Shown: piece by piece, positions 1 to 64,000 of the stretch
Layout of the letters: each line of letters opens with the position of its first letter
Position numbering within the stretch: position 1 is the first letter of the stretch
NCBI GenBank assembly: GCA_000091205.1
Contig: AP006484.2
Length of the DNA stretch: 64,000 bases
Source: Cyanidioschyzon merolae
Lineage: Eukaryota
Reading direction: 5' to 3' (one strand)
Translations under genes and position numbers: made by a program
Notes under the pieces: generated by a model
Databases searched by the model: none
What the model was told of the DNA's origin: nothing
Seen by the model: the letters and a program-made list of their open reading frames with translations, nothing else

Positions 1-606
1 TCGTTGCAGCGGTATCGATCGTTGAACGCCAAAGCTACAGAGAACACTGCGTTCAACAGCACCCAGTTGTTGACCTCGTTCTAGCACGACTTGACCGAAA
101 GCGACGTCGTCGCCTTGGTGGCGCACCTCGGAGCCGGCTGGAACGCTGTAACCGGATGCAACCAGAATATGGAAAGACTCAAACGGTTCGTCTGAGCTTT
201 TCGGGGCGCTTCCTGATGTCTCGTTCTCAAGCACCTGCACCTGCTCGACAGGAACGACAGCGTCTGCCCCTGGTGGTAGCGGAGCTCCCGTGGTGATGTA
301 CCTGCAGGTGCCCGCAGCGAGGCCGTCGACCTTTGGTGTTACCTGCCCAGCCACCTGACAACCTATACAGCGCAGTGTTCGGCTCGAAAGCAAGTCTTGA
401 CTACGGACAGCGTATCCGTCCTTTAGTGCCATATCAAAGCGTGGTACCGGCCAGGGAGCGGTGATAGCGTCCGCCAAAACTGCCGTTCCCGACTGCAGTG
501 CGGCATCATCCCAGTTTGCGAGAACGGGTCCAGCTTGCTGCAGTCGTTCCGCCAAGGCAAGTGCCACTTCTTGGACAGTTCTCCAGGCCTCCTCCATCGA
601 TACCAT
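1..606 (-). CDS. Molybdopterin molybdenumtransferase (MoeA / Cnx1 E-domain), N-terminal part. The gene continues beyond the window start. The start codon is uncertain: in-frame ATGs at 606, 598, 642 and 660.
   Basis: My own minus-strand translation of bases 1-606 gives MVSMEEAWRTVQEVALALAE...PRFDMALKDGYAVRSQDL...ITTGAPLPPGADAVVPVEQV.... The motifs 'D-GYAVR' and 'TGAPLP-GADAVV-VE' are the conserved MoeA N-terminal signature. The ORF is missing from the supplied track, probably because it runs off the window edge. Confidence 0.6.
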   Translation of the reverse strand, partial: MVSMEEAWRTVQEVALALAERLQQAGPVLANWDDAALQSGTAVLADAITAPWPVPRFDMALKDGYAVRSQDLLSSRTLRCIGCQVAGQVTPKVDGLAAGTCRYITTGAPLPPGADAVVPVEQVQVLENETSGSAPKSSDEPFESFHILVASGYSVPAGSEVRHQGDDVAFGQVVLERGQQLGAVERSVLCSFGVQRSIPLQR

Positions 607-3027
607 GGGGTACGGTGACTGACCCTGCCGTCGATCTTGCATCTGGAAGAGGCGTTGCATACAAGTCCAAGAAAATGCCGTGGGCACGTGCTGTGCGGTT
701 GCAGGTCGCCGGCGACGCCTCACAGGTGTCGCGTGAAAACGGAACACTGAACGAACTACCCTAAGTGTGCCTTGTGATGTCGGGGGAATTTTCTCATGCG
801 TACCGTCTTGACATTCGACGTGGAGGAGTCAAGAATTATTGTGGATGCGTACGTCGTTTTAGGATTCTGGATTGTCTTTTGGGAGCTGCTGTTTAGACTC
901 TTGGATACTGACATTCGTACAATCAACGGTATCAAGACAGTTCGTGAAGCGCTCGAACAAGGATTCCTAACGTGCATGGAATCGCTGTCCAATGCATAGG
1001 GGCAGGCTTCTATGCTTCTCGCCTCCTTACGTATGGAACGTTCAAATCCCGGATTCTTCAAACTTCGATCGTTCTGGTGCAAGGCAACGCCTGGGTACAG
1101 TGTTTGGTGCTACTGAAATGCCGAGGAGAAATACTCGACAGCATCCTTCGGCGACTTGATGGCAAGCTCTTGCGAAACGCTTCCCGTACTTTGCACGCCA
1201 AAAAATGAGTTTCGTAACCAAGCCAAATCACCATATCTTTGTAGGCGGAAACAGAACAAGACTCGACAGCTGCATGGTACCGCGTTAGAGGTTCGCTACC
1301 AGAGACTCCGACTCTTCGGTTTGCGTAGACGGAGGTCCTAGATTTGGACCTGAATCCTAGCAGCAAGCTCTTTCAGCGCAAAGGTTGTGACTGCTTTGCG
1401 TGAAGGGATCGTGAACGGATCGAAGTTTCTCGACTTGCTCTCCAGCATGGATTTTGCTTCCAGTACTCGTCTCGTCATGGACAGCATCGCATTCGATATA
1501 TCTTCAATAGCCTAGAAGTGCGGATATCTGCGTGTTCGGCAGCCAATGTACTCACCGTGGACTTTGCCCCGCAGAAGCCCGCGATTCCTGTGCACGGCAC
1601 TGGACCATGAAACGGTGGAGGGCATTCACGATAGCCCGGTGAACCGATCGAGTAGATGAACCGAGCGATACACCAAGCGTTTATGCTCCAGGAGCGGTCT
1701 TCAGACGAGGAAAAATAGGTAGTCATGGTGCGTTATGGTGCACTCCTAAGGAGATACCGCACCATAGCAAATAGTCGGCGCTATCAAGGGCGCTCCGATG
1801 CTGTAAACAAAGAGAATGAACATGGCAAGAAAAGTCGAGAATGCATTCGCTCATAGCCCTCCTGATCATGCTATGCGCGGACAACAGCCAGAGGCGACGA
1901 CATGGTGTCATGAAGCCTGCCATCAACGTCCTCCAAGTGATGCAAACCGAACTGAAGAGACAGGAGACACCCACGAGATTCAAGCCGGAGGTACGAGAGC
2001 TCCGAAGAAAGCAGTCGCAGAAAAAAGATCGCAAAGGCTACCACGAGCACCAGCTGGTAAAAGCTGCAAACTTCACTATGTACACTCGAGTTCGCTAGGT
2101 GTGCGCCCGTCCCACTTTTATTCTACAAGTGTCATAAGCGCGCTTGGACTCAAGTATCCCGGAGAATACAGGACGCAAGATATGAACCGAGTTCTATGGA
2201 TTCCATCGAATCAGGAAAACTCCAGGTCTGTTCAGGCTCAACGATCTACCGGCACAGCGGACACTATAGCTTAACTCCTTTCCGCCGATCCAAAAGCGTG
2301 CAGGAGACAACAACAACAACAACTAGAGCAACAACGCTACCCGACTTTCTATCCCTGGTGCCGTACGCTGCACTGCAGCGCTTTGAGCGGCGTTCCGTTC
2401 AGTGACGTTACCAAGCGCGTTTCGCACCTGCTTTCTTTCCGCTATCGTACTTGTCGGGTACGCTCATAACATTGACTAGGTGCACATTGAACATACTCGG
2501 GTTCCCGCGGAACCCTTCGAAAGGCTTCGCTTTGAAGACAGCGTGCAAGCGAGCCGCAGCTCGAAGAACAGGATCCGTAGCTGCTCGAAGCGAGCACACC
2601 TAGTCCGCTATTCCGCTTAGGCTTGGATAGCTATCGAGTCGTCGTTCGCGTTCGGGTGGAGTCTGTGGGACCAGGAGACCTCCGGCGCTAGTTTAGGTCT
2701 GGTCTCGAACAGGTACTGTGCATATATTTGTCTTGGAGTCCGAATAAGCCGGTGTGTCGTACGACTTTAGAAACTCCGAGACCTACCATTGTTGACGGGT
2801 GGGTGTACGGCGGCTGGTGCCTAGTTGTGCTTAGGAATCGTCAACAAGCGCATCGGAGGTCAAGTTTCTTGCACGCTGTCACAAGACTCGCTGCCCAGGG
2901 GTCTCTTCACGGCACACGGCGGCTCGAAGGAGCGTTTCGTGAACCAGAGAGAACGCGGCTTCTGTGGCTGCGTTTTTAGAGACGCCTGCTCGCCGACTCT
3001 ATTCCAAGTGACCCCGAGAGCACCGCT

Positions 3028-6000
3028 ATGGAGCCCGTTGAACACACAAACAGCAGCGAGGTATCCGCTGCCGCTAGAGCGACCCAAGATCACAACGACG
3101 AACGAGAGGGAGCACCAGTGAGCGGGGCGGTGGTTCCTGCGGAAGCTGATCCGCTATCCCATCTAGTGCAGGAACAGAGTGCCCTACAAGCGCTGCACAA
3201 ACGGGCGCCCCGAATCATGGACGACCCGGATTTCGAAGGGGAATCCCGTGACCCAGTGCTCCAGGTTGACAAAGATGACGAAGGTCCACGACCAGCAGCC
3301 GCTGAGCCTACAACGCTCCAGCGTGTCGCAACCACGTCGGACGAAAGCATACTGGGAAACGCTTCACCGGCCAGCGAGCGCGGACTTGTTTCAGACACAT
3401 TGCCACATGCAACAGATGCAGACGTGACCGATGAATGGGCTCGTCGCCGCAAACGTACGCGTTCGAGTCCAGAACTCGCCGAGGGTGATATCGAACTCCT
3501 GCGTGAAGCCGGTGTTGTGATTCCAGAGCGACAGTTGCATCCAGGAGGTCGTCGGTCTCGCCGGCGTCGACGACTTCGCCAGGCCGCAGACCTGGAGATG
3601 ACCTCTGAGAACGACGATGACGAAAACGACAAGATCGAGGCTTCCCCTGATACGACCTCCGTAGCACCGTTTGGCATGATTGGCGACAGAGACGAAGCCG
3701 ATAGAGCTGCAGGCGCTGTGGACGCTCAAAAGTTCACGTCTGTCGGAGAAAAGCAAGCGTCGTTGCCTGCTAGTCCTCATCAAGCAGCGAATGCCACGGT
3801 GGGTGCTTCAGGCCTGGGTGCCGGCATCGGCGGCACCGATGATCAGAATCTCGCAGATGAGGCGTCGATCGACCAAAACTCTGAAATAGAGGAAGAAGAA
3901 ATCGGCAGCGACGATGATGAGGATGATTTAGCCGACTTCATTGACTATGGTGATGGGGCAGCTGGGCAACGTCGCCGCCGCCTCGCCCGTGAACGAGCGA
4001 GAGCTGCTTTGCAAGCCTCACTCCGAGGCGGGCGCCTGTCCAGCGAACTGGATCCTTACGCTGCAGCACTGCTGCGAGAGCTCTTCGGTGATGCCGATTC
4101 ACTTGAGAACTACCGCGGAGAGCCGCTTCTCTATCACGATGATCCCGAGCAGATTCGCAAATGGCTCCAGAGAATCGGCGTCAATGATCCACGCGATATT
4201 GAGAACGTCTTGTCGCTGGAGTCGTGGGCAGTACCAGAGCCGTCGTCAGCGGAGGAGGATGCATCGACGGGTGCGGAAGCCTCCAAGAGCGCCGGACACG
4301 AGAGCCTCTCCGTCGAGCAGACAGAGCTGCTCGCGGAAATGTATGCAACGCCTCAGGATGATGCGATTCGTGCACTGGATTTGCCGGAGTACACCCAACT
4401 CTATCACTGCGGGCGGGATCAAGCGGGGAATCCACTCCCTCGCGAGCTCATGGACGAGAGCGATATTCGTTACGAGGCAGAGTGGATCGTCACCAACGGA
4501 CTCGTGGACCTGCTTCGGTCGAGTAGACAGGCGGCTCCAGAGTCATCGCTCGTGGATCAGGTCGCGCATTTGCTGCGCTTCCTGCATCTGGAGCACCTGG
4601 ACATCGCCTTTATCGCCATGTATCGACGAGATTACCTGGAACCCGATCTTCTGCCTCCGCTCGAGCGAGGCACTGGCGAGCAACAAGCTCCAGTGCTGGA
4701 GAGTCCGACACATTTCGTGGGCGACTGGACACGCCTCTGGCGAGTCCTCGACTGGGACCGATACTATTTCCAGTTCCTTCAGCAGAAGCGCCGCCTTATG
4801 GACGTTTATGAGGAACAGGGTGAAGAGGAGCTTTTGCAGCTGGCTACGGCAGCATTCCGCCGTGAGATGCTCCAGGATGTGGAAAAATACGCGCGACTGC
4901 GTCGGGAGCTAGCTCACGGGGACAAGAATGGATCGGCATCAGCGTCAGCAGGTCGTGAAGAGGCTGCAAGTCCCGAGTCGCTGCGTCAGGTGGCAGCAGA
5001 AACTCTGCTGGCGCCCAGCACCGACGCCTACCAGCGACAGGAGCACCGCACCGCAGCTGCAGCTGCGGCGGAAGCGGCAAACGGCAGCATCCACCCTGAA
5101 GTCGGCCTTGATTCCGAAGCTGCTGGTACCGTCTCCGACGACGCAATGGATCAGTTGCAGCAAGCAACCGCTGCAGCTGCTTTGCGACACGCGTCAGACG
5201 ACGAAGAGCACCGGGATGCGGCACCTGTGCACTCGACCGAGACCCTAACGCCAACAATTGGGAATGCCGAGGCCATGCAGCCGCGAGCACGCGCGAAGAA
5301 CAGCAACAGCAGTAGCAGCAACAGTCGTAGCGATTTGCAGCGTACCAACGCTGAGATAGCGACTTCAGCGGAACAACCGGGAACACTGCAGCCTCGACAG
5401 GTGCACCCGCAAGCCCCTGGTCGTCGCAGGGCTGGTCGCACTCCGTCGCGTCGTGATGCGCTTCATGTGGCGATATCCTGGGTTGTTGCACACCAGCTCG
5501 ATGTAGAGGCGCTCTATGGCATCAAGGCTGCCGATTTGGCCTCCAACGTGCTCTCGGGTGGCAGTCTCATCACCGAACCTGCTGATCATCCAAACAAGCC
5601 GTCGCTCGAAGAACTGCTTCGATCTACTGATGTTACCGAGAGCACTGCTGCCGTCGGTATCGAACGGTATCTGCGCTACGTTCGTCAGGTAGCTGGGGCG
5701 CTTTATGCGGCACACCCGCGCCTTCGGCACTTTACCCGGACGCGTCTGCGCGAAAAGGCGCACCTCACCGTGAAACCGAGTGCGCGTGCCCTCCAAGACC
5801 TCGATATACTGGATCCTTTGCGTCCGTACTGTTCAGTGGAAGCGCTACCGGTTGCAGCCCTGGACCCAGCAGAAATGGCTCGTTTCATTTACGCTGAACG
5901 CCTTGGCCTGGTGGAGCACATGGAATGCTCGCTAGCGGCGCCTGATGAAGCGGAGCTCGAGTCCATCCTGGAACGCGCGCTCCTCAGCGACAAGTTGTAC

Positions 6001-6443
6001 GAGTCGGCACAAGTCTGGAATGCTGCACGCCGGCAGATGCTCACCGAGCAACTGCTGCGGGTATGGTTGCTACCGCCGCTGCTCGCGGAACTGCTCGAGT
6101 GTCTACGCGAGGAAGCGCGAGGTGCTTGTGCGCTCGCGGCAGTCAGCGCCCTGGAACAGCAACTCGTCATCGGTGGCGCGAGTCCCAGCAGTGCATCGAC
6201 AAACGCACATGAACCTGGTGCGTTCGGTGTCCTCTCTGGTACCGCTGCTGGTGGTGTGCTCGCGTTTGTAGTCTCCGACGAGTCCGAGTACCCGACGACA
6301 CGCTCTCGTTGGATCTTTGGTGTTGCCCTCGATGCCTACGGCCAAGTGCTGGACACGCTGCGTCTGGGTTGCCATGGCTGGCTGCCCGGCGACGAGCGGC
6401 TCTTAGGGCAACTGGTTGCAGCGCAACAGGCAAAAAGTGGTGG

Positions 6444-6477
<34 letters not shown>

Positions 6478-6919
6478 GCGGGCGCTTCAGCGTTGGAGAT
6501 GCCGCCGCAGGTGCGCTCGCGACTGGAACGCTTCCTCCAGCGTCATCCGCACCGGCAATGTGTCGCTATTGGGGTCGCTTCTGGGAGTCCTATTGGCGTG
6601 AATGCGGCAAGTCTCTGGCTCTACGAATGGATACGCGGAATAGAGCAGCGTCTCGGTAGCAGGCGTGAGCAGGCGGTTGGGCGTCAGCCGCATGTGCTGC
6701 GTATCGACGATGATGCTGCTCGCCTGTACGCGAAAACGAAGACTCTGAGCGCTTCACTCGGAGGCATGGTGCCTCCCGAGTGCGACGGTCTGCCCTTGCG
6801 ACGGGCTGTTGGTGTAGCGCGACTCTGTCAGGAACCGCTGGCGGTGTATGCAGCGATTGCAACAGAGGCATCCCTGGGTGCATTGCTGCGCCTCACTGTG
6901 CGCTGTCGTCCGCAACACC

Positions 6920-6953
<34 letters not shown>

Positions 6954-9369
6954 GATGCTGGATTCTACCCGCCGTACGGATGAAACTGGTGATACCACGG
7001 CTACGGCGGACGCTGCAGGCCATGACGCTACAAGCTGGCAGCAAGTCACGGACCCGAGTCTGCATACACAACTGGACCTTGGCCTCGATGGCATGGTGAC
7101 CTCGCCCAGTGATCGTCTGCTGGTCGTGGAACGAGCACTGCGTCATGCGGTCGCCTCACTGGGCCTCGACCTGAACCTCTTGTTGCGCTATCGTCATCTG
7201 CAACCTCTGATGGCGTTTGCGCCCGGCCTTGGGGTTCGCAAAGCATCCCTTTTCATCCAGACGCTGCGAAACCAGTTTTCCAGGGGCGCCACACGACCCC
7301 CAAGCGTCCCGTCACGTCAGGCAGTATTGCGCAGCAAGGCAGCGACTCGGCGGGTGCTCGACTCGCTCATAGCGTATCTGAGGGTTTCGAGCGGGATCCA
7401 CGGGACGACTAGCGGCGGTCCAGGCGCCACAGGCGAAGCGTCGACGACACTTCAGGGTGCTTCGGCGGCAGCGTATGCACGTGAACGACTTGCCCAGTGG
7501 AGACGACGTGCTTCCAGCGTCGATGTGTCGACCTGGCGACCACTAGACGAGACCCGCATCCACCCGGTAGACGAACCGCTGGCGATGAAGATCGTTGTGG
7601 AGTCGTTGCGGGAGCACGATCCACGGTACTGGAATGCAGAGCGTTTAGCGTCGACGCCTGCAGCGGTGTTGGTGTTGCATTTGTTGGAGCATCCCGAAGC
7701 GATCGAGGAGCTCGACTTGCCCGGCTACGCAGCGCACCTGGAACAGGCTGGACACGGTCGTAAGCGGCACATTCTATTCCTGATTGCGAATGAGTTTTAC
7801 CGACCATTTGCGGATTGGCGTCGGACGCGCTCCTCGTTACAAGGCAAAGCGCTCTTCTATGCCTGCACCGACCTGGATGAGTGCCTGTTTGGCTATGGAA
7901 CGCGGGTGCACGCCTTTGACGGACGTCCTGTAGAGCGCGGTAGCGCTTGGCGTTGTCGTGTGGTTCCCGCAACCGCCTCGGTTGCCAGCGACTGGCTTCC
8001 TGGTCGTCTGGAGGCAGCACAAGTGCCGGCAGTCTGGCGACAAGTCCGCCAGGCAGCGACATGGGGCAGCATGTGGCCTGCTTCTGTGCATGCACGGGCG
8101 GAGGAGCGCTACTTCGGAACGCCCTCGGTTGCTGCCCTGGGGCAAGTGCCGCTCTTACCGCTTCGCGTTAAGGCTGTGGACGGAGAGGCGCTCCAGGTGC
8201 AGCTCATGGCGCTGGAGCCGTTACCAGCCGAGCTTGCGTGGTTGGCGGAGCGAATGGCGCACCTGCCGGGTCGAGTGCCGCTGGAGTCGGTGTCGCGAAG
8301 CGCGCCTCCTGGTACCACCGCAGGCACTGCAGGTGTTGACGCTTTTAACACATCGAGTGCTGCTGCTGCTGCTGCTGCTGCTACGAATCATTTGTCCTCT
8401 TCGACGCTGCTATCCCAAAGAGCATCACGTGTGCTTCCCACGGGCCTGTTGCGCCATCCTGCGTACCGTGCGCTTAGTGGGCGTCAGGTGGTGCAGGAGC
8501 TTGCCCAAGCGCCGCCTGGCACCGTCTATTATCGTCCCTGTTCCCGCGATGCCCAAGCGGTATGTGCTTCGTTCAAAATCCACGACGAGGCGCCCATTGT
8601 GCACTTGGACTTGTTGGTGGTGGAGTCTGTGGGGTCCGGTTCCGGTGCGGTTGCCGGAAACGCCACTGGTGCTAGTGCTGGTGCTGCTCCTGCTGCTGCT
8701 GGTAGTGGCGAGCACGTCACACAGCAGTGGCAGCTGCGTCTGGATGCGGAGCTCTTCGACGACTTGGACGAGGTTTTTGCACGCTATATTGAACCGATTG
8801 TTCAGCTCGCCTGGAGAGCGACGCAGCATCCCAAGTTTATGCTTGTTGGTGAACACGACAACGCTGCGGCGGCTACCACGGCACTGGAAGCCTTACTACG
8901 GCAAGAGAAGGCCAAAGCTCCCAGCACCATCCCCTATCGACTCGCGTTTTGTCGACATCGTCCAGCGCATTTGGTGTTTGCGTATCTACCGGGTCGAGCG
9001 ACTGTGCTGTACGAGCCCATTACCCTCACCCCAACAGGTTACCGACTTCGTGATCAGGTGTTCTCGTCAGTTGATGACTTGGTCAGCTGGTTCAAACGCA
9101 ACTGGCAGCGTTTGTTGCGTTCGCAAACCGGACCACCGCGACAACAAGCGACAGAGGCTGATTCAGATGCGGTGCTGGCGTCACTGGGAGCAGGAGCAGT
9201 TGCCGTGGGTGCATCGGCTGGAAACCGTTACCAGAGCGAGGCCTCTGCTGCGTACGGGGCGCAAGTTGGTGTCGACCAACGGGTACCTGTTGTGGGTTCT
9301 TTGGTGCAACTCGCGCAGCGAGCCCTTGAGCGTTCCGGAGCGGGCACTGGTCGGCATGCACCGCGTTAA
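3028..9369 (+). CDS. SPT6: Transcription elongation factor SPT6 homologue (2113 aa) with large low-complexity insertions
   Basis: Single 6.3-kb ORF. The N-terminus is acidic (EIEEEEIGSDDDEDDLADF). A YqgF/Tex-like core region is present (WIFGVALDAYGQVLDT). The C-terminal tandem SH2 starts with the SPT6-typical HPAYRALSGRQVVQELAQAPPGTVYYRPCSRD (compare HPxF...SxxQAExxL...IRPSSKG). Poly-A, poly-Q (12 Q) and Ala/Ser-rich insertions account for the length. Confidence 0.8.
6918..6953 (+). repeat. (CAA)n trinucleotide microsatellite encoding the poly-Q tract inside SPT6. Nearby GCT/GCC tracts at 6448-6477 and 8357-8383 encode poly-A.
   Basis: Perfect caa x12 is visible in the sequence. Confidence 0.9.
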
Positions 9370-10254
9370 GGAGTGTGGAAAAGCGGGTTCCAGGGCTCGG
9401 CGTAGGCGGTTACCCCGGTGCTTATCCAAAGCGTACAGTGAGATAGGTTTTTATTCTAGCTGCGATGCGAGCATCGATTCCATAGCACAATAGCATTGCG
9501 TGGAAGCACGGGGCGAACTGTATCCATGGGAGCCTCTCGAACCGGAACCTGGTGTACTATGCTATGGATGCTAGCCTTGGATTCGTCTAGCTTTCAACGC
9601 ATATCTCAACGCGCATGGCATTGGTACGTTCCAGGCCGATGGTATGGATCCTGGCCTTGGATGTGTGTATCGCTTTTACCATAGGAATAGAAACTTTTTG
9701 CGCAAGTACTTGCAGTCCGACGTTCTCGTGCATGAGCGACACCCGTTTCAGATTCAAATGGAGCACTGAACTGTTCGGTGTGTTCCAGTATTTCGATAAT
9801 TTGCCAGTTATCTTCCGAGGTACAATCGCGACGCAGCAAGTGCATCAATATCGGGGACCAACGGCTTCATATGTCGTTTCTGGCAATCCAGGCGCCATTT
9901 CGGAGTGACTCATTCGACGCTCCGTCACTGGAATTTATTGCTTCTCCGGAATCAAGCGAAATAGCGACGCCATGGAGAAAAGGTTCGTAAAGTAACAGGT
10001 ATCATGATGCAATGAATAGGGGCCTGGCTTCCACGCTTCCCCTTGTGTGCACAATGCCGAAAGTATGTGTGCTTCAACTTTCCGATCTTTGTATTCAATG
10101 ACAACGGGGATGCATGGCAACACAGATTGCCGAATAAGCGACACGTAAGCCTCGACGTCGTGCCTTGGCGACTTCCGCAAAAATTCATACGGATCATTCA
10201 CCGAACATGTCACGTTAAATCATGGATTCCGTTTGACTGACACATGCTCCTTTC

Positions 10255-10560
10255 ATGTACGAAACGCCAATTCATTGCGGCAGGGTACCTCACACACGAG
10301 GTGTGCGCTCAGAGGACCGAGCGCCATCCATTTGCATCGCAAGGTATCTTGGACTCCGACTCTAGTCATCGTAGCGATCGCTTCGAGTGGAGGTTGGATC
10401 GACGCCTGGCAGGACGGCTGCGTCGACGCATCCTCTTTGCTTGCACGGGACGCCTCCTGGGATATTCCCTCGGGCACTTGATTCATCATGGACGACTTCA
10501 CGGCGTTCTGCAAATTCTCTGTCGAATACGACACTGTGCGCTTGTACAAGCAGCGCACAG
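10255..10560. repeat. Dispersed repeat family C, copy 1. It is homologous to 41210-41470 at about 65-70% identity.
   Basis: Shared blocks include ccatttgcatcgcaaggtatcttggactccgactctagtcatcgtagcgatcgc versus ccatttgcacggagcagggtcttggattcggactcgagtcatcgcagcgatcgc. Further shared blocks lie downstream (cctgggatattccctcgggcacttgattcatcatgg / cctggattctcctgccggtgcttggttcatcataaac). The overlapping ORFs on the two copies do not align collinearly as proteins, so this looks like a DNA-level repeat. Confidence 0.7.
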
Positions 10561-11149
10561 TGTACGCTCCGAGCGGATCACCCAGAAGAGGCCCGTCATC
10601 ATCGAGTACAACACGCCGTGCGGAAACAGAGGCGAGCATCGACGAGGAGCCCTCTGTACCCGTCATGGGCGTGTACCGAGCAATAAAGCAAGAGCTCACG
10701 TGCAAAGTGACGGCGCTCAGCGTAGAACGTGTGGTGGAAATAGCTGTACAATGAATCGCAGTCACGTATAATACCGCTGTGAGAAGCGCATCGAAGCTGT
10801 CGACAAACAACATGAAAATGACATGCAAAGCATACATCGCTACCTGCGCCTCTTCATGGAATGCATCGACAGGAGCCGAACGTACCAGAAACCAGTATGG
10901 AACGCCATCATCCATATCCTCCTTCGACCGCTGTCAACAGACCTATCAGGCCAAAAGACACGCGCTTCGTTCAAACCGAAGATATGGAAAGAGAGGGCGC
11001 GTTCGAACGAACGCTGTCACACGAGTATCCCACCAAACCTATTATCGATGACATTGGAATCAGACCCAAAATTTAAACCCTTGTTGGCGTACCTGAGTTG
11101 CATTCTATGCTATTTCACGGGGCTCGATCCCCGCCAGGCCACGCAGTTG

Positions 11150-11482
11150 ATGTGTTCCGTGGGTGCTCCACGATGCGAACTTGCGCACCAACCGCTGCAC
11201 TCGGGATTGCGCGCTGTTCTCTGTGTGGAGCACGTTCTCGGCATGTCGTCTTCGTGTCGAGAGCTTTTCGAGGAAATGGTTCGGTGTCTTTCGGACTCGG
11301 AGTGTGTGCGTTCGCATCCTGACCCAACGCGAGCACTGAGCGACTGTGCTCGACGCGACGCCGCTGGAGTACCGGACACGTGTCGAGGGACGATTGAGGC
11401 CTACGCAACCTGTCGAAGAGCCCAGATCGATCCTGCTCGTCGGATCATGGGTAATCCAGCAGCTCGTGTCAAGCACGAATAG
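11150..11482 (+). CDS. Possible small twin Cx9C (CHCH-domain) protein. Weak call.
   Basis: A 110-aa reading frame starts at ATG 11150. It contains CRELFEEMVRC (C-x9-C) and CRGTIEAYATC (C-x9-C) about 28 residues apart. No other support; it could be a spurious ORF in GC-rich DNA. Confidence 0.25.
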   Translation: MCSVGAPRCELAHQPLHSGLRAVLCVEHVLGMSSSCRELFEEMVRCLSDSECVRSHPDPTRALSDCARRDAAGVPDTCRGTIEAYATCRRAQIDPARRIMGNPAARVKHE

Positions 11483-11607
11483 CATACGGGAATACGCACA
11501 CAGGTCAGGGCGAAAGAGGCTGCCGGACGTGGCCCCGGTTAGAGCGCAGGCCGTTCGGAGGAGCGCTCGCGTCCTCCGAGCTGGTCCCCGAACCAACGGG
11601 ATCGCGT

Positions 11608-13560
11608 TTAGCGATGACTACGCGTACCAAGGCTCATCTTGCCCGCAAAGAGGTGATGCGGTTTGCGCGTACCGATGAAACGATCAGACTCGCCTTGGCG
11701 GTGCTCTCGTCCGCTAAACGCGCGACGCAGCGTCCGCTGAACGAGTTTCTGGGCGTGGCGAGCCTGCACAACATCACGCAGACCAGCAGGAACCAGGGAC
11801 TGATCGCTTACAGCTCGAGTTCGATAGACAACTGGTGCAGAGTGAGCTGCTTTTCTGGTCTGCTGCTTGGTGGTGCTTGGGTCGACAGCGCGCCCCCATG
11901 GTCGCTTTGCAACCGCCTGCGACGTCTTGCGTACCTTGAGAAGCGCTTTGCGCGATAGCTTAGGTCGTTGGGTGCGGTCTCGGGCAGCTTGCTGCTGACG
12001 AAGCCGTCGCTGGTTGCGAGCTTTCTCCCGAATCAGCGCGACATCGGTGTCTGACGGTTGATCAACCGGGACGTCTGCACGCGGCTCGTCACCGACGGCG
12101 TCTGAAAGCATACTCTGACGCATCGTTTCCTCTTGCTCAAGGGCAAGCAGCCTCTGATGAATCTCCGGATCAACATAGTCCGCTATGTTCTTGCCGTCTA
12201 CGATCTCCGGAATGTAGTCATAGCGCCATGCTGGGTCTGTTAGGTCGTAGTGCTTGCGCCAGTCCATGCTGTAGACGCCTGCACCTCCGTGGTCGCGTTC
12301 CAGTTCACGCTCCGTCTTCCGGCCTGCTCGGCTTGTCGACAAGGTGCAGGCCAGTTCAGGTGCGGTGTTTTGGTTAAGTGCATCGTCCGCATCGCGCAGA
12401 GCCTGGCGGCGTTCGAGGACTGAAGCGGGAATCTGCGGTGTGCGAACGAGCTTCGGCTCCGCGACGTGCAGCCGGTTCAGTACAGAGTCCGTTTGTCTGC
12501 CGCTAACTTTGAGAGAGACACGCAGCGCTAAAAGTCGTTCACAAGCGCGATTACGAACCGCGAACACCGATGCATATCCGTCGTCGCCCATCGTGGATGC
12601 CGTCATCAGCTCTGCGCCCACTTGTTCGGCGGTTTCCCGTATCGCCGTCCACGTTGCCGGATCGAGTTGCTGTTCCCAGCCAAGATCCGTCTTATTGCAT
12701 ACCACGAAAAGAGGCTTGTCAGCGAACAGCGGTTGAAGGGAACGAAGCAAGGCCAGTTGCTGGGCTATGGCGTAGCCACAGGTCTCTGACGGGTCCACGA
12801 AGAACAGAATCGCCGCCTGGAGATGTGCCAGCGCTGTAATCGACTGCATCTCGATGGTGTTGCGCTCATCGAGGGCGTGATCCAAAAGACCAGGTGTGTC
12901 GATGACCTGCCAACGCAGGTACTGGTAATCCATATGACCGACAAACAGGGACTTTGTGGTGAACGCATACGGTTGGACGTCGACTTTGGCGTTGGTGACG
13001 CAGTTCAAGAACGATGACTTGCCAACGTTCGGATAGCCCGCAATCAGCAGCGTTCGCGTCATAGGGTCGATACTAGGTAAGCGCGCCATATGTTGGCGCA
13101 CTTGCTCCAGATACGCTAACGCTGGGCGAAGGTGTTTCACCGTTGTGCACATTCGACCCAGAGCGGCTCGTTTGAGGCACTTGGCACGGTAGAGAGAGTC
13201 TGCGTATTTGAGTTGGCGCACGTAGTCGCGTGCAAAGCTGTCCACAAGGCTGCGTATCCGACTTACTTGACCAAGGGCCAGTTTGTAGTGATCTCGGTCA
13301 TACAGCACATTCAAAATATCCGCATAAAAGGGATGTAGTTCCTCTAAAATCGGAAAGTCGCTGAGGATCTTTGTCAGGCGCTCATGAAAACATGACTGAG
13401 CATAGCGCACCTTGCGTATGTAGAACGTCCGAATCCGAGTGATCGCATACCCTGGGTGCACAACGGTGGGGGTTTTGCGCTGTGTCTGAGAGAGTACGAT
13501 ATCGATGAGGTCCAGTGCCTCCGGTACCACCTGGATGTGCTTTAGACCCCCTACAGTCAT
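11608..13560 (-). CDS. NOG1: Nucleolar GTP-binding protein 1 (NOG1)
   Basis: The ORF 11608-13719 contains MTVGGLKHIQVVPEALDLIDIVLSQTQRKTPTVVHPGY...HPFYADILNVLYDRDHYKLALGQV...LIAGYPNVGKSSFLNCVT...FTTKSLFVGHMDYQYLRWQVIDTPGLLD, which is a typical NOG1 N-domain and G-domain. Alignment to NOG1 places the true start at Met54 of the track ORF (ATG at 13560), giving about 650 aa. Confidence 0.9.
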   Translation of the reverse strand: MTVGGLKHIQVVPEALDLIDIVLSQTQRKTPTVVHPGYAITRIRTFYIRKVRYAQSCFHERLTKILSDFPILEELHPFYADILNVLYDRDHYKLALGQVSRIRSLVDSFARDYVRQLKYADSLYRAKCLKRAALGRMCTTVKHLRPALAYLEQVRQHMARLPSIDPMTRTLLIAGYPNVGKSSFLNCVTNAKVDVQPYAFTTKSLFVGHMDYQYLRWQVIDTPGLLDHALDERNTIEMQSITALAHLQAAILFFVDPSETCGYAIAQQLALLRSLQPLFADKPLFVVCNKTDLGWEQQLDPATWTAIRETAEQVGAELMTASTMGDDGYASVFAVRNRACERLLALRVSLKVSGRQTDSVLNRLHVAEPKLVRTPQIPASVLERRQALRDADDALNQNTAPELACTLSTSRAGRKTERELERDHGGAGVYSMDWRKHYDLTDPAWRYDYIPEIVDGKNIADYVDPEIHQRLLALEQEETMRQSMLSDAVGDEPRADVPVDQPSDTDVALIREKARNQRRLRQQQAARDRTQRPKLSRKALLKVRKTSQAVAKRPWGRAVDPSTTKQQTRKAAHSAPVVYRTRAVSDQSLVPAGLRDVVQARHAQKLVQRTLRRAFSGREHRQGESDRFIGTRKPHHLFAGKMSLGTRSHR

Positions 13561-13950
13561 GGTGTCGTCGTAAGCAAATACCAATTGGAAGCGAGCTCTT
13601 CGTGTGAAGTGAGGGCAATGGTACCCAGGGAGTACTGGCTGCTCTCGAACGCCGCGTAGTGTAGGTACGCTGTGAACGGGTACGATAGACGTGTCCCCTG
13701 GAGCCGCCTCGTTGTGCACTCACGAGGAAACAGGTGACCCGATCGCTTCGCTCGATATCGGTATTTGTATGCAGTGGAGGTCCCTTGTTCAAAAAATTCG
13801 ACACCACACCGTCCCTGGTGCACTGCTTTTGTCAGGTACGTTTCCTGAACTCGGCCGGCGACATCGGTATATCCGCAGCCGACGGAGAGTGCGCTGCGGA
13901 CGGCGGCGGCTGCTGCTGCTGCGGGCGGCGCGCCCCAGACGCGAAAGCGG

Positions 13951-15600
13951 GGCAGGTGCCTGGAGGCACTGATCCTCGACACGGGAACTCGAAGCGAAGC
14001 ACGGGGGAACTGTTTTCCGTATTGTGGAAAGATCACCTTGTAGGCAGGTGCCTGGAGGCACTGATCCTCGACACGGGAACTCGAAGCGAAGCACGGGGAA
14101 ACTGTTTTCCGTATTGTGGAAAGATCACCTTATAGGCAGGTGCCTGGAGGCACTGATCCTCGACACGGGAACTCGAAGCGAAGCACGGGGGACCTATTTT
14201 CCGTATTGTGGAAAGATCACCTTGTAGGCAGGTGCCTGGAGGCACTGATCCACTACAGGGGAACTCGAAGCGAAGCACGGGGAAACTGTTTTCCGTATTG
14301 TGGAAAGATCACCTTGTAGGCAGGTGCCTGGAGGCACTGATCCTCGACACGGGAACTCGAAGCGAAGCACGGGGAAACTGTTTTCCGTATTGTGGAAAGA
14401 TCACCTTGTAGGCAGACTGGAGGCAATGATCCTCGACACGGGAACTCGAAGCGAAGCACGGGGAAACTGTTTTCCGTATTGTGGAAAGATCACCTTATAG
14501 GCAGGTGCCTGGAGGCACTGATCCTCGACACGGGAACTCGAAGCGAAGCACGGGGAAACTGTTTTCCGTATTGTGGAAAGATCACCTTGTAGGCAGGTGC
14601 CTGGAGGCACTGATCCTCGACACGGGAACTCGAAGCGAAGCACGGGGGAACTGTTTTCCGTATTGTGGAAAGATCACCTTGTAGGCAGGTGCCTGGAGGC
14701 ACTGATCCTCGACACGGGAACTCGAAGCGAAGCACGGGGAAACTGTTTTCCGTATTGTGGAAAGATCACCTTATAGGCAGGTGCCTGGAGGCACTGATCC
14801 TCGACACGGGAACTCGAAGCGAAGCACGGGGGACCTATTTTCCGTATTGTGGAAAGATCACCTTGTAGGCAGGTGCCTGGAGGCACTGATCCACTACAGG
14901 GGAACTCGAAGCGAAGCACGGGGAAACTGTTTTCCGTATTGTGGAAAGATCACCTTGTAGGCAGGTGCCTGGAGGCACTGATCCTCGACACGGGAACTCG
15001 AAGCGAAGCACGGGGGAACTGTTTTCCGTATTGTGGAAAGATCACCTTGTAGGCAGGTGCCTGGAGGCACTGATCCTCGACACGGGAACTCGAAGCGAAG
15101 CACGGGGAAACTGTTTTCCGTATTGTGGAAAGATCACCTTGTAGGCAGGTGCCTGGAGGCACTGATCCTCGACACGGGAACTCGAAGCGAAGCACGGGGA
15201 AACTGTTTTCCGTATTGTGGAAAGATCACCTTATAGGCAGGTGCCTGGAGGCACTGATCCTCGACAGGGGAACTCGAAGCGAAGCACGGGGGAACTGTTT
15301 TCCGTATTGTGGAAAGATCACCTTATAGGCAGGTGCCTGGAGGCACTGATCCTCGACACGGGAACTCGAAGCGAAGCACGAACGTGCAACAAGGTCGTTC
15401 TATCCTTATGGTAAGCGTTGCACGGGGGAACTGTTTTCCGTATTGTGGAAAGATCACCTTGTAGGCAGACTGGAGGCAATGATCCTCGACACGGGAACTC
15501 GAAGCGAGGCACGAACTTACAACAATTTTGTTTCCATCCTTATGGTAAGCGAAGCACAGGGAACTATTTTCCGTATTGTGGAAAGATCACCTGGTAGGCA
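13951..15600. repeat. Tandem satellite array of about 18 monomers of 92 bp. One 89-bp variant occurs; the distal monomers are irregular and carry about 45-bp insertions.
   Basis: Monomer: ggcaggtgcctggaggcactgatcctcgacacgggaactcgaagcgaagcacggggaaactgttttccgtattgtggaaagatcaccttgta. The phase is visible as the repeated 66-67 aa ORFs in the track at 14024, 14116, ..., 15217 (spacing 92, 92, 92, 92, 89, 92, ...). Monomers at 14024, 14116 and 14208 are identical to those at 14665, 14757 and 14849, which gives a 641-bp higher-order period. The array begins about 390 bp upstream of the NOG1 start codon. Confidence 0.95.
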
Positions 15601-16160
15601 GAAGGTTTCGTGAGCTAGACGAGTCTGCTAGGCTGGTGCTTCACTCTCTAGACAGTGGCAGGTGCTGTGGCGAGCTCTGAGCAGCTCGTCTGCAACGCAA
15701 TTCATTCTGGGACTAGGTGCAGTTAGGCTGAGTCTGGGCTTCGCACTGGTCGTGGTTGACTCCTAGCTTATCGATTCGTGCTGTCGCAGGCAGTCGGTCT
15801 GCCTGTACACTTTACATGCTCCCAGAATAGCTATGTACTCCGACTCCTTGTCGAATGGAGCAGGCATCGAGCCGAAACCCCGCCCCCCCACCAGTGGTGT
15901 GGCAAAGCCGTTCTGGCCCCGTGCTACGTACGCACTACCAGCACAGGCGCTACTGCGGGTGCTCATGGCAAGTACTCGGCGCACGATAGACCGTACGAAA
16001 CAACCAGTATATTCGAGAGGAACTAGGGGTCATGGAACCTGGAGGCCGGATGCTGCATGACGAACTTTTTTTCGAATGCTAATATCCATCCCACAGCCTA
16101 GGAACCATGGCCAATGTAAATGCTTTTTTCAGAGAGAAACACGCGCCCAATGGAGCGATC
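15560..16160. repeat. Dispersed repeat family A, copy 1, about 600 bp, directly following the satellite array
   Basis: Homologous over its whole length to 25801-26410. Examples: cgtctgcaacgcaattcattctgggactagg versus cgtctgcaacccagtttattctgggaatagg; tggcaaagccgttctggccccgtgc versus tagcaaagccgttctgtctccgtgc; aaccagtatattcgagagg versus aaccagtatatccgagcgg; atccatcccacagcctaggaaccatggccaatg versus atccatcccgctacgctggatccatggtccatgg. Confidence 0.85.
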
Positions 16161-18898
16161 ATTACGTTTCAAAATAGAAAACAATTCTTTCATGGGATTC
16201 AACCACGGAGCGCACGGAGGAATAAAAAGCAGCTCTGCCCTTGATAGATTCGGCAAAAGCTCGAACGCGAGTCGAATGGTGAAATACCACGTTGTCCTAT
16301 AGAGGGATGTCGCCAGACGCCAGCGGAAAAGTCTTCAATGATTCGGCAAAGTCGTTGGTGCCATCGTATGAATCCTCTGTACCAGCGAAACCGCGGCCGG
16401 CAAATGAATCCACTACCGCTAGGACAGATGATGTCGTCAGAGTTCTCTTCGAGATCCATCGCGCACACAACGGGCTTCCTGCTCTGCGAGTAGTCACATG
16501 CGCTCCAAAGGTTTCACTTAACGGAGTTCTCATCGACTGAAAAAACCACCCCAAGTCCCAGTGCTTCATACCGATCGCTGAGTTCCAGGAATTCTGTTGT
16601 TGCGATTTCAGTGGAAGATGACTGTGCATAAACTAGGACTTGTTTCTGCGACTTTATGCCAGTGTTTCAGGATCACACGAATAAGACGTTGAGAAGTATA
16701 GACGCACATGACGAATGATATCTTTGCTTTTGCTTTCCGTTAAGTGATCAAAGATTCGCCTTTGACGATGGACCGCAAGCACGCCTTGAGACGATCGGGT
16801 TTTCGCGCGGGGCATATAGTCGTGTTTCTTTCAGGGTTCCGCAGCCATCAGAGTATTGTGTTATGACTGACCTGATTCAGAAATGCAGTCCTTGTTGCGC
16901 TCTTCAGTAAAGCATATATCCTGCAGGCAATTCGACTACGATCTGTCCGGCACGTTGCATCGTGCTTTCGATCAGCTGCTATACCCCGCAGCGGAGGTTG
17001 CACCAACATTGAGTTGAGAGCCCATAAGCGAGCGCTGCGATACCTGGTGATTCATTGATGTGCGTCGGTGTAATTTTTTATCAAAAAGTGTGTGCCATAA
17101 AACCAGGTCATCTATGGGTGTGCGGGCATAGCTTCTGGCCTATCGCAACGCGCCGCTAGTCTTGGTGATGCACTGTTATGTGTTGCGATGTCCTTTCATT
17201 AGTCAGCATGCTTCGTGGAAACCAGGATGGCTGTGAAGAACTTCACCGTGTGCACGCCCTGATGTCTGGTATGTAGTGTAGCGGGTCGTTTGGCGCAGCC
17301 ACGTATGCACACGGAAACATCAGAACGCAGCTCCATACGATTACAGCTCCCGCTTTTTAGAATCAGCGTCGTGTCTGGCGATGCTGCACAGCGCTATGTG
17401 CACAAGGCGGGGCAGTCGCACAGTAACATCGAAAGGTTTGCCTTGTGCCTTGAAGGACTCCGCACGTTGTGTTGCGCTGTTGTAATGCGCGAGACTGGGG
17501 TCCGCGTGCGTCTGTTCTCGACGGATTCAAGGCAGCGCGCAAGCATGAGCGCAAGGCGTCTTCCGCGTCTTCCGCGTGCTTCTGGGAGACTGCGCGCGCT
17601 AGCCTGTTCGTATGGACGAGGCGGATCGTAGACCAAGCCGAACAGCAATGGCAGGTTTTTTCAGAGCTCTCCCGTACTCGGAATCGTGCGCCCTTCGCGT
17701 CTCAGAGGCGTATCTGGTCGATACGCAGCGCCTGCTAAACGGTATAAAACTCGGGTTCGAATCCGTCCATGATTATCGGATGCAGCGCACGCTGCACATC
17801 AGTGGCGTTTCGCGGAGCCCCAGAAGAGCGCCTAGCTGCGTTGCGCCGGGCGAACGATGCTAGATGTTTGCCGCCCAGCGCGTTATTGCCTAATCTGGGC
17901 ATCGTTGACCGCAAAAGGGTCATTCACCGGGGATACTTGCTACCTCGTGATATCTGTGATGACTTTTAGCAGATGCCCAGCGGAGCCAACATCTCGATAT
18001 AGCGATCTGGGCATTACAAATCACAAAAGCCTAAAGTTCGACATGCAGCAGACAACCCCCCGGGTCGATTAAGATAGCGAGCTCTCATACGAACGGGTTG
18101 TACGGCTGGATCAACTCGGGTTTCTCCAGATGAGCAAAACAGACTAGAGCGAAATGGCATGGGATCTGAGAGACATCCACTTGCATTCAAAGAGGGCACT
18201 TGTCTCGCATGATGGGCCGAGCCCTCGAATCATGCTTCCAAACCAAAAACGATATCTACTGAACGGCATCCAAATTTCGCAAGAGAGCTCGTTTCGCTAC
18301 GAAAAGTAGAGCAAAACACCTCTGTGGTCGGTGAAAAACGCCACCAGCTCGATATGGCTGTAAACTGATGCAATCCATGGCCTGCTGGAGAGACACCGCC
18401 CCGCTTCAATTCATCTGCCCGATACTGACTCGGAACGAGTGTTACGGAAGAAAATTCGATTGAGCCGAAGAAGCAACACCTCAAACAATCGCCAAAGAAG
18501 CTCCAGTGCGATCATTGGCGATGGAACAATGAAGATAAGAACATGACTGAGGCTCGCTAGTATCCTGTACCAACTTACACCACTTTTCTGGTGCAAAGAG
18601 ATCGATGCATCATGCTTGAGACGCAGCTACTGCTACCTACCATAGCTGCTGCCGCAGCGAGCACTGCACCCTCTTATGGGACCGCACCTAGTTCGACTCG
18701 AGCGCGATTCACTGAGCTACAGTGCCACTCGCATAGAGTCACCCACAGGTATTATCAAGTCTCTGCGCGTTCCGTTGATTAACTCGAAAACAACGCCACC
18801 TCAGCGGTCCCATTCACCAGGCTCCACTCGCAGCGGTTTATCCGAGTGTCGGCGCCAGCTCGCTGTACGCTGAAAGATCCTCGACGCGCACATACCGC

Positions 18899-19153
18899 CT
18901 ACGACCGTTGCTGTCGCTCTATCATAGCCTTGCTAACAACTCCCATGGACTCAATGTACCTATCGACACACTTGGCTAAACAGGTCTGCTCCCCGGAGGT
19001 CAGCGTAGCGCTTGGTTTGGTCACGCACTTCTCAAAGCACTTTTCCGTCACTCGTTGTACGAGATCCTGAAACGCCTGCCGCAGCATCTCATTTCGAACA
19101 CGATCTTCAAGCTCCGCCCGCTGTGATGGCGTCAGTTGATCTATTTTATCCAT
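18899..19153 (-). CDS. Small Tim protein of the mitochondrial intermembrane space (Tim8/Tim13 family)
   Basis: The 84-aa ORF carries the twin Cx3C motif: ...VTEKCFEKCVTKPSATLTSGEQTCLAKCVDRYIESMG. The segment CFEKC-x15-CLAKC followed by DRY matches the Tim13 signature KCFEKCI-KPG--L---E--C---C-DRY. Confidence 0.7.
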   Translation of the reverse strand: MDKIDQLTPSQRAELEDRVRNEMLRQAFQDLVQRVTEKCFEKCVTKPSATLTSGEQTCLAKCVDRYIESMGVVSKAMIERQQRS

Positions 19154-22100
19154 AGGTAACGGTGGTAAACGTCCAGTGAAGCCGGAATGCGGCGGTTACC
19201 TCGTTGTGTGCAACTGCAGGCACCCAAGGCGACGTAAAGCTATTGAAGTGCATCGGCGGCGCCTGTGGTGCCGGCGCCCGGTGCGACGGCACCATGGATG
19301 CGCTGTCGGAGGTTTGTATGCTCGGGGTCACGGGGGATGCCCTGCTCTTTTCTCCAAAAGTATTGTGGATCGAGTAAAATGCCGGTGACTGGCCCGCAGC
19401 ACGTATGCAGCGCTTATACGGCTGCCAGGATAGAACTGCAACGAGTTCACTGACTCAACGAGGGCGAACACGCGCAAGTTTGCGTTATTTCATATCGTCA
19501 ACTGCACCAGAACTTGGGGGTTGGTTTTTCGGTCTCCTGTGTCGCGTCTCCAACTTTAAATACGCTGGTCTCTCGTTTCGCTCCGATTTCGTGAGCATCA
19601 GTCAGAGGATCGTGATAACAGGGCCAAATTCTCGTTCATAGGATTTCCGGTTGGCATAGACACGTGATAGGCGCAGGCGAAAGTTTCGATCGAATCTTCA
19701 TTGGCCATGCTCACCTATTTGTTTGCGGCATCGGCGTACGCTTTGCAGCGATCACACCCGACTATGGTCAGATGCTGCCTTGTCTCCAGCGTGCTTCCTC
19801 GTACGAGTACTGCCCTCCGGCGCTTGAACTGTTGCTGCATCGCTCTGTACACGCACTAGACGAGTACAGAAGACTCCCCGTCGATGCCCTCGACCGTTTT
19901 CGCGTCTGGTGCCGTACCCGAAGATCACGAGCTTCGTCAGTGGCGATGCCCCCGACGAGTACTCTGTATGCGTCATATGCGAGTGCGCACTGTTCCATGC
20001 CATTGAAGATTTGTGGATTGCGGTGTTCGCCATGGTGGTAGGGATTTGGAAGGAAAATGCAGGTTGGAGAACTTGCCGAGAACTATCGATCCGGTGGCGT
20101 TCTCTTCATGGAAACCTGTGAAGCTTTCCCCATTGGAAGCCGTCTCCGCTATGTGTAGAGTACGAATCCATGAACACTTTTCATGCAAACAGAAGACAGG
20201 GTAGCCTCTCTGGGAGCATATCCCCTGAATTGTATCGTGCTGCGGTTGAATCCGCCGATTCATCGACGGGCACACAGAGAGAAGCACCTGTCTTTCGACC
20301 CGCGTCGAGTATTTGACATGCGCTTGGGAAGAAGTCGTCAAGGAAGGTCGTCGAGATTCTCTCCTCATCGAAGCAGGGACGCGCATAGCTGTGCTCCTCG
20401 GTTACCTTGAAACAGAAAGATCGAGTTCTAGGAAACTGTATGAATTGAGCACGCGATATTTACGGAACGGAGAAGAGTCAAGGCTTGTTGTTCTGCATTG
20501 CGTTAAAATATCGGTTATTATAAGAGCCCTTGTACGAATCTGTCGCATGTCACTGTGATGATGGTGAGGTGACGAATTCTACTGGGACTTTGTCGAAGGG
20601 GCCGTCCCGGAGAAAACAACCGCCGAGAATCGTAAACCAAGGTATGCATCCAAGAACGCCAATTCCCGCACTTCGAAATTAGAGGCGCAATATCAACACA
20701 AGTTCGCAGAGAAAATCGACAGATAGAAACAGAACGAGCAGTTCAGTTCGCGATGGTAGTTCGACACCATTGTGGAGCGCAGCAGCGTATCGCGCTCGTT
20801 CGACTGTACCTGGACGAGTTCGGATAATGTGCAGTCGGGCACACGAACCAGCCCGGGCAGAACTTGGTCCAGGCTCACCTGGGATGCTGGAGTGTCCTGA
20901 GGCGCAACTGGGTATGCCCGTTTGCCGAAACGATTCATTGTCGTTCGTTGGCACTCGTTTAGAGAGACACCCAGCTGCTAGACATGTGTGCACCATGCGT
21001 CCTTGGTGCGTGCGAGCGACGAATATCCCAATGTCGTCGGATCCCGTGGATGACAACCACGCAGCATCGACTCGTTACTCGTTCGACGCACTAGTTGATG
21101 CCGCGGGCGTGCCGCCATCGCGTGCTATAGCGCGTCCTGCGCCAAAGGCGAATACCGCACCACGTGACTTGTCGGTCATGTTCTTTGCCACTTCATTGAT
21201 GAAGCCCGCAAATCTATGCATCTTGCCTCCATGCAACCGATACCGTTGGCGGCCCCAGCGAGGTCTCTCGGAACGCTGTCGAAAATCGTTCGCACGAGCC
21301 ATGTGGACGCTTCTGCTCTGTCCAGTGCTGGGCGCTACGGAATCGATGTTGGCACTGTCACGCCATTTGTTGGTATATACGCTGGCGTCCATAATGCTCG
21401 ACTACCCATAAACGCGAACAATGGAGAAATCAAGCCATATTACATATTCTGTCTGAGCATCAATTACCCTGTCATATGAAGGTTCTATCGAAAATTTCGA
21501 GAGGCATCTGCTCAGCTGGTAGCCCTGCGTCCGGATCGGCTACAGCAAGTCGTTTGACGAGGTGCATCGGGGCGAGAGCGGTGCCTCGCGAGACTTTGTC
21601 GCGTAAGGAGCTATGCGATATCTGTTGGCGTCCTGAATCTATCGATTAGCCGGAGACGAACTTGTTGGCTAGTGATCTATGCGCGTAAAAACCGCGTTTG
21701 CCGATAGTGACAATGCCGTACACTGGATAGAAGCTGGGAGCATGGGCTGGTACGAAGACCAGGTCCAGCCAAATTCCAGCTGTATGCTCCCTGTTTCTTG
21801 TTCAGTCATGGAACGCGACATTGCTAACGAGCAGGACAGACGAATTTGGTAAGGAGGAGCTTGGCAGAGAGACTCGATGAACGACGCGTCGTCGAGCAAT
21901 CCTAACCGTTCGGCGATTTGGGGCCGGCCTCACGCTTGACTCCCCGCTGGGCCTGAAGCCGTTGTCGCACGTGCTTGACTCCTCTTTACGGCCGGAGGTC
22001 TGCCCCTACTTCATCAACGATGCACAGACCTGCCAGTCTTCCCGAATCAAGACTCATCGAATGAGACGAACACCATCCAAACCTGTACTGACAAAAATTC

Positions 22101-22734
22101 GCTTCTCAGTACGAAATCAATCGTGTCTTGTGCAACGCATGGCGCTCTCCCATACAGGCGTGCTTTGCCTCAACGTCCGCCCGTGTCCCTTCGTCACCGT
22201 TCGTATCGAGGGCATAGAGACGTCTCATTCGACGGCATCGTGAACATTGTCTCTTACACATCATATTCAGTAGAATACCTTTCGAAGGAGATCGTCGTCC
22301 ATTTCGTCAGAGTTTGACCGGTTCTCCTCTAGGATGCGTGACGTTCAGAGCCAGCGTCGACGACGAGCAGCGTCATTCGACGTTGCTATGCCCGTTGAAA
22401 TACTGACAAGTAACGCCATTCTATATATGACAGCGATGACACCTTAGAGCCTTTCCAGGACCTCTGTCCAGACATCATCGCCACCACCATCATCAGATAT
22501 TCTATTCATAGAATACCTAGAAGAAAAAAAAACAGCGTGCTCCCGCAGGTATTCCAGCATGGACCGCTCCCGCACTGTAACGGACTCGCGGAGGGCGGCA
22601 GCGCGCGCACTTTGCGCGCCCCCGATGTGCTGTCCGTTTCGCCGCATCCGCCGGTGCCAGGCGCAGAGAAAAACGTTTCGCCTAGCGGAACTCGTACGTA
22701 GAAGCAGCGGAAGCGCGGCCCAGCGGCGAGCGTC

Positions 22735-23469
22735 ATGCTGCATAACGATAATAGTTTCAAGGCGAACAACAACAACAACAACAACAACGAAGCAGGATCG
22801 TCTCGTGGTGGTGTTTACTGGCACGAGGGAAGCGTCTCGCGAGGTGAACGGGCGTCTCTGCTCGGTCAGACAGGCTGCACGGTGTGGCTCAGCGGGCTCT
22901 CCGGGGCGGGCAAGTCGACGATCGCTTGCGCTTTGGAACAAGCGCTTCTGCATCGTGGATACTTCGCCTACCGTCTAGATGGCGACAACGTGCGTCACGG
23001 GCTGAATAAAGATCTCGGTTTTAGTGCCGACGACCGGGCAGAGAACATTCGCCGCACTGGCGAAGTCGCCCGTTTGTTTGCCGACGCGGGCTGTATCTGC
23101 GTTACGGCCTTTATTTCACCGTATGCTGCCGATCGACGTGGCGCTCGAGCGCTGCACGAGGCCAGTAGTCTCCCTTTTGTTGAGGTTTACGTGCGCTGTC
23201 CATTGGCCGTTGCGGAGCAGCGCGACCCAAAGGGTCTCTACAAAAAGGCGCGTGCCGGTCTGATTCACGGGTTCACTGGCATTGACGACCCGTACGAGGA
23301 GCCCGATAGACCAGATGTTATCCTGGATACGGATAAGCTCTCAGTTGGTGAGTGTGTTGAGCGCCTGCTATGCACGCTGCGCGACCTGGGTGTCATCGAG
23401 ACGCCAACGACTCGGGTGTGCGCGACGTGCGTGAATGCGCGCAAAGAGCGTCTCCAGCATATGAACTGA
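22735..23469 (+). CDS. Adenylyl-sulfate (APS) kinase, stand-alone (not fused to ATP sulfurylase), with a poly-N N-terminal tract
   Basis: [23 protein letters not shown]...[52 protein letters not shown]. This contains the P-loop, the DGDN motif and the conserved APS-kinase core. Confidence 0.85.
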
Positions 23470-24984
23470 GCTTCGCATATGGTATATCAGATGGCGGTGA
23501 TGCAGAGGACGCATCGAAATCCTGAATAGATTTCGTTAACGACGGTTGTCTGGGTGCCCTGATTCCGAGGACAAGGCGCTCAAAGGGGATTTTATCGAAG
23601 CATGTTGACACTCTGGAGCCAGTTACGAGAGCCAGCGCACCAGTGACATTCAGAATCGCAGCCTAGTACCTGTTCATGGACGCACAGTGCCGTGCGTCCA
23701 AAAACAAGTGTCACGTGAGCGTCGACATCGATGCCGAAAGCAGACGCTTATCCTTCGAGTCGTTGATGCCCTGTGCCGGCTGCAGCGATCGTCGTAGCGC
23801 TGCGGATGTGTTGCGAGGCGAGCCCAGTACCCTGGTTGCGCATATGCTCCAGTGCATCAGGTATGATGCTGGCAGGCGGTACATGCTCGCTGCAGATACA
23901 CAGGTTGGTGAGTGCGCGACGGACCGACGCTCTGACAATCACTTTCACGTACGTATTGCTTTCGAAGCAGTCCGCTGCGCGACATCGATGGTCCCGGTGT
24001 CGTGGATGCTGATAGCGCCCACTGGGAAGACGCTGCATCTCTCGAACCGCAATGCGCCGAGAGAAAGTTCTTGAAAGCGGAGATACGGGCGCATAAGAGA
24101 CGGCGTGGTCTGCTTGGATAAGCATACATGGATGCTGGCCGGGGTGCCACCTGCTGAACACCAGGATGGTAGAGCTCTTTTCTGACGATGCCTCTGCTGC
24201 TCCTGCTTCTGCTGGAAAAGAGAGCATAGGCCGCCTGTTCGTCTACTGCACGACCTGTTGCATACGTTCGCGATTTGCCTAGCGCCAGCACAGGTCGTGT
24301 AAAGTTCCATAACGGGCGGATAGCCTCCCATTCGGTTGCCGGCCTGTTTGGATGTTATGGATGGCGGCATGCGATCGGCTTGTGGGAGCTCGCAGCACTT
24401 GGCTTTTGGCTCGTCCAACGCAAGGCTCAACATACAATCCACCTAGAGCTCTGGATCGTCCAGAAAAGCTACGAGTCAGGGAGGCGGTGACTTGTCGCCT
24501 ATGTTTGCAGAAGAAGGTCGATCTGCGGTGCGCGTAGCACAGCACTCGATATGAAACTTTGTGCTTTTATCCGTTCCCGCTCCGTTTGGATACGGAGCGC
24601 GCACGACGCAGAGCTCTTTGCGAGCACGCCGAGCCGCCTCATGCGCTCCAAATAGTTTCCACGAAACGGGTCGTTCACACGAGCCGTCTATGACGGCAAA
24701 GAACGCATGTCCACTGCTACTACCTAAGTAAGCATACCTGGTTCTGAAATAATCTCCGTGAAAGCACACGAGAACGTCTTGGTGGTTTTGATACCCGGAA
24801 ATACGTCTCAGCGATCGCCGATGTCCACACAGCATCGGCTGCGTCTCTTCCGGAACGTGCCTGGAGAGTCGGTATGAGCCCAGGAGATGTAGCTTTTGTG
24901 GCGGTGCGGCAACAGAGTACATAAATATACACCCACCCGCAGCAACCTCACAGCATTTTTCGACCCGCAGCCTGTTACTGGTTT

Positions 24985-25700
24985 CAGCCTGTCCGAGTAC
25001 ACTTCTAGCCTGAGAGAGGCTGCGTTACAAAGATAGATTGCCTCGGCTCCTCGGGTCTTGTTTCAGCACCGCTCATCTTCTGATATTCATGGCGGCGTTG
25101 AAGTCTCAGTTCACAAACTCGATGCGTTTCTTACCTCTGGTTGAACTCACCAATGCAAGGAGTCCTATAGCTCGTGCCATGTGTGCCCCTACAGCCTCGT
25201 CAGCGCCTCGCCGCGTAAACCCATTGCTCGCTTATCTCCTGTCTTGTTCTTCTTCTTCTTCTTCGTCGCTTGCGCTTCATCGCGTGACAGTCAGAGAGAA
25301 GGGGATTTTGTTCGTTCCTCCCGGGCAGCCGGCGATGGCGGCCCTCGAGGCTCCTCGGCTTCCTTGTCCACCAGTTTCGTTTTTAGTTTTGAAAACGAAC
25401 GCATTTTAAACGCATCTGCTATAAACCGCGAAGGAGTACTTGAATACACGAATCTGAAGGCCGGAACGCATTTGGGATCAAACATCATATTTTGCTCCGG
25501 CTTCAACGCAAATACAACTTGCACGGTAGAGCAGCGGGCTTGATGACGCCATGCTTTGCGCTTGTCGTGCATTGAGCACGTCACCGGCAACAGTGCACAT
25601 TCCGAATGCAACATCGCTAGTTTTCTGGCAAGTCAACGAGTAATCAGGATCGCGTTTCCCTTCAACAGCAACATGCGCGTCGTGTCTCATGCCCGACAGC
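24985..25700 (-). pseudogene. Deleted, degenerate second copy of the Fanzor/TnpB-like element. It keeps a C-terminal RuvC-III fragment with in-frame stops and an upstream leader homologue.
   Basis: Minus-strand translation of about 25060-25170 gives LALVSSTRGKKRIEFVN*DFNAAMNIRR*AVL. The intact copy reads LALVSTTNDGKKRMEFVNRDFNAAINIRRCAVL. The 3' flank at 24985-25040 matches 49830-49860 (tttttcgacccgcagcctgttactggtttc versus tttttcgaccggccacgcactactggttcc). The segment 25640-25700 matches 52540-52600 (cgtttcccttcaacagcaacatgcgcgtcgtgtctcat versus cgtttcccttcaacggcggcgcgcgcgtcgtgtctcat). Confidence 0.6.
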
Positions 25701-25800
25701 TATGGAGGTACGGATCTCGGCTGCGCTATAGAAAAAAGAACAGAAACGATCCACTCCGTGGCAACTAGATCAAAAGTTCTTTCGCCTCTACTATAAGCGT

Positions 25801-26410
25801 TGAAACGGGAACAGCTTTCCGTATTTTGCAAAGTTCACCTTCTCGGCGGAAAGTCCTGCAGGTCGGACAAGACTACTAGGCTAATACGCTGCACTCTACG
25901 GAGCGAAGGGTACTGTAGTGAGATCTGGGCAGCCCGTCTGCAACCCAGTTTATTCTGGGAATAGGGTCTGGTATGCTTCGTCTGGGCATCGTTTTGGTCG
26001 TAGTGCTCTTCTTGCATATCGCTTCGCGTTGTCGCGGGCAGCAAGTCTGTCTGCACAGCTTGCAAGCTCCCGGAATTACACTGAATCCCGATTCTGTGAC
26101 TAGTGCACCACACCTCGCGCAGACGCCATCAGTGGTATAGCAAAGCCGTTCTGTCTCCGTGCAGCATCCGCACAGGCGGTATAAGCGCTATTGTGAGTGC
26201 TCAGATCACGTTAGGTGCACAGTGGAACGTGCAAAATAACCAGTATATCCGAGCGGAAGTACGAATAATGGAACTTGGACTTGTTGGGCAGCCTGCTTGA
26301 CACTTTTTCGAACGCCAGCATCCATCCCGCTACGCTGGATCCATGGTCCATGGAAACGTTTTGGCAAAGAAAGAAATTCGCCCACCGGCGGCATTTGCCG
26401 TAGCTGGAGC
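25801..26410. repeat. Dispersed repeat family A, copy 2. Its first about 60 bp are one diverged monomer of the 92-bp satellite.
   Basis: Copy 2 reads acgggaacagctttccgtattttgcaaagttcacctt; the satellite monomer reads acgggggaactgttttccgtattgtggaaagatcacctt. The rest aligns to 15620-16160 as described for copy 1. Confidence 0.85.
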
Positions 26411-26594
26411 AGTGCTGGAGCGCTGGGTCGGTGACCACTGCTTGACAAAGTGTCAACGTGCTTCCTTGTTATCTTTATTACTCGCCTGAAATCCAAAGTG
26501 TCTACGTGCGTACGTGCTAGCTGGTTGCGCGGTCGCTAGTTTCATGCTGCGCTTGGACAGAGGCTCAGGATAAATAATCGAGGCGTTCATAGAA

Positions 26595-27692
26595 ATGTTC
26601 CAGGGCCACTTGAGAGCCTTGTTGCGATCAGTAGCGAAACCCAGATTGCTTGGAGAACTTGCGTCGAAATCAACTGCATCACGAGCACTTGGTCGACAGA
26701 GCACGTTTCGGAGTGCGTTCGGTTGCGTCGGCGCAAGCACCTGGCAGCGCGCAGCTCCTGCCTCCACAACAGCAGCGGCGTCGGCTTCGGCTGATGGCAC
26801 CGGCGGTGACCGAGAAGCTCGTGCCTGGGACTGGAAACCGAAGGCAGTACCACCAGCGATCGGGGAGGAGATGGTCAAGTTGCACCGACAAGCCCCGGAT
26901 AAGTGGAGTGCGGTGGCGCTCGCGAAGAAGTACGGATATGATGAGCAGTTTGTGCAGGCCACTTTAGAGTTGGCCGAACTGGAAGCAAGCGTTCGGGCGC
27001 AAGTCAGTGAAAAGGAATGGAACGACGTCTTTGAGCCATTAGCTCGCGTTGCGCAGGAGTTCGAGGCCGCTGCAGCCGAACGTGCTGGACCAGACTGCCT
27101 CGTGCTCGGCATACCAGCACCATGGGAAGTCTTTCCGAAAAAGGCTGTGCGAAGTCGGGCATCGCGTATGATCTTCTACCGCGTTCGACGCGACGAAAAC
27201 GTTGAGACGGCACAAGCTCGTGCCGTTCGAGCCCATCTTGGTGCACCGGACGAAAGCGGCATCGCTGATAAGGCGCTGCCCGCTCCACACGCGAAGGATG
27301 CCGTCGCTGCCTCTGAGGCCTCGGACGCCGGTGGCCGCAGCACGTCATGGCCATCGCAGCCGTCAGTGCGATACGAAGCGAGCGCTGGGGCAGCGACTGT
27401 CCCGAAACCGCGGGTTCCTTTCATTTTCGTGGAGCGCGCGACAAGTCCTGTGTCTGCCAAGACCGGAAAGTTGCAATCCCAGTTGCGTGTCGTGGTGCGT
27501 GATACCGATGGTACCGTGCGCGAACCTCGTCCCGAAGAGAGAAACTTTGCGTTAGCGGCGTTCGGGTATGGAGCATCGGCGGATGACGATCCTCGGACGC
27601 CGTTGCACCCACGGCATCCTGGTGCGCCGAAGACGCCGCCTCCGCCTCCGCCTCCGCAGTCAACTGTAAGCCAGGAGTCGAATGCCGCATGA
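26595..27692 (+). CDS. Hypothetical protein (365 aa). The N-terminus is basic and hydroxylated, like an organellar presequence; the C-terminus is Pro-rich.
   Basis: It is the longest ORF in an otherwise unannotated interval, with no recognisable domain. A 219-aa ORF overlaps it on the minus strand, so the coding strand is not certain. Confidence 0.3.
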   Translation: MFQGHLRALLRSVAKPRLLGELASKSTASRALGRQSTFRSAFGCVGASTWQRAAPASTTAAASASADGTGGDREARAWDWKPKAVPPAIGEEMVKLHRQAPDKWSAVALAKKYGYDEQFVQATLELAELEASVRAQVSEKEWNDVFEPLARVAQEFEAAAAERAGPDCLVLGIPAPWEVFPKKAVRSRASRMIFYRVRRDENVETAQARAVRAHLGAPDESGIADKALPAPHAKDAVAASEASDAGGRSTSWPSQPSVRYEASAGAATVPKPRVPFIFVERATSPVSAKTGKLQSQLRVVVRDTDGTVREPRPEERNFALAAFGYGASADDDPRTPLHPRHPGAPKTPPPPPPPQSTVSQESNAA

Positions 27693-28757
27693 TGTGCACG
27701 CTATGTATGATGAAAAAGGCAAGTGCTATTCGCCGAGACAGTGCGCACCCGTGGAGGATGCGGGCGGCGGCGTCCACGACGCTCAAGCAACTGCGGAACA
27801 CGCTTTCTCGACTACATTGTGTTTTGTAAAATGTCTTTTTAGAAAAAATTCGCGAGATTCGCGCGGCCGATGAAGCGAGGATAGTCGCGTGCTGACAAAA
27901 AGCTGGGATACGAGTGCTGCGCTACTACCACTGAGCTACGAAGGCCCGGCGCTGCGTCTTTGGCAGCTGCTGGGTGAGCCTCCGGCGTGGATCGAACACG
28001 CGACCTCAGCATGGCGCGTCTCACCAGCACATATGCATCAAACTATGAAAAATTTCATATATAAAGACGCGGTGCGATCAAAATCGCCGCGCGCAGTACG
28101 TCCATTGGTCGTTCTATATACTATACAATTCAGAGCATAAAGGACAAGAAAGCCGCGCGCGCAGTACGGTGTCGTTCCCCGAGGCCAATTTCCAGGCGTT
28201 TCTCTGGCACGGGAGGTCGCTGCGCAGACCAAGATTTCCCCGGTTGGACGCGCGATATCCGCACCCATCGAAGCGAAAGGGTCGTAACAGTGCTCCCACT
28301 GAGGCAACTGTGCGTGCGTGCGTATGCCCTTCCAGACTGGTGCCAATAATTAGATTACGCCGTCTTACACCTGCGTTTCGTGCCGAGACGCAAGGCGTTC
28401 TCCGTATAGCGCCCACACAACTGGTGGACGCTGGCCCTAGCGAGCGTTCGGCAGCAGCCTGTACGAGCCGTTCGCATCTGTCGCTCTATGGCAAGGCCTT
28501 GATTTCCAGCCGCCGGGGGCAAGTCCGGCGTTTGTCCTTTGTCATCGATCAACCACAGCATACCAGTCTCCAGCGGGAACTTTTCCATCAAGAAGAGCGA
28601 ATCACCGATTTACTTCACACTCGTCGTTGTCGGTATGCCCGTTCTATGAGTTCGTGCTCTTTCCAGGGCTTGCTGCACTGCCCCGAACCGGCCCATATAA
28701 CCGACGCGCGTTCCCCGCGAACGACATTGAAATGGTAGGCGGATCGACGGCACGCTT

Positions 28758-29975
28758 TCAGGTGCATCTCGCCACATAGTCCTGGTCATTCAGTTGTTGC
28801 TCCAGAGTCCACTCAAAGAATCGCTGTAAATGTGAGCCAATCCAGGAATCGCCGCGCACAGTGGCCATACCTGAGAAAAATCCGCAATGTCCACCATAAC
28901 TGGTATACGCGAGGCATACCATTGGGTTCCGGATCTCTTCCGGGATCGGCAATGAGCTCGGTGCCATGAACGGGTCGTCACGTGCATTAATGATCAAAAG
29001 CGGGGTCCGTACACCCCCGAGAAACTGTCCGCAACTGCACTTTCGATAGTAATCGAAGCGATCCTTGAATCCGTATGTCGGTGCGATGTACGCGTCATCT
29101 ATCTCGCCGATGGTTTCCGCCCGCAGCACTCTTTCGAGATCATAGGGCACCTTAGTTGAAAGGCGGCGATTTTTCAGCTTATTCTGAATGCTTCGGACGA
29201 ATCGACGACTATAGACGTACCGTCTGATGAGACCGGAGTCCAACACTGGCTGACTAGCGAGTGCATCGAATGGAACGCAGTACACAGCAGCCGCTGTGAC
29301 GCCGAATAGACGAGCGTGCTCCACAAACTCGCCCAAGTACTTGCAGATCACGTTTCCGCCAAGTGAGAAACCCGACAAGAGCAGCGGCTGCGCGCGCTCG
29401 TCAGAGGCGACTGGAGCTACTCGCGAACGAAGCTCCTCGATGAGGAGTTTTAGATCGCTTGTCTCCCCGAGGTGGTACGATTTTGGAGTGGCATTCGGTT
29501 CACCCGAACAGCCGCGAAAGTTCATCGCATATACATTCGCACCCAGACCATTATAGAGCATGTTCGCTAGCTGCAGGGTTTGGATGCCTCTGGAGCACGA
29601 CTCCAGACCGTGCAGAACAACTGCCAGCGGACGCGCTGCTCTGGTAGCCGGCAAGCTGTCCTGCACCTCTCCAGGTTCAACGCGTTCGTCGTGGGCGCCA
29701 TGCACAGCGCAGTCGACCTCGAACCAGTCCCCATCCGGGGTATGCAACCGGACCCGGTGGGTATAGTGAAAGCCTTTGGGCGCACGTGTAAGCAGAGCCC
29801 CTGCGATGGTCTGGAAGTGCGCGTTCCGGGCCCAGAGCGGAGGAATAAAATCAGGAACCTTGAAAGTATTCACAGCGAATGCGGCACTCATAACTGCGAC
29901 GCAACCCGTGAACGAGCGTGCGATGTTCTTTCGCCGGTCCTTTGACCACAGTCCCGAAAGCGAAGATCGAGACAA
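28758..29975 (-). CDS. Alpha/beta-hydrolase of the ABHD1/ABHD3/YheT-like family
   Basis: The 405-aa ORF contains ...HFQTIAGALL...LAVVLHGLESCSRG...NFRGCSGEP...LLLSGFSLGGNVICKY.... These are the GxSxG nucleophile elbow and the conserved HGL-E-S block of this family. Confidence 0.75.
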   Translation of the reverse strand: MSRSSLSGLWSKDRRKNIARSFTGCVAVMSAAFAVNTFKVPDFIPPLWARNAHFQTIAGALLTRAPKGFHYTHRVRLHTPDGDWFEVDCAVHGAHDERVEPGEVQDSLPATRAARPLAVVLHGLESCSRGIQTLQLANMLYNGLGANVYAMNFRGCSGEPNATPKSYHLGETSDLKLLIEELRSRVAPVASDERAQPLLLSGFSLGGNVICKYLGEFVEHARLFGVTAAAVYCVPFDALASQPVLDSGLIRRYVYSRRFVRSIQNKLKNRRLSTKVPYDLERVLRAETIGEIDDAYIAPTYGFKDRFDYYRKCSCGQFLGGVRTPLLIINARDDPFMAPSSLPIPEEIRNPMVCLAYTSYGGHCGFFSGMATVRGDSWIGSHLQRFFEWTLEQQLNDQDYVARCT

Positions 29976-32362
29976 CTACGAAAGGCGCACAGGTGATTCG
30001 GCGTGAACTATTCTAAGTGCAACGCCTTGGAACCTCGTATGCCAACGTATGAACGATTCAGAGCTTTCCCATAGCTGGAGTGATTTCAGAGAACATGAAA
30101 GCGCAGGACTTGCTCTTTTCGCGGCAGTCTATGTCGCTGCGTTGCACACTCGAGCCGTTCCAGAACGAAGACGCTGCAGCGTGTCTCGAACCTGCCTCAT
30201 CGCCAGTGTCACTGACGATTTGCTTTCCGATGCATTGCGCTGGAGCGCTCCTGCGGCATGGTGAATGCTGTCCCCGTTGTGCCGAGATTGTGCAACTGCG
30301 CATCATGCCTGGAACCTGCGACAGGTGCTTCGTTGCTTCCCGCGATGCCATTTTCCTTTACGCTTCTGGAGATTGCCAGTTCGATGCATCAAAATCCTCA
30401 GCGGTCTCAAAAATCACCGCATGTCATGAGCGAGCGTACCGGGTACGCGCAGCGCACACGCGCCTGTCGGGGCGACTCTTCGCAGCATTTGACAGGGAGA
30501 CGCAGTGCATCTGTTCCGGTTTTGGTGCTGCTGCTTTCTATTACATTTGCAAATAAAAAAATGACGGAGGACGTCTCTCATTCTTGATTGGCCCCAAAAA
30601 CAGCCTTTCGGGTTTCTTTGAGGCCGAGAGCGCGCACCGAGCGGCAGGGGTGCAGGGCTGTATACCGTACTTGGGAGACCTCCTCCAGCGCAACGCGTTT
30701 CGCTTCCGCCATTCATTGGTCCATGTGTTACTGCGTATGCCTATATCTCTTGGATGCACCGTGGCGGGCGAGTAACACTTTTCCTTGTTGGTGCCTGCGC
30801 AGTCCACAGATGCCACGGATGTCTAGGGTGTCCGTGGCATCGCCCGGTTCATCAGCCTGTGCTGCTGGCATCTATAGCCATGACGCCCTTTCTCAATGCG
30901 TGTCGGACCTTGATGGCATGTTCCAAAGCGCGAAAGGCCTGATGCATACTCTTGGCTGGGTCGTGTTGTCGTCGCTGGCGGCAGCTCGCGTCGATTGTAG
31001 CACCTGACGCGCTCTCCATTTTTCATTGCGGCACGTTCGACGCATTGGACCAGCATATCCCGAATGTGCCACTGTCATAGGCTGTGACGCTAGCCACCGT
31101 CGTGCCTCCTGGGGCACTTTACGGTGCACGGGTCTCGGACCAGTCGACCCGTCGGAACTGCAGCTTGATGGATCCAGTTCTCTTGCGGGTGCCGGGCGTG
31201 CTCTAAAGGCTCACTGCGACGCTGGATGCATCGCTGCAATGCTCGACATGCGAGAACAGCACTGATTTGCGTCGGGTTTACAGGTGTTACATGACAGCGA
31301 GTTACTCGTCTATTCAGTGGATGTGCACATAGCGGGCGTCGATGCCCGTTGCCGGTCTGCGGACCGCAGTGCCCTCAGTACGATCGTTCATGCAACACGC
31401 TTTCCCTGGAGGGCCGGACATAAATTTCGAACAGACGTACCCTGCCCCCTACTCTGAGAGGAAGAGGATTCACCTGCATCTGAGGTCGCTCTTGCCTGAG
31501 ACACGCAGTCCAAGCATTCGCGATGAGTACCCGAACATCGATGATCGAGCGAAGCCCCGGCATCGACACAACGAGCCGCAATCGCTCGAATTCGTGACTG
31601 GTACGCGCTTTTCGGTAGACCCAGGCCGATGTGCAACTATCCGACTATGCGTCCTTGCTTTCACATCAACTGATCGCCCTCGCATCTCTGTGGCATCTGG
31701 ACGCGACTTTTACTTGTTATATATGCTCGTATCTGGGTGCGTTTCCCCGAGAATCGGGACTGCAAGTCTTCCAAGATCTATGCGCAGCATGCCACACATC
31801 CGTAGCATTCGCTACATGCATAAGCATATAGTGATATGAATATGTACTTACGTGTATACTTATGGACGCGTGGGTATGCAGCCCCGAGCGCTCGCGCGAT
31901 CCCCCGCGTCCGTTGGCTGTGCGTGTCGTGGCGCTCGTCGCCCTCCTGAATCTACACCCCGCCGCCGTGCTGCGTCATCCTCGCACAAGAACGCGTTCAG
32001 ATGCGCTCCAGTCGTTGCACGACAATCGAAACACATGCTTCATGGCATGCCGAAGCTCCAGCGTCGATGCATCTCGCCGCCGCCGCCGCCGCCTCCCTCC
32101 AGTACCAGGCCGTACGAGATCTGCGTGCGCCTTTCGCCTGCGCTGCAGCGCCTCGCGATGCTTCCGAGTGCGTGCGTGCGCGCGTGCGTTGCCCGCCACC
32201 GTCCACCACCAGGGGCCGCAGAAACGGCAGCGGCAGCTCTGGAAAAAGCGCGTCCTTCACGAGGCGTACTGCATCTCGCGCTGAACGCGTGCGCAATTTG
32301 CAGTGCAGGCAGCCGATACGTATTAGGAGTACCCGAAGCCTTGAAACCTGTACTTTTACGGG

Positions 32363-32686
32363 ATGTTCGTCGTTTCAAATAGCTTTACAGGTTCATTCCA
32401 AAGAACGAGCAGGGCGAGAGCGTCACGAATCTGCAGCTCGACACGGAGCACGAGTGAATGCCAGGGGATGCGCGTTCTGCAGAGTACCCTCCTGAACGGG
32501 GATCGCAAGCACGAGCCCAAAGAGACCAAGGAGCTGGGTTCAGGTGACAAGTTTCCCGCGTGTCGTTGTTGGCGGAGCAAAAAGTTTCCTATGTGCGACG
32601 GATCCCACGCAGCTTACAACAAAGAAACAGGGGATAACGTCGGTCCACTCGTGGTGTCTGTCAAGTCCGGCGGTGCGAGTTCGTAA
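32363..32686 (+). CDS. CDGSH iron-sulfur domain protein (mitoNEET/CISD-like, single CDGSH domain) with a presequence-like N-terminus. An alternative start is ATG 32468.
   Basis: [32 protein letters not shown] is an exact match to the CDGSH consensus C-x-C-x2-S-x3-P-x-C-D-G-S-H. Confidence 0.55.
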
Positions 32687-33178
32687 CGCGCGTACACTCA
32701 GTGTGCAGCGCAGGGTCCGCAGCGAGTTTGTCTGCTGGTGAGCAATTCATCGAGGCAGCAACGCCAGGAGCTGGAGTTTGTTTGTGTTTCGCAGTATAGC
32801 GGCTCTGCTGCATTGCAATTCGAGAGTGAAAAGCGCTATGGAAAGGCAGTAGAGGGACAGTGACTCGGTCCAAGGAAAGGCTTCTATACAAAAGTTGCAC
32901 GTCTGAAGGAGTGAGCCCGCACGCATGCTTTTAAACCTAAACATATTCGATAGGTCAGCATCTTGATTGCCCAGGGTTGATAGGAAACCCGACCTACCTC
33001 TTGCTGGGGCTGGTCGCGGCTTCCGTGCGCAACCGATGGCCCGCAACGAGCCGACATCAACGCGTAGACGGAAGCTAGCCGGTCTCCAGACCCTCGCACG
33101 CTTGTCGAATCGTCACGGGCATTCTATCATTTGTCGCAAGCTGCCACAGTCATGCTATTCGTCGAAAAGTCTTCGTTT

Positions 33179-35176
33179 TTACGAATGAACGCGGGTGCGT
33201 CCCTTCCGCAGGTGTGCCTCCTCGTCGCACAGGCGGGGTCGATTGACCAAATCAGACCCGTGTCGACGCAAGAGACGATGAGCAGTCAACAGAAATACCA
33301 AACTTGCCACCGTCATTTGCCGTTTTGATTCGAGCAGCGCATAGATAAGAGCACAGATGCTCGCGAGCTCAATCCAGAGCAGCAGCAGGTACCAGCTGTG
33401 CGAGCGCTTCTCCAACAAGCGATGCTGCAGTGCGGTCACGCTCCGATTGAAATTCTGCAGCAAGACATCCACTGCGTCCTGCCGAAGCCCATCATACGCG
33501 TTATTGATGATATAGCGAAGCGCCGCGCTATAGCCGTCTCGGAACACGCCGCTCATCGTTCGACGGCCCGTGCGTGTAAAGTCGGTCTTCAGAGCCGCAC
33601 TGCCCGCGTAGTAGTAAGCCATCGCGTCTGCATGGTCAGCCCACAGGCCATTGAAACGCCGTGCAAACTCGGCGCCCTCATCCAAATCAATGAATCCCAG
33701 CGCGCGGATTTGATCTCTAATCATTCGTTGCGCGATCGCGCTCTGGACAACATTGGTTCGGTCTAAACAGTCGATACAGTTCGTTCGAATGACGCCGCGT
33801 TGGCGTTGAATGATGCAACGGCGCAGCACGTCTGCAGTGAAGACACCCTGGAGGGCAAAAACGCCTTCGAGCTGCGCTACAAGCTCATGAACGCGTTCGT
33901 AGCGCATGCCCCGGCATTCCCGGTGAAAATCCCATGCGATATACGGAATGTGGAATCGGGACGCCTCCATCTCATAGCGACTCTGGAGGGTGTGTTCACT
34001 CCCGTGCTGATTGACGAGATCCACAACCACAACAGGCTCACCGTACCGCGCAGAAAGCCGCTCGAAATGTCGACCAAAGGCTAGTCCCGTCGCCGCGTCA
34101 TCATGACCAACGCGGATCCGCGGCTTGTACTGTAAATTGGGGGTCTGTACCCAGGGTAAAGGTATGCTACCCCGGATCTGTACATAAGAAGTTAGATAAT
34201 CGCCGCTACATACGACAGATTCTATTTCGACAAAGTTCGCGACATAGCCGTCACGATCTGCACCCCGCCGAAAGTACCGCACGCCGGCACGCACGCGACT
34301 GCAGCGGGATATCAGTGCGTATTGGGCCTGGTGAACGGAACCGTCCGGCTTGCGGCATCGCACGGGAATCATCTCCACAAAGCCGAACAACAGTGGACGT
34401 ACGAGCGCTTGCACTTGGGTCTTCGTGATGCCTGCAACTCGAGTGTCATCGAGCAGATTTCGCAGCAAGGAAGCGTTCCACGTGAAGGCGTTCCCCGGGG
34501 CACTCGACTCACGCAGGTCTGTGGGTCGATGCATGGACCGGTGCGGTTTGTCCCATTTGAAACAGGTCTCCTGTAGACGCTGGGTGATATCCCATTGTGG
34601 CGAATAATAAAAGTTTTCGAGTCTGAGCGCTCGATCGAGCAGCCTCCGCAAAGAATCTTCGATGCACCGGGCGACTGGCGTTATAAGTTCTCGCGACTTG
34701 GACAAGTTCCGTATCGGTAACACGCTGAACTTGCGCACGCGTTGCACGCAAATCGGACAGAGCGACATCGTGGCTCGCTCACCAAACAGCTTCCCGACGC
34801 TGACGCTTTCCGCGACGAATACCAGGTACTCGTTCACGCAGAGTTTCGCCACGCCAACAAGGCACTCAGCCCATACGTCAAATAGCACTTTCGCGTACTC
34901 CGCATCTTGTGGTGCTGTTTGGAGAAGCCTCTGACCTAAAGCAGGATGGCTCGTTCCGGTGTTAACGCCGTCAGCAGCTCGGTTCGGCCCCAGCAGGTGC
35001 CCCTGGAGTCGATCCCATACGAGCAAGCACTCGACTACGGCCGGTGTAGCTGCATCAACCAGCCCAAGGGCGATCCAGTCTTCGGTGGCCACACACCGCA
35101 GACGGCGCTCCGACCGGGACACATTCATGGAGCTCGGAGTCGTTAACAATCCAACGCTGGAACCCAACTCGAGCAA
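33179..35176 (-). CDS. SAC1: SAC1-type phosphoinositide phosphatase
   Basis: The 665-aa ORF carries the catalytic CX5R(T/S) motif inside RTNCIDCLDRTNVVQS. It has Sac-domain conservation throughout and two C-terminal hydrophobic helices (WYLLLLWIELASICALIYALL and VASLVFLLTAH), as in SAC1. Confidence 0.85.
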   Translation of the reverse strand: MLELGSSVGLLTTPSSMNVSRSERRLRCVATEDWIALGLVDAATPAVVECLLVWDRLQGHLLGPNRAADGVNTGTSHPALGQRLLQTAPQDAEYAKVLFDVWAECLVGVAKLCVNEYLVFVAESVSVGKLFGERATMSLCPICVQRVRKFSVLPIRNLSKSRELITPVARCIEDSLRRLLDRALRLENFYYSPQWDITQRLQETCFKWDKPHRSMHRPTDLRESSAPGNAFTWNASLLRNLLDDTRVAGITKTQVQALVRPLLFGFVEMIPVRCRKPDGSVHQAQYALISRCSRVRAGVRYFRRGADRDGYVANFVEIESVVCSGDYLTSYVQIRGSIPLPWVQTPNLQYKPRIRVGHDDAATGLAFGRHFERLSARYGEPVVVVDLVNQHGSEHTLQSRYEMEASRFHIPYIAWDFHRECRGMRYERVHELVAQLEGVFALQGVFTADVLRRCIIQRQRGVIRTNCIDCLDRTNVVQSAIAQRMIRDQIRALGFIDLDEGAEFARRFNGLWADHADAMAYYYAGSAALKTDFTRTGRRTMSGVFRDGYSAALRYIINNAYDGLRQDAVDVLLQNFNRSVTALQHRLLEKRSHSWYLLLLWIELASICALIYALLESKRQMTVASLVFLLTAHRLLRRHGSDLVNRPRLCDEEAHLRKGRTRVHS

Positions 35177-37209
35177 CGCTCCGTCAACGGGTGTGCCAAC
35201 GGGTTTCAGACGCAGCTGCTGACCCTAGTACGGCATTGCAGACGCGCACGCGCGCACGAACCGCTGCGCCTTGCTGGAAATGCGCTCATCGGACGGGCGA
35301 TTCGGGGCTCGGGCGCGCTTATCACCTGCGGATCTTGCAGTTTCTTCGGATTCATGTATTGAACCCGAGTTCCTCGGATACGTGAAGGATCTCGGCTGGT
35401 AGAGAAGCCTCCACTGTTCATACTCACATGAGCCTGCTGCCTGTCGGTCTTAGAGCCGTGTTCCTGTAGGGAACAGAAGCTGGATGGGATCCAGCGACCC
35501 CGAAAGCACCAATGAAGGGCGCGTGCAGCATTGCTGAATATTTCGTGATACAGTATCAGCGAATCGTGTGATGTTTTCCTGCATACCCAATTGACGTATT
35601 TGAGCAAGGAAGAGAATTCAATGCCTCTATATACGTTTCTGCGTAAATCACAGTCCAGATCAGTCTTCCTATCACGAATCTACGCTGTAATGGCCAAGAA
35701 ATCTTGGGCAGGGTAACCAGCACACCGCAAACAATCGCTGCAACGCTGATTGCGGAGCTGCTGCTGCTGCTGCTGCTGCCGTTGTGGACAATCATTCGCG
35801 ACTGAACAGTTCTGCGCTGCCTGTATGCGCGTCGACTCGAGGCCGCCGCCGCCGCCGCCGCCGCGAACGCTCGTGCATCGTGGGCGAACGCGCAAAGCCG
35901 TTCGTGAACGGTGAATCATAAGCTGGGCTTTCGTGTCACATGTTTTCGTATAAGTCAGCCAGACACTCATGTCATGCAATACGCGGAAGAGCGCTACTAT
36001 CCTAACTCGAGCGTACGCTGCACAGTTTGGGTCTGCTCCCACTATCATCGATGCCGGTGTTTGCGGGCTGTTTCAGCGACGGCTTTCTCTTCTTCCCTCA
36101 TATACTGGGCGTTACGTACGTCGGTTTCTCCGGTACCTCCAGTTCCACTTTCATCAGTCTTGGGATATTTATGGTTGTGTTCAAGTCCCGATTCCAATGC
36201 TTCTGTCTGTTGTCCATGACTTGCATACACAGGCGCAACTCGCGTTGGACGCTTCGTTTGCCAATTTCATGGACTCTGTATACAGTTTCGGTGAGCCCTC
36301 GGCTGCGCGGACACGTTGCCTTGGTCAGATATTCCCATATGTCCACCAGGCCTCCTCATCTGAAGGTCGATCTGTGAAGCGTGACCGGCTGCTTCATCGC
36401 TTGCAACATGCCCTTGACGAGTACAGAAGGCGAGCCTCGGTACCGCCCTCTGTATCCGCGCCATGAGCTGGGCGCTATGCTCGCGAGCGTCCCCTTAACG
36501 ATTCCTCGGCGAGTACGCTGTCCGCTGCACACGCTGTTCCATTCCATAGCATACTTGTCGGATGCGATGTCGTCCATGGTGAAACGGGTACTGAAAGGAA
36601 GATCCTGGCCGGAGAACAAGTCGTGAAATTTCGTACCGTCTGCACTCTTGTAGTACGAAGTGGAGGCGCACGTTGCGCCGGAACCGACCGCTGCGATGAC
36701 TCTAGTTCGTGTCTACGACGTTTTCCTAGCTTACATAAGATACAAGATCTTCTCTAGGCATATCACTTGCTAGTTATAATGCTGTTGCCGAATGCGTTCG
36801 TCGATTGCCACAAATAGAGGATAATTTGAATTCCGAAGGGATTCAATTATGCGACATGATAAGTTCAGTGACCTTTTCGCATGAGCTTTTGAACAAATCG
36901 CCAACGGACAATGCCGCGTATCGCTTTCCTCGGTAGCCCGGCAGCGCGGATAGCTGCGCCCTCGAGTCGCCATGAAACGGAAAGATCATCCGTTTGAAGC
37001 AGGCATGATTTGAGTCTGCTATACGTAAGGAAATCAGAATCGTGATGCGTTTTACGTATGGGTTGGGTAATGATATCGGTTCGGTTACGAAACCTTATCT
37101 CAGGACGTCACGGAACGTCTTTGTTCCTGTATCGTAACAAAGTCGACGGACGATGCGCCGAAATAGTCTCTCCCGAACGACGACCATGCATCCTAAATTG
37201 ACGATATCA

Positions 37210-37685
37210 TCCGTACGCCCATATCATTGTACTTGGCCTATAGAAACTATGCATCTCCATAAAAGTCTGCATCCCAATCGCGAGACAGGAGCAGAGCATG
37301 CGCTTTGTACGCCCGTATCATTGTACTTGGCCTATAGAAACTATGCATCTCGATAAAAGTCTGCATCCCAATCGCGAGACAGGAGCAGAGCATGCGCTTT
37401 GTACGCCCGTATCATTGTACTTGGCCTATAGAAACTATGCATCTCGATAAAAGTCTGCATCCCAATCGCGAGACAGGAGCAGAGCATGCGCTTTGTACGC
37501 CCGTATCATTGTACTTGGCCTATAGAAACTATGCATCTCGATAAAAGTCTGCATCCCAATCGCGAGACAGGAGCAGAGCATGCGCTTTGTACGCCCGTAT
37601 CATTGTACTTGGCCTATAGAAACTATGCATCTCCATAAAAGTCTGCATCACAATCGCGAGACAGGAGCAGAGCAAACACTTCTGT
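37210..37685. repeat. Tandem array of 5 units of 94 bp
   Basis: Unit: gtacgcccgtatcattgtacttggcctatagaaactatgcatctcgataaaagtctgcatcccaatcgcgagacaggagcagagcatgcgcttt. Unit starts are at 37213, 37307, 37401, 37495 and 37589. There is no sequence similarity to the 92-bp satellite. The array lies about 330 bp upstream of the SAHH start codon. Confidence 0.95.
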
Positions 37686-38018
37686 GCTCCGTCGGCTTCT
37701 GATCTGCTTCGAGTCGATGTCCTGCGTACGCCTGGCAAGCAGCAAGGGTGCGCTTGCGCAGCACTGACCTGCACCCGGCAGGAGCGGATGAAGCTCCATC
37801 GCAACACCACCGCGCCGTCGCCGATGACGCACGCCGGCCGCAGCGCGCATCGCACCGGCGGTGTGCGATGCGGACGCGACATCGACGCGCCTACAGCTGT
37901 GGGGCGTTGCTGCTTCGCAGTGTGAAACGTGAGGCAGGTTCATATCACGCTGCGAACGCTTTTCGTGAGGTGCCTGCATAGATCAATTATTTTTTCTGAA
38001 AGTCTAGTATTCTGAATC

Positions 38019-39563
38019 ATGCAAGAGGGGAGTGTTACGCAAACGCTGGAGAACAAAAAAGCAATAGACGGAACGGCAAGCACGCTGAATCCTGTTGTGG
38101 CTTCCGGTGACTACCGCATCGCGGACCTGAAGTTAGCCTCCTGGGGTCGAGCCGACATCTCGCTCTCTGAATATGAAATGCCTGGGTTAATGGAGCTTCG
38201 GCGTGAGTACGCTCCGCAGCAACCACTGCGGGGCTTGCGCGTGGCCGGCTCCCTACACATGACAGTACAAACGGCTGTGTTGATCGAGACGTTACGCGCG
38301 CTGGGTGCGGAACTCCGTTGGTGTTCCTGCAACATTTTTAGTACTCAAGATCATGCTGCTGCAGCTGTTGTGGCGGCAGGTACTGCGCACGTCTTCGCTT
38401 GGAAAGGGGAATCCTTAGACGAGTACTGGGAGTGCACGGATCGAGCGCTCACGTGGGCCGACCAAGAGGGTCCCGATCTCATCGTTGACGACGGTGGCGA
38501 TATGACGCTGCTTATTCACGAGGGTTTCAAGGCAGAGAAGGAGTACTCGAGCACTGGAAAGTTGCCGGATCCGGAATCCACGACGAATGCAGAGTTCAAG
38601 TGCGTTTTGCGTACTATTCGCGAATCAATCCAGCGTGATCCGACGCGTTTCCAGCGAATCGCGAATCGAGTCATTGGTGTCTCTGAGGAGACGACAACCG
38701 GTGTGAAACGTCTCGTGCGAATGGCACAAGAAGGCACGCTCCTTTTCCCAGCGATCAATGTGAACGACTCAGTCACCAAATCCAAGTTCGATAACATCTA
38801 CGGCTGTCGCCACTCGCTCATAGATGGCATCGCCCGTGCAACGGACGTCATGCTTGCAGGCAAAGTATGCGTCGTCTGCGGGTTCGGCGACGTAGGCAAG
38901 GGCTGTGCAGAGGCACTGCGCGGCGCCGGAGCGCGGGTATTCATCACAGAAGTCGATCCGATCTGCGCCTTGCAGGCATGTATGCAAGGGTACACGGTGA
39001 CAACCCTGGAAGATGTTCTCGACATTGCAGATGTGGTGGTAACTGCCACCGGCAACCGTGACATCGTGATGAAGCACCACATGGAGCGGATGGCGTATGC
39101 TCGGCGACCAGGAGGCGACCAGCCGCCGTCGGTGCCGATCATCTGCAACATCGGGCATTTCGATAACGAAATCGACTGGTCTGGACTCGTGTCGGATCCG
39201 AGCATTGAACGAGTCACCATCAAACCGCAGGTCGACCGTTTCATCTGGCCGCATGGTGGCTCTGTCATCATCCTCGCGGAGGCTCGACTCGTGAACCTGG
39301 GCTGCGCCACAGGCCATCCATCGTTCGTGATGTCGTGCTCGTTTGCGAACCAGACAATGGCCCAGATTGAACTTGCTGCGAATCGGAACACGGGCAAGTA
39401 CCAGAACTCGGTGTACGTACTACCGAAACATCTGGACGAGAAGGTTGCTCGGCTCCATTTGGCAAAACTTGGGGCGAAGCTTACCAAGCTCACACCAGAG
39501 CAGGCTGAGTATATTGGCGTGGATAGCGACGGGCCGTACAAATCAGCGGCATATCGCTACTGA
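38019..39563 (+). CDS. SAHH: Adenosylhomocysteinase (S-adenosyl-L-homocysteine hydrolase), plant/bacterial-type with the approximately 40-aa insertion
   Basis: [24 protein letters not shown]...[31 protein letters not shown]...[20 protein letters not shown]...[14 protein letters not shown]. This is the canonical AHCY sequence end to end, with the NAD-binding GxGxxG and the C-terminal YRY. Confidence 0.95.
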
Positions 39564-41209
39564 GCGGAAAGCGAAAGCCCTGCGAGACGTCGCTGCCGCT
39601 ACGTACATGCGGCACGCTCTCGACGGCTTGGCGTGCCTGTGCTGTGCAAAGCAATGGACGCACGTTTAGAGACATAAATAGCGCCTGCTGCATGGATCTG
39701 CCCGGTGTCCGCTCTGTGCATCCTTGAAAGCTTTTGCGAGGAGGTATGTCCACATCTATTGCTCCAGTAACCCAGTTTTGGACAGCTGTGAGCGCCACTT
39801 GCGCAACGCATATGGCAACGGCTGCCGATACCACCAGTGTCCTGACTGCATGTACGAAGGCCTGGGGCGTGCGCCTAACGTTGCAACCACTGCCGTGCGA
39901 CAGAGCAAGCGGCATCGCGGTGGCATTTCGGTGTATGGCCAGGGATTGTGCTTAAGCACGTGACCGCCAAGTACATGTTCATCGTCAGAAATTCATGCAA
40001 TGGACAATGCGAGCTCTACCTCGACGATAGGGTATCGATCGCATGCGGCCTGTAATGACGATTGTAGCGTATGCGCTAGTCCATTGCCGCTCACCAATGG
40101 ACGCGTTTCGTTCGCCAACATGGGGTAGTGTTTGGCGCCTTTTCGCGTAACGATGATGAGCATTGTCCTGCGACCCGTTGCTCCGGCCGTGCGGCAAGGC
40201 CGCATTTCTTTTCGATCGTCTAGGATCGGTGCATCGAACCAGGGATTCTCCCGGTATGTGCGCGGGCGAATGCCCTGAGCGTCGCTGCATGGCTACGTTT
40301 GGATTGTTCTACAAAATCTATAAATATACAAATTTGAAATGCGTGGGGTACACACGAAGCGTCGCTGCATCGCAATGACCGCCTCGTCCTCTAGAATACG
40401 TAAATGAATGAGAATTCGATGGCGTCGATGGCGAGGCTCTTCCAAGCCGCTGAGGGCACCGATTGCGCGAGGCATCCAGCTTCTGCTCTTGTGCGTCCAG
40501 CTTGCGTCATTGGCGCTGCAGCGAGAATAGTCCATGATGTCTATGGACATGAGGAAACAGGCAGTGGACTGTTCAGCGCTGAGCACCGACGAGCACGTTC
40601 GCTGTCGCCATGACAATGTCCGTTCTGGCACACGAGGCAGCTTGAGGATCTGCGCGAGTGCTGTAACATCCGAGTCAAAATAGAATGGAGCATTGGACTA
40701 TGCGACCGGTAACTGTAGCTCGATTCTCTCAGAACTTTTCTCGCATGTTCAACCTCGATATTCGAAGAGCAGCAATAAAGGCTTGCGGATTCACACGCAT
40801 TTTTTTGGATTCGAGGTTGCTTCTTTGGAATAGCTCATACGAATATCTGATGCTGAATTTGGTCACGTCACCGGAATCAGGATGATTCCCAACGCCCCCG
40901 GAATGAAACTTTCGCAAAATAGCCGAAATCAACTTCGATTTCAAATGTACAAGCCTCCAATCTTCTCCGTTCCGGACGTGACGCATGTCTCAAGTCCTCG
41001 ATCATTCTGTTTCGGGATACATCATGGGTAAAGCACTTGCCGCCGTTGGATTGTCGTGGGAAACATACACGGTATTGACTCTTCAGGAGTCGTCCACAAG
41101 GCCATGCTGAGCGCTCACTGCACTTTTCTCGCCGAAAAATCGATTTCGTTAGAGGCACAAATCCGCCACTTTTTGTGGTCAGCGACGAAATGGCATTCGA
41201 CAGAAGCAT

Positions 41210-41470
41210 GATGCCCGTCACTTGATATGCTCCTAGAGGCTCCAGTCTCTTCCATTTGCACGGAGCAGGGTCTTGGATTCGGACTCGAGTCATCGCAGCG
41301 ATCGCCTGCAATAGATAGTTTGTCATCAATGCGTGCGAAAGGCGCATACACAGATCGGAATTTCTCGACTTGATCTCCATCCTGGATTCTCCTGCCGGTG
41401 CTTGGTTCATCATAAACAATATCACGTTCCAGAGATCCCCTATCGAATGGAAAAATGTGCACTGGCGCGT
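41210..41470. repeat. Dispersed repeat family C, copy 2
   Basis: See the family C copy 1 feature at 10255-10560. Confidence 0.7.
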
Positions 41471-42799
41471 CCAGTGGACGCGGTGCTCGCCGAGGGCATC
41501 GCCGGGAGGAGAGAGTGATCTTCAGGTGCGGCACACGGCGCAGAAAAGAGAAAGGGTATCAGGAGGAGCCCTCTGAACTCGCCAAGGGCATGTACTGAAC
41601 GACGAAGCGAATGTCTACTCGCCACAGAGAGTCGTTTAGAGGAGCAGCAATGGTATACATATGGGGACCTTTGAGCACTGCCAAGTCCTAGCGCCGCGAG
41701 GCTCGCACCAAGCCACCATACAAATACGATGAAAATAGCAAGCGAAGCGTAGATTGCGACTTTCGCCAGTGCAAGAAAAGCGTTGACAATAGCCAGAAGT
41801 GTCTACATCGGGACTTGCGCGTTCATCTGCATCGTTCCGCTGCTGATAACAGTGCTTGGGGGTACAAGAGATCCCTGAGTTTTTAAAGCCGGCGGAAACA
41901 GAAAGGAACCGGAACCAGTCGCAGAGACAGCACGCCAACGCCGGCTTTCATCACAGCAGGAAAGGCTCGAGCTTGAAGGTCTACGTCCGAGTGAGCAAAA
42001 CTTACCCGTACCATTTTTGTCCGAGAAGGGTGTAGTGGTACCCGCAGGCGCGTCCCTCGCAGCGCCAGGAAAATCCCCATGCTGCTGCGGCGGCCGAGTC
42101 GTCCGTAGAGTCATGATATTGACGTCCGAGTCATGCTCCAGCGTCTCTAATGCAGGGTCATATACTGGATGAAGGGTGTCAAAATTAGAGCTGCAGCGGG
42201 TATCGAGATGCGTAAATGCGCCCTTCTTCGTGATAAGGCAGATAAACGCGGCAACACGGAATGTTTATCCCGAGGGTCGCATCTTGCGCCTGTCGGCGCA
42301 CCCGAGTAAACGGAAGCACACACAAGCATTGCTATGGAGAGTAAGCGGCCGCTAGCGACATTTAGAACCGGGAAGACACAACAGGACGGTGAGCCTTGCG
42401 GCGGCGGTGGCGGTGGCGGCGGTAGCAACAGAAACTGCAGCGATCTGTTGCTTCCAAGTTTAATTTCGTTCAGAAAGCTTCGCAAGAGGTATAAAGTGAC
42501 TTCCTTCTCAGGACAGATAGGACGAGTCGGGCTTCACGAACTAAGATCCACGCAAACTAGCGCCAGAGAACGCGAGTCGACCACGTGGCGGTCAGCCGTT
42601 TTGGAGCCCGAGGACTCCGCTTAAAGCGAACGTTGAACATAGCTGGGAACAGAAGCAGTACTGCACTTTGAGGCGCCCTAGGTTCAGCTGCATCGAGTCA
42701 GGCAAGTGTTTCTTGGTTATACACGCTGGGCGGTCGCAAGTGTTTCTGGTGCACGCCGGGTGCCCGCTGTAGCTCCAGCGGACCGAACAGGGCAAGCGG

Positions 42800-45379
42800 T
42801 TGTACCTGTGGGCGGAAACGAGCGGCCTCCAGTGCCGCGCTGTACGTTCTTTTCTGAACCGGACGGCGCTCGGGGTACCGGCTCCGAGAGCTACTGTGGA
42901 AGCTCTGCTGTACGTTTCCGTTGGGTTCGGCTTTGCGTCTCAACGGGGAACGATCGCTCTCCGCGCTAGGGTCTCGCTTTGCATGGAGGCGGAACAGAAA
43001 CCAACAAAGGATGTCACCACTGGTCGCACCGACGGAAGCGCATCCACTGAAGAAAGCGCAACAGCGTCTGTAGCCGGCTCAGCTGAGCGAAACACGAGTG
43101 CATCACGCGCTGCAACTTGTTGTGGAGCGGACGCTTTACCCAGTAGCCGGGCTGTCCTAGCACGGAACGTCTCCGAGAGTCCTGACCAGTCGGCGGAAAC
43201 CTTGGTTGCTCGTCTCGCCGCTACCAAAGCCGAGCTCGAACGAACGCGATCAGAGTATGCGGCATACAGAGAAAGCGTTCAGCGAACGTTGGCGCTCATC
43301 CTACCAGAAAAGCCCTTTGTGATTGCGTTTGAGGCCCTTCGTCGAGGCTACACCACGGTCAGGGACACCCAGATCGTCCGTGATATGTGCCAACGAGTGA
43401 ATGGACCTCAATGGGATGCCATTTTCGAATCGTTCTACCAAGCTGTGCTGTATTACCGCGAGTTACGACCGTCTTCACTTGTCCAACGCGATGCCGACCT
43501 GCCGCAGGACTGGTTTCGCGAGCCTTGGTACTGCCTCTACCCACAGTTCATGGGCACGGAGCAGGATGATGTCCTAGCCAAAGTGCACAGCTTTCGTGAC
43601 CTGATCGATCTTTTACCTTACTGGGAGGCACTCGGGATACGGAATTTGTCGCTGCTTCCTCATTACGACAGCGACTGGGCTGACGGGGGTTACGACGTTC
43701 GTGCGTATCGGCCTCATCCGGCGCTTGGTGGTCTCGAGGCGTTCCAGGAGTTCGTCTCGGCGGCAACGCAACGCGGGTTTCGCCTCATGACGGAGGCTAT
43801 ATTCAGTCATACGGCAACCGATCACGAGTGGTTTCAACGCGCACTTCGCGGCGAGTCGCGATACCTTCGCTACTATCTCCGGCGCGATGGAAGGGAGAAA
43901 ATTGGGGAATACGAGCGCAACGGGGAAGTCATCTGTCGGTATCGAGACCCTGACGGCACCATCACCGAACGCATATGTTTGTTCCCTGATATTGACCGTA
44001 CGCATGGACTTTGGGTGCAGGTTAAGAGACAAAACGGGTCCGTTGCGTCGGAGAAGAACGAAACCAGCACGGAGACGGTTCAGTTCTATCGCACTTTTCT
44101 TCCATTTCAGGTCGATCTGAATCTCCAAAATCCAGATGTTTTGCAGGAATTTTTCCACCTCCTCGGTGAAGAGTTACAGTTGGGAATTCTCGGCAAGCGT
44201 ATAGACGCAGTGGCGCACTGGGTCAAGCGTCCCGGAACCCCCGGCGATGGACTCCCTGAAACCCACACTCTTCTGGCGCTCTTCAAGTCATTCATTCATC
44301 ACCTGTGTCCACGCGCAGTGCTGATGCCCGAGGCCGTACGACCCAACCATATCGCCAGCCAATACGCTGGTATCGGAACGGAGCTTTGCGGAAATACGCG
44401 CAGCTCTGAGGGCGATCTTGTCCTCTGCTTTGAGCTGCAGGCAGCGCTTCGTGAGATGCTCTGGTTCCGTCGAACGGCGCCCTGGTGGCGTGTTGTACTG
44501 CAACTTCCCAAACTACCGGCAGGCGCGGATTGGTGCGTTCCGTTTGCGCACCACGACGATATTTATCTGGGGTTCTTTGAGCCATCGGTGCGTGCTGACG
44601 CAGTCCAGTGGATACGCACATGTGGCGGGCTCGTCTACCGTGGCGGCATCTCGGCGGCGTGTAGTGAGTACGACCTGCTGGCGAGGGATCCGCGGCGCCT
44701 GGGCCTGGCGTTTTTCATCTTGCTCGTGGGTGTCGGCACGCCGTTCCTCTACCAGGGTCTGGAGCTTGGAATGAGTAGTTCCTTTGATTATGCGCGGTTG
44801 CAGATGCAAAGACGCTACGAGCGACTGAAGAAATGCGGCGTGCTGGTAGCAGAGGGCGCCTGTATGGATCCTCGCGACCTTCATCGTGGTCCGATCCCGC
44901 GGGCTCTTCTCTGGGAAGCTCTGGAGCAGAGCGAGGCCCAGGGCTATCAAGTACCGACCAGGCTGGGGTTCGGTGTGGCGATTCTTCGACAACTGAATGC
45001 GCTGCGCTCGGCGCGGCCCAGTTTGCGTTCGGGAAGCATTCAACCGATTGATACCGGTCGTGCGGAGATTATCGCGTTTATTCGGCATCATGGCTCACGG
45101 GACGGTCCATTGTTGTGTGCAGCGAATCTTAGTGATAGCGAGGTCGAGATGGTTACACCGTCGTGGCAGCTAGGGGCTTATTTAGGGACCAACACCGCAA
45201 CCGACTTGGTCTGCAGCGATCTCCTGCGAGATGCTGGCACTTTTGCGGTTCCAGACGGTGAGCGGGAAGCGTCGGGCGCCCAGAAGAGGTTGCGTTTACA
45301 GGGCACCGGTTACGTGCTTCGTCTTGAGCCGCTTGCGATGCAGATTCTAGAGCCGAGCAAGCCCACGCGTCAGAAGTAG
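42800..45379 (+). CDS. Amylosucrase-like GH13 enzyme (GH13_4-type alpha-amylase family) with a roughly 200-aa N-terminal extension. The true start may be the internal Met at about 42983.
   Basis: VLAKVHSFRDLIDLLPYWEALGIRNLSLLPHYDSDWADGGYDVRAYRPHPALGGLEAFQEFVSAATQRGFRLMTEAIFSHTATDHEWFQRA and ...LGKRIDAVAHWVKRPGTPGDGLPETHTLLALFKSF align block-for-block with Neisseria-type amylosucrase. The matching amylosucrase blocks are LFGKVNNLRDLIPYLQELGVTYLHLMPLF...DGGYAVSSYRDVNPALGT...FIFNHTS-EHEW and [30 protein letters not shown]. Confidence 0.8.
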   Translation: MYLWAETSGLQCRAVRSFLNRTALGVPAPRATVEALLYVSVGFGFASQRGTIALRARVSLCMEAEQKPTKDVTTGRTDGSASTEESATASVAGSAERNTSASRAATCCGADALPSSRAVLARNVSESPDQSAETLVARLAATKAELERTRSEYAAYRESVQRTLALILPEKPFVIAFEALRRGYTTVRDTQIVRDMCQRVNGPQWDAIFESFYQAVLYYRELRPSSLVQRDADLPQDWFREPWYCLYPQFMGTEQDDVLAKVHSFRDLIDLLPYWEALGIRNLSLLPHYDSDWADGGYDVRAYRPHPALGGLEAFQEFVSAATQRGFRLMTEAIFSHTATDHEWFQRALRGESRYLRYYLRRDGREKIGEYERNGEVICRYRDPDGTITERICLFPDIDRTHGLWVQVKRQNGSVASEKNETSTETVQFYRTFLPFQVDLNLQNPDVLQEFFHLLGEELQLGILGKRIDAVAHWVKRPGTPGDGLPETHTLLALFKSFIHHLCPRAVLMPEAVRPNHIASQYAGIGTELCGNTRSSEGDLVLCFELQAALREMLWFRRTAPWWRVVLQLPKLPAGADWCVPFAHHDDIYLGFFEPSVRADAVQWIRTCGGLVYRGGISAACSEYDLLARDPRRLGLAFFILLVGVGTPFLYQGLELGMSSSFDYARLQMQRRYERLKKCGVLVAEGACMDPRDLHRGPIPRALLWEALEQSEAQGYQVPTRLGFGVAILRQLNALRSARPSLRSGSIQPIDTGRAEIIAFIRHHGSRDGPLLCAANLSDSEVEMVTPSWQLGAYLGTNTATDLVCSDLLRDAGTFAVPDGEREASGAQKRLRLQGTGYVLRLEPLAMQILEPSKPTRQK

Positions 45380-48300
45380 CGTGGGTACTACTGTTAGGGA
45401 AACTTGTGCAGAATTTCACAGCGGCTAGCGTGGTATCTAAACAATGGATAGAGAAACCAGCTTCGAGGATGCTATGCGCTAATAACTGGGGCGCATTCCG
45501 AAGAGCTGCCTATGCGCGAGCGCGTTGTCTTCTCTGGTGAAGCACCCGGCTGCACTGCAGTGCTGTGCAGCGCGGTGTTGCGGATCCGCTTGGGTACGGT
45601 TCCCGACGTAGCGCGGTACAGAAGCGCAATCACAATCTGCTTTTCATGCAGGTGAGCGCTGGTTGATGCTGCGACTTGATCAGGATCTGTGGGCCGTTTC
45701 ATGAGAAACGAATGACAGGCTCATGGAATTTGCGGTTCCGTCGGTGGTAGCGATGCAACTCGTGAACCACTTACCTCGTAATATGGTGACTCTGAGCGAC
45801 GCTGCCAAATGGTTCGTGAGCATGAACGTCCTCGTCACACGGATGCAGTCGTTCGGAACAGCGGCTTTATGGGACCTGTCCTCGACGATGGTGTCGATCC
45901 TGTGCTTGCAGTGCTTGAAAACAAGGAGCGTAGAGATGGGATCTGCACAGTCCATGGAGCCTCACAGTGATTCCGCGCTGGTCTTCTCCGCAGAGGTACG
46001 CCCAGTGCTTATGCTCATTCACGCTAGCGTCTCTTGGTTCGAACTTGGTTTGAGCGATTGAACGCGGCTGCACGATTCAAACGCCGAACAGGGGCGGATT
46101 CCACTTGGCGATGGCAGCAGCCGGGGGCACGACGCTCGACGACGCCATCTTTCTCCACTGGAACGATGTTTGGAGCTAATCAAGTGCTGTTCCTATCGAG
46201 CGCGCCAGTTCGATGAGATTGACGACGCCCAACAAGTTCATGCGAGTCGTGGAACCTGAGATGCGGAGCTTGCGCTCGCGGTGGCGCTTATTACAACTGC
46301 TTAGCACCAGTCGCTGTGACGAGCCCGCAGCAGCAGCAGCAGCGCCCGACAGGACTCGGGGCGGATCAGTTACCACCCGTGCTGTCTACCGTGGTCAGAT
46401 ATTCCCAAATGTCCGCCAAATTTAGTTTTCCTCCGAGCGCTACCCTGTCGCGCGTGAACGCTCGCCTCATCGCTCGATACACTCTACTGAAACCTACAGA
46501 AAGCTTCGCACCATGCCCTCTTTCGTTCCGTTGCCCGGCGTCGTAGCCCGGAATTACGGGCTTCGTCTGGGAAATCCGATCGGAAAGTACTCTGTCTACC
46601 GCACATACAAGAGCACACTGATCCACGCTACGGAGGATTTGTTGAACGAGATGTTTCTTCCCGATGAAATAACTGCCGCAAGGAGGATCCAAGATGGAAA
46701 AACTCTATCCATCTAGGCTCCGTTCATGCAAAGAGATGTCGAATTCTCCACGGTAGGGGATCGTTGCAATGACTCTGGTCAACGTTTAAGACCCGCTTCT
46801 CATGCATAAAGAAAAGACGGTAACGTCTAGGAACATAATCAGCAGCGCATACCACGCTGCTGTCGAATGGCGTTTCGTGGATGATCACGTTGACGGGAGG
46901 ATTTATCTTTCGAGCGGAATCGATGGGTTGATTTTACAACTTCGTTGAACCGCTCGACGTGATCGTAAGAGCATGTCGTCGACGGACGACGTCCTGTACT
47001 GTTCCTCAACATTCCAGTGACGCGAATCGCTCCGCCCACGAGTTGCCTGGATTCGAAAAGATAAAGAACTTGAAGAAAACCTATTGTCAGTATACCAGGT
47101 GTACCAAACCAAAAGATGGACGTGTTGTGCATATAAAATTCGTTATGATATCGGTTACTTGATGCGAATCTGAGTGCGAAGGCGTTGCGCGTCCTCTTGA
47201 ATCCAGTGGCATAACGAGATCCAGCGGCAAAGCATCAAAGAAACTACTCCAACAAGACAACCAAGAATCCCAATTTTTGCTATGAATCCATAAGGGCTGA
47301 TTACAGCACCTCGTATTCAGGGCCTGTACATCAAAAGCAAGTTTCGAAATACATCGCCAGGCAGCAACAGAGCACGCTCATCATTTTTCCATGTCAAAAT
47401 CAGTCGAGTCTAGAAGAGGGTGCTGCCTGAAACATCCACGTACAATAAGGACAAACGCTCCATGGGTCCATGGACATGCATGCACCCACCTCTTCGTCTA
47501 ATTCCTGAGCGCAGGCATCGTGAACATGTGTGCGCAAGTTACCTGAATAGACCAGCTGGGGGCAGCACTCCCAGTAGCGCGCACGCAGCCTCAGGCCGCC
47601 AACTCCTCAGGACGTCCCAAACCCTTGACATTACCTACGAAACAGATTCAGACGACTCCAACCTGACAAATACTCATATTGTCCAAATCTCGCGTCTCCA
47701 ACAACAAGTTAGAGCAAGCTGACTTACACCAAGAATAGAACGTCCCCGCATACGCTGTGTCTGCTCGAAGCTGCTTCTACGCGCGATCGTGCACCGCGTG
47801 GTTGCGCGCCGCCGCCAGATGATGCAGCGATTCGATCTGGCGCTACGAAGAAGCATTCGTGCGCTCTATGGCAAAGGCGGCCAAAAAGCACCAACGGCAT
47901 CTTAACGATGATCATGATCATCATTAATGTTGACGATATCACCATCAACATCAACAACATCGCTAACAGCATAGGATCCAAGACCTCCAGTACTCGTAGC
48001 AGTCGTAGCATCCTCGCTTATAGCGCACGATCGCTAGAGGCCTTTGCGCATCATCGCCGCCGCCGCCGCAGCTGCTGCCGCCGCCGCCGCCGCCTTGGAA
48101 TCTCCCGACGGGTTGATCCAGAGCGGCTCGGTACCGTAGGGAGGCAGGTACGAGGTTTAGGTTTCGCCTGGAGCGCGCTTTGGGGCAGCCTTTTCAGGGC
48201 TGTTCTCGAACACTCTTGCTCTATTTGCAAAAGTCTTAGTTCACTGTGGTTGCGTGCGCGAGTTGTGTTGGCGCTCTGCTCTGGTGCAGTGGACTTGGTG

Positions 48301-48392
48301 ACAACGTTCACTGGAACGGAAGCGTCACGAGGCGTGAGCAGCGCTGCGCGTGTCGCGAGGCAGAGCGAACCTTCTGGCTTGCTTGGTCCTGA

Positions 48393-49724
48393 ATGAAGCA
48401 GACTGAGCCCATGGAAACTGAGACGCAGTCAGAAACGCCTACAGCACCAAGTTCACGTGAGTCCGTTTCTGAGCAGAGCGGGGCGGTGTCGGCCGAGTCA
48501 CGGAAGGTGTTGCCTCGGATCGCAAGTGCGGGCAATGAGCTCTATCGCGCAGCGGCGCCTGGTGTGCCATCCGCGGTGACTGCTTCGTATTCTGACTTTA
48601 TTGCACAACAGCAGCATTATCAGCAGCAACAGAGAAGTTTAAGCGGCAGTGGTGGCAGCGGTCTTCGTCATAGCTTTTCGTGGGGTTCGTTCGTAGCGGC
48701 ACCACCGTTCGCCGTCGGGTATGGAAGCGGTATCGGAGGCAGCGTCCCTAACCTGAGCTCTGGGGCTGCCCCGTTGGGTGCCGCAGAGATTCTCGCACAA
48801 AACGCATACCTCCACTCGGAACTAAACCGGGCGCAGTCGGAAATACAGGCACTACGGAATCGTATTTACGAGCTGGAGATGCACCTGGGGGTTGCCAGCT
48901 GTGGCGTCCGTTCCCCGACTGAAAGAGCATCAACACCTCCAGCTCCGGCGAGCGCTGGTCAGGGCAAGGCGCCAGGCAGCAGCACTGCGGTCGCTTTGGG
49001 CTCTGGGCCAGTGCTGACTGCGCCGCCGCCCTTGCACGTAGCAACTGCAGTTCCGTTTGGAGGATCAGCTGCGATACCGGCTTCTGGTGTTGGCGCGCTG
49101 TACTCTAACAATCGAGTGATGCCCTGCATGTCAATGCCGCATAGCTCGAGTCCACTGAATTTGCCAGCCTGGCGACCAGATCGGTTTTCGCCGTCTCCAC
49201 CACCCGCCCAGTTTGGCAGCGGCCTCAGCACCAGCGCTACTACTGCATCTGGGCGCGCGGCATCTGTGCCAAACCAACCGTTTTCCTCTGCTGGACCTGG
49301 TAGTAGTCATGCGCGGCCGGGGCTCGCCGCAAAGAGCATGCTCGCCCGACACGATTCTCTAGGTTCCATCAGCAAAGACAGCCATAACAGCCACGCGGAT
49401 GAATACGGAACTGGGGGTTACAGCAGCAGCAGTGGAAGCAGTCTTCGTATTGGAGAACGTAGACGATCTCAATCATCCTCGAAACGACGTGGAAGAGCCT
49501 CATCAGTGGGGTCGGCACCGGAGACCGGAACCCCGCAGCCACGGTACTGGACTCAGGAGGAACACCAACGTTTCCTGGAAGCTCTGGAAAAATTCGGAAC
49601 CCGGAACGTGAGAGCGATCAGCGAGTATGTTGGTACTCGAAACGCAACGCAGGTTCGCACCCATGCACAGAAGTACTTCTTGCGGCTCACTAGAGAGGCA
49701 GAGAGGAAAACCTCGCGACCATGA
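48393..49724 (+). CDS. MYB-like transcription factor (single SANT/MYB repeat, SHAQKYF class) with a long Ser/Ala/Gly-rich N-terminal region
   Basis: The C-terminus has RYWTQEEHQRFLEALEKFGTRNVRAISEYVGTRNATQVRTHAQKYFLRL, which is a canonical SHAQKYF-type MYB repeat. Confidence 0.7.
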   Translation: MKQTEPMETETQSETPTAPSSRESVSEQSGAVSAESRKVLPRIASAGNELYRAAAPGVPSAVTASYSDFIAQQQHYQQQQRSLSGSGGSGLRHSFSWGSFVAAPPFAVGYGSGIGGSVPNLSSGAAPLGAAEILAQNAYLHSELNRAQSEIQALRNRIYELEMHLGVASCGVRSPTERASTPPAPASAGQGKAPGSSTAVALGSGPVLTAPPPLHVATAVPFGGSAAIPASGVGALYSNNRVMPCMSMPHSSSPLNLPAWRPDRFSPSPPPAQFGSGLSTSATTASGRAASVPNQPFSSAGPGSSHARPGLAAKSMLARHDSLGSISKDSHNSHADEYGTGGYSSSSGSSLRIGERRRSQSSSKRRGRASSVGSAPETGTPQPRYWTQEEHQRFLEALEKFGTRNVRAISEYVGTRNATQVRTHAQKYFLRLTREAERKTSRP

Positions 49725-49918
49725 CACCACCGCCTTTCGAAAGTCGAACGACGTCGCCGACGGTATAGCGTAGTGGCGGCAAACGGGCCTTAGACAAATC
49801 GTCTCCAACTGATGTGCAGACGCCTCCCCGTCTTTTTCGACCGGCCACGCACTACTGGTTCCCACTTTTTCTCATATAGTTCGATTTTGAGGGGTTGTCC
49901 TACAAAGGACCTTGTTGT

Positions 49919-50791
49919 CTACTCTGGAGGTCTTTTCTCCAGCACCGCACATCTCCTTATATTGATAGCGGCGTTAAAGTCTCTGTTAACAAATTCCATA
50001 CGTTTCTTGCCATCATTGGTTGTACTTACTAGTGCAAGTAGTCCTCGAACTTTTGCCATCCTTTCCATTTGCTCGTCTGTCAGCGGTCCGTACTTTGCGA
50101 TTTCCTCAGGGCTCCACTGGCACTTTTCCATCTCGACCCTCTGAAGTCTACACCCCAGTTCATGGTGCGTATACGATGTTCGGAACTCATCTACGGATAT
50201 TGTAACGAAACGTCGTGCACACTCTTTGTACACCCTCGTCGTTGGAGAAGACGTATTCTCTTTCTTGGGCGCCCAGCGCCCTGCCCCATACGCTACTACG
50301 AGCCTCTGACTCTCATCCTCCTTCAAGGCGACCAACTGATTGAAAAAGTTGGCAAACGCCCGCTGTTTCCCGCCGTATAGATTCATTCGCAAACGAGCCC
50401 ACCGGGGCTTGGTATCCTCCTCCCACAGCGCATCCCAATGAGCAACACGAATTTCCATGAATTTCCGAAAAGCTTCAAAGTCCGCTCCTCGGCTCGTCAC
50501 CTCGCTCAAAGCTCCCAGGTGATCCTTCATTCCTGAATTCCAAGTCTCGATTTTCTTCCTCGCATTCATCATTCCCAATTCTCGATAGTATCTCGCTCTC
50601 GAGAACCCCAAAAGACGCATGTCTTTCTGACGCAAGTTACCGTCAATGCCATCTTCCGCACGCTTTGGTGCTGCGATGGTTATGATATTCGTGTTCCCAG
50701 GGTCCGCGCCAACGACAAAGTCGTTATCCTGCACTTTCTGTGTCCGAGGGCCCGCCTTCTTGTTTTCTACATGCTTCGCCGCGCCAACCAT
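49919..50791 (-). CDS. RuvC-nuclease segment of a TnpB/Fanzor-like protein (C-terminal 290 aa)
   Basis: RuvC-I: VVGADPGNTNIITIAAP (compare GIDxG). The pre-zinc-finger motif is SVDEFRTSYTHHELGC (compare VDPRYTSQTC in TnpB). RuvC-III: FVNRDFNAAINIRR (compare DxNAAxNI). A CTGGAG-7nt-CTCCAG hairpin at 49924-49942 overlaps the last codons. The stop codon is TAG at 49919-49921. Confidence 0.75.
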   Translation of the reverse strand: MVGAAKHVENKKAGPRTQKVQDNDFVVGADPGNTNIITIAAPKRAEDGIDGNLRQKDMRLLGFSRARYYRELGMMNARKKIETWNSGMKDHLGALSEVTSRGADFEAFRKFMEIRVAHWDALWEEDTKPRWARLRMNLYGGKQRAFANFFNQLVALKEDESQRLVVAYGAGRWAPKKENTSSPTTRVYKECARRFVTISVDEFRTSYTHHELGCRLQRVEMEKCQWSPEEIAKYGPLTDEQMERMAKVRGLLALVSTTNDGKKRMEFVNRDFNAAINIRRCAVLEKRPPE

Positions 50792-51160
50792 AAAGGCGTT
50801 ATCCTACACCTCCTGCATCACAGGATCCGCCTCCTTCTCGTGTTCACCCTTGGTCACGTTAACGACAAAGTCGTTATCTTGCACTATCTGCTTCTCAGAA
50901 CGCGCCTTGTTGTTTTCTTCATGCTCAGACAGGCCAGCGACAAGGTTGTCATCCTCCACCTCCTGCATCGCAGGACCAGCCTCCTCCTTTTCTTCATCCT
51001 TCGTCACGTCAACGACAAGGTCGTTATCCGCACCTCCTGCGTCGCAGGATCCTCCTCTTTGTTTTCTTCATCCTTCGCCACGTCAAGGACGAGGTCATTA
51101 TCCTCCACTTCCTATGTCGCAGGACCAGCCTCCTCCTTTTCTTCATCCTTTGTCACGGGC
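50700..51160 (-). repeat. Internal tandem repeat inside the Fanzor-like gene: about 6 units of 75-78 bp encoding an acidic 25-26 aa module ([25 protein letters not shown]...)
   Basis: Repeats are visible on both strands. The plus-strand ORFs 50646-51248 and 50771-51205 show reiterated DKVVILHLL and TTKSLSCT strings. The minus-strand frames give [13 protein letters not shown](M/T)QEVEDDNLV units. Confidence 0.85.
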
Positions 51161-53832
51161 GCAGCCGAGGGCGCAACTGGCCGATCTCCCTTCAACGGCC
51201 GATAGTGTATACACAAGGCTACTCCATCGGTTTCAATCATCCCGCTGAACAACTTCTGCTTGCTCACTCTCAGAGGTTTGAAATCGAAGATGCTCTTCCT
51301 GTACGTCTCCCGGTTTTTACCAGAGAATTCCTCTGTGCTAACATTGGACTCTGGACTGATCTCCTTCATGATGCCATGAAGGACGCCGGAGTTGATAGTC
51401 ACAAAATGTGACTCGATCTTGCACATTGGAACCACGTTGAAGCGCTTACCCATTAGGACAGACTTCCGTCTCTCCCACTCTTCATTTGTCTCTTCACTCA
51501 GCTTCATCTCCGCTTCGCGTTCGAGTTCACGGTCCAAAAACACAAGATACCGCAGGGAGAGGCGATAGTATTTTTCCTTATCTATTTTCAACTCTGATAC
51601 CTTTTCTGTTGGATTCACCAGCCCCAAGACTGCACGGTGCTCTTGTATAGCCGCACGGGTTACAGAAGCTTCATTCGTGCTCCCTTTTGACGTCTACTTG
51701 TCGACAAATTCGACCTCACCTTGATGCTTGCGATCTCTCGTGATGCCATTGATCATCGCCCATATTCCTTTGCGAGAGATACCTGGGTAGAGTGCAACCG
51801 CGGCGCGTACTATGAAACATTCGAGGATCACTGTCAAATGGTTCTTCAGATTCGTGAGGTACTTCATCGCTCCGTATGTGTAAATACCCTGGCCACCCTT
51901 GTATCGATTACCCTCGAAGCGGAATTCCGCGAAGTTTTCGTGGAGGCCGTCCACTAGCACATTTTCCTTCCGCGCTTCCGCTGTACCAAAGATGAGGTAA
52001 CGAAAAAAGGTCTTTTCGAAAAACTCGTCCGGAATCTCGACCGTTTCCATGTGCGTCACGTCGCGATACATCTCCCTCGCTAAATGCATCAGTCCTGACG
52101 ACGCCTCTATAATACTCTTGGAGTCCGAATCGACACGGTTTCTGATAGCGTCTCGCAAATTTTCTCTGCAGGGATCCTTGACATGTCCAAGAAGAGAGGT
52201 ATTCACAACCATCTCGTTGTACAGTCGTCTTTCTTGCAGCCTTCGACGCAGGACCTTCCCCTTTTGGGTCTTCTTCTCTTCCTTTTCTCCTGGACTCGGC
52301 ACTGTTTTTTGTTTTTTCTGGCAGCCTGCGACCCTGGGCCTCCAGGATCGTCGACTTCCTTTTCATAACTTTTCTTTTCTAGTTTTTTTAAATGAACCCT
52401 CTGTGAACGCTTCTGTTATATACTGCGAAAAATCAATCGAATATTTTCACTTGAGGGTTGAAACACAATCGAACTAAAAACTATACTTGCCTATGAAATT
52501 AACGAAAATACAACTTTTACACGAGAGCTAGACGCTAAAGATCAAGATCACGTTTCCCTTCAACGGCGGCGCGCGCGTCGTGTCTCATATCTGCCCCAAC
52601 TCTCAGGTACGCTCATCGAGCGCGATGCATGCGCTGCGCGAGACGCCTCATCGATCGATGAAGGACACGTGTCCGACACCCCGCCTTGGCATATGCGTGT
52701 TTGTATCGCGCTGCAGCTGAAGTAAAGTATCGTAGATTGGAAACTCACGTAGAGTAATCTCTTGCTATAGGCTCTGTCGCTGGTGCCGAAGCTACTGCCC
52801 ATCGCAGTACCGCCTTGACATACATGGAGATGTAGGGGCCTGGCACGATACCCCTCGACGCTTCTATCAAAAGCGTAGCGTTCTCTGCGGCTTACGCTTG
52901 TCTGGATAAGGTACGCATCACTCTAGCCTTGAAGAGTTTCGTTAGTTTTATTGATCGTAAACAAACAAGGGACGGTAGGATTCCTGAACACGGACATACG
53001 TTTAATTCCTATGCTTGTTATGCATGCCGCACGGACGCTGGAATAAGGACCTGACCTGAATTTTGCTTCTATCCCGCGTCATGGGCTAGAACCGATGATA
53101 GTTCAAGTCATTTCCATGCTATCGTCGTTGTCCAAGTTATGATGCCCGCTACGTCCCCCGGATCCGGTGGTCTCGGCAGAGGCATACCACATATGTGGCG
53201 TCCATATCTGCCACGACGTTTGAGCCTTGCATCTCGCCTGGCACGATCGAGGCATCCGGCAATAGCACATATTGTGTTCTGATCTACTCTATAAGATTGG
53301 TTTCAAGAGCCTAACCCGTACATCGAGCCCGGAAGCGACATAGCCAACAACAAATGCCTTTGAAAAGAAAAACTTTTTCGCCGGCCGTGCAGAGTAGTGG
53401 CGAGTGACCCGCCCCAGACATGACGTGTCCAACTGACGTGCAGACGCTTCCAAAATAACGTAGCGCCGGAGGAAATTCCTTTACACCTCCTCTACGTTAT
53501 TCGTCAGTGAGCTGCTGCGACGTGTCTTCACGATAATTGTGATCTCTGAACTCAGCATCGCGGAGCGCTGACCGACCAGTACTGACGAGATTGTTGCTCG
53601 GAAAACAGCGAGTTTTGCCTAGTTTCTGAGAAATACTTTCAGCGCTTGTGCGGGTTGTGCTCAAAGTTGGACAGTCCAGGGGAGATTGAGGTCGGCATCA
53701 GCACCAATGGACGGGCGATCACACGTGCAGCAACGCAAAAGATGTTTTCGACTGGATATGCACACCTACGCGAAAGACTCTAGCCGGTGACGTGATCGAC
53801 AGCTTTGCACCGGAGAAAATCTAACCGAGAAA

Positions 53833-54891
53833 ATGCAAGCTCTTTTCGTGTCTGTCCCGTTGTACCAGGAAAGACACATTGTTCGCGCGCGCGCTGCAAT
53901 TCGAGCACCGTTCCCGCTGCGTACTGCACGTGATGGGTGCTTCGCAGCTGGACATTGTCAACATTGTCAGCATCCGCTGCCCTTTGTGGTGCAGCGTTCG
54001 CCTGTAGCGCGCCGGCATCGTATGCTGCATCTTCATATGGGCCCGAAACAGTCGCAGATCGCCGTGATCACTGGCGCGTCCTCTGGGGTCGGTCTGTATG
54101 CAGCTCGCGCTCTGATCAACAAGGGCAACTTGCACGTCGTCATCGCATGTCGTGACATCGACCGGGCGGAACGCGCAGCAAACAGCGTGAACCTTCTAAA
54201 GGACGCCTATACCGTGCTGCATTGTAGTCCGGCTGATTTTGCCTTTGTACTAAAGTTTGTGAGAGAGCTATCGAGTGTGGCGCGCATCGATCACCTAGAT
54301 ACCCTGATCTGCAATGCCGCAATCTGGCATCCGCGGGACAAGAAACCGCGTTTCACGGTGGACGGCATCGAGGAAACCATGCAGGTATGCCATCTGAGCC
54401 ATTTGCTTCTATGCCGGGAGCTGTTGCCGAAGCTGAAAATATCGCGCGGGCGCATTGTGTTTCTGACAACTCAGACCCATTCGACGAATTCGCTGCCGGG
54501 AAGGATCCCCCCGCGGGCTCGCCTCGGCGATTTGTCTGGTCTAGCCGCGGGGCTTGATCCGCAGACGACTGGCATGGTAGGCAGTGGTCCGTTTGAGCCC
54601 ACAAAAGCCTACAAAGTCGCCAAAGCCGCTAGCGTGTTGACAATGAAGGCGCTTAGTGATCGATACGGCCGCGATGGGGTGACCTCTGTGACGATTTTCC
54701 CGGGATGTGTCGCCGATAGCAACCTCTACCGCGAAAAGCTTGGCTGGTTCCGCTACGTATTCTTCCCGATTCTTCAGAAGTATATCACTCGGCAATACGT
54801 TCCGAATGATGAGGCCGGCCGCCGTATAGCCGAAGTGGCGACCCAGGGACAGTTCTCGGACTCGGGCTCGTATTATCAGTGGCGTGGCTAA
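53833..54891 (+). CDS. Light-dependent protochlorophyllide oxidoreductase (LPOR)-like short-chain dehydrogenase, with a roughly 75-aa basic N-terminal extension
   Basis: VITGASSGVGLYAARALINKGNLHVVIACRD...YTVLHCSPADFAFV...LDTLICNAAIW...NSLPGRIPPRARLGDLSGLAAGLD...KAYKVAKAASVLTMKALSDRY...VTIFPGCVADSNLYREKLGWFRYVFFPILQKYITRQYVPNDEAGRRIAEV...SGSYYQW. It is collinear with plant and cyanobacterial LPOR, including the LPOR-specific loop ([25 protein letters not shown]) and [24 protein letters not shown]...SGVYWSW. The ORF stops about 40 aa short of canonical LPOR (see findings). Confidence 0.7.
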   Translation: MQALFVSVPLYQERHIVRARAAIRAPFPLRTARDGCFAAGHCQHCQHPLPFVVQRSPVARRHRMLHLHMGPKQSQIAVITGASSGVGLYAARALINKGNLHVVIACRDIDRAERAANSVNLLKDAYTVLHCSPADFAFVLKFVRELSSVARIDHLDTLICNAAIWHPRDKKPRFTVDGIEETMQVCHLSHLLLCRELLPKLKISRGRIVFLTTQTHSTNSLPGRIPPRARLGDLSGLAAGLDPQTTGMVGSGPFEPTKAYKVAKAASVLTMKALSDRYGRDGVTSVTIFPGCVADSNLYREKLGWFRYVFFPILQKYITRQYVPNDEAGRRIAEVATQGQFSDSGSYYQWRG

Positions 54892-57831
54892 TATATGGAA
54901 GGTCGAGAGAAGACGAAACCGCAGGTTATTGAACCAACTTACGTAATCGACAAGGCAGATCAGCTTTACGAACTGAGTTTTGACGATATAGACCAGATGT
55001 TGCGGCGGCGTGGCCTCAAGTCGGATCTCTTGTTCCTGAATAAAGTGTGTTGGCTTCGAAGATGAGAGGCGCCTTTGGTGCGCACACCGCCGCTTCAAGG
55101 ACAGATGTGGGAGCAACGGTGACCAAGGAGGTGGCCTGCGGCAGTTCCGATCGGATATTGAACGAGTGAGATGGCGCTCCTCCTGATGTGAAGAGCGAAC
55201 AATGCTTCGCAAGTCATAATGCGTGATGCAATAGTGATTAATCTAGTGATAGCTATGAACTGCTACCCACTGAATGCACCAGAGAATGCTGAAAGCGGTC
55301 GTCATCGGAGTAGAGCGCGTTTGCTGCAACTGCAGAGAGCGCATTTGTCCTGGAATACAGAATAAAGTTTTCAGAATTGGGGATATCTATTGTTGGAGCT
55401 TATTTTGGGATTTGGTGCATAATATGACATGCATTTGGAGATCCTTCCCGGGCGTAGGACGGATGTATCGCACCAGAGTTTCCGGGGAAAGAAATGGCTG
55501 CATGGGTACAATGGAAAAAATGAGTGGCAACTTCCGAGTATTGACAGGTACTACGAGTTCCGGAGTAGTCTATTGTTTTGCACCAGTGCGTCTTAGCATC
55601 CGGACGCTGTTTCAGGATATATCAGTAGATTGCAAAAGCCGAACGACAGCAACCGAGCGTCGAGAAAGAAGGAGCTGGACTACGAAGGTGCCATGAAGTC
55701 CGTCGGCGCCCTCCCCGTGCGTACAGTGGAAGCAGTGCTGAAGAAGAGCAACGTGGGTCGTGCTTGAACACCGCCATTATGACGAGGAAGCAGGGTGCAC
55801 CATCTCTACAGATTAAAATGGATCGAGGCAGACTCTCCCGAGAAGGTAAATTGTTAAATAAAAGGATGTTTCAGGCATTCATCATCTACTGCCGGGGACA
55901 ACTTGCGAAGATCATGGTGCAAGAACGGACTGAGATTCTGTTTTCGTTCCACACAGAATACAGCAGGGCAAGCAGCTGAACCACTCAAGCAGTCTGCTGG
56001 TTAGATTGCTAATAATATTCCAGAGGCTGAATCGTACCATGAAGAAGCTCTTGATTCCCAAATGCGCCTTCACATGCGAGAAGCACCAAATAACCTCTGA
56101 TGAAGCGGTAGCAGCGTGCCATCGGACACAGATCAGTGTGAGAGGCCCAAGGAATGGATCATGGCTCCGCTCACTGACAGAGCCGGTGAGCGAACCTCGC
56201 GCGAGTACTTCGATAAAAGAGAACAAGGAATCCAGGGCGAGGTATCTGGGTAGAGAGTTCAAGAAAATAGGATGCGTTCCGGGGAACGTGCTTTATGAAA
56301 AGCACACTGCGAGACAAGTGCTGGCATAAATTCCTGAGCGAGGCGGAAATTCGAGATAGAATTGGTCTGTCGACTTGGTCGCTCTGTCTTGCTGTTAATT
56401 CGATAACTATGCGGAGACTTTCCTCGATCTTGCTGGGGAAACTGTTGGGTGTCCAAAGGTATATATGGTACCTCTAAATTGCCCGCTACTCGCCAAAATC
56501 GTTACGGAACGACGCCACCGGGAATATCATTTTTGATGGTACTAGGCACCGTCATGGAAAAGCTGTTGCATATTATGCGACTCCGACCAAGCAGTTACGA
56601 GTGATCCGATCTCGATTAACGAATCCGCAGACTTTCGGGCGTTTTCTTGGCTGCTGTCAAAAGACCAATTCAGACCAATGCCTTTCCGAAGTCCATATAA
56701 GTTCCCACTCCGAGATGCGAGACTAGGTATTGTTCTGTACCGAGAAACCACGGGGTAGGCGCGATACCGTGAGGCTGACACTCAAATAGATAGAGTTATT
56801 TGTAGCACCAGAAAAATGATTGCAGGTCGCAGATGTAAAAACAGACGCCACGGAGCGTTTGTTGGAAAACTTGATGAAACGTTATAAAGTCTCCGATTGG
56901 GCTAGCATCTTCCGCGGACCACCGGTCTGCGCGAGCCTTGAAAATGCTTGTTGGTGTCCGGCTTGCCAGAAGCGGTTGACACACACGTCTCCAAGCTTAG
57001 GCCGAACGAGGTTAGATGAAGAAAACACCTACGAATTCTCGCTTCGTAGGTTGAAGGTCGAAGCATGGGTACGCGTATATGCGTTCCACTTCGAACGATG
57101 ACGGCCTGTCCCTAAAGAGAGACCACTTCCCACGCGAGAAATATTTCTTAGTTTTCCTCGCAATAGAGACGCAGGAGCTCATTATTCGATGTTTTCTGTA
57201 TAAAATAAACACCAATGGTACAGAGGAAGACAAACCTCCCATGTACTCCGCCTGGCTGTCTCCACCAGAAAAGGACTGCTAAACACAAACAGTAAAACGG
57301 AATACTTCCACCACAATCGTCTTGCGAAAACTTAAGATAGATGAATCGCTTTAGGAATACATCTGCCTTTCAGGTGGAAGACGAACCTCAGCAACTGACA
57401 GTTCGTTATTCGCTATCCTTCTTACCCAGAGCCGTGACCTGCTGAACCCTGCTGACTCGCACTTGGAAGGAGCGGTACTCGGGAGTTACTCATTCGAATG
57501 AAATCCCACCAGCCCATATATAGTTTTTAGTACCTCTCCCAACTTGGATATTTCGGGCTATGGGCCCCGAATTCCCTACGTCCGTTGTGGTACAGTCTCG
57601 ACATCAACGTGAATTCTTCATCGCATCATGATGACCCCAATTCAAATTCCTCTGCAATGCGCGCGCGTTTCGCGTTTTTGGCGCTATCACGTTGTGCGTT
57701 GTTGTTCTGGCTTTCACAACACACGGCGGTTACGTTCGTGTTGGCCATAACGAAAAAACAATAGTGAAGATATATTCACGCAAGAAAGAACAAATATCCG
57801 TATTTATTGGACTGAGAGAGCGTCGAACGAG

Positions 57832-60618
57832 ATGTTTCGTGCTCGCTCTCTGGTACGTGCCCTGGGAGTAGCTGTTTGTCTATTGTTGGCGGCGACGTTT
57901 TCCGTGTCGGTTGTGGCTGCGTTGTCGCCTGTGAGTACGGTTAGCTGGACCTGGATAGGTGGAGAGACGGGTATCGATAATCCTGGTAATTATGGAACGC
58001 TGAACCAGACTTCAGCAGATAGTGTTCCAGGAGGCCGTTACTATTCTGCAGCCTGGGTCGGAAGTCCAAGCTTGGTATACTTGTTTTGCGGGGTTGGGTA
58101 TGGAAACCCATTTCCGAGCTACTTTAATGATCTATGGACCTTCAACTTGACCTCACATGAATGGACGTGGATTGGAGGCTCCTTAGACATCAACAATGTA
58201 GGAGTATATGGCACAGTCGGCACAGGCAGCCCAAATAGTATACCCGGCGGCCGTTACGGAAGTGCGTATTGGCAGACGGACGAGCAGCATTTCTGGTTGT
58301 TTGGTGGCTACGGCTTTGATGTGAACGGTAATGTGGGAGACCTGAACGACATGTGGCGGTACGATACTGAAACGGGAATCTGGACGTGGTTCAGTGGGAA
58401 TGATACTATTAACGCCGATCCAGTCTATGGACCGAAGGATATCTACAGTCAAATTTACAACCCCGGAGGCCGAGATAGCGCGGCATTCTGGCTGGGCGCG
58501 GATGGTCTTTTTTGGTTGTTTGGTGGTGAGAGAAATAATGGGCTGGATTATTTGTCAGATCTCTGGTCATTCAACCCTGTTACATTCGAATGGGCATACA
58601 GAGGCGGATCACAACTTGCTAACCAGCCTGGTAACTATAGTGCACCTGGCGTGGCGAGCAACTCAAATGCTCCAGGTGCGCGCGGCTTCTCGCATACGTG
58701 GACAGATTTTGAAGGAAATCTCTGGTTGTTCGGTGGCTATGGCTACGGAAACAGCACAGCACTAGGGCAAGGGGACTTGAATGATCTCTGGGTCTACAAT
58801 ATAAGTCAATCCGTATGGATTTTTATCGCAGGGAATACAACCATCTATGTACCTGGATCATATGGAAGTCTCGGTGATTTCTCGCCAACCAGTTACCCTG
58901 GTGCAAGAGACTCAGGCGTGAGTTTCGTAGATTCATTTGGTAATCTGCAACTGTTTGGCGGTGAAATATTCAACACTACGAATGGCAACTACGTCCTTTT
59001 GAACGATCTGTGGGTGTTCAATATCAAAATTGGTCAATGGGCGTGGATCAACGGAAGTTCAGCGGTTGATTCTTTAGCAGTATATGGAGTTTTGAACGAG
59101 ACCGGCTCGAGTGTTGTACCAGGCGGACGTGAAGGACCAGCCTTATGGAACACCAGTGGAACAGATCCGGTCATGTTTGGCGGATTTGGATACTCAAACA
59201 CTAGCGGACCTGGCTATCTCAATGATGTTTTCGCACTGAGTGAAACGTTCTTTACGCCTACCTCTACGCCTACGCCAACATCAACGCCAACTCCGACATC
59301 GACCGCAACATCCTCGGTAACCGCTTCATCTACGGCTACATCTACGATAACAGCAACCGTGACCTCGACGTTCACACTGACGCCAACGCCTACATCTACT
59401 CCCGTGTGCACCAATGAGATCTGCGGTTCCCCGGGACAGTACACGAACCAGGACGCTTGCGAGCAAGTCGGATGCTGCTTCAATCCCGAGACGAACGCGT
59501 GCACCCTGAAGAGCGTCTCAGCGGCCTGCAGCGCTGTTCCAGTGACGCAGCGCGTCCCCTGCGGCTGGAGCTACATCTACCCCGACGAGTGCACTGCGAT
59601 TCCGGGATGCTGCTGGCAGCCCACAGCGAACGGCATCCTCGCGCCCTGGTGCTACTACGACATCGACCATGCACCGCAGGCTTCTGTAGCGCTGCAGGAG
59701 GTGCAGGCACCGGTGCCCGTCTGCCCATCACCGGGAGCGCATCGCCAGCCGTGCGGCAACGCGGGTATCAACCAGTTTACGTGCTATGCCCAGGGCTGCT
59801 GCTACGACTCGCAGGCGCAGAACCAGTGGGTGCAGAACGGCAAGCAGCAGAGCGACTTTGCGTCGAACCCGTACTGCTTCCAGCCCGAGAAGACGTGCGC
59901 TGTGGGCGAGTTTGAGCGCCAGCCGTGCACGAACGCGGTGAATCAGAACCAGCAGCTGAACAATAACATCAACAATAACCAGTTTGTGCGTCTGCTGAAC
60001 ACGCTTCTGTACGGGGAGCAGCACGGGACGCAGCGCACGAGCTACTCGCCGCAGCAGTGTCTGGAGGCTGGTTGCTGCCTGGGGCTCGGTAACGAGTGCT
60101 TCCAGCCGATGACCGAGTACGTGTGCCAGACCTACGGGTACGTCTCGAACTCGCTGAGCGGCACGACCGGCAACGCGTCGAACTCGAGCTATATTGCTTG
60201 CGGCCCTGAGTGCTGCAACGCCGAGACGCAGAACTGTACGTACAACCCCTTCAGCAACAACAACAACCAGCAGCAGCAGCAGCAATTGCAACAACAGCAG
60301 CAACAACAGGTGCTGCTGCCGTCGTTCTGTGTGTGCAAGGACCCTACGAAGCAGTGCGGGACGTACCTGATCCCTTCGGATAACCTTGTGAACAAGGTGC
60401 GTTGCTGCCGCGCTGACGAGGAGTGCATCAACAACCAGTGTGTGGTGATTAGTCCAACACCGACTCCGAGTCCCGTGGCTGTGACAGCGACACCCTCTGC
60501 GACGGTGTCTGCGGCGGTGTCTGCGACGGTGTCTACGACAGCTTCTGCGGCAGTGTCTGCGACGATGTCTGCGAGAGCGTCAGCATCGGTTTCGGGTTCA
60601 GCTTCAGTGTCTGCTTGA
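57832..60618 (+). CDS. Secreted multidomain protein: signal peptide, Kelch/galactose-oxidase-type beta-propeller, Thr/Pro-rich mucin-like linker, four trefoil(P-domain)-like six-cysteine modules, poly-Q/N tract, and an Ala/Ser/Val-rich tail
   Basis: The N-terminus is MFRARSLVRALGVAVCLLLAATFSVSVVAA. Kelch blades carry reiterated W-x-W-I/F-GG and GG-x(n)-NDLW-x-(Y/F) motifs (WTWIGGE, WLFGGYG, NDMWRYD, WLFGGE, NDLWVYN, ...). The linker is TPTSTPTPTSTPTPTSTATSS.... One cysteine module, C-x8-R-x2-CG-x8-C-x4-GCCW-x10-WCY (CSAVPVTQRVPCGWSYIYPDECTAIPGCCWQPTANGILAPWCYY), fits the trefoil consensus. Three further similar modules follow. Confidence 0.65.
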   Translation: MFRARSLVRALGVAVCLLLAATFSVSVVAALSPVSTVSWTWIGGETGIDNPGNYGTLNQTSADSVPGGRYYSAAWVGSPSLVYLFCGVGYGNPFPSYFNDLWTFNLTSHEWTWIGGSLDINNVGVYGTVGTGSPNSIPGGRYGSAYWQTDEQHFWLFGGYGFDVNGNVGDLNDMWRYDTETGIWTWFSGNDTINADPVYGPKDIYSQIYNPGGRDSAAFWLGADGLFWLFGGERNNGLDYLSDLWSFNPVTFEWAYRGGSQLANQPGNYSAPGVASNSNAPGARGFSHTWTDFEGNLWLFGGYGYGNSTALGQGDLNDLWVYNISQSVWIFIAGNTTIYVPGSYGSLGDFSPTSYPGARDSGVSFVDSFGNLQLFGGEIFNTTNGNYVLLNDLWVFNIKIGQWAWINGSSAVDSLAVYGVLNETGSSVVPGGREGPALWNTSGTDPVMFGGFGYSNTSGPGYLNDVFALSETFFTPTSTPTPTSTPTPTSTATSSVTASSTATSTITATVTSTFTLTPTPTSTPVCTNEICGSPGQYTNQDACEQVGCCFNPETNACTLKSVSAACSAVPVTQRVPCGWSYIYPDECTAIPGCCWQPTANGILAPWCYYDIDHAPQASVALQEVQAPVPVCPSPGAHRQPCGNAGINQFTCYAQGCCYDSQAQNQWVQNGKQQSDFASNPYCFQPEKTCAVGEFERQPCTNAVNQNQQLNNNINNNQFVRLLNTLLYGEQHGTQRTSYSPQQCLEAGCCLGLGNECFQPMTEYVCQTYGYVSNSLSGTTGNASNSSYIACGPECCNAETQNCTYNPFSNNNNQQQQQQLQQQQQQQVLLPSFCVCKDPTKQCGTYLIPSDNLVNKVRCCRADEECINNQCVVISPTPTPSPVAVTATPSATVSAAVSATVSTTASAAVSATMSARASASVSGSASVSA

Positions 60619-60700
60619 GTATGCTCGTTGACGATCACGTCAATTAAGGTCTATATTACGTCTATGCTGATCCTCTGTAAGGACAATGTTCCAGACATGT

Positions 60701-60745
60701 ACACAAGATCGGTGAATACGAATGAATGAACGAACGAACGAATGA
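60701..60745. repeat. Compound tetranucleotide microsatellite (GAAT/GAAC)n
   Basis: gaatgaatgaacgaacgaacgaatgaatgaatg is visible in the sequence. Confidence 0.85.
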
Positions 60746-63700
60746 ATGAATGCGGCTACAGATGTGCGCGAAGAGCGCTCTGAAATCCTGCCCACGAGCC
60801 GTGATTCAGAGGCTATACACACGGAACGACGGGGCAGGAATTCTCTCTCGGAACGTAAAGGAATGATTACCTATGGGCACGAGCGCGCCTATGAATATCG
60901 CTTTTACGGCCACGTCGCTGAGTTGCAAACCTTTGCCTTCGTTGCCCTGGAAACCCGGTGCACAGGTTGCGACTAGCGAGTTTTGCTGCGACGACGCAAA
61001 CGGATGTAAGCATTGTAGGATCGATGTACTAGCTTGCAATCTGTCCACGACTAGAAGTTCCAGAGCAAGTGCGGTTCGATCCGTGCAACTGAACATTTCA
61101 CCAGCATACGGTATCCCTAGGGTAAGCGTATATATCAGTGAATCCATTTCATCTGCTGCAGCGTCGCTGGGTAAGAATGTTTCGGAGGTACTAGCCTCAC
61201 AGCGCTCGTAAAGCTCTAGAATTGAAAGTGCATGTTGCCTGCTCCAAATGCGGACGGGTCGTCTCAGAAGTTCTCAGACTCTTGCCTGCTGTCTGTTATA
61301 CAAAAAGTGTCCAAAATCGACTGTAGCGCACTGTTGGGATCAAGTCCCCGATTTGGGCTTGTTCTCGAGAAAATGACTCCAAGCAGAGGGCGCAAGTACG
61401 CTATAAGACCATGGACATGTCGCAAGCGTGCTAAATCGTAGAGGCAAGATAGAGCGCACAGCGAGATCCAGGGGGCGAATATAGCCAAAGTGAGAGTTAC
61501 CACAGCACGGCGACTAGAATTGAAGGCAACCTGAGAGCTCTCTTTCTGTAACCGTACCTATCGATTATGTGCAAGGTCGTTGCGAGATGCCCTAAGATTG
61601 AATCTACTGCTGATGAATGGAGGCTTGTCCTCCGGCTAAGGAAGAGACCAAGATACACAATATGATGTATCGACTAAAAAAGGTCTCAAGCTTCACGATT
61701 GACATAGACGCGGCTTCTTTTGTGCCATGAAGGCTATCGCAGCAATATTTTAGCAGGGCGGCCACCAACTAATAGTGTAAACGATTGAGGTGCTTTTCGC
61801 GGAAACCATCTTAATAAGCGACGCCAACCTGGATGCTGACCTGAACTAGCGAGACCCTGCAGTGCCGACCAGGATCGCTTTGAGTGTAGACGGAAGGCAA
61901 GAATAGCCGGCGCAATCGGGGCTCTTGGTTGTTGACGGTGTCTTCGTTGGTTGGCTTGGGTCGTATATGTCGAAAGAGACGGCGTGCGTTGTGCTCTGGC
62001 ACGCTTGCGAGCACCGGTGCGACGGATCTAAGATGCAACCCTAGGCAGAAAGGGTACCAGAAGTGTAATGATGATAGCCGAATGATAGTACCAGCTGTGG
62101 ACGGGCGGAGCAGCAAATTTACGCTTCATTCGTGGCGGCCATGAAGTAGGTGCTTGCAGATGTGGCGAATGGATCGCTAACGCAGTAGCTTGTCATAGTC
62201 AATAGACTTGGCATATTGAAAGTGGTCGAAAGAGCTTGTCTGTCTGCATAATGATGGTTGGAATCGTGATTTTGGATCGATAGGGGTACGCCACTAGAAA
62301 ATGAATGACCAGGCATCTTGTGCAGCGATAGCAGCCTGCCATCGAGCACAAACACAAAAACTTGGATAACAGCTTGCAGTCTGGCGATGTAAAGGAGGTT
62401 CTGGTGATGATCCAGTTCGACAGCAGATATCGAGGTATCCCAGGAAGAGGATACCGGAATCGGAGCGAGGATTCCGGATTCTCGAGAAGCGGCGGCCAGG
62501 GAGGCAGATCCAACGATGGTGATGAAGGCTTTCATGACAAGCGAATGAAAGTATACGCCTGTACTGAATGTTCATTTGTGAATTTGGGCGCCCATATTTG
62601 CTGCCACGCATTTTCCTAAGCGGTATGGTAGTGTGCGTTATCCTGCCCATGGAAAGGGTGACACAGTATGTTAACGAGTATATCCAGTCTCAAATAGAGT
62701 AGGAGCCCACGAAGCATTCGATATCTATTCCAGAGATTGGCATCTGAAGCCCGAAAGGCAAAAGATACCTGGTGGTACAGTTTGTCCCCCTTGCAGATTC
62801 CAGAGGCCTACGATGGAGATTATGTGGAAAGCGGAACACAAGCAATATGGATCATCGGTGAGTCGATGGCAGTCGATGCAATACCTGCACTAGTGCGACA
62901 TACGTAAAAGTTCCAATAGCAGCCAATGGACAACAAAGTAGTACACGCGAGTGCAGTATCGTTCCGCAGAGCACTGCAATCGTACACTGTTGCGCAGAAA
63001 CATTAAAGAGAGCGCAATGCGTTGGAGTCCATGATGAATATGAGAAGACGTTCTATACTGAATATACGCCGCGGAACGTACGACATGCTTGATATGATCC
63101 GCAACAGAAAAATGCATATGTTTAGTGCTGCAAAAAAATTTTGGTCGCAAAAACGAGCAAAGACAAAAGTGTACTGAAGCACCGAACAAAGAGATCGCCA
63201 GCTCCAGATAACGCATTGTCATAGGAAAAAAAGTCATCAAAACCGTAAAGCATGGGAGTGCTCGGAGGAGCCTGGGCTCCCCAGGCGGGCCCCAAAGCGT
63301 GCTTGGTGCAAGCCAACAGATAAACCAAAACGTACAAGCCAAATGCTGTCTTTGGCATCGCAGCCCCGGAATTAAAACAGGGCTCACACCAGGCAATGAC
63401 ATTAAAAGAAAAGAAAAATGACACAGACCGAAACCAATCGCTCCACAGCACCCTAATCGAAGAAAATTAGTGACGAGCCGTAGCCCATGGGTAAGGATAC
63501 GTAGAGCCTCGATGAAAATCAGCACAAGGACATATCACCGAACGGGAGTACAAGAAAGGCTAGATAACCAATCGTAAACAAAAACGCCCAAGAAAAGAGA
63601 ACAAGAGATACGAAAGGCGTAAGAAAACAGAATCAAGCGTGGTTATCGTGAGGCAACTGAGACATGTTGGAGTTGCACAAAATAAATACTTTGTGGGTAG

Positions 63701-64000
63701 TAACGGCAAAGGCGCAAGTAAGCTAGAGCTTTGTTTGCGGGCTCGCTACGAAATTTAGGGTCGCGTACAAACAAAGGTAAGCGTTGATTCCAAGTGACCA
63801 CTGTTGCCTATCGAATACAGCTCCAAAGTAACTGGATTGCAAGAATGCGCTAACAACTAACAAAAAATAAACCCAGAAAAGAAAAACATCGAGAAAGCAA
63901 CGCCAACGAGACTGCGGGACATTAAATTAATCAACGACAAGAATCAGCATCGCGACTTGTAGGGGTTGAAGGATATGGGGGGAATGTGGGGAATGGGGGG

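Follow-up and report, generated by a model that had tools for sequence, protein, structure and literature searches.

A strain-variable minisatellite upstream of NOG1 in Cyanidioschyzon merolae, probably grown from the 5′ end of a duplicated non-coding segment

On chromosome 2 of Cyanidioschyzon merolae, a tandem array of 92-bp units lies upstream of the NOG1 gene and abuts a copy of a dispersed repeat, termed here family A. Where does this array come from, and does it serve the gene next to it? The original prediction, made from the sequence of a 64-kb stretch of that chromosome (hereafter, the window), was that a satellite had been built from the 5′ end of a transposon or MITE. Judged by the alignments and surveys reported below, the proposed origin of the array appears right in substance, while the nature of the parent element and the name given to the array call for revision.

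A 17-unit array upstream of NOG1

The window has a GC content of 54% and carries long, intron-less ORFs on both strands. The features around the array are as follows.

11608–13560, minus strand: NOG1 coding sequence, 650 aa (Pfam NOG1_N, NOG1, NOGCT and MMR_HSR1; 100% identical to C. merolae 10D BAM78943.1)
13561–13950, no strand: unique spacer of 390 nt, from the NOG1 ATG to the array (not homologous to the DNA that precedes the solo copy described below; 225/500 shuffles as good)
13951–15327, plus strand: 15 short units in the order a b c d e f e a b c d a e b g (Tandem Repeats Finder and in-register cutting)
15328–15463, plus strand: long unit h (unit 16), 136 nt, composed of Z + X + Y (in-register cutting and alignment)
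15380–15423: segment X of unit h, 44 nt (unit nt 53–96)
15464–15596, plus strand: long unit i (unit 17), 133 nt, native and contiguous with the body
15597–16149, plus strand: body of family A copy 1, 553 bp, non-coding (blastn against 25794–26384)
18899–19153, minus strand: Tim10-type small zinc-finger gene, at the far end of the 5.3-kb NOG1–Tim10 spacer

Tandem Repeats Finder reports a period of 92 at 13951–15380 (15.6 copies, 96% matches, score 2671), with a tail of 133-nt period at 15277–15602 on the 3′ side. Cut in register, the array extends from 13951 to 15596 and consists of 17 head-to-tail units, 15 short and two long, in the order a b c d e f e a b c d a e b g h i; the tandem amplification originally described is thus real, and its count of about 18 monomers comes down to 17. 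Fourteen of the short units measure 92 nt and one 89 nt (14411–14499), and the long units 136 and 133 nt. As had been noted from the outset, the array begins some 390 bp from the NOG1 start codon, more exactly 391 nt upstream of the ATG (at 13560, minus strand). Between the family A body and the Tim10-type gene, 2.75 kb (16150–18898) are devoid of a conserved ORF or a repeat match.

The short units are 97% identical in mean pairwise comparison. Units 1–5 differ from units 8–12 by a single mismatch in 465 nt, and the four-unit block a-b-c-d is present twice, in near-perfect copies, which indicates that part of the growth of the array is recent. A 24-nt core of the unit occurs 17 times in the array and once more at 25816, with none expected by chance.

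The long units h and i are 89% identical to each other, and segment X is confined to them within the array. Without its 44-nt X, unit h is exactly the 92-mer of short variant a. In this unit, X is bordered by 12-nt direct repeats, AAGCGAAGCACG and AAGCGTTGCACG, and an 8-bp inverted repeat at X gives the main predicted hairpin of the long unit; the fold of the unit is no better than that of shuffled sequences (z −0.4). Each unit also includes two short palindromes, GTGCC..GGCAC and GGAAA..TTTCC. An 11-mer of X, ACAAGGTCGTT (15389–15399), recurs with at most one mismatch in three units of a 75-bp array at 50715–51025. There are six such matches in the window against 0.8 expected, those inside the 75-bp array not being independent of one another; when the latter are counted once, a link between X and the array at 50.7 kb is probably due to chance, and we have discarded it.

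We have also ruled out a coding repeat. The period of 92 is not a multiple of 3 and the ORFs that run through the array on the minus strand are short, meeting a stop after ~81 codons, roughly every three units; hence, the units cannot code.

In sum, the array is a real, ordinary, locus-specific minisatellite, variable between strains, in a published complete genome. Minisatellites, or variable-number tandem repeats (VNTRs), are head-to-tail repeats of a 10–150-nt unit at one locus, as is the case here (17 units, score 2671), with a copy number that varies between strains, again as seen here: 3, 5 and 6 units against 17 in strain 10D, where the counts of 5 and 6 may have been collapsed in assembly. 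Satellite DNA, by contrast, spans many kb to Mb, is abundant and occupies several loci. A single array of 1.65 kb, the unit core of which occurs nowhere else in C. merolae-like metagenome contigs, does not fit that description, and the label “satellite” was overstated.

Two copies of family A, one of them with a single unit

The second copy of family A is located downstream in the window.

25695–25844, plus strand: single diverged long-type unit (Z′-X′-Y′), at the 5′ end of family A copy 2 (alignment; unit core at 25816–25839)
25845–26384, plus strand: body of family A copy 2 (blastn)

The last unit of the array runs straight into the body of copy 1 (15597–16149), as the original prediction stated. 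With blastn, 15546–16149 matches 25794–26384 in the same orientation (68% over 612 nt, E 9e-55). The two bodies are 68% identical with gaps counted and 74% over ungapped columns, with several long conserved blocks. The copies are co-oriented, 10.2 kb apart and situated in different intergenic regions; 211 nt separate the end of the copy 2 body from the ATG of a downstream MRP-L20-like ORF (26595–27692). A search with nhmmer, using a profile from both copies, found no third copy within the 64-kb window.

Unit 16 and the start of the body align collinearly with 25703–25898, through X and Y and into the body. The Y part of the solo unit (25794–25850) is ~80% identical to the array units and its X match beats all 500 shuffles (0/500 as good). 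The Z match is marginal (12/500 shuffles as good) but collinear in position; since it is only marginally significant, the 5′ edge of the ancestral segment is uncertain, at 25695 or 25743. By this alignment, the solo copy carries exactly one unit, of the long 133–136-nt type rather than the 92-mer. The single diverged monomer originally reported at its start is therefore upheld, with a correction of its form, which is the long one and not the 92-mer, and of its beginning, from 25801 to ~25695.

Both of the two known copies carry the unit, 17 times in copy 1 and once in copy 2, and none is without it. The unit of copy 2, a single one of the long type, directly precedes its body. These observations support the proposal that the 5′ end of the 0.7-kb repeated segment is where the unit originally belongs, and that the unit was amplified at the NOG1-proximal locus only.

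Outside the unit and the body, similarity between the two loci ceases. The sequence upstream of the array resembles that upstream of 25695 no better than shuffles do (225/500), and no homology was found between the sequences downstream of 16150 and of 26385, at the DNA or the translated level. As homology ends on both sides, the repeated segment amounts to ~0.7 kb, that is, one unit plus the body. A larger segmental duplication was rejected, given the lack of flank homology on either side and of a decayed paralogue of the MRP-L20-like gene.

No relation was found between family A and the other repeats in the window. Six copies of a 1.2–1.4-kb dispersed repeat, family B, are 55–62% identical (738–2132, 9739–11070, 19527–20765 (minus), 36002–37301 (minus), 40666–42031 and 46389–47393 (minus)). 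Translated similarity amongst them is equal in all frames, so that family B appears to be non-coding. At the end of the copy at 36002–37301 begins a 94-bp array (37213–37674; 4.9 copies, 98% identical), and another family B copy ends with a weak match to a single unit of it (47308–47395, E 0.29). Perhaps the 94-bp array is another example of seeding at a repeat edge.

The genome of C. merolae is known to include an interspersed repetitive element of ~3.2 kb with a truncated WSV486-like ORF, present in 253 copies on all chromosomes (Nozaki et al. 2007, PMC1955436). Like family A, it is lineage-specific, non-genic repeated DNA in the same genome; unlike it, family A is 0.7 kb long and has no ORF. 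The density of family B in the window is far above what the 253-copy element would predict. A 290-aa ORF without a Pfam match (49919–51157, minus), the 5′ end of which is overlapped by a 75/150-bp repeat, may belong to the truncated-ORF element of Nozaki et al. 2007. The stretches concerned, besides the ORF itself, are 21078–21434 (minus), 25052–25180 (minus) and 52320–52528; two translated fragments of the ORF occur elsewhere in the window, and its flanks match 24939–25180 and 25324–25532, just upstream of family A copy 2.

The locus in environmental strains and in a Cyanidiococcus-like relative

We scanned JGI metagenome contigs (241 million records, C. merolae-like genomes included) for the unit core, with an exact pattern that misses diverged copies. 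Of the ten stretches retrieved, nine correspond to the two loci in the window; the tenth (L008; 40% GC) is unrelated and was dismissed as a chance match. Further C. merolae-like contigs, with flanks 97–99% identical, were collected through look-ups with NOG1 and Tim10. In three strains, the array is spanned by contigs with unique flanks on both sides, listed here with their identity to window positions 15597–18360.

L010: 97.1%; units of 136, 89 and 133 nt (3 units)
L018 / L007: 98.8%; units of 92, 92, 136, 89 and 133 nt (5 units)
L017 / L013: 99.2%; 6 units

The counts of 5 and 6 units are lower bounds, as short-read assemblies can collapse near-identical units; the units of the 3-unit array in L010 are mutually distinct, and that count is hence more trustworthy. 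Most of the remaining contigs break off at the edge of the array or within it, in keeping with a long, near-perfect repeat. The array is present in all the strains seen, with differing unit numbers, and it is in 10D that the short units on the NOG1 side have expanded most. With 3, 5 or 6 units in the spanning contigs, growth to 17 units probably took place in the 10D lineage alone.

The spacer between NOG1 and the array (13561–13950) is 98.6–99.5% conserved in the environmental strains, which are ~99% identical everywhere, a divergence too low to read constraint from. Both family A copies are present in all environmental strains, and no empty-site allele of family A was found in any of them. 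In one contig (L002), positions 1–82 duplicate the beginning of the NOG1 coding sequence where upstream sequence would be expected; it looks like an assembly chimera beside the array.

In a more distant, Cyanidiococcus-like relative, NOG1 is 74% identical and the order NOG1 – Tim10 – APS kinase – MRP-L20-like – hydrolase is kept; the Tim10-type gene of the window has a 79% nucleotide match to the zf-Tim10_DDP gene of this relative. The two spacers that hold the family A copies in C. merolae measure 5.3 and 3.1 kb, against 1.74 and 1.28 kb, respectively, in the relative. No family A sequence was detected in the latter, a result that is uninformative as intergenic DNA is unalignable at that distance. 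Between SPT6 and NOG1, C. merolae has an ORF with a PET191 domain (10823–11482) that overlaps a family B copy; the relative lacks a PET191-domain gene at that position (L003 11968–12573).

Nature of the repeats and formation of the array

Most simply, family A is read as a non-coding segment that underwent a local, dispersed duplication. The element invoked originally, a non-autonomous mobile element (MITE- or SINE-like) with a satellite born from its terminus, seems unlikely to us, in spite of several features that would suit it. The two copies occupy different intergenic regions, with an abrupt end to their homology at either edge; the array begins at the very base where, in the solo copy, homology reaches its 5′ limit, as expected of an element terminus; both intergenic regions are far longer than in the Cyanidiococcus-like relative; and a second array in the window (94 bp, 37213–37674) also abuts the end of a dispersed repeat. 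Against this stands the number and disposition of the copies, two within 64 kb, 10.2 kb apart and co-oriented, with pattern scans and an ORF-based search yielding no others. The unit core was encountered only at these two loci and is absent elsewhere in the metagenome collection, and an internal block of family A, scanned against viral contigs and the genomes of prokaryotes, gave no matches (0). When a spurious ORF of the body was used for a protein search, the only hits were orthologues of copy 1; this search is insensitive, as it missed even copy 2. No terminal inverted repeats, the mark of a MITE, are shared by the homologous ends of both copies; the short ones seen differ between the copies and are of a size expected by chance. 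There is no clear target-site duplication (none was seen by eye in flanks whose edges are fuzzy at 68% identity), and no ORF is open in both copies. A SINE would have a head derived from tRNA, 7SL or 5S, bearing a pol III promoter, and a tail that is A-rich or a simple repeat: family A has no tRNA-like sequence and, like the array, no Rfam match at gathering thresholds. Moreover, no environmental strain offers an empty-site allele, and only 34 transposable elements, 0.7% of the genome, have been reported in C. merolae (PMC1955436).

It is highly improbable that family A, with or without its units, represents a duplicated gene that specifies a structured non-coding RNA. The copies keep 68–74% identity with several long conserved blocks and, on the plus strand, their alifold consensus fold is slightly better than that of column shuffles (z −1.6, 6/100). 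That score falls short of significance, which simple column shuffling exaggerates; the minus strand scores z −0.4, not significant either. The apparent compensatory pairs are alike on the two strands (15/130 and 12/117), as expected when a structure is fitted to two sequences, and the gathering thresholds of Rfam were not reached. As far as these searches tell, there is no sign of a product encoded by the array or by the 0.7-kb segment.

Two roles in cis may be considered for the array itself. One is a putative cis-regulatory module, with tandem binding sites acting on NOG1 or its neighbours and the number of units tuning expression, a role that would be compatible with an origin by slippage or unequal exchange. 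The proximity of the array to the NOG1 start (391 nt), the two short palindromes per unit, of the kind bound by dimeric factors, and the retention of the array in every strain examined speak for it. On the other hand, unit numbers from 3 to 17 among strains with 97–99% identical flanks look like neutral copy-number drift, and nothing of the sort precedes NOG1 in the Cyanidiococcus-like relative; we regard regulation by the array as quite doubtful. The other role, a centromeric or pericentromeric repeat of chromosome 2, is suggested by the unusually long, gene-free spacer of 5.3 kb, and merits next to no credence. In the account given in bioRxiv 10.1101/096016 (citing Kanesaki 2015), C. merolae centromeres extend over 2–3 kb and show a low GC content (48.4%) but otherwise no apparent pattern in their sequence. 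The CENH3-bound centromere of chromosome 2 has been put at 212.6–213.5 kb, and no repeats are described there (PMC3744952; bioRxiv 10.1101/096016). The GC content of the array is 53.5%, and the lowest-GC stretches of the window lie elsewhere, at 55–59 and 61–63.7 kb. A centromere role for the array is, thus, unlikely. Those lowest-GC 2.5-kb stretches (55000–59000 and 61000–63750) have 48.2–48.9% GC, equal to the centromere mean of 48.4% in the account cited above.

We consider it likely that the array is a locus-specific minisatellite. Chromosome 2 of C. merolae holds two paralogous non-coding segments of ~0.7 kb, in intergenic regions that neighbour each other, and the array would have grown out of the 5′ end of one of them through slippage or unequal exchange. 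The starting point is an ancestral segment, a Z-X-Y unit followed by the 0.55-kb body, which is present twice in copies of 68–74% identity. In the simplest reading of the subsequent steps, the first ~135 nt of the NOG1-proximal copy would have been duplicated in tandem to give units h and i. The unit and the body both start with GGCAG, a 5-nt microhomology that could have mediated this duplication, which would be the older event, units h and i being 89% identical now. A deletion of 44 nt between the 12-nt direct repeats would then have removed X, a stretch that spans the hairpin-forming inverted repeat, to yield the 92-nt unit. Indeed, X is common to unit 17 and the solo copy, which argues that X is ancestral and the 92-mer a deletion derivative; the two long units adjoining the body appear, from their structure, to be the intermediates. 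The short unit would have been amplified on the NOG1 side, latest as a multi-unit block (a-b-c-d, twice). The series of identities, from 68/74% through 89% and 97% to one mismatch in 465 nt, is consistent with this order: segment duplication, doubling of ~135 nt, deletion and amplification of the short form. With 3–6 units in wild relatives, the outcome is a variable-number tandem repeat.

In its features, the array resembles the minisatellites and VNTRs that arise by slippage and unequal exchange: a single, non-coding locus with a unit of ~90–135 nt, internal variant units, block duplications and copy numbers of 3 to 17, depending on the strain. Unlike in usual cases, a source paralogue with a single unit survives 10 kb away and two long intermediates are kept, by which the order of events is directly readable. 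Tandem arrays that originate from parts of transposable elements are also known, such as MITE- and Helitron-associated satellites and arrays expanded from element termini. In common with them, the array upstream of NOG1 has a monomer whose homology is to ~135 nt at the terminus of a repeated element, and it abuts the rest of that element; in contrast to them, the element here lacks the hallmarks of transposable elements and is known in two copies, and the array is neither dispersed nor abundant.

A bolder proposal would make family A an unrecognised, non-autonomous mobile element in a genome that is reputedly near transposon-free. The terminus of family A, like that of the 1.3-kb family B at the 94-bp array, would then seed arrays in fast expansion between hot-spring strains, with altered expression of neighbouring housekeeping genes such as NOG1. 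We hold this to be very unlikely. As a minisatellite derived from a local duplication, the array is otherwise an ordinary genome feature that changes no general view and is notable only for its legible history. It offers a small, clean example of the birth of a tandem array, in which the source, the intermediates, the deletion and the recent blocks can all be read, and natural relatives show 3, 5, 6 and 17 units. Homologous recombination allows C. merolae to be edited, which makes it possible to test directly whether unit number affects NOG1.

Follow-up and report, generated by a model that had tools for sequence, protein, structure and literature searches.

The sole Fanzor1 transposon family described for Cyanidioschyzon merolae is CMe-1A, with a consensus of 3169 bp and about 150 copies (Bao & Jurka 2013, Mob DNA 4:12, PMC3627910). 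Its copies are ~80% identical to the ~3-kb consensus and have no terminal inverted repeats (TIRs), the target site duplications (TSDs) were undetermined, and the class of the family was left unknown in 2013 (PMC3627910). The 5' 635 bp of CMe-1A are the whole of a separate element, TE-N2_CMe (TE-N2), with about 70 copies (PMC3627910). The association between TE-N2 and Fanzor is already in the literature and went unrecognised in the original prediction, which placed a deleted Fanzor remnant next to a 600-bp repeat, "family A," at 24985-26410 of the stretch of DNA analysed here (64,000 nucleotides, the window). The window, with about 55% G+C, is eukaryotic DNA with few introns, and its ORF for adenosylhomocysteinase (SAHH) at 38019-39563 is identical to XP_005535237.1 of C. 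merolae 10D. Judged by sequence comparison, ~24895-26369 on the minus strand is very probably a single dead, internally deleted CMe-1A copy, in which the deletion is ancestral and the deleted form was then copied.

The likeness to CMe-1A comprises the host, which is C. merolae itself or a near-identical relative, an identity of 76-88% with the published consensus, the TE-N2 module at the 5' end, the lack of TIRs, a single-exon Fanzor1 ORF, and copies ~80% identical to the consensus, some of them intact (L021 has a 778-codon open frame). The deleted copy departs from the published CMe-1A by the internal loss of ~1.8 kb and by its variant 3' tail. Both features are common to a small subfamily of mini copies, which goes unmentioned in the text of the paper (PMC3627910).

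Comparison by blastn with the 3169-bp consensus, taken from Additional file 2 of Bao & Jurka 2013 (PMC3627910), aligned 26366-25643 with consensus positions 4-730 in one unbroken HSP (76.6%, E 1e-155), 25540-25308 with positions 735-969 (E 8e-47), and 25206-24939 with positions 2814-3084 (E 6e-34). Consensus base 1 was projected at window position 26369. The identity of the copy to the consensus was about 76%/68%, and the last 85 nt of the consensus were unmatched, with the variant tail in their place. On this alignment the "Fanzor remnant" and the adjoining 600-bp repeat are one element and not two. The reading as a composite non-autonomous element, one of three that had been offered, was correct, as the alignment to one published consensus is continuous; the ~100-bp spacer supposed to separate the two parts does not exist, the homology being unbroken over 25643-26366. 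The element is also larger than predicted, with its 5' end at 26369 and its 3' end at about 24895 (±20) instead of 24985.

From 5' to 3', the element consists of a TE-N2_CMe module of ~645 bp and, directly after it, the Fanzor leader with about 20-40 codons of the N-terminus, then a short filler, the final ~90 Fanzor codons with RuvC-III, and the variant 3' tail. The TE-N2_CMe module (consensus ~1-647, "family A copy 2") occupies 25725..26369 on the minus strand as a contiguous blastn match. Directly 5' of the element on the same strand lies a T-rich flank (26370..26377), reading ...AATTTCTTT before the boundary in element orientation, which reflects a target preference or else is a terminus that has degenerated. 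The Fanzor 5' leader (consensus ~648-905) and about the first 21 codons lie at 25308..25724 on the minus strand, with a small hairpin at the start (blastn, alignment), and the start codon is gone, the alignment showing ATG changed to GTG (...CTGGTGGACAAGG versus TTATGGAAAAGG in the consensus). The junction or filler with an (AAG)n run, a partly diverged consensus ~970-1034, was delimited to 25207..25307 (minus strand) in a multiple alignment of 9 mini copies. It is followed on the minus strand by the Fanzor C-terminal coding remnant (24939..25206, consensus 2814-3084; blastn, tblastn), including RuvC-III with two in-frame stops, and by the alternative 3' tail with a small hairpin (24895..24938), which replaces consensus 3085-3169 (alignment and per-sequence folds of 11 copies; end ±20 nt). 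The retained 3' part had been taken for a flank but is C-terminal coding sequence, the ORF of intact copies reaching consensus 3107. An inverted-repeat scan of 24840-26400 found no pair joining the two ends, and the copy has none of the TIRs that define a MITE or TIR transposon. An Rfam search of 13000-27000 gave no match.

Within the window, plain blastn detected only 48 bp of similarity between the deleted copy and the long CMe-1A copy at 49731..52624 (minus strand), and sensitive scoring was needed to reveal three collinear blocks (24939-25180 with 49816-50059, 25324-25532 with 52320-52528, and 25643-25690 with 52541-52588). This long copy, previously regarded as the full copy, is itself 5'-truncated, without the TE-N2 module (consensus 648-3169), has an ORF broken by two stops and a frameshift, and is not the parent. 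The coding sequence lost amounts to ~1.8 kb relative to the CMe-1A consensus by nhmmer profile mapping and to ~2.26 kb when measured on the long copy with its extra 75-bp repeats, in agreement with the loss of about 2 kb first proposed. A solo CMe-1A 3' end (consensus 3073-3168) was located at 53451-53356 by blastn against the consensus. The region upstream of the long copy (52626-54600), which includes an SDR/POR-like ORF (53833-54891), recurs in four other contigs at 80-86% identity over at least 2 kb; by this similarity it is a segmental duplication carrying the 5'-truncated CMe-1A, which explains the copies related to the long copy of the window.

Family A proved to be a genuine repeat and, by alignment, corresponds to TE-N2_CMe, the 5' module of CMe-1A. 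Both copies in the window, 25740-26369 and 15521-16131, match consensus 4-600/645 at about 76%, and a three-way alignment could be made of the two and a third copy taken from a metagenome contig. The second of them ("family A copy 1," 15521..16131, minus strand) is a solo TE-N2_CMe (consensus 4-600; 76.5%, E 2e-126) of the same family, outside the deleted element.

The adjacency of TE-N2 and Fanzor is not unique to this locus. In metagenome contigs chosen for a Fanzor match (80 loci, a selection on which all copy counts of this analysis are based and not a whole-genome census), TE-N2 lay immediately upstream, co-oriented with Fanzor and joined to it through the same sequence, at 12-13 of 34 non-redundant Fanzor 5' junctions; this is only about 40%, whereas TE-N2 is built into the published CMe-1A consensus. 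Inverted TE-N2 was present at 2/34 junctions and other upstream sequences at the rest. Deletions spanning the TE-N2/Fanzor junction occurred in four more lineages, and L006 shares the junction of the deleted copy over 746 bp. The TE-N2-linked Fanzor modules have their own hairpin variant in common (GCGCGGTCGATACGCGC), which is evidence that the two parts of the composite were copied together. Outside the TE-N2 5' end, each locus has flanks of its own; the composite was thus dispersed as a unit by transposition, and segmental duplication as the spreading route of the TE-N2-linked copies was rejected.

Several features of the joining point were recorded in addition. The Fanzor module starts with a short hairpin at consensus ~648-665 (window 52624-52607 and 25724-25707, and many loci), the arms of which co-vary between subfamilies (GCGCTC/GAGCGC, GCGCG/CGCGC and GTGCG/CGCAC), and alternative upstream modules are joined at this hairpin. 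CMe-1A copies also occur as head-to-head pairs (L006/L007 at 1746-7431, L036, L046, L051, L055, L057, L075 and L077), some around a single TE-N2 and others as fused inverted 3' halves, which gives palindromic rearrangements.

Two independent insertions, with a Fanzor element or remnant placed beside a pre-existing TE-N2 by nesting or via a preferred site, are an improbable source of the structure at 24895-26369. TE-N2 exists alone too, and the proximal boundary of its solitary copies is no different; where TE-N2 is missing, the hairpin that opens the Fanzor module begins precisely at consensus ~648, behind one of at least five other upstream sequences, and the T-rich 3' end of TE-N2 resembles the flank preferred at element 5' ends. 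The composite may have originated by two insertions long ago. Nevertheless, no sign of a separate event was seen at this locus, the junction sequence is conserved between it and at least 12 others and is part of the published consensus, and the hairpin variant common to TE-N2-linked modules points to copying as a unit. Ten orthologous contigs from ten hot-spring metagenomes, located via the neighbouring gene, carry the whole 24600-26700 segment without gaps at 99.1-99.4% identity; all ten have the same structure, none holds one part alone, and none has an empty insertion site. The conserved junction speaks against a nest of old insertions and against a shared preferred insertion region as the cause of the adjacency here, the two readings that had been proposed beside the composite. 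The insertion is old and fixed in the population, and its termini are not exact because the orthologous contigs include no empty site.

The deletion boundaries, the filler and the alternative 3' tail of this single CMe-1A copy recur at at least seven other loci, with junction-spanning matches of 64-69% identity at L017, L027/L034, L038 (two copies), L044/L060, L066, L083 and L023. Six mini loci have a 5' block that stops at consensus 960-969, and the 3' block extends from consensus 2809-2851 to 3083-3088, while a profile of the mini copies maps to consensus 741-1034 for the 5' block and 2840-3088 for the 3' block (nhmmer). The filler with the (AAG)n run was common to the mini copies in the multiple alignment, as was the alternative 3' tail with its own small hairpin, and the long copies L015 and L075 carry the same tail. 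The mini copies are on these grounds an old non-autonomous subfamily, and a single deletion (consensus ~1035-2813) in a variant long ancestor, followed by copying to several places, is the most economical reading. The original prediction of a deletion derivative holds in that the element is internally deleted; the deletion is not local and does not derive from the neighbouring long copy, since the same breakpoints and filler are found at at least seven other loci.

Decay in place, by which a full-length CMe-1A was inserted and lost ~1.8 kb locally while its likeness to the mini copies is a coincidence or the product of a deletion hotspot, is the least probable account: internal deletions are common in CMe-1A (different ones in L025/28/40, L029/30/43, L037/48/72 and L019/20) and slippage could be favoured by the (AAG)n run at the junction, but the block ends coincide at six other loci, a hotspot of recurrent deletion is made less likely by the shared filler, and the shared breakpoints, filler and non-consensus tail together are best explained by common descent.

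The deleted copy retains more 5' sequence, TE-N2 included, than the other mini copies, most of which lack TE-N2 together with ~140 nt from the start of the leader, or have a different 5' module. Four of them carry an unrelated 5' module, which also adjoins TE-N2 copy 1 in the window. Given these differing 5' parts, the structure of the ancestral mini is uncertain. The module, designated "E," is a dispersed repeat at 16144-17035 that is 67-70% identical to L038, L023 and L054, borders TE-N2 copy 1 on its 5' side, and stands in for the normal 5' part of mini-CMe-1A copies at other loci.

Regarding the coding capacity of the deleted copy, the stop-containing RuvC-III fragment of Fanzor announced by the original prediction is present. 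The minus strand at 25052-25177 translates to ARAIGLLALVSSTRGKKRIEFVN*DFNAAMNIRR*AVLKQDP, the RuvC-III string with two stops, and is 70% identical to CMe-1 Fanzor residues 647-689 (tblastn E 3e-10). RuvC-III is the only part of RuvC left in the remnant and is flanked by stops. The other mini copies are non-coding too, and the deleted copy is no longer capable of Fanzor retention or homing functions.

The protein family of the long copies was confirmed as Fanzor1, a TnpB-like RuvC nuclease. A family profile search returned 1307 relatives, many of them 600-740 aa long, and in an alignment of 59 homologues D30 and E202 were invariant and D271 nearly so, within the motifs GxDPG, DEFRT and NRDxNAA. 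A profile of distant homologues matched one sequence in PDB, Guillardia theta Fanzor1 (GtFz, 9cer; E 1.7e-6). The AlphaFold2 model of the 290-aa C-terminal ORF of the window (pLDDT 90.7) had its best Foldseek matches in SpuFz, PpFz and GtFz (E 1e-9 to 2e-6; SpuFz 9cey/8gkh E ~1e-9, TMq 0.6; GtFz 9cer), followed by TnpB (8h1j, E 3e-4) and Cas12. Pfam searches, with sub-threshold matches only, and single-sequence phmmer searches of PDB gave no significant match, so that Fanzor was identified only by the profile of distant homologues and the structure model. The catalytic triad, the PDB profile match and the AlphaFold2/Foldseek result together make the Fanzor assignment sound.

The segment between RuvC-II and RuvC-III in the long copies reads DEFRTSYTHHELGCTLQRVEMEKCQ, with two His, two Cys and zero CxxC pairs, and a C4 zinc finger is not evident in it; the Fanzor motif of Bao & Jurka is a C4 zinc finger between RuvC-II and RuvC-III (PMC3627910). 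A 75-bp tandem repeat in the Fanzor ORF of the long copy (50710-51157) encodes acidic 25-aa repeats between ETDGV and the RuvC-I GADPG; its repeat number varies among CMe-1A copies, with few repeats in the published consensus. On the minus strand at 21078-21437, a stop-riddled Fanzor-like fragment is 32% identical to CMe-1 residues 462-591 (tblastn E 9e-11), which suggests a second, divergent Fanzor lineage; one Fanzor family was listed for C. merolae in the 2013 survey (PMC3627910).

The solo TE-N2 copy is bordered by a satellite with a 92-bp unit (13951..15602; Tandem Repeats Finder, blastn), which extends over 13951-15380 and continues as degenerate units to 15602, merging into TE-N2 copy 1 and abutting it where the Fanzor module would begin. 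A dimer of the satellite matches the CMe-1A consensus at 78% over 58 nt (E 8e-8), the monomer corresponding to consensus ~508-563, within the 3' part of TE-N2. This match indicates that the satellite comes from the 3' part of TE-N2, amplified in tandem. Satellite, TE-N2, module E, old dispersed repeats and the mini element make up a repeat-dense island at 13.9-26.4 kb, in which the very old dispersed repeat or repeats at 19520-20770 and 21430-22470 are 57-61% identical to more than 25 Fanzor-containing metagenome loci. A second satellite with a 94-bp unit (4.9 copies, 98% identical) was found at 37213-37674 by Tandem Repeats Finder.

At the termini of CMe-1A, T occupied positions -7 to -2 in 68-76% of 25 non-redundant 5' flanks, compared to a background of 21%, and this T tract could be part of the element instead of the target. 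The 5' ends are exchangeable or truncated, and the 3' ends are well kept. Per-sequence folds of the 3'-terminal hairpin gave a core stem of 7-9 bp in two variants, CGTTCGA/TCGAACG and ACGTTTTTC/GAAAGGCGT. With G.U pairs the stem often reaches 17-25 bp and, in most copies, appears to run ~9-14 nt beyond the end of the published consensus. Pairing of the flank with its own upstream arm was slightly better than with the arms of other copies when G.U pairs were allowed (7/5000 permutations), the result for this hairpin extension was null with Watson-Crick pairs only, and covariation is not claimed. RNAalifold on the 3' ends of 48 copies gave only 5 pairs, without covariation and without a usable guide-RNA consensus. 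Inspection revealed no asymmetric terminal inverted repeats with complementarity to the 3' region, and the upstream hairpin opens the Fanzor module (consensus ~648) and is not at the 5' terminus of TE-N2. An inverted copy of this hairpin at the outer end of family A was considered and dropped, as 36 ends show unique flanks and share the T-rich tract alone.

The terminal features of CMe-1A resemble, by analogy, those of CRe-1/2/3 of Chlamydomonas reinhardtii, which are Fanzor1-carrying non-autonomous Helitron2 elements (PMC3627910). Both are non-autonomous with Fanzor1 only, show frequent 5' truncation and internal deletion with well kept 3' ends, are inserted downstream of T-rich tetranucleotides, and have a 3'-terminal hairpin and no classical TIRs. 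Unlike CRe-1/2/3, CMe-1A has no established similarity to a verified Helitron end and no recognised asymmetric terminal inverted repeats, and it is not filed as a Helitron because the likeness comes without these defining repeats or an identified RepHel partner. No CMe-1A copy encodes a transposase, which implies mobilisation in trans. The mini copies may have spread by keeping terminal sequences recognised by a putative transposase supplied in trans. In their intact relatives, by analogy with TnpB, the Fanzor nuclease and a putative 3'-encoded guide RNA would favour retention or homing.

The TnpB nuclease with its guide RNA promotes retention or homing of its element, and the guide RNA of TnpB and Fanzor families is encoded in the 3' region of the element. 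Bacterial IS200/IS605 derivatives (PATE/MITE-like) keep LE/RE and the omegaRNA region, with tnpA and tnpB gone. The CMe-1A mini copies are similar to them as internally deleted elements of the TnpB family with terminal regions kept, this 3' region among them, and differ in the eukaryotic host and a different transposase. In the deleted copy, unlike the IS200/IS605 derivatives, other sequence has taken the place of the last 85 nt, the expected position of a guide-adjacent scaffold. A more far-reaching reading is possible but doubtful: the mini copies would be a Fanzor-less satellite family that keeps the TE-N2 end and the conserved 3' ~270 nt of the Fanzor gene as cis mobilisation signals, possibly also as a guide-RNA scaffold used in trans by the Fanzors of intact copies, and CMe-1A/TE-N2 would be rolling-circle (Helitron2-like) elements with 5' ends exchanged by one-ended transposition. 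If true, the rolling-circle part would settle the classification of CMe-1A, open since 2013.

The locus itself is of little import: the copy is fixed and decayed, and its family was both named and tied to the 600-bp repeat in the Fanzor-defining paper. The novelty that remains, the mini subfamily and the details of the termini, is limited. The locus is of use for calibration, as a Fanzor RuvC-III remnant was correctly called from the letters of the DNA. The breakpoints of the mini copies, the T-rich flank, the extended 3' hairpin, the interchangeable 5' modules and the satellite born from TE-N2 could help to classify CMe-1A, and the same features could direct efforts to find the guide RNA that belongs to an algal Fanzor with long-kept intact ORFs.

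Follow-up and report, generated by a model that had tools for sequence, protein, structure and literature searches.

The described enzymes closest to the protein analyzed here are the trehalose synthases (TreS; GH13_16, e.g., PDB 5x7u, 4tvu, and 3zo9) and the amylosucrases and sucrose hydrolases (GH13_4; e.g., PDB 1g5a, 3ucq, and 3czk). The protein is encoded in a window of 64,000 nucleotides from the nuclear genome of Cyanidioschyzon merolae (GenBank assembly GCA_000091205.1, contig AP006484.2) and, judged by its sequence, is a member of the same alpha-amylase family, GH13 (clan GH-H), with a PF00128 match of 91.1 bits in the Pfam scan (E = 1.2e-25; cut-off 22). By the same standard, it is neither a true amylosucrase (GH13_4) nor a canonical TreS (GH13_16). 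We propose, with a probability of about 0.75, that it is a catalytically competent, retaining alpha-glucosidase or transglucosylase of a distinct GH13 clade that was acquired once from a bacterium and is now native in C. merolae.

The coding sequence occupies 42983..45379 on the plus strand, as do all the features given below, and consists of 798 codons followed by TAG, without introns. The ORF is intact and real, its translation being 100% identical to a C. merolae 10D protein that is named "similar to trehalose synthase" in the database. The in-frame upstream part of the mechanical ORF, from a TTG start (42800..42982), is probably a non-coding 5' leader, because it contains no in-frame ATG and the database protein begins at the ATG at 42983. 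The gene has already been annotated, and its fold is that of an ordinary-looking glycoside hydrolase, not of a new kind of system.

In our trees, all of them bootstrapped neighbor-joining trees from Kimura-corrected distances, the protein belongs to a family of 88 members that forms a separate clade with 100% bootstrap, apart from the TreS and amylosucrase groups; the amylosucrases form a clade of their own, also with 100% bootstrap. The deep branching among TreS, the amylosucrases, and the family receives support of just 24-57% and no solved structure groups with the clade. Identities to TreS, amylosucrases, and alpha-glucosidases are all alike, at about 22-26%. The original prediction, which took the protein for an amylosucrase-type GH13_4 enzyme, is accordingly not upheld: the amylosucrases lie in another clade, the mean identity of the family to them (22%; 24% for the C. 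merolae protein) is no higher than that to TreS or alpha-glucosidases, and profile comparisons favor TreS. Specifically, the best matches among solved structures are TreS, at 146 bits for the protein and 232 for the family profile, whereas amylosucrase-type chains reach 91 and 153 bits, respectively, and the hhalign score is 680 with a TreS-like set as the target but 328 with amylosucrases.

These profile scores, together with the "TS" step in the pathway scheme of a C. merolae proteomics paper (PMC13306765), lend some weight to the possibility implied by the annotation, namely, that the protein is a true trehalose synthase (maltose alpha-D-glucosyltransferase, EC 5.4.99.16), converting maltose from the breakdown of floridean starch to trehalose and back. 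We nevertheless consider this reading doubtful. Against TIGR02456, the NCBIfam equivalog model for TreS, the protein scores 158.5 bits, far under the cut-off of 678.35 and below a true amylosucrase (212), whereas a true TreS-Mak fusion reaches 938. The separate clade and an identity to canonical TreS of 24-26%, the same as to alpha-glucosidases, also speak against it, and no assay of a family member, whether for maltose-trehalose interconversion or for another activity, turned up in our literature searches.

The active site is compatible with a working enzyme. Alignment and mapping onto NpAS identify D408 (44204..44206; D286 in NpAS), invariant in the family alignment A1, as the predicted catalytic nucleophile, E450 (44330..44332; E328) as the predicted general acid/base, and D525 (44555..44557; D393) as the predicted transition-state stabilizer. 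D234 (43682..43684; D144) and R631 (44873..44875; R509) map onto the two halves of the predicted salt bridge of the -1 pocket, which is not diagnostic of amylosucrases, since other exo-acting GH13 enzymes have it as well. Further residues of the -1 subsite are retained, namely, Y237, H276, F372, R406, and H524 (Y147, H187, F250, R284, and H392 in NpAS), and D408, E450, D525, H276, and H524 show little or no variation across the family. Region I of C. merolae and Cyanidiococcus has the unusual form TEAIFSHT in place of the usual TDAVFNHT, substitutions that might affect activity. Catalytic residues are missing from a few members of the family, P0028 (DHNE) being one, so that not every member need be an enzyme.

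The +1 site is specific to the family. The position two after the acid/base is occupied by valine in C. merolae (V452) and in 36 of the 39 red-algal members, whereas all six canonical TreS examined have asparagine, a difference that weighs against TreS activity. This asparagine is N253 of DrTreS, in the motif EAN, a residue whose importance is indicated by PDB entry titles. The position of NpAS D394, which lies immediately after the catalytic Asp and, with R446, binds fructose at the +1 site of amylosucrases, holds D in C. merolae and E in 34/39 red-algal members; the glutamate is a TreS-like trait and, conversely, counts against a sucrose-acting enzyme of the GH13_4 type, as does the finding that nothing in the family aligns with the fructose-binding R446 of NpAS.

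The predicted structure follows the GH13 layout, in which a (beta/alpha)8 barrel with a domain B following its third strand leads into a C-terminal beta-sandwich; ahead of the barrel lies an N-terminal extension in three parts. Residues 1-67 (42983..43183) form a disordered, S/T/A-rich leader (pLDDT 31-43) that is not conserved, with an occupancy of 0.30 and an identity of 0.04 among red-algal homologs. Residues 68-106 (43184..43300) are predicted to form a single long amphipathic helix (AF2 helix H68-106, pLDDT about 75-87) with 7-residue periodicity and a heptad register in which the a positions are A, L, L, Y, V, and I; this is the segment that was described as coiled-coil-like in the original prediction. 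In the alignment, the red-algal consensus contains the motif L..VV..Q.REI..LR..L..L, and the identity to P0001 over the helix is 0.18 for red-algal and 0.08 for bacterial members; the helix is thus conserved as a motif chiefly among the red algae and hardly at all among bacteria. The helix may mediate oligomerization. Residues 107-176 (43301..43510) comprise a helical N-terminal domain of four helices that is common to the bacterial family members and was probably inherited from bacteria. Hence the suggestion that the extension has no bacterial counterpart fails for residues 107-176; only the leader and residues 68-106 show poor conservation beyond the red algae.

The catalytic barrel begins with residues 177-297 (43511..43873), which include D234, Y237, and region I with H276, and is interrupted by an enlarged, beta-rich domain B (residues 298-372, 43874..44098; strands E305-369, alignment columns 490-560) with the family motif RNGREKI..DRDGDIVCRYRDPDGT..FPD.DRTHGLW. 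Residues 349-362 of this domain are an insertion present only in Cyanidioschyzon, Cyanidiococcus, and the relative P0003, with a shorter one in Cyanidium, and pLDDT within the domain falls below 50 only at residues 353-356. The rest of the barrel (residues 373-683, 44099..45031) carries region II (GKRIDAVAHW), region III (MPEAV), region IV (HHDD), and R631, and is followed by the beta-sandwich domain C (residues 684-798, 45032..45376; strands E686-791), which gives weak Pfam matches to DUF3459 and Malt_amylase_C.

Bacterial relatives at 41-46% identity to the C. merolae protein and the unusual substitutions in region I raise the question of whether the ORF comes from contaminating bacterial DNA or is a decayed, non-catalytic relic. 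Both are exceedingly improbable, and contamination is effectively refuted. The gene is flanked on the same sequence by eukaryotic housekeeping genes, its neighbors in C. merolae being SPT6, NOG1, a SacI phosphatase, and SAHH, and its codon usage is native, so that the two controls suggested at the outset, codon usage and flanking genes, both mark it as a resident of the host genome. An identical sequence was recovered from three independent metagenomes (L022-L024), and orthologs occur in four red-algal classes. The ORF is intact, and every catalytic and -1 residue is present, contrary to what a relic would suggest. The metagenome scan returned 12 loci, three of which are C. merolae itself, and for this reason adds no evidence on operons.

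The named eukaryotic members of the family are all red algae and represent four classes. Their single clade, with 92-96% support, is nested among bacterial members in the neighbor-joining trees and includes Cyanidioschyzon, Cyanidiococcus, Cyanidium, Galdieria, Porphyridium, Rhodosorus, Gracilaria, Gracilariopsis, and Eucheuma, along with Logan contigs with eukaryotic neighbors. The bacterial members, the identity of which was confirmed by gene context and taxonomy, are scattered among Myxococcota and Deltaproteobacteria MAGs, Silvanigrellales, Melainabacteria, Saprospiraceae, and some Gammaproteobacteria; Pyxidicoccus fallax DSM 14698 is one strain with an ortholog. Because the red-algal members are a single clade nested in bacteria, a single ancient transfer from a bacterium to a red alga is indicated; the gene would have been acquired once, by the red-algal ancestor, and has become fully native in C. 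merolae. The bacterial ancestry proposed in the original prediction is thereby supported. Of the result that was named there as contradicting that prediction, a eukaryote-wide clade away from the amylosucrases, one half is observed: the protein does lie away from the amylosucrases, but the clade that it forms with its eukaryotic relatives spans the red algae, not the eukaryotes at large, and sits within bacteria.

The same prediction allowed for endosymbiotic gene transfer, that is, acquisition from the cyanobacterium that became the plastid instead of a separate horizontal transfer. Five relatives (L008, L013-L016) are labeled Cyanobacteriota, which could be taken to favor such a route. However, four of the five are non-photosynthetic Melainabacteria/Gastranaerophilales, L008 being labeled just Cyanobacteriota, and all five group in a subclade other than that of the red algae. 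Photosynthetic cyanobacteria, green plants, and glaucophytes are absent from the named relatives, and the bacteria nearest to the red-algal clade are Deltaproteobacteria and Myxococcota MAGs, with moderate support (69-72%) for the exact sister group. We therefore regard a plastid origin as very improbable.

As for the reaction, the enzyme that we favor, a competent retaining alpha-glucosidase or transglucosylase, would act by double displacement, with D408 as the nucleophile, E450 as the acid/base, and D525 stabilizing the transition state. The -1 pocket, closed by the predicted D234-R631 salt bridge, would accept just one non-reducing alpha-glucosyl unit. Given such a closed pocket, the enzyme most likely acts on a small alpha-glucoside or a disaccharide of the maltose, trehalose, or sucrose type, which might be isomerized, transferred, or hydrolyzed. 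The C. merolae protein has no convincing organelle-targeting signal and is thus probably cytosolic; the cytosol would be the compartment of floridean-starch and soluble-sugar metabolism.

Sucrose as the substrate, in an enzyme of the amylosucrase or sucrose-hydrolase type (GH13_4-like), draws on gene neighborhoods, in that a fructokinase-like kinase and a sucrose-symporter-like transporter adjoin the family gene in one bacterial lineage (L012, L016/L028). This apparent operon is a hint only, being confined to a single lineage; moreover, the family protein of that lineage shares about 34% identity with that of C. merolae, and both neighbor matches are far below curated cut-offs. ORF clustering around 14 bacterial loci and a neighbor scan revealed no conserved neighborhood beyond close genome pairs. 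With the amylosucrases in a separate 100% clade and profile scores below those for TreS, a sucrose-acting enzyme of this type seems unlikely. To our knowledge, there is no evidence of sucrose as a major red-algal metabolite. A more specific form of our proposal, which we put forward tentatively, is that the red-algal proteins might be the eukaryotic branch of an undescribed GH13 subfamily with its own specificity, e.g., a sucrose- or heteroside-type alpha-glucoside transglucosylase or isomerase that is not TreS, which would have entered the red-algal stem from a deltaproteobacterial or myxobacterial donor and been kept in every class for >1 billion years.

Literature searches turned up no publication dealing with how the family of the C. 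merolae protein works biochemically or where it came from; a survey of horizontal gene transfer in Cyanidiales mentions just a different alpha-amylase orthogroup, and the protein has no entry in a TOR proteomics supplement. Nonetheless, red-algal genomes and pathway schemes name the gene "trehalose synthase," a name that is based on weak similarity and is rejected by the curated TreS model. If the enzyme does something else, the red-algal trehalose route needs revision, and a conserved carbohydrate enzyme lacks an assignment; if it belongs to a subfamily with its own specificity, it would represent an unrecognized conserved step in red-algal soluble-carbohydrate metabolism. The family is also a clean case of ancient transfer from a bacterium to a eukaryote that became fixed through a whole phylum.

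Compared with the known systems, the family departs from TreS, a separate clade at 24-26% identity, in both architecture and motifs. TreS is without the N-terminal helical domain and has a smaller domain B, a further argument against TreS function; and where the family has LPHYESP, GKRxDAVAHW, PEVVR, LEHHDE, and GxE, TreS has LPFFPSP, FRLDAxPYL, AEANQW, LRNHDE, and GDE, respectively. The bacterial GH13 group P0096-P0128 (INTER) is the nearest group outside the family, at 25-26% identity and similar length. Its N-terminal region is shorter, with a median of 106 residues, its scores of 278-326 bits on the TreS model are higher, and its motifs FRLDA, RvHDE, and GDE are TreS-like. Hits of ~570 amino acids constitute a separate TreS-like group and not TreS, since they reach only 254-281 bits on that model. 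To the amylosucrases and sucrose hydrolases, a separate clade at 22-24% identity, which have an all-helical domain ahead of the barrel, the family may be linked by its own four-helix N-terminal domain: structural alignments with these enzymes are 87 residues longer than those with TreS, and the comparison rests on these lengths because the global hhalign alignment is of low confidence in this region except for the last helix. The family emerges as a deep GH13 clade that combines TreS-like sequence with a seemingly amylosucrase-like domain layout and could inform how both types of transglucosylase diverged.

The GH13 gene is real, intron-less and integrated in the host genome. An uninterrupted open reading frame does extend over 42800..45379 (+), as originally predicted (859 aa if TTG is taken as the start), but the coding sequence begins at 42983, the first in-frame ATG, with none upstream in frame. 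Because the 798-aa product from this ATG is 100% identical to the C. merolae 10D database protein P0001, the window is nuclear DNA of C. merolae and the real coding sequence is 42983..45379 (+); residues are numbered here on that protein (the numbering of the longer frame is higher by 61). Pfam detects the GH13 catalytic domain (PF00128, E=1.2e-25). The flanking frames encode SPT6, NOG1, a SacI phosphoinositide phosphatase, S-adenosylhomocysteine hydrolase and a Myb protein, that is, eukaryotic housekeeping genes, and the GC content (0.572), GC3 (0.598) and codon frequencies are like those of the neighbours, with a codon-usage cosine (0.965) that is the highest among all genes of the window. 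Three independent metagenome contigs (L022-L024; JGI Ga0078972, Ga0207433 and Ga0080006) encode the complete 798-residue protein with 100% identity, which indicates that C. merolae-like genomes are present in those samples. Together, the flanks, the codon usage and the metagenome copies rule out a contaminant, and the earlier view of a host-integrated gene with neighbour-like GC holds.

Elsewhere in the window, a 928-aa frame (57832-60618, +) combines Kelch/galactose-oxidase-type beta-propellers with two Trefoil (P-type) domains, an uncommon pairing for a red alga; Trefoil domains are frequent companions of glycosidases. Compared with the rest of the window, GC skew (-0.217) and AT skew (-0.172) are both strongly negative in the stretch 50001-52000, which overlaps a 290-aa frame (49919-50791, -) with no match in Pfam.

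When 1.84 billion representatives were searched exhaustively with a profile, about 65 clusters scored above 290 bits, with proteins of 650-800 aa aligned from the N-terminal domain on; trehalose synthases (TreS) and TreS-maltokinase fusions rank after this family, at 195-260 bits. The named eukaryotic members are Rhodophyta only, from four classes: Cyanidiophyceae (Cyanidioschyzon, Cyanidiococcus, Cyanidium, Galdieria), Porphyridiophyceae (Porphyridium), Stylonematophyceae (Rhodosorus) and Florideophyceae (Gracilariopsis, Gracilaria, Eucheuma). Two Logan contigs of the red-algal clade show eukaryotic neighbours (oxysterol-binding protein, ribosomal S21e, NAC, Prp19). In another Logan protein (P0005, 1479 aa), the ~640 residues past the end of GH13 homology are low-complexity, high-GC read-through, a gene-calling artefact trimmed before tree building. 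The bacterial members are real as well: one (P0021) lies in a metagenome-assembled genome (MAG) between PPDK, OmpA and ClpB-like genes, and another (P0037) adjoins flagellar genes. A scan of GTDB species representatives gave 15 loci, in Myxococcota MAGs (41-46% identity), a deltaproteobacterial MAG, Pyxidicoccus fallax DSM 14698, Hyalangium, Silvanigrellales, Melainabacteria/Gastranaerophilales, Saprospiraceae/Bacteroidia and Gammaproteobacteria. Several of the lineages represented among these GTDB loci (L005-L019) have a predatory or gliding way of life, namely Myxococcota, Silvanigrellales (Bdellovibrionota), Saprospiraceae and Vampirovibrio relatives, which may reflect sampling chance or be ecologically meaningful.

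In bootstrapped neighbour-joining trees, the 88-sequence family is recovered at 100%, outside a separate amylosucrase clade with equal support, whereas the deep order of family, TreS and amylosucrase receives only 24-57%. The red-algal sequences form a single clade (92-96%). A bacterial clade supported at 100%, which includes P0083 from a "Deltaproteobacteria bacterium" MAG, is its sister (69-72%); Myxococcota MAGs branch next, with the other bacterial groups outside those. The simplest reading of these trees is one ancient transfer from a bacterium to the red-algal stem lineage, fixed across red algae. Of the two routes originally proposed, horizontal transfer thus agrees with the nesting of red algae among bacteria, and endosymbiotic transfer is disfavoured: the Cyanobacteriota-labelled relatives are non-photosynthetic Melainabacteria/Gastranaerophilales, except one labelled to phylum only, and all fall in a different subclade, and the named relatives include no photosynthetic cyanobacterium, green plant or glaucophyte.

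The AlphaFold2 model built with the family alignment is confident (pLDDT 83.7, pTM 0.82) and comprises a disordered leader (residues 1-67), a single long helix (68-106), an N-terminal domain of four further helices (110-172), a barrel starting at residue 182, a beta-rich domain B (about 298-372) and a C-terminal beta-sandwich from about residue 684. The N-terminal domain appears to be bacterial in origin rather than a eukaryotic addition: the region before the barrel has a median length of 166 residues in bacterial members and red algae alike, and the alignment is illustrated by FEALRRGYTTVRDTQIVRDMCQRVNGPQWDAIFESFYQAVLYYRELRPSSLVQRDADLPQDWFREPWY in C. merolae and WAVLRGLTTKKDLADVKSMCREIQPERWAEIYVKFWDAVVEARAARPAALEARDAALPEDWFHEPFY in bacterial P0021. 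The claim that the extension has no bacterial counterpart therefore fails for residues 107-176, which clearly align with bacteria. The leader is conserved in no group (identity 0.04-0.05), and the helix is only weakly conserved beyond red algae. This helix has a hydrophobic residue at each seventh position (A, L, L, Y, V, I), and mesophilic red algae keep the motif L..VV..Q.REI..LR..L..L; it may plausibly serve in oligomerisation.

Sequence comparisons lean toward TreS, with shallow similarity. In a single-sequence search of solved structures, the top hits of the window protein are TreS (5x7u, 146 bits; D. radiodurans TreS, ~137 bits), with amylosucrases and sucrose hydrolases at 72-91 bits; a 26-member family profile gives 190-232 bits for TreS versus 120-153 for amylosucrase-type chains, and hhalign scores are 680 versus a TreS-like set and 328 versus amylosucrases. 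The original assignment to the amylosucrase type (GH13_4) is not upheld. A TreS function, as annotated, has the best sequence support among the readings, but the protein fails the NCBI curated TreS equivalog model (158 bits; cut-off 678), on which a real TreS-maltokinase fusion scores 938 and a real amylosucrase 212, a value that neither the window protein nor its bacterial relatives (110-175) reach. In a trimmed alignment of 624 columns, identity of the family to canonical TreS, amylosucrases and ordinary alpha-glucosidases is 22-24% in each case (25.6%, 24.0% and 25.1% for the window protein). As a membership claim, neither "amylosucrase-type" nor "trehalose synthase", the label in the database, is supported.

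The genomic context offers one independent hint of a sucrose-acting enzyme. At L012:1812-6597, and at L016:3213-7893 with its duplicate L028, the family gene lies directly downstream of a PfkB kinase and then an MFS transporter gene, on one strand and nearly abutting, an apparent operon; the kinase best matches fructokinase (181-191 bits, below the cut-off of 450) and the transporter the sucrose/proton symporter family (92-95 bits, below 511). This arrangement is the sole functional-context hint for the family and comes from one lineage, the remaining bacterial loci having no informative neighbours. The operon proteins of L012 (a MAG labelled Gammaproteobacteria) and L016 (a Melainabacteria MAG) are 74-79% identical and group at 100% bootstrap across phylum labels, which suggests a binning error or recent inter-phylum transfer.

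In kind, this is an ordinary gene for an already annotated GH13 enzyme; the main results are a distinct GH13 clade, a probable single ancient bacterial transfer fixed in red algae, and an N-terminal domain of apparently bacterial origin. No biochemical study of any family member, and no characterised member of the clade, was found in the literature. A 2026 proteomics paper draws "TS" in a C. merolae pathway scheme and terms trehalose production speculative (PMC13306765). The 2018 Gracilariopsis genome paper reports no trehalose synthase in the alga and describes the enzyme as known only from a few bacteria (PMC5970526), yet the Gracilariopsis chorda family member is annotated "Trehalose synthase".

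Residues were mapped onto the active-site numbering of Neisseria amylosucrase (NpAS), with two checks, the offset of 8 at the RMDAV nucleophile Asp and the presence of each expected letter in a 90%-identical sequence. The -1 subsite is fully conserved (D234, Y237, H276, F372, R406, D408, E450, H524, D525 and R631, equivalent to NpAS D144, Y147, H187, F250, R284, D286, E328, H392, D393 and R509), with D408 the predicted nucleophile and E450 the predicted acid/base, so that the catalytic residues for retaining alpha-glucosyl transfer are intact. Both residues of D234-R631, the counterpart of the pocket-closing salt bridge in exo-acting GH13 enzymes, are conserved; given established GH13 structure-function relationships, the predicted pocket should bind a single non-reducing glucosyl unit. 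We infer a cytosolic enzyme acting on a small alpha-glucoside. P0028 and a few other red-algal members lack catalytic residues, for example with DHNE for HHDE, or with no Asp in the nucleophile column in 4-5 sequences; possible explanations are pseudoenzymes, paralogues, and errors in the alignment or in gene calling.

In conserved region I (residues 270-277, window 43790-43813), C. merolae, Cyanidiococcus and the JGI relative P0003 have TEAIF[SG]HT (TEAIFSHT in the first two), with Asp to Glu and Asn to Ser/Gly changes, where all other members have TDAVFNHT. The same three share a domain B insertion (KRQNGSVASEKNET..., residues 349-362, window 44027-44068) that is shorter in Cyanidium and has pLDDT <50 at residues 353-356 only.

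The family is a distinct GH13 clade that joins TreS-leaning sequence to an apparently amylosucrase-like layout. Its +1 side is a mosaic. A411 is as in amylosucrase (Pro in TreS); H412 is family-specific (Phe in amylosucrase, Tyr in TreS); V452, akin to the amylosucrase Ile, replaces the TreS-type Asn, which counts against a TreS function; and the residue following the catalytic Asp is an amylosucrase-like Asp in C. merolae and a TreS-like Glu in most members. In the NpAS mapping, the fructose-binding R446 of amylosucrase has no aligned counterpart in the family. Among the family-specific motifs (LPHYESP, GKRxDAVAHW, PEVVR, LEHHDE and GxE), GxE stands where GDE is expected, and LEHHDE lacks the Arg that precedes HD in both TreS and amylosucrase.

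Follow-up and report, generated by a model that had tools for sequence, protein, structure and literature searches.

The Fanzor1 family CMe-1A of Cyanidioschyzon merolae has been described as a multi-copy, non-autonomous element of ~3 kb, whose copies are ~80% identical to the consensus, carry no TIRs and no clear TSD, and show a mosaic 5′ region, the 5′ 635 bp of the consensus being identical to TE-N2_CMe (Bao & Jurka 2013, PMC3627910). The same study (Mob DNA 4:12) gave the Fanzor1 C-terminal motif as D-X(125,275)-[TS][TS]-X-X-[zinc finger]-X(5,50)-RD, counted the PUl Mariner elements among the Tc1/mariner-type elements that carry Fanzor1, and left the TSDs and the class of CMe-1A undetermined. 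In the case of Spizellomyces punctatus, 134 ghost Spu-1 loci, with an omega-RNA region of ~75 nt and no ORF, work with SpuFz1; they retain both inverted repeats and a body of ~550 nt, and they are well conserved and functional (Saito 2023, PMC10432273). The right end and omega-RNA of IS200/IS605 TnpB elements, like the reRNA of the SfAV Fanzor1 (Yoon 2023, doi 10.1101/2023.08.09.552727), occupy the stretch between the end of the nuclease ORF on its 3′ side and the element boundary.

In this study, we have analysed a Fanzor locus within a 64-kb stretch of C. merolae DNA (the window, to which the coordinates in Table 1 and in the text refer), where two direct repeats lie on either side of the nuclease gene. 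The original prediction had offered three explanations for these repeats, namely element termini, a duplicated omega-RNA-like module, or two insertions of a short repeat; the second comes nearest to what was found and the other two did not hold. Our results make it very probable that the repeats are two copies of the 3′-terminal ~97 nt of CMe-1A, one being the right end of the element that resides at the locus and the other an orphan from a second element, and that they do not form a paired architecture.

Table 1. Features of the Fanzor1 locus and its surroundings (window coordinates)
Feature	Position	Strand	Basis and details
Terminal hairpin type 1, CGTCGTTCGA-CTT-TCGAAAGGCG	49731..49758	-	Alignment and fold statistics
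Repeat copy 1, the 3′-terminal module of the resident CMe-1A	49731..49827	-	BLAST of the published consensus (3073-3169)
Position of the true stop codon of the family, TAA here, within copy 1	49790..49792	-	Consensus ORF 906-3110
Fanzor1 (CMe-1) pseudogene, at least 2 frameshifts and at least 3 in-frame stops	49793..52366	-	blastx against the consensus protein
Premature TAG (TTG in the consensus)	49919..49921	-	Alignment with the family
75-bp tandem repeat, 6 copies, within the ORF	50710..51157	-	Unit equals consensus 2117-2196, single in the 2013 consensus
Hairpin GCGCTC-GAT-GAGCG where the conserved core begins on its 5′ side	52612..52624	-	Fold statistics
Head B, repeated sequence	52625..53355	-	Common to L006, L010, L027, L043 and L063
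Repeat copy 2, orphan CMe-1A 3′ module	53356..53451	-	Consensus 3073-3168, 80% identity
Imperfect hairpin, flanking DNA	53454..53501		Arms 53454-53475 and 53480-53501, 22 nt, 77% complementary

The resident element and its Fanzor1 pseudogene

The resident element, a pseudogenised CMe-1A copy, occupies window 49731-52624 on the minus strand. In a BLAST comparison with the 3169-bp consensus, positions 648-2196 align to window 52624-51078 (84%) and positions 2117-3169 to 50783-49731 (88%), the nucleotide homology running through the Fanzor core to the 3′ terminus and ending at consensus base 3169. The window copy thus resembles the published family in its protein motifs, in a core with 84-88% nucleotide identity, and in the same terminus, ...GAAAGGCG.

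The assignment of the ORF to Fanzor, made in the original prediction, is borne out by the published CMe-1 motifs, by profile matches to Fanzor1 structures and by the fold. The motifs DEFRTSYTHHELGC and NRDFNAAINI match the published CMe-1 protein exactly, and in the ORF at 49919-50791 the Fanzor1 C-terminal motif reads GADPG ... DEFRTSYTHHELGC..KC ... NRDFNAAINI, with spacings inside the published ranges and with zinc-finger ligands that are HH..C..C and not C4. A profile of diverse homologues (A4), the sole profile to give PDB matches, recovered PpFz1 from Parasitella (9cf0, E = 8.9e-19), SpuFz1 from Spizellomyces (8gkh, 1e-11) and GtFz1 from Guillardia (9cer, 2e-6) among the PDB sequences, and the catalytic RuvC motifs line up in these matches. 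A single-sequence search and a profile of close homologues gave no match in the PDB, and nothing informative was obtained when the ORFs of the window were searched against Pfam, NCBIfam and PHROGs or, with phmmer, against the PDB sequences. The AF2 model of a homologue (P0008) has a pLDDT of 70.8; a model from the shallow alignment A3, with a pLDDT of 37.8, was discarded. In a Foldseek search of the PDB with the P0008 model, SpuFz1 was the best match (E = 5.6e-11), followed by PpFz1, GtFz1, Cas12 variants and the ISDra2 TnpB (8h1j), which places the protein in the Fanzor/TnpB/Cas12 fold (WED-RuvC-TNB). The nuclease locus is therefore confirmed as Fanzor1 by its profile match to solved structures and by its fold.

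The position of the proximal repeat relative to this gene depends on which stop codon is considered. Copy 1 had been said to follow the nuclease stop at a distance of about 90 bp, and this is correct for the resident copy only, where that stop is the premature TAG. In intact members of the family the ORF extends into the repeat, and its stop codon falls at the equivalent of window 49790-49792, where the window frame reads ...GRRLHISWRRFV*.

The window copy also departs from the published element: it is a pseudogene, its coding region contains the 75-bp unit six times, and it carries head B in place of the TE-N2_CMe head. The 5′ 635 bp identical to TE-N2_CMe were not found at the window locus, and because consensus 1-647 is absent, with head B standing there instead, the window copy is a core-sharing variant and not a canonical CMe-1A. 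Head B is found only beside cores, and its 5′ extents are nested among loci; no protein handle was found for extending L043 upstream of its head B. CMe-1A copies carry heads of at least four types, and the different heads join the core at the hairpin that marks its 5′ start (consensus ~648).

Relationship of the two repeat copies

Repeat finding over the 64-kb window delimits the pair to 49732-49827 and 53356-53451, that is, 96 nt each at a spacing of 3624. The copies are 71% identical without gaps over the 96 nt and 65% identical in the comparison of modules; they share a 24-mer, TCCAACTGAYGTGCAGACGCYTCC, which is absent elsewhere in the window (0.00 expected, 100 shuffles), and the window holds only these two copies of the 96-mer. 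The direct repeats flanking the Fanzor locus are thus real and far beyond chance, as had been proposed, and they are longer than the ~60 bp first claimed. The module that they represent consists of the last 35 coding nucleotides, the stop codon and a 59-nt non-coding tail with the terminal hairpin. Copy 1 forms the last 97 nt inside the resident element, including the 12 final codons of the intact ORF, and copy 2 sits 730 bp beyond the conserved 5′ boundary of that element, which argues against reading the two as paired element termini.

A census of the module in ~790 kb of related sequence (80 loci and the window) returned 92 matches, and 89 of these adjoin, one module each, the 3′ coding region of a Fanzor gene; the loci were fetched via the Fanzor protein, so that orphans far from Fanzor would be missed in this count. 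The three orphan modules correspond to one locus, represented by the window, by L003, a twin at 99%, and by the homologous locus L063, and no second module was seen upstream at the loci for which 6 kb of 5′ flank was available. Fanzor copies devoid of the repeat pair had been named in the original prediction as the observation that would speak against its proposal, and the singly attached modules are such copies.

These data bear directly on the possibility that a single composite element spans 49731-53451 and has the two repeats as its direct termini, LTR-like or other. The two copies do have the same orientation on either side of the nuclease gene, and the same arrangement exists at L063. 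However, L063 is a homologous locus, with flank matches to window 57031, and not an independent case; a module at a similar distance upstream was found in none of the other copies, and the 2013 consensus lacks a repeat of this kind. LTR-like repeats would stand at both ends of every complete copy, at a conserved distance, and would be each other's closest relatives, and neither was observed: copies 1 and 2 are 65% identical to each other as against 77-80% to dozens of modules elsewhere, each ranks its partner far down the list of modules (55th and 41st), and their terminal hairpins belong to different subtypes. A composite element is, in our judgement, extremely unlikely.

The same comparisons weigh on the idea that copy 2 was copied in place from copy 1, by local duplication or by gene conversion during repair. 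The proximity and shared orientation of the copies would fit such an event, but copy 2 shares 80% identity with the consensus and up to 80% with modules elsewhere, as against 65% with copy 1, it bears the other terminal-hairpin subtype, the intervening head B has not been duplicated, and the low mutual ranks given above point the same way; we regard in-place copying as very unlikely. As for two insertions of an independent short repeat, a common MITE- or SINE-like ~96-mer unrelated to Fanzor, nothing speaks for it beyond the existence of the repeat itself. With two copies only in 64 kb, with 89 of the 92 modules contiguous with Fanzor coding sequence and with the first 35 nt of the repeat being the end of the ORF, its probability is negligible. 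The two repeats are CMe-1A modules of independent origin, and no other copy of the family shows such a pair.

Copy 2 has lost its stop codon (TGG), its terminal hairpin, of a type 2-like form, is degraded, and no Fanzor sequence lies upstream of it. Its junctions are like the normal junctions of the family, with a T-run before and TTTG after. Between the window and L063, copy 2 is 69% identical with an 8-nt deletion, the hairpin beside it is 79% identical, a neutral level, the non-coding flank is 70-79% identical, and the SDR coding sequence is 89% identical; copy 2 and the adjacent hairpin are evolving no slower than neutral flank. The copies 2 of the window and of L063 also differ in terminal-hairpin subtype, a mismatch that simple shared descent does not predict and that may reflect gene conversion or repeated insertion.

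In this regard, copy 2 could be thought of as a functional stand-alone omega-RNA locus, a ghost providing a second guide for Fanzor proteins made elsewhere, for which the Spizellomyces punctatus loci offer a precedent (PMC10432273). As in ghost Spu-1, it is an omega-RNA-sized piece of a Fanzor1 3′ end without a Fanzor ORF; the 97-nt module lies within the known range of Fanzor1 scaffolds (75-120 nt), and a T-run precedes copy 2 as it does the 5′ ends of the family. Unlike ghost Spu-1 loci, copy 2 comprises the 3′ 97 nt only and has kept a single element end, it represents one event among 92 modules, and it is unconstrained, its identity to L063 being at or below the neutral level. Its terminal hairpin is decayed, as noted, and it lacks the 5′ arm, conserved in the family, of the long stem predicted below. 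A functional ghost locus is thus very unlikely, and copy 2 is most likely inert, because the predicted scaffold has no upstream half here and what is left is decaying.

We therefore favour the reading in which the two repeats are the right ends of separate CMe-1A elements. Copy 1 is the right end belonging to the resident pseudogenised element, and copy 2 is the orphan right end of a second, independently derived element of another subfamily. The orphan would have been left either by an insertion severely truncated on its 5′ side or by an upstream tandem copy that has lost all its other parts. Copy 2 adjoins the resident element because CMe-1A elements cluster; tandem, inverted and nested copies occur at many loci.

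Terminal hairpins and flanks of the family

The alignment of further copies, which had been suggested in the original prediction, fixes the 3′ terminus of the family: in ~70 independent copies the homology stops within a few nucleotides of window 49725-49731. At this boundary the module tail closes with a 10-bp hairpin. Over 50 copies, the last ~30 nt fold with a mean z of -2.85, as against -0.12 for an internal control, with at least 6 bp in 76%, and the hairpin is retained in two different registers among copies. For the hairpin at the 5′ start of the core, the mean z is -1.86 (31 copies), and hairpins are thus present at both element ends.

These two structures, one within the final 30 nt of the module, the other at the core 5′ start, are the real terminal hairpins of the family. 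The hairpin that had been noted next to the distal repeat does exist, but it is locus-unique flanking DNA and not part of the element. It folds weakly better than chance (-10.8 kcal/mol as DNA, z = -1.84, with 10 of 200 shuffles folding equally well), it has no second occurrence in the 790 kb, and it is missing from the family consensus; its right arm provides the T-run GTTATTTT that abuts copy 2.

Hairpin-forming ends are a likeness of CMe-1A to IS200/IS605 elements and the SfAV Fanzor1. Hairpins at both ends also occur in Helitron2-type elements, and for this reason they are not diagnostic for IS200/IS605, whose autonomous members carry a Y1 (HUH) TnpA and insert 3′ of a fixed short motif without a TSD. 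Helitron2-like ends combine hairpins at both ends with insertion between T and T, and the flanks of CMe-1A are T-rich on the 5′ side and T/G-rich on the 3′ side: TTTT is found at most 10 nt from 11 of 20 family 5′ ends, compared with a background of 2.3%, and the T-rich 5′ flanks share no fixed motif. Such ends are therefore compatible with the flanks of CMe-1A, although Bao & Jurka did not assign the family to this type. No TSD was detected in copies having both consensus ends, and no Y1 or serine TnpA came to notice in passing at any locus.

An empty site was sought through orthologues of the neighbouring Myb gene. The Cyanidiococcus and C. merolae-like loci recovered in this way lack CMe-1A and diverge directly after Myb; they retain the AdoHcyase-amylase-Myb order and give no nucleotide-level boundary for the element. 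The Myb protein itself shares only 58-62% identity with its Cyanidiococcus and C. merolae-like counterparts.

Candidate omega-RNA and possible ancestry of CMe-1A

The module takes up the position of the right end and omega-RNA in IS200/IS605 TnpB elements and of the reRNA in the SfAV Fanzor1, between the 3′ end of the nuclease ORF and the element boundary. By analogy with all characterised TnpB and Fanzor systems, it most likely contains the right end together with the 3′ portion of an omega-RNA scaffold, whose guide would be expected to come from the flank. The earlier placement of copy 1 on the right-end and omega-RNA side is thus correct as to the 3′ end of the element, and plausible, through this analogy, as to the RNA. 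One difference is that the stop codon of CMe-1A is followed by a tail of only 59 nt, and therefore any scaffold must overlap the coding sequence.

A 12-bp long-range stem is predicted, both arms of which are conserved at 0.9 or above, third codon positions included. The predicted fold has several stems and shows weak column-wise covariation, with 11 pairs changing on both sides versus 7.3 in shuffles. These structures were computed on gap-trimmed columns; RNAalifold on the ragged alignment gave none, and the automatic A5 consensus contained 3 pairs. An Rfam scan of 49500-53700 returned no match, and a covariance model (R2) found no significant match in the 3′ regions of distant Fanzor1 relatives. 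Conservation of the non-coding tail (0.83) is barely higher than that of third codon positions (0.79-0.82), and third-codon conservation over the last 12 codons falls in the top 6% of windows, a value that is suggestive of an overlapping RNA constraint and not significant.

One may go further and regard the 97-nt module as the smallest omega-RNA unit of a Fanzor1 from thermoacidophilic red algae, with orphans, inserted after a T-run in the manner of full elements, serving as ghost guides that retarget the nuclease in trans, but we consider this very unlikely. In a related and broader reading, of similarly low probability, CMe-1A would spread anchored at its 3′ hairpin while carrying variable lengths of 5′ flank, which would account for the nested series of head B as well as for the multiplicity of 5′ heads.

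Among distant relatives of the CMe-1 protein, the nearest are metagenomic and share 36-50% identity with it; their genes follow immediately after that of a DDE_3 transposase, and at a red-algal locus (L047) a degenerate DDE_3 gene is found 82 nt upstream of CMe-1A sequence. The elements of the DDE_3-linked relatives end in ...CATGAGTA, directly before TA, ~190 nt past the stop codon. In contrast, the ends of CMe-1A have neither TIRs nor TA flanks, and no DDE_3 gene is present within 49731-53451. The linkage in distant relatives, together with the remnant at L047, suggests Tc1/mariner ancestry and not membership.

What appeared to be a direct terminal repeat around a Fanzor gene is, in the reading that we favour, a full copy together with the orphan end of a family already published in 2013, and the locus is ordinary transposon debris, not a new kind of terminal repeat. 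The terminal hairpin, the core 5′ hairpin, the composition of the flanks and the orphan 3′ end are not described in the 2013 paper on CMe-1A (PMC3627910). The region of consensus ~3040-3169, that is, the ~130 nt up to the 3′ terminus, now offers a concrete candidate omega-RNA for the Fanzor1 of thermoacidophilic algae, and the linkage to DDE_3 genes hints at the origin of CMe-1A, a family whose class has been listed as unknown.

The repeat pair and the CMe-1A family

The direct repeat predicted on either side of the Fanzor gene is real and longer than the roughly 60 bp originally claimed: two stretches of 96 nt, copy 1 and copy 2, share 71% ungapped identity and lie 3624 bp apart. The conserved 24-mer core of the repeat has no other site in the 64-kb window, where none is expected by chance. 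The repeat module is the extreme end of the 3169-bp consensus of CMe-1A (supplementary files of PMC3627910), a Cyanidioschyzon merolae Fanzor1 transposon family described as having ~150 copies of ~3 kb, ~80% identical to the consensus, with no TIRs, TSDs undetermined and 5' 635 bp common to another TE, TE-N2_CMe (Bao & Jurka 2013, PMC3627910). Because the consensus ORF ends at 3108-3110 and the module starts at 3073, each repeat comprises 35 nt of terminal coding sequence (...GRRLHVSWRRFV), followed by the stop codon and a 59-nt 3' tail. The stop codon that had been placed ~90 bp from copy 1 turned out to be a premature TAG in place of a consensus TTG; in the reading frame of the family, the window copy extends as far as a TAA within copy 1 (49790-49792). 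Window homology in ~70 other copies stops within a few nt of 49725-49731, a shared limit by which copy 1 is identified, at the level of sequence, as the resident element's own right end. This limit directly adjoins the stop codon (49722-49724) of a convergent SHAQKYF-class Myb gene.

The nuclease gene between the repeats, on the minus strand with its ATG at 52366, is broken, with at least two frameshifts and three in-frame stops by blastx against the family consensus. It contains a 75-bp coding unit, found once in the 2013 consensus and encoding an acidic 25-aa unit, whose copy number differs widely between loci. Motifs of the window protein occur verbatim in published CMe-1 (supplementary files of PMC3627910). 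Single-sequence searches of Pfam, NCBIfam, PHROGs and PDB sequences with the window ORFs returned nothing, and a protein search gave 293 relatives, all metagenomic, at 70-86% identity; a metagenome scan found 380 encoded copies, from which 80 loci were fetched. An exhaustive profile search (1359 relatives) provided a diverse alignment for PDB comparison, which aligned, catalytic motifs included, with Fanzor1 proteins of known structure from Parasitella (E = 9e-19), Spizellomyces (1e-11) and Guillardia (2e-6), and the same three structures were the best matches of an AF2 model (pLDDT 70.8). Profile and predicted fold thus confirm the putative nuclease as a Fanzor1, independently of the published family.

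Features of the repeat region and other transposon-derived sequences in the window and in fetched loci
Feature	Sequence	Coordinates	Strand	Remarks
Copy 1	window	49732-49827	-	
Copy 2	window	53356-53451	-	53451-53356 aligns to consensus 3073-3168, 80% identity
Element, 5' block	window	52624-51078	-	consensus 648-2196, 84%
Element, 3' block	window	50783-49731	-	consensus 2117-3169, 88%
75-bp coding unit	window	50710-51157		6 copies
Head B	window	52625-~53340		variable sequence 5' of the core
Second CMe-1A copy	window	25064-26366	-	heavily deleted; TE-N2 head; consensus 4-730, 742-969, 2855-2960; no 3' module
Tandem array	window	13951-15380 and 15568-16131		92-bp unit, 15.6 copies, 96% matches
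DDE_3 remnant	window	16146-16986	-	degenerate; abuts TE-N2 copy
DDE_3 remnant	window	21658-22166	-	degenerate
DDE_3 remnant	L047	3647-4580		degenerate; CMe-1A sequence 82 nt further on
DDE_3 remnants	L019, L025/L069, L033, L060/L061			degenerate

Origin and fate of the second copy

Searched over the 80 loci and the window (~790 kb in total), a profile of the module had 92 matches, and in this sample, chosen via the Fanzor protein and thus confined to modules in the vicinity of a Fanzor gene, 89 of the 92 directly continue the 3' coding region of a Fanzor gene. The remaining three, the orphans, occur in the window, in its 99%-identical twin L003 and in L063, a locus whose match to the window is unbroken between 57031 and 50933 (80% identity; SDR coding sequence 89%, non-coding DNA 70-79%). 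As L063 is a homologous locus and L003 a twin, the three orphans represent one event, and no second module was seen upstream in loci with 6 kb of upstream flank. Pairing is therefore not a feature of the element, whose modules are attached singly to the Fanzor gene; the observation in the original prediction stands, while its interpretation is upheld only in part. A new terminal architecture was rejected: the feature combines a full but dead member of a known Fanzor1 transposon family, whose right end is copy 1, with an orphan 3' end from that family, copy 2.

The two copies are only 65% identical, each being 77-80% identical to modules elsewhere; the partner copy ranks only 55th and 41st, and the two differ in the subtype of their terminal hairpin. 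By these comparisons, the copies come from two different elements. The 5' junction of copy 2 (...GTTATTTT|GGAAGCG) and its 3' flank (TTTGTTG...) both resemble ordinary family junctions, which makes an insertion that was very short or 5'-truncated slightly likelier than the random loss of an upstream tandem copy. The terminal hairpin of the orphan module is type 2-like in the window (53356-53385) and type 1-like at the homologous position of L063 (3640-3672), a mismatch that is unexpected under simple shared descent and would be accounted for by gene conversion from other copies or by insertions recurring at this site. The separate hairpin reported beside copy 2 is present, with 22-nt arms that are 77% complementary, and its stability is marginally above that of shuffled sequence (z = -1.84; 10/200 shuffles equally stable); it is 79% identical between the window and L063 and has no other occurrence in the searched sequence.

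In the case of SpuFz1, ORF-less ghost loci supply working omega-RNAs (Saito et al. 2023, PMC10432273). Whereas those loci are numerous, conserved and keep both ends, copy 2 has only the 3' end, derives from a single event and shows no constraint, so that it is regarded as an inert relic. Between the window and L063 it is 69% identical, no better than neutral flank, with an 8-nt deletion; its stop codon is lost, its terminal hairpin is degraded, and of the long stem that the module region is predicted to form, the 5' arm is missing.

L063 1-7058 aligns to window 57031-49731 (~80% identity) through a common SDR gene (with one frameshift in L063), the hairpin, copy 2, head B and the element. Homology ends exactly at the element's 3' end, where a different gene (1493-aa ORF) follows: here a rearrangement breakpoint coincides with the boundary of the transposon. 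The Myb protein encoded beside the window element shares 62% identity with one from Cyanidiococcus yangmingshanensis and 58% with a C. merolae-like one; as the three proteins have 433-443 aa, the insertion left the gene untruncated. The order AdoHcyase-amylase-Myb is conserved in the three genomes and broken immediately after Myb in all three (window and L081-L083 compared), with no CMe-1A after Myb in the other two. By this comparison the host is a cyanidiophycean red alga separate from both.

Element ends and the putative omega-RNA

In all characterised TnpB and Fanzor systems, the omega-RNA spans the gene's 3' end to the element boundary and the guide comes from the flank; known scaffolds measure ~75 nt in SpuFz1 (Saito et al. 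2023, PMC10432273) and ~120 nt in SfAV Fz1 (Yoon et al. 2023). The last ~30 nt of CMe-1A form a hairpin in most copies (mean z -2.85 vs -0.12 for an internal control), with two registers retained. With columns trimmed, the fold predicted by RNAalifold has several stems and is closed by one of 12 bp, coding ~3043-3056 with tail ~3124-3134, both arms of which are at least 0.9 conserved, third codon positions included. Since column-wise covariation in this fold is weak, the 3' tail overall is hardly more conserved than synonymous sites, and neither an Rfam match nor, with a covariance model of the module, a counterpart in distant Fanzor1 relatives was found, we infer from position and analogy that the module would be the right end and omega-RNA site. 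The RNA would run from the gene's 3' end through the module to the element boundary, with its guide from the flank.

At the other end, a small hairpin marks the beginning of the conserved core, at consensus ~648 (window ~52624). At least four groups of unrelated heads precede the core among the copies, one being the published TE-N2 head; the window carries head B, common to five other loci and seen only beside cores. Copy 2 adjoins its far end, ~730 bp outside the core. In other loci the 5' extents of head B are nested (53066, 53191, 53254, at least 53305, complete), which would fit 5' truncation, or a co-mobilised variable 5' flank from one source locus. Across L006, L010, L027, L043, L041/L080 and L075/L079, its core junction is constant and its 5' extents range from 35 bp to >680 bp.

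TTTT lies within 10 nt of 11/20 family 5' ends (background 2.3%), and T accounts for 65% of the 8 positions preceding the consensus 5' end, against 23% (TE-N2/CMe-1A copies in 20 loci, e.g. L049:3811, L050:4453, L061:4786). In 32 copies, the 10 positions following ...GGCG are rich in T and G and nearly devoid of A, and the 3' flanks begin with TT in 24-30. Such flanks may reflect a target preference or degenerate outermost bases of the element itself; neither the T-rich 5' nor the T/G-rich 3' flanks appear in the 2013 description. CMe-1A copies frequently lie within a few kb of one another, in tandem, head-to-head or nested arrangement (e.g. L031, L044, L048, L051, L073, L076, L079, L043, L014/L015), and internal-deletion derivatives with both ends kept are common (e.g. 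consensus ~500 to 1075, ~420 to 1399).

Other remnants and the DDE_3 link

The 92-bp unit of the tandem array overlaps consensus ~523-563 of TE-N2_CMe/CMe-1A and the array lies immediately beside a minus-strand TE-N2-like copy; it appears to be a satellite-like amplification of a TE segment. The nearest distant CMe-1 relatives (36-50% identity) are immediately preceded by a gene for a DDE_3 (Tc1/mariner/IS630-type) transposase, and distant Fanzor1 relatives (L085-L091) show this DDE_3-Fanzor layout with TA-flanked ends. The elements that carry these relatives end ...CATGAGTA|TA ~190 nt past the Fanzor stop codon, and one of these relatives, L089, has an inverted counterpart of the terminal sequence at its 5' end. 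In L047, the CMe-1A sequence that follows the DDE_3 remnant begins 37 nt before the Fanzor ATG. In CMe-1A itself neither TIRs nor TA flanks are seen. All together, this suggests that CMe-1A descended from a Tc1/mariner-type carrier and is not a member of that class, and the DDE_3 linkage may be a clue to the ancestry of the family, its class being given as unknown.

Follow-up and report, generated by a model that had tools for sequence, protein, structure and literature searches.

A decayed CMe-1A transposon copy with the remnant of a Fanzor1 nuclease gene on chromosome 2 of Cyanidioschyzon merolae

The closest described relatives of the locus considered here belong to CMe-1A, a transposon family of Cyanidioschyzon merolae comprising about 150 copies of ~3 kb, which are ~80% identical to their consensus and lack TIRs (Bao & Jurka 2013, PMC3627910). 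Its 734-aa consensus protein, CMe-1, was classed as Fanzor1 in the same work (Mobile DNA 4:12; Repbase), and intact copies are still present in strain 10D according to these authors. The Fanzor1 motif defined by them includes a [TS][TS]-x-x-C4 zinc finger, yet CMe-1 is included in the group (PMC3627910). Fanzors have Gly or Pro in place of the canonical RuvC-II glutamate, together with an alternative glutamate that is conserved ~35-45 residues downstream (PMC10530073).

The window, a stretch of 64,000 nucleotides, is part of chromosome 2 of C. merolae 10D and has exact matches to the annotated proteins BAM78953.1, BAM78951.1 and CYME_CMB153C. One locus within it is almost certainly a single decayed, 5'-variant copy of CMe-1A, a ~3-kb non-autonomous family whose only gene is the Fanzor1 gene CMe-1 (Table 1). 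When aligned by blastn and globally with the consensus derived from Repbase (supplement 2 of PMC3627910), the copy was 86% identical over 2519 aligned columns, as against the ~80% or more within the C. merolae genome that marks a member of the family, and the 3' end of the copy is that of the consensus. Homology begins at consensus position 648, the first 647 bp of the consensus, i.e. the TE-N2_CMe module (~635-647 bp), being absent, and the copy instead carries another 5' module common to ~10-16 further copies. The limits of the repeat unit were set from 78 non-orthologous loci. Related stretches number at least 360 in metagenome contigs, and the 290-aa ORF has 293 database relatives, which places it far beyond chance. 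The suggestion in a preliminary description that the locus is probably unannotated seems to hold for the locus itself, for which no annotated NCBI protein is apparent, but not for the family, which was already described in 2013 as CMe-1A/CMe-1 (PMC3627910); the Fanzor call is correct and ordinary. Nor is this the only nuclease-type mobile-element gene of the window, as had been supposed, given the presence of further CMe-1A, TE-N2_CMe and Fanzor1-like relics.

Table 1. Features of the CMe-1A copy and of related relics in the window
Feature	Position	Strand	Basis and remarks
CMe-1A transposon copy	49731..52624 (from ~49717 with terminal hairpin)	-	homologous to consensus 648-3169
Fanzor1 (CMe-1) CDS remnant	49790..52366	-	consensus-frame codon walk, gap list, paralogue N-termini
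Start codon and basic, NLS-like N-terminus, broken by two 1-nt deletions (~52364, ~52317)	52315..52366	-	gap list
N-terminal half of protein	51158..52302	-	family profile A3, hmmsearch on six-frame segments: E=1.5e-34, 5.1e-35
Premature TAG	51694..51696	-	consensus AAG (Lys225); paralogue P0085 reads VDKKTS
Tandem array, 75 bp x 6, acidic 25-aa unit, WED-RuvC linker	50710..51157	-	Tandem Repeats Finder
RuvC/TNB nuclease half	49922..50710	-	profile A3 match, E=2.4e-100
Premature TAG, fourth	49919..49921	-	consensus TTG (Leu692); TGG or TTG in other copies
C-terminal tail (..TRSFVGQPLKIELYEKKWEPVVRGRSKKTGRRLHISWRRFV), cut off by premature stop	49793..49918	-	consensus and paralogues
3' untranslated end with two hairpins, the terminal one degraded in this copy	49717..49789	-	folding of 3' ends
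Solo 3' fragment, last 96 nt of CMe-1A (consensus 3073-3168, 80% identity)	53356..53451	-	~730 bp upstream of main copy
Deleted CMe-1A copy	25052-26366		
TE-N2_CMe copy	15568-16131		
Two divergent Fanzor1-like relics	21078-21434 and 36101-36355		

The coding remnant is spread over four minus-strand ORFs, at 51694-52302 (202 aa), 51112-51627 (171 aa), 50804-51007 (67 aa) and 49919-50791 (290 aa). These ORFs, the three RuvC motifs, three internal TAG codons and a 1-nt deletion had all been correctly located by the preliminary description within 49919-52302, whereas the gene ends and the length of ~790 aa proposed there require revision. Alignment to the family consensus identifies ATG 52364-52366 as the start codon in place of GTG 52302, and the paralogue N-termini read MKKQVDDPGGPGS..ARKKQKTVPSPEEKEEKK; the TAG at 49919-49921 is a premature stop, and the natural stop is TAA 49790-49792 (TAG in the CMe-1A consensus), giving a protein of ~859 aa once repaired. 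Similarly, the four lesions first listed are real, but the total amounts to four premature TAGs and three 1-nt deletions (~52364, ~52317 in a poly-A run, and ~51030). The frame is thereby broken into pieces of at most 290 aa, and this copy cannot make the full Fanzor1 protein. An identical fragmentation of the ORF is found at the orthologous locus of related strains (L001-L003, metagenome contigs), which indicates a fixed pseudogene. The N-terminal half probably holds the REC and WED domains, to judge from Fanzor1 homology, with positions 144-448 of the family profile aligning to the REC/WED region of PpFz1, and the C-terminal tail is disordered in the structure model.

Between the two halves lies an acidic tandem array with six copies of the 25-aa unit, as compared to one in the CMe-1A consensus (a gain of 374 nt); among 53 copies of the element the number of units ranges from 1 to 6, and the repeat is predicted to be disordered in a paralogue model. 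Three of the lesions, namely TAG 51112-51114, the deletion at ~51030 and TAG 50804-50806, fall inside the array, where the sibling repeats read CAG and GAG, respectively, at the two stops, exactly as first noted.

The history of decay can be traced in the pattern of substitutions. Compared to the consensus, the window copy has an overall Ka/Ks of 0.37, with a value of 0.21 for the RuvC region. Across 62 copies of the latter region, codon positions 1 and 2 are 0.90-0.95 identical to the consensus, while position 3 (0.78-0.85, ~0.80) equals non-coding DNA (0.79-0.82), and the protein must therefore have been under selection before the window copy died. Purifying selection acted on the CMe-1 protein for most of the history of the family, and the death of this copy came later. 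Each of the 39 near-full-length copies sampled had at least one lesion, and when all 734 aa of the consensus were used as the query, no complete ORF with a canonical start and full tail was recovered, the longest (752 aa) having an alternative start and a truncated C-terminus.

Analysis of the nuclease half revealed a RuvC-I motif GADPGNTN (50687-50710, minus strand), whose Asp (50702-50704) is invariant in 74 diverse homologues. RuvC-II is rearranged, with VVAYGAG at the site of the canonical glutamate and an alternative Glu (50186-50188), likewise invariant in the 74 homologues, 33 residues later in a VDEFRTS motif (50174-50194). RuvC-III reads NRDFNAAINI (49958-49987, minus strand), and its Asp (49979-49981) is conserved in at least 90% of the homologues. 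Of the TS-x-x-C motif said to precede a degenerate zinc finger, the TS is present (..TSYTHHELGC..VRGLLALVST..), but the four C4 cysteines expected between RuvC-II and RuvC-III are absent from the window copy, the CMe-1 consensus and the 74-sequence clade alignment.

The search with family profiles that had been proposed as a check gave a divided answer. Pfam and NCBIfam scans of three ORFs returned just PF07282 at RuvC-III, below threshold (13.4 bits against a cut-off of 26.3, E=0.09); for long paralogues and ten distant full-length relatives the strongest Pfam match was again PF07282, with E=0.002, and PF26935 (DUF8286) appeared only as a faint precomputed match. Against PDB sequences neither phmmer with the 290-aa ORF nor a shallow paralogue profile found a match, whereas family profile A2 recovered the Parasitella Fanzor1 PpFz1 (9cf0) with E=5.4e-18 over two stretches, in addition to a Guillardia Fanzor1 at E=0.07. 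An AlphaFold model built on a shallow alignment of 29 paralogues was useless (pLDDT 41), and gains in both profile and model came only after distant homologues from a scan of 1.84 billion proteins had been added. The resulting model (pLDDT 78.5, pTM 0.73) is not of the repaired window sequence but of paralogue P0008, which is 80% identical to the window copy over the 290-aa RuvC ORF; it has ~110 disordered residues and includes just the C-terminal part of the REC/WED lobe. In the structure comparison, a further check proposed at the outset, Foldseek searches of the PDB with this model placed SpuFz, PpFz and GtFz at ranks 1-7 (E=8e-11 to 2e-6, TMq 0.42-0.54), followed by Cas12 and TnpB, with ISDra2 TnpB (8h1j) at E=1e-3. 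Two independent tests, the sequence profile and the predicted fold of a paralogue, place the locus in Fanzor1, and the original identification of a Fanzor/TnpB-type RuvC pseudogene stands.

Several alternative readings of these observations need to be weighed. All four premature stops are TAG, and the deletion at ~52317 lies in a slippery poly-A run, a short A-run being present at this point in the near-intact copy L017 as well; this might point to an intact gene in which the lesions are spliced out or passed by TAG suppression or programmed frameshifting. Such a gene is very improbable: the consensus and other copies have AAG, CAG, GAG and TTG at the four TAGs and remain coding and colinear through every proposed intron, in line with the original preference for point mutations over introns, and C. 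merolae has very few introns. Four different residues (K, Q, E and L) are replaced, which rules out a single reassignment. One substitution would suffice to turn GAG, AAG or CAG, all abundant codons, into TAG, and the consensus likewise has TAG as its natural stop. We consider it similarly far-fetched that the 290-aa C-terminal ORF, i.e. the RuvC half only, is a domesticated and expressed host protein. The ORF is unchanged in three metagenome contigs, and the 99%-identical P0001 lies at the orthologous locus, but near-identical strains are expected to conserve an ORF through recent common ancestry. Moreover, it begins within the disordered repeat, ends at a premature stop and has counterparts among similar arbitrary fragments in dozens of sibling copies, and the WED/REC half, by which a Fanzor1 holds its guide RNA and DNA (PMC11423790), is missing from it.

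Least probable of all are readings of the element as Fanzor2, as an IS607-type TnpB element or as a horizontally acquired prokaryotic TnpB. While the RuvC motifs shared with these are generic, and TnpB (8h1j) and Cas12 do occur lower in the fold search, the seven best fold matches and the sole significant sequence-profile matches are to Fanzor1, the repeat unit has no serine recombinase or other second gene, and CMe-1 was placed in Fanzor1 by Bao & Jurka (PMC3627910). A dead Fanzor1 copy of CMe-1A thus remains the preferred reading.

From what is established for Fanzor1, an intact copy would be expected to encode a nuclear, omega-RNA-guided DNA endonuclease with a single RuvC domain, whose predicted, rearranged catalytic triad would comprise the Asp of GADPG, the Glu of VDEFRTS and the Asp of NRDFNAA. 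By analogy with TnpB, it might cleave sites that are flanked by a TAM and match a guide, the guide being transcribed from the 3' end of the element, and such guide-directed cutting could help the element to persist or spread. In a Fanzor1 element the omega-RNA is expected to start at the 3' end of the ORF, or to overlap it, and to extend as far as the right end of the element. Folding of the last 260 nt of the window copy was no more stable than that of shuffled sequences (z=-0.77), and Rfam gave no match; the 59 nt after the stop show an identity of 0.82, with no excess conservation. RNAalifold on the 3' ends recovered only a small post-stop hairpin. Since the terminal hairpin lies in different registers in two subfamilies, sequences were folded singly and one subfamily was counted separately, and the hairpin then proved to be conserved in most copies, with a mean z of -2.65 and pairing in 80% of cells (slid controls, 34-52%). 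Its conservation suggests that the Repbase consensus lacks ~12 nt, and offers a hint of the way in which the element is recognised. Within the repeat unit the Fanzor ORF stands alone, with no transposase, serine recombinase or other second gene inside. Non-autonomous Helitron2-like elements combine a 3' hairpin, a T-rich target and ATIRs with an autonomous partner that encodes RepHel. The 5' flanks of CMe-1A copies are T-rich, with TTTC as the predicted target motif, and visual inspection of junction sequences revealed no convincing ATIRs; Helitron-like mobilisation of CMe-1A is a lead, not a result. A possible terminal direct repeat formed by the 3' 100 nt and the upstream solo fragment was discarded, the entire intervening stretch being common to just 3 loci.

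It is conceivable, if rather unlikely, that the CMe-1 lineage and ~1,200 mostly unannotated relatives (590-740 aa) form a distinct Fanzor1 clade that has lost the C4 zinc finger and that, in Cyanidioschyzon, carries an expandable acidic repeat in a WED-RuvC loop contacting the TAM/heteroduplex junction; the sense-strand, G.U-rich hairpin end could then be either the last scaffold stem of the omega-RNA or the recognition hairpin of a rolling-circle (HUH) transposase. Were a few of the 10D copies intact, as Bao & Jurka state, an RNA-guided nuclease that is still live and naturally adapted to heat and acid would exist in a tractable thermoacidophilic model alga, and the classification of CMe-1A might then be settled. 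As a discovery the locus carries little weight, since the paper that named Fanzor had already published the family with its copy number, the consensus at both DNA and protein level and the assignment to Fanzor1, and the copy is dead. It is nevertheless a clean worked example of a Fanzor pseudogene recognised without tools, by motifs alone, and adds small points for the specialist: evidence of selection from codon positions, a polymorphism of 1-6 acidic units in a functionally important loop, zinc-finger loss in a large clade and a conserved 3'-terminal hairpin.

With the CMe-1A consensus the window copy shares its host genome, single ORF and 3' end, at a divergence within the published range (~80%), and it differs in lacking the TE-N2_CMe 5' module, in its six rather than one acidic units and in its seven lesions. 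The Chlamydomonas CRe-1/2/3 Helitron2 elements (Bao & Jurka 2013, PMC3627910) are comparable: they too are non-autonomous and have a Fanzor1 ORF only, their 3' terminus forms a hairpin, the sequence 5' of the insertion is rich in T, and 3' ends are over-represented, the 5' ends being heterogeneous or truncated; the inspected CMe-1A junctions depart from them in the matter of ATIRs. ISDra2 TnpB (IS200/IS605, 8h1j) has the same RuvC fold, and a guide RNA may be expected at the 3' end of both elements, but the fold match is much weaker (E=1e-3, TMq 0.22), and unlike CMe-1 it possesses a canonical RuvC-II glutamate, a zinc finger and a TnpA partner. The closest likeness in fold is to the solved Fanzor1 proteins SpuFz1 (8gkh, 9cey), PpFz1 (9cf0) and GtFz1 (9cer). 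The CMe-1 clade differs from these in the absence of the C4 cysteines between the TS and RD motifs and in its repeat-expanded acidic WED-RuvC linker, and identity is just 12-18%; the predicted fold is nonetheless the same over ~480-600 aligned columns, as are the basic N-terminus and the triad of the DPG Asp, the alternative Glu in DEFRTS and the RD.NAA Asp, and homology to PpFz1 is evident at the profile level.

Three ORFs in the window match Cyanidioschyzon merolae 10D proteins without a single difference, namely the MYB-related protein BAM78953.1, the S-adenosylhomocysteine hydrolase BAM78951.1 and CYME_CMB153C, and the CMB locus tag places the window on chromosome 2. Fanzors were named by Bao & Jurka in 2013, who described from C. 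merolae the CMe-1A element, with ~150 copies each ~80% identical to a 3169-bp consensus that encodes a 734-aa Fanzor1, CMe-1; it is without TIRs, its TSDs were undetermined and its classification unknown as of 2013, and its first 635 bp constitute a separate element, TE-N2_CMe (PMC3627910). Alignment with the consensus DNA and protein from the supplementary files of that paper showed that window positions 52624-49731 match consensus positions 648-3169 at 86% identity, up to the final consensus base. This identity and the shared 3' end establish the element as a copy of the described family; it is thus already known and published, and the preliminary description, which had recognized a pseudogenised TnpB/Fanzor-like gene, was correct in substance. 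The copy displays a head-to-tail arrangement of four minus-strand ORFs, in the region given by that description, with its RuvC motifs all in the 290-aa ORF.

Features of the CMe-1A copy and of related relics in the window
Feature	Position	Strand	Basis or remark
ORF 202 aa	51694-52302	minus	
ORF 171 aa	51112-51627	minus	
ORF 67 aa	50804-51007	minus	
ORF 290 aa	49919-50791	minus	GADPGNTN, VDEFRTS, NRDFNAAINI
Tandem array, 75 bp x 6	50710-51157	minus	
Start codon ATG	52364-52366	minus	consensus frame
1-nt deletion	~52364	minus	consensus alignment
1-nt deletion in poly-A run	~52317	minus	consensus alignment
Premature TAG for Lys225	51694-51696	minus	consensus frame
Premature TAG for Leu692	49919-49921	minus	consensus frame
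Natural stop TAA	49790-49792	minus	consensus frame
5' module, ~500 bp	52625-53130	minus	in place of TE-N2_CMe
Solo CMe-1A 3' end, last 96 nt	53356-53451	minus	~730 bp upstream of element
Internally deleted CMe-1A copy	25052-26366	minus	consensus 4-730 + 742-969, ~77% identity
TE-N2_CMe copy	15568-16131	minus	consensus 4-554, 78% identity
Tandem array, 92 bp x 15.6	13951-15380	minus	96% matches; adjoins TE-N2_CMe copy
Divergent Fanzor1-like fragment	21078-21434	minus	family profile
Divergent Fanzor1-like fragment	36101-36355	minus	family profile

A Pfam scan of the window ORFs recovered a weak hit to PF07282 (E=0.09), and no matches came from searching PDB sequences with the ORF or a paralogue-only profile. 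Scanning 1.84 billion representative proteins with a profile recovered 1264 relatives, many of which are intact, 590-740 aa long and 31-44% identical, from metagenome or SRA contigs. A deeper profile combining the family with 20 of these relatives matched the solved Parasitella parasitica Fanzor1 (9cf0) with E=5.4e-18, with coverage of the REC/WED part as well as of the RuvC region at the C-terminus, and the Guillardia Fanzor1 with E=0.07, upholding the proposed TnpB/Fanzor affinity. The structural comparison points the same way: an AlphaFold model of the paralogue P0008 (80% identical to the 290-aa ORF), built from a 74-sequence alignment (pLDDT 78.5, pTM 0.73; disorder confined to the acidic repeats and C-terminal tail), recovered Fanzor1 structures as its top seven PDB matches (SpuFz, PpFz, GtFz; E=8e-11 to 2e-6), with Cas12 and TnpB next at E of at least 4e-4. 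Across that alignment DPG always has its Asp and DEFRTS its Glu, RD.NAA keeps its Asp in at least 90% of sequences, and the canonical RuvC-II position reads AYG(A/S), which together with the invariant DEFRTS Glu corresponds to the rearranged catalytic site known from Fanzors (PMC10530073). The classical TnpB/Fanzor motif requires a C4 zinc finger between TS and RD, whereas the four cysteines are absent there throughout the CMe-1 clade (homologue alignments A2/A3; window 49990-50180); the TS itself is present.

The three in-frame TAGs of the preliminary description were found at 51694-51696, 51112-51114 and 50804-50806 and its 1-nt deletion near 51030, and two of the TAGs do align with CAG and GAG of adjacent repeat units. 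These four lesions are genuine but the list was incomplete: followed codon-wise along the consensus frame, the copy bears four premature stops and three frameshifts. The TAG at the end of the 290-aa ORF, earlier taken as the true stop, is premature, and the repaired product would be ~859 aa rather than ~790 aa. The repeat region exceeds that of the consensus by 374 nt (five additional 75-bp units less one base), with two more TAGs inside. Introns at the lesion sites are ruled out, since the consensus and many paralogues are uninterrupted at each point; the lesions are therefore mutations, as first argued. The identical 202/171/67/290-aa fragmentation is found in three metagenome contigs at the orthologous locus, indicating a pseudogene fixed in the lineage, and the window copy is dead. 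As guessed, the locus appears unannotated, with the 290-aa ORF matched on JGI contigs only and by no NCBI protein.

Homology, fold, retention of the catalytic triad and the broken frame are all demonstrated. Going by the Fanzor1 literature (PMC10530073, PMC11423790), CMe-1 in its intact form would act in the nucleus as an endonuclease guided by omega-RNA, cutting double-stranded DNA in a TAM-dependent manner on behalf of the transposon. The last 260 nt of the window copy fold no more stably than shuffled sequences (z=-0.77), and an Rfam search gave no matches.

A metagenome scan recovered at least 360 related stretches; 80 loci were retrieved from among them. Non-orthologous loci share a repeat unit from ~49740 to ~52600-52700, and their comparison revealed no second gene within it. 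In 62 copies, once near-duplicates were dropped, identity to the consensus is 0.90-0.95 at codon positions 1+2 of the RuvC region, 0.78-0.85 at position 3 and 0.79-0.82 in non-coding parts. This contrast, with the Ka/Ks of the window copy against the consensus (0.37 overall, 0.21 in RuvC), indicates that the majority of the divergence built up under purifying selection on the protein, in agreement with the remark of Bao & Jurka that coding capacity was retained for an unusually long time (PMC3627910). None of the 39 near-full-length copies sampled is free of a stop or frameshift, and a full-consensus search found no complete ORF (the longest being 752 aa, with an alternative start and C-terminally truncated); intact copies are still present in 10D according to the 2013 paper (PMC3627910). 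The least damaged copy found, L017:3183-5516 (protein P0440), has a 778-codon open frame, and its C-terminal tail contains a premature TAA; its N-terminal poly-A run is 1 nt short, as in the window copy.

The 25-aa (75-bp) acidic unit occurs 1-6 times among 53 elements, once in the consensus and at the maximum of six in the window; length differences in this region are multiples of 3 in 43 of the 53. The repeat is located in the WED-RuvC loop, which in solved Fanzor1 structures stacks on the last TAM base pair (PMC11423790).

Contrary to the preliminary description, the window copy is not the sole nuclease-type mobile-element gene of the window. In the internally deleted CMe-1A copy a C-terminal coding fragment (aa 647-689) comes after the aligned blocks, and two short, far more divergent relics match the family profile, the YGGK..AYGA region at E=6e-11 and the RuvC-III region at E=9e-5; only one Fanzor family is listed for C. 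merolae in the 2013 paper (PMC3627910). The 92-bp array unit resembles consensus positions 520-563.

Most CMe-1A copies possess an imperfect 12-19-bp hairpin at the 3' terminus (e.g. L052:7027-7076, L042:1770-1819, L064:5998-6097 and L028:3574-3673 among related metagenome loci), which spans the published consensus end and extends ~10-14 nt beyond; the Repbase consensus is probably ~12 nt short there. Its sense strand has many G.U pairs, its register differs between two subfamilies, and one compensatory GC-to-UA change was seen. The mean z is -2.65, with 20 of 30 copies below -2, and one subfamily has 80% of its cells paired vs 34-52% in slid controls; in the window copy it is degraded (49717-49762, minus). 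A second, small hairpin follows the stop codon.

Full-length copies have a T-rich 5' flank (...TTTTCTTTC before CGATGAC...), and at the 5' junctions of L004, L016, L020, L028, L044, L048, L064 and L066 ..TTTTCTTTC or ..ATTTTTT precedes CGATGACAAAACG; this could reflect a target or TAM-like preference, or extra element bases. The 5' modules vary, at least four distinct ones being joined to the shared body at around consensus position 650, and that of the window copy is common to ~10-16 other copies; solo 3' ends also occur. These side observations are modest leads for specialists in transposons and Fanzors. One such lead is that the T-rich flanks, mixed 5' modules and solo 3' ends resemble those of the Fanzor1-carrying Helitron2 elements of Chlamydomonas.

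Follow-up and report, generated by a model that had tools for sequence, protein, structure and literature searches.

How a strongly acidic tandem repeat came to lie inside a nuclease gene, just upstream of its RuvC-I motif, and whether that repeat is what disabled the gene, are the questions raised by a locus in Cyanidioschyzon merolae. The DNA analyzed here (the window) is a 64,000-nucleotide stretch of C. merolae 10D chromosome 2 (CMB locus tag), in which the standard-code translations of three ORFs match C. merolae 10D proteins exactly (an adenosylhomocysteinase, CMB153C, and a MYB-related protein). One Fanzor1 family described in C. merolae is CMe-1A, with ~150 copies that are ~80% identical to a 3169-bp consensus encoding a 734-aa protein; it was published as old and mostly degenerate (Bao & Jurka 2013, Mob DNA 4:12; PMC3627910). 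When the consensus, taken from the supplement of that paper, was aligned to the window, its positions 648-3169 corresponded to window positions 52624-49731 at 86% identity (2169 of 2524 aligned positions), the sole large gap being 374 extra nt at the array, or five additional units. The protein of the window copy is colinear with the 734-aa CMe-1 consensus, RuvC-I, -II, and -III included. The element and its main parts are as follows.

49731..52624, minus strand: CMe-1A Fanzor1 transposon copy, a pseudogene (blastn and global alignment to the published 3169-bp consensus)
52625..53451, minus strand: probable subfamily-specific 5′ region of the element (direct repeat and identity to sequence upstream of paralogs)
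51157..52366, minus strand: N-terminal (REC/WED) coding part, with three lesions (frame translation and alignment to the consensus protein)
50708..51156, minus strand: six-unit 75-bp (25-codon) acidic tandem array (Tandem Repeats Finder [TRF], unit parsing, and repaired translation)
50693..50710, minus strand: RuvC-I, GADPGN, with the catalytic Asp; aligns with IDPN of SpuFz1
50174..50194, minus strand: RuvC-II, VDEFRTS, with the catalytic Glu; aligns with LDEYKTS of SpuFz1
49967..49987, minus strand: RuvC-III, NRDFNAA, with the catalytic Asp; aligns with NRDMLST of SpuFz1

Upstream of consensus position 648, the window copy departs from the published element. The 861 nt in question (53460-52600) are 78-86% identical to the sequence upstream of related copies (L032/L038, L040, L018, and L009), and a 96-nt direct repeat (53356-53451) is 71% identical to the element 3′ terminus (49732-49827), from which it is spaced by 3624 nt, so that the pair brackets the Fanzor copy. 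Judged from these alignments, the subfamily seems to have its own 5′ region, which opens with a duplicate of the 3′ terminus; the published CMe-1A consensus differs here, its 5′ region matching TE-N2_CMe. The 3′ end of the element (49731) lies 7 nt past the TGA of a convergent MYB-related (SHAQKYF-class) gene (48393-49724); any 3′ UTR of that gene would have to enter the element.

Two further Fanzor1 remnants were observed in the window. An apparent internally deleted CMe-1A copy (25052-26366, minus strand) lies just upstream of CMB153C (26595-27692); its 5′ part (26366-25308) corresponds to consensus positions 4-969, and its C-terminal coding remnant (25177-25052) has 65% amino acid identity to residues 700-742 of P0164, a related protein. 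The other is a short remnant of a second, more divergent Fanzor1-like gene (21072-21434, minus strand), recognized by amino acid identity: 36-39% over ~125 residues to P0188 and P0189, two relatives that lack the array, and 31-35% to CMe-1 proteins.

The first-pass annotation had called the gene TnpB-like, a call that holds and can be made more specific. Pfam searches with the two halves of the window and four paralogs returned nothing above threshold (best, Cas12f1-like_TNB at a subthreshold E=0.076); since Pfam was uninformative, membership was drawn from the literature consensus, a profile search of the PDB, and a fold search. An hmmsearch with a profile built from relatives recovered SpuFz1 (8GKH) at E=4.1e-5, with DPxN and NRD aligned, and GtFz1 at E=0.12. 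In Foldseek, the top seven matches to an AlphaFold2 (AF2) model of P0164 were all Fanzor1 proteins (SpuFz, GtFz, and PpFz), with E values of 3.6e-12 to 2.4e-8 and a probability of 1.00. The window copy retains all three split RuvC motifs in canonical order. In SpuFz1, the metal ligands are D383, which coordinates Mg, E541, and D606 (PMC10432273); from residue spacing, the Glu of VDEFRTS would correspond to E541, and the Asp of NRDFNAA probably to D606. The region between RuvC-II and RuvC-III is less well preserved. Most Cys ligands of the zinc ribbon (CxxC...CxxC) located there appear unconserved in CMe-1, where the TNB region reads TSYTHHELGC...EKCQ...GLLALVSTT versus SSVCPRCS...GLLGCTNPNC in SpuFz1, and the AF2 model has low confidence over this part. 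On the evidence of sequence and modeled fold, the gene is a copy of eukaryotic Fanzor1, family CMe-1A.

The array falls where it had been placed at first reading, between the N-terminal region and RuvC-I in the nuclease ORF, with the REC/WED part upstream and GADPGN after it; GCG GAC CCT GGG, encoding ADPG of RuvC-I, directly follows the last unit. The repeat had been described as six or seven units of 75-78 bp; its existence is confirmed, while its dimensions resolve to six units, five of 75 bp and one of 74.

51156-51082, minus strand: unit 1, 75 bp
51081-51008, minus strand: unit 2, 74 nt
51007-50933, minus strand: unit 3, 75 bp
50932-50858, minus strand: unit 4, 75 bp
50857-50783, minus strand: unit 5, 75 bp
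50782-50708, minus strand: unit 6, 75 bp

TRF reported a period of 75 at 50710-51157 (6.0 copies, 71% matches, score 399) and, in a second call on the array, a period of 150 (3.0 copies, 77% matches, score 514). In the pairwise unit matrix, mean identity is ~0.78 for units two apart versus ~0.72 between neighbors. A strict 150-bp higher-order repeat was considered and not adopted, being weakly supported, with the 150 period scoring slightly above 75 in TRF. The array is far beyond chance, and its 75-bp unit recurs in >70 related loci. Pairwise identity among the six units is 64-84%, which indicates that the array is old. Once repaired, it translates to 150 aa with a net charge of -29, and the acidity of the units declines toward the RuvC side. 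We regarded the plus-strand ORFs that cross the array (50646-51248 and 50771-51205) as a side effect of the purine-rich sense strand.

Tandem repeats occur elsewhere in the window as well. A 92-bp array (13951-15380, and 15277-15602) has 15.6 copies at 96% identity; each unit includes a stretch with homology to the CMe-1A / TE-N2_CMe 5′ region (positions 523-563), and the array adjoins an element 5′ fragment (15568-16131, consensus positions 4-554). A 94-bp repeat (37213-37674; 4.9 copies, 98% identity) lies ~350 bp upstream of the adenosylhomocysteinase gene (38019-39563). A 12/36-bp repeat (60496-60578) within a 928-aa ORF (57832-60618) is apparently another short coding repeat.

An acidic repeat insert in such a protein had been considered unusual, and a comparison of unit number across paralogs had been proposed. 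That comparison removes the impression of an oddity, as the normal linker varies in length throughout the family and the insert is one state of this polymorphism. The published CMe-1A consensus contains exactly one unit, VAKHEEKKEADPATQEVQENDFVVG, flanked by the WED strand ...GVAMCVHYRRLKADRPVPPSASP and by ADPGNTNIITIA. We took as related loci the best 80 of 487 tblastn matches, a choice biased toward intact copies, excised the array between conserved anchors, and grouped near-identical flanks, which left 48 distinct loci. Among these 48 loci from the best 80 of 487 matches, unit number varies from 1 to 6: one unit is the commonest state (16 loci), followed by two and three (14 each), four (1), five (1), and six (2), so that the window copy stands at the top of the range. 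The 25-codon unit is in frame in all 47 of the other distinct loci (same best 80 of 487), and related proteins derived from metagenomes likewise carry 1-6 units, in frame every time. Relatives at 31-43% identity (P0188-P0191) have a short linker without repeats.

Several comparisons bear on the age of these changes. The best identity between units of one array ranges from 68% to 96% across arrays, pointing to duplications of many ages. L032 and L038, two contigs that carry an orthologous locus, align colinearly for 7.4 kb (97-99% identity), with 3 kb of flank on each side included, and differ by one 75-bp unit (2 versus 3 units); unit turnover therefore went on after insertion. Two near-identical proteins, P0169 and P0172, have 3 and 5 units, respectively, and in another pair of loci (L012 and L042) that are 99.8% identical, one internal unit has nevertheless been overwritten. 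At the window locus itself, the six units are invariant in five assemblies.

The units had also been read as once translated into a disordered acidic linker, and here the paralogs, with 1-6 units in frame, and structural modeling agree. In the AF2 model of P0164 (752 aa, 4 units), residues 373-472 have a pLDDT of 23-28 and contain zero DSSP elements, while structure is modeled for the RuvC core and the flanking WED strands, in a prediction of modest quality overall (mean pLDDT of 59). Measured against the consensus, dN/dS is 0.80 in the terminal unit, 0.45 in the left flank (200 codons upstream of the array), and 0.21 in the RuvC half. By these ratios, the terminal unit is weakly constrained and close to neutral. 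The simplest reading of the model is that the array would form a predicted disordered, acidic loop between two domains, with weakly constrained length.

We then asked whether the repeat accounts for the damage to the gene. Relative to the consensus, the window copy has seven disabling lesions, namely three 1-nt deletions and four TAG stops, and an uninterrupted ORF from start to natural stop is absent from it. Six of the seven, counting three inside the array and three outside it, recur unchanged in four independently assembled JGI metagenome contigs that carry the same locus at 99.2-99.5% identity to the window (L001-L004; samples 3300009503, 3300005573, 3300027863, and 3300002182).

~52358-52364, minus strand: 1-nt deletion in the N-terminal part, beside the start codon; in the window strain (10D) only
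~52317, minus strand: 1-nt deletion in an A-run in the N-terminal part (alignment to consensus)
51696-51694, minus strand: TAG for AAG (K) in the N-terminal part (alignment to consensus)
51114-51112, minus strand: in-frame TAG in array unit 1, where other units have Q (CAG); identical in L001-L004
51029..51030, minus strand: 1-nt deletion in array unit 2, GTGCAGGAT to GTGCGGAT, shifting the frame; the 449-nt array is also present in L001-L004
50806-50804, minus strand: in-frame TAG in array unit 5, where other units have E or Q (GAG/CAG); identical in L001-L004
49921-49919, minus strand: premature TAG for TTG (Leu) (alignment to consensus)

Past the last of these stops, 42 codons (49918-49793) are still readable before the natural stop at 49792-49790. 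The A-run near 52317 is 1 nt shorter than in the consensus (GCCAGAAAAAACAAAAAACAG versus GCCGGAAAAAAACGAAAAACAG), which throws the first ~22 codons, with a KKRK-like basic stretch among them, out of frame; the same short run occurs in an unrelated copy (L085, ~2470-2500), and this deletion may be a subfamily feature as opposed to an independent lesion.

It had been stated that three of four lesions fall inside the array, a pattern read as consistent with slippage and mutation in a repeat. Three do lie in the array, out of a total that is seven and not four when counted against the consensus. The rest of the argument is unsupported: two of the three array lesions are substitutions, the deletion lies outside any homopolymer run, and three of seven lesions in 17% of the coding length is no significant excess (binomial p=0.11). 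Across the family the trend is the reverse. Among 48 loci from the best 80 of 487 matches, disabling lesions occur at 1.0 per kb in arrays versus 3.1 per kb in flanks, with array frameshifts scored by net length only; in these loci, 8 array lesions were observed versus 23 expected from both flanks (p=3e-4) or 16.5 expected from the right flank alone (p=0.02). Because lesion density is lower in arrays than beside them, the repeats are not lesion hotspots in the CMe-1A family. The few small indels within arrays are mostly in frame (-12, -3, and +3). Lesion depletion together with in-frame indels is a hint of some selection on frame, or of turnover that would keep arrays younger than their flanks; array turnover, frame selection, or bias in the choice of loci may each underlie the depletion. 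A fully intact multi-unit gene was not found among the sequences retrieved. The copy that encodes P0164 (L085, 4 units) is interrupted by a single frameshift and a single premature stop, and a 5-unit copy (L006) has one stop.

Several explanations other than gradual decay of a copy with a variable linker can be weighed against these data. Repeats are error prone in assembly, and the array or its lesions might reflect a collapsed or miscalled repeat. The C. merolae 10D genome is, however, a finished Sanger assembly, and the units are just 64-84% identical to each other and hence easy to assemble. More directly, the four metagenome contigs differ from the window at ~0.6% of sites and yet keep the same 449-bp array, both array TAGs, and the array deletion. 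Since lesions common to four independent assemblies are real, an artifact, which the first-pass annotation had left as an alternative, is excluded for practical purposes. We give equally negligible weight to the idea that TAG encodes an amino acid (e.g., Gln) or is read through, which would leave the ORF intact. All four internal stops are indeed TAG, two of them align with Q or E of other units, and TAG does not terminate any of the nine long window ORFs whose stop codon was checked. However, the replaced codons are K (AAG), Q, E or Q, and L (TTG), which no single reassignment fits; three 1-nt deletions would persist regardless; the family consensus ORF itself terminates with TAG; and the standard-code ORFs of the window match NCBI proteins exactly. 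The coding sequence is rich in GAG, AAG, and CAG, and TAG is the outcome of 151 of its 301 one-step routes to a stop, so half of random stops are expected to be TAG and four of four is unremarkable. We therefore rejected reassignment and read-through on the mixed replaced codons, the three deletions, and the TAG stop of the consensus. That the repeat instead has a noncoding role in DNA or RNA, as a regulatory or satellite element or as part of a guide RNA, is very improbable. Other tandem arrays derived from the CMe-1A family do occur nearby, e.g., the 92-bp array described above. Against such a role, the unit is exactly 25 codons and keeps frame at every other distinct locus (47 of 47, from the best 80 of 487), the array is mid-ORF and ~1.4 kb from the 3′ end, and a search of 49600-53600 for inverted repeats or terminator-like features found none. 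To our knowledge, Fanzor systems characterized so far encode their omega RNA near the element end, which also counts against this reading.

A more substantial alternative, although one that we still regard as unlikely, is that the acidic array is a selected, adaptive module of Cyanidiales Fanzor1 placed before RuvC-I, whose unit number tunes the nuclease in active copies. It might take the form of an auto-inhibitory loop that mimics nucleic acid and would hinder the binding of DNA or omega RNA, or of a docking site for a host protein. A lesion density in arrays about one-third of that in flanks (48 loci from the best 80 of 487 matches), the in-frame character of small array indels, and the presence of 3-5 units in the longest, least damaged ORFs (P0164/L085, L006, and L014) all speak for such a module. 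There are parallels in other Fanzors too, as GtFz1 is acidic at the corresponding position (QEANDEEDSKQ...) and the FRI domain of PpFz1 is a lineage-specific functional insertion that binds cyclophilin (PMC11423790). If true, this reading would account for the preserved frame of the arrays and for their lower load of disabling lesions relative to the remainder of the gene, and it would mark the WED-RuvC junction as a place where Fanzor editors naturally accept insertions of <=150 aa or use them for regulation. Yet the RuvC-adjacent unit evolves at a dN/dS close to neutral (0.80), unit number ranges freely from 1 to 6 with a single unit being both the consensus and the commonest state (48 loci from the best 80 of 487 matches), relatives at 31-43% identity do without the array, and no structure is predicted within it. 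The lesion depletion, moreover, is also explicable by array turnover and locus-choice bias.

Instead, we consider it highly probable that the block is a 75-bp coding minisatellite, i.e., a tolerated linker, disordered, that expands and contracts in a decaying CMe-1A copy. The 75-bp unit encodes the family's normal linker, which runs from the final WED beta-strand (...GVAMCVHYRRLK) to the initial RuvC strand, the one that bears the catalytic Asp (FVVG|ADPGN). Tandem duplication and loss of whole units, presumably as 75-bp units underwent unequal exchange or slipped during replication, would have produced copies with 1 to 6 units, and the orthologous alleles that are one unit apart show that such turnover continued after insertion. 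Since the unit is a multiple of three and lies between two folded domains, expansion would yield a longer, strongly acidic, disordered loop that the protein may tolerate, and we infer that it is functionally near-neutral. Slippage or unequal exchange would thus account for changes in unit number but not for the lesions in the array, which are probably products of ordinary neutral decay and not caused by the repeat. The window copy has long been nonfunctional, with six lesions fixed across strains and one added in 10D. Lesions shared between strains, together with one specific to 10D, indicate that the pseudogene predates strain divergence and that its decay is ongoing.

The value of these observations is modest. 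They document that the WED-to-RuvC-I junction of a Fanzor1 protein can carry 25 to 150 residues of predicted disordered acidic sequence. As the least damaged copies have 3-5 units, the junction may be a permissive site for insertions or fusions in compact Fanzor editors, provided that multi-unit proteins are active. The description of CMe-1A is also refined, since its consensus hides a length polymorphism, and the array offers a variable-number marker for the genealogy of copies and for strain differences in Cyanidiales.

How far does this arrangement resemble what is already known? The published CMe-1A consensus has a single 25-aa linker unit where the window copy has six, and the main text of Bao & Jurka makes no mention of a tandem array (PMC3627910). 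The Fanzor structural and functional literature that we searched yielded no description of tandem or disordered repeats in Fanzor proteins. SpuFz1, GtFz1, and PpFz1 (PDB 8GKH and 9CEU-9CF1; PMC10432273 and PMC11423790) share the fold of the CMe-1 model by Foldseek and have a WED-to-RuvC linker of ~40-50 residues in the same position as that of CMe-1, acidic in GtFz1. Insertions in these proteins are single folded domains or single linkers (e.g., the PpFz1 FRI domain), whereas CMe-1 has its linker multiplied into a tandem array of variable length, with predicted disorder. The TNB zinc-ribbon cysteines of CMe-1 also appear degenerate compared to those of characterized Fanzor1 proteins.

Coding minisatellites as such have precedents in the tandem repeats of archaeal Borgs (PMC9879509) and in the length-variable intrinsically disordered regions of yeast (bioRxiv 10.1101/339663). 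The CMe-1A array has in common with them a unit whose length is a multiple of three, a head-to-tail arrangement, copy-number variation between paralogs and alleles, a disordered product of biased composition, and weak sequence constraint. It differs in its host, which is a transposon-encoded family of putative RNA-guided nucleases, and in age, as many CMe-1A arrays are old (units 64-84% identical) while the Borg and yeast examples are near perfect and recent. The element has been published before, as has its Fanzor1 nature; expansion of its linker into a tandem array is a previously undescribed detail of that family and not a new system.
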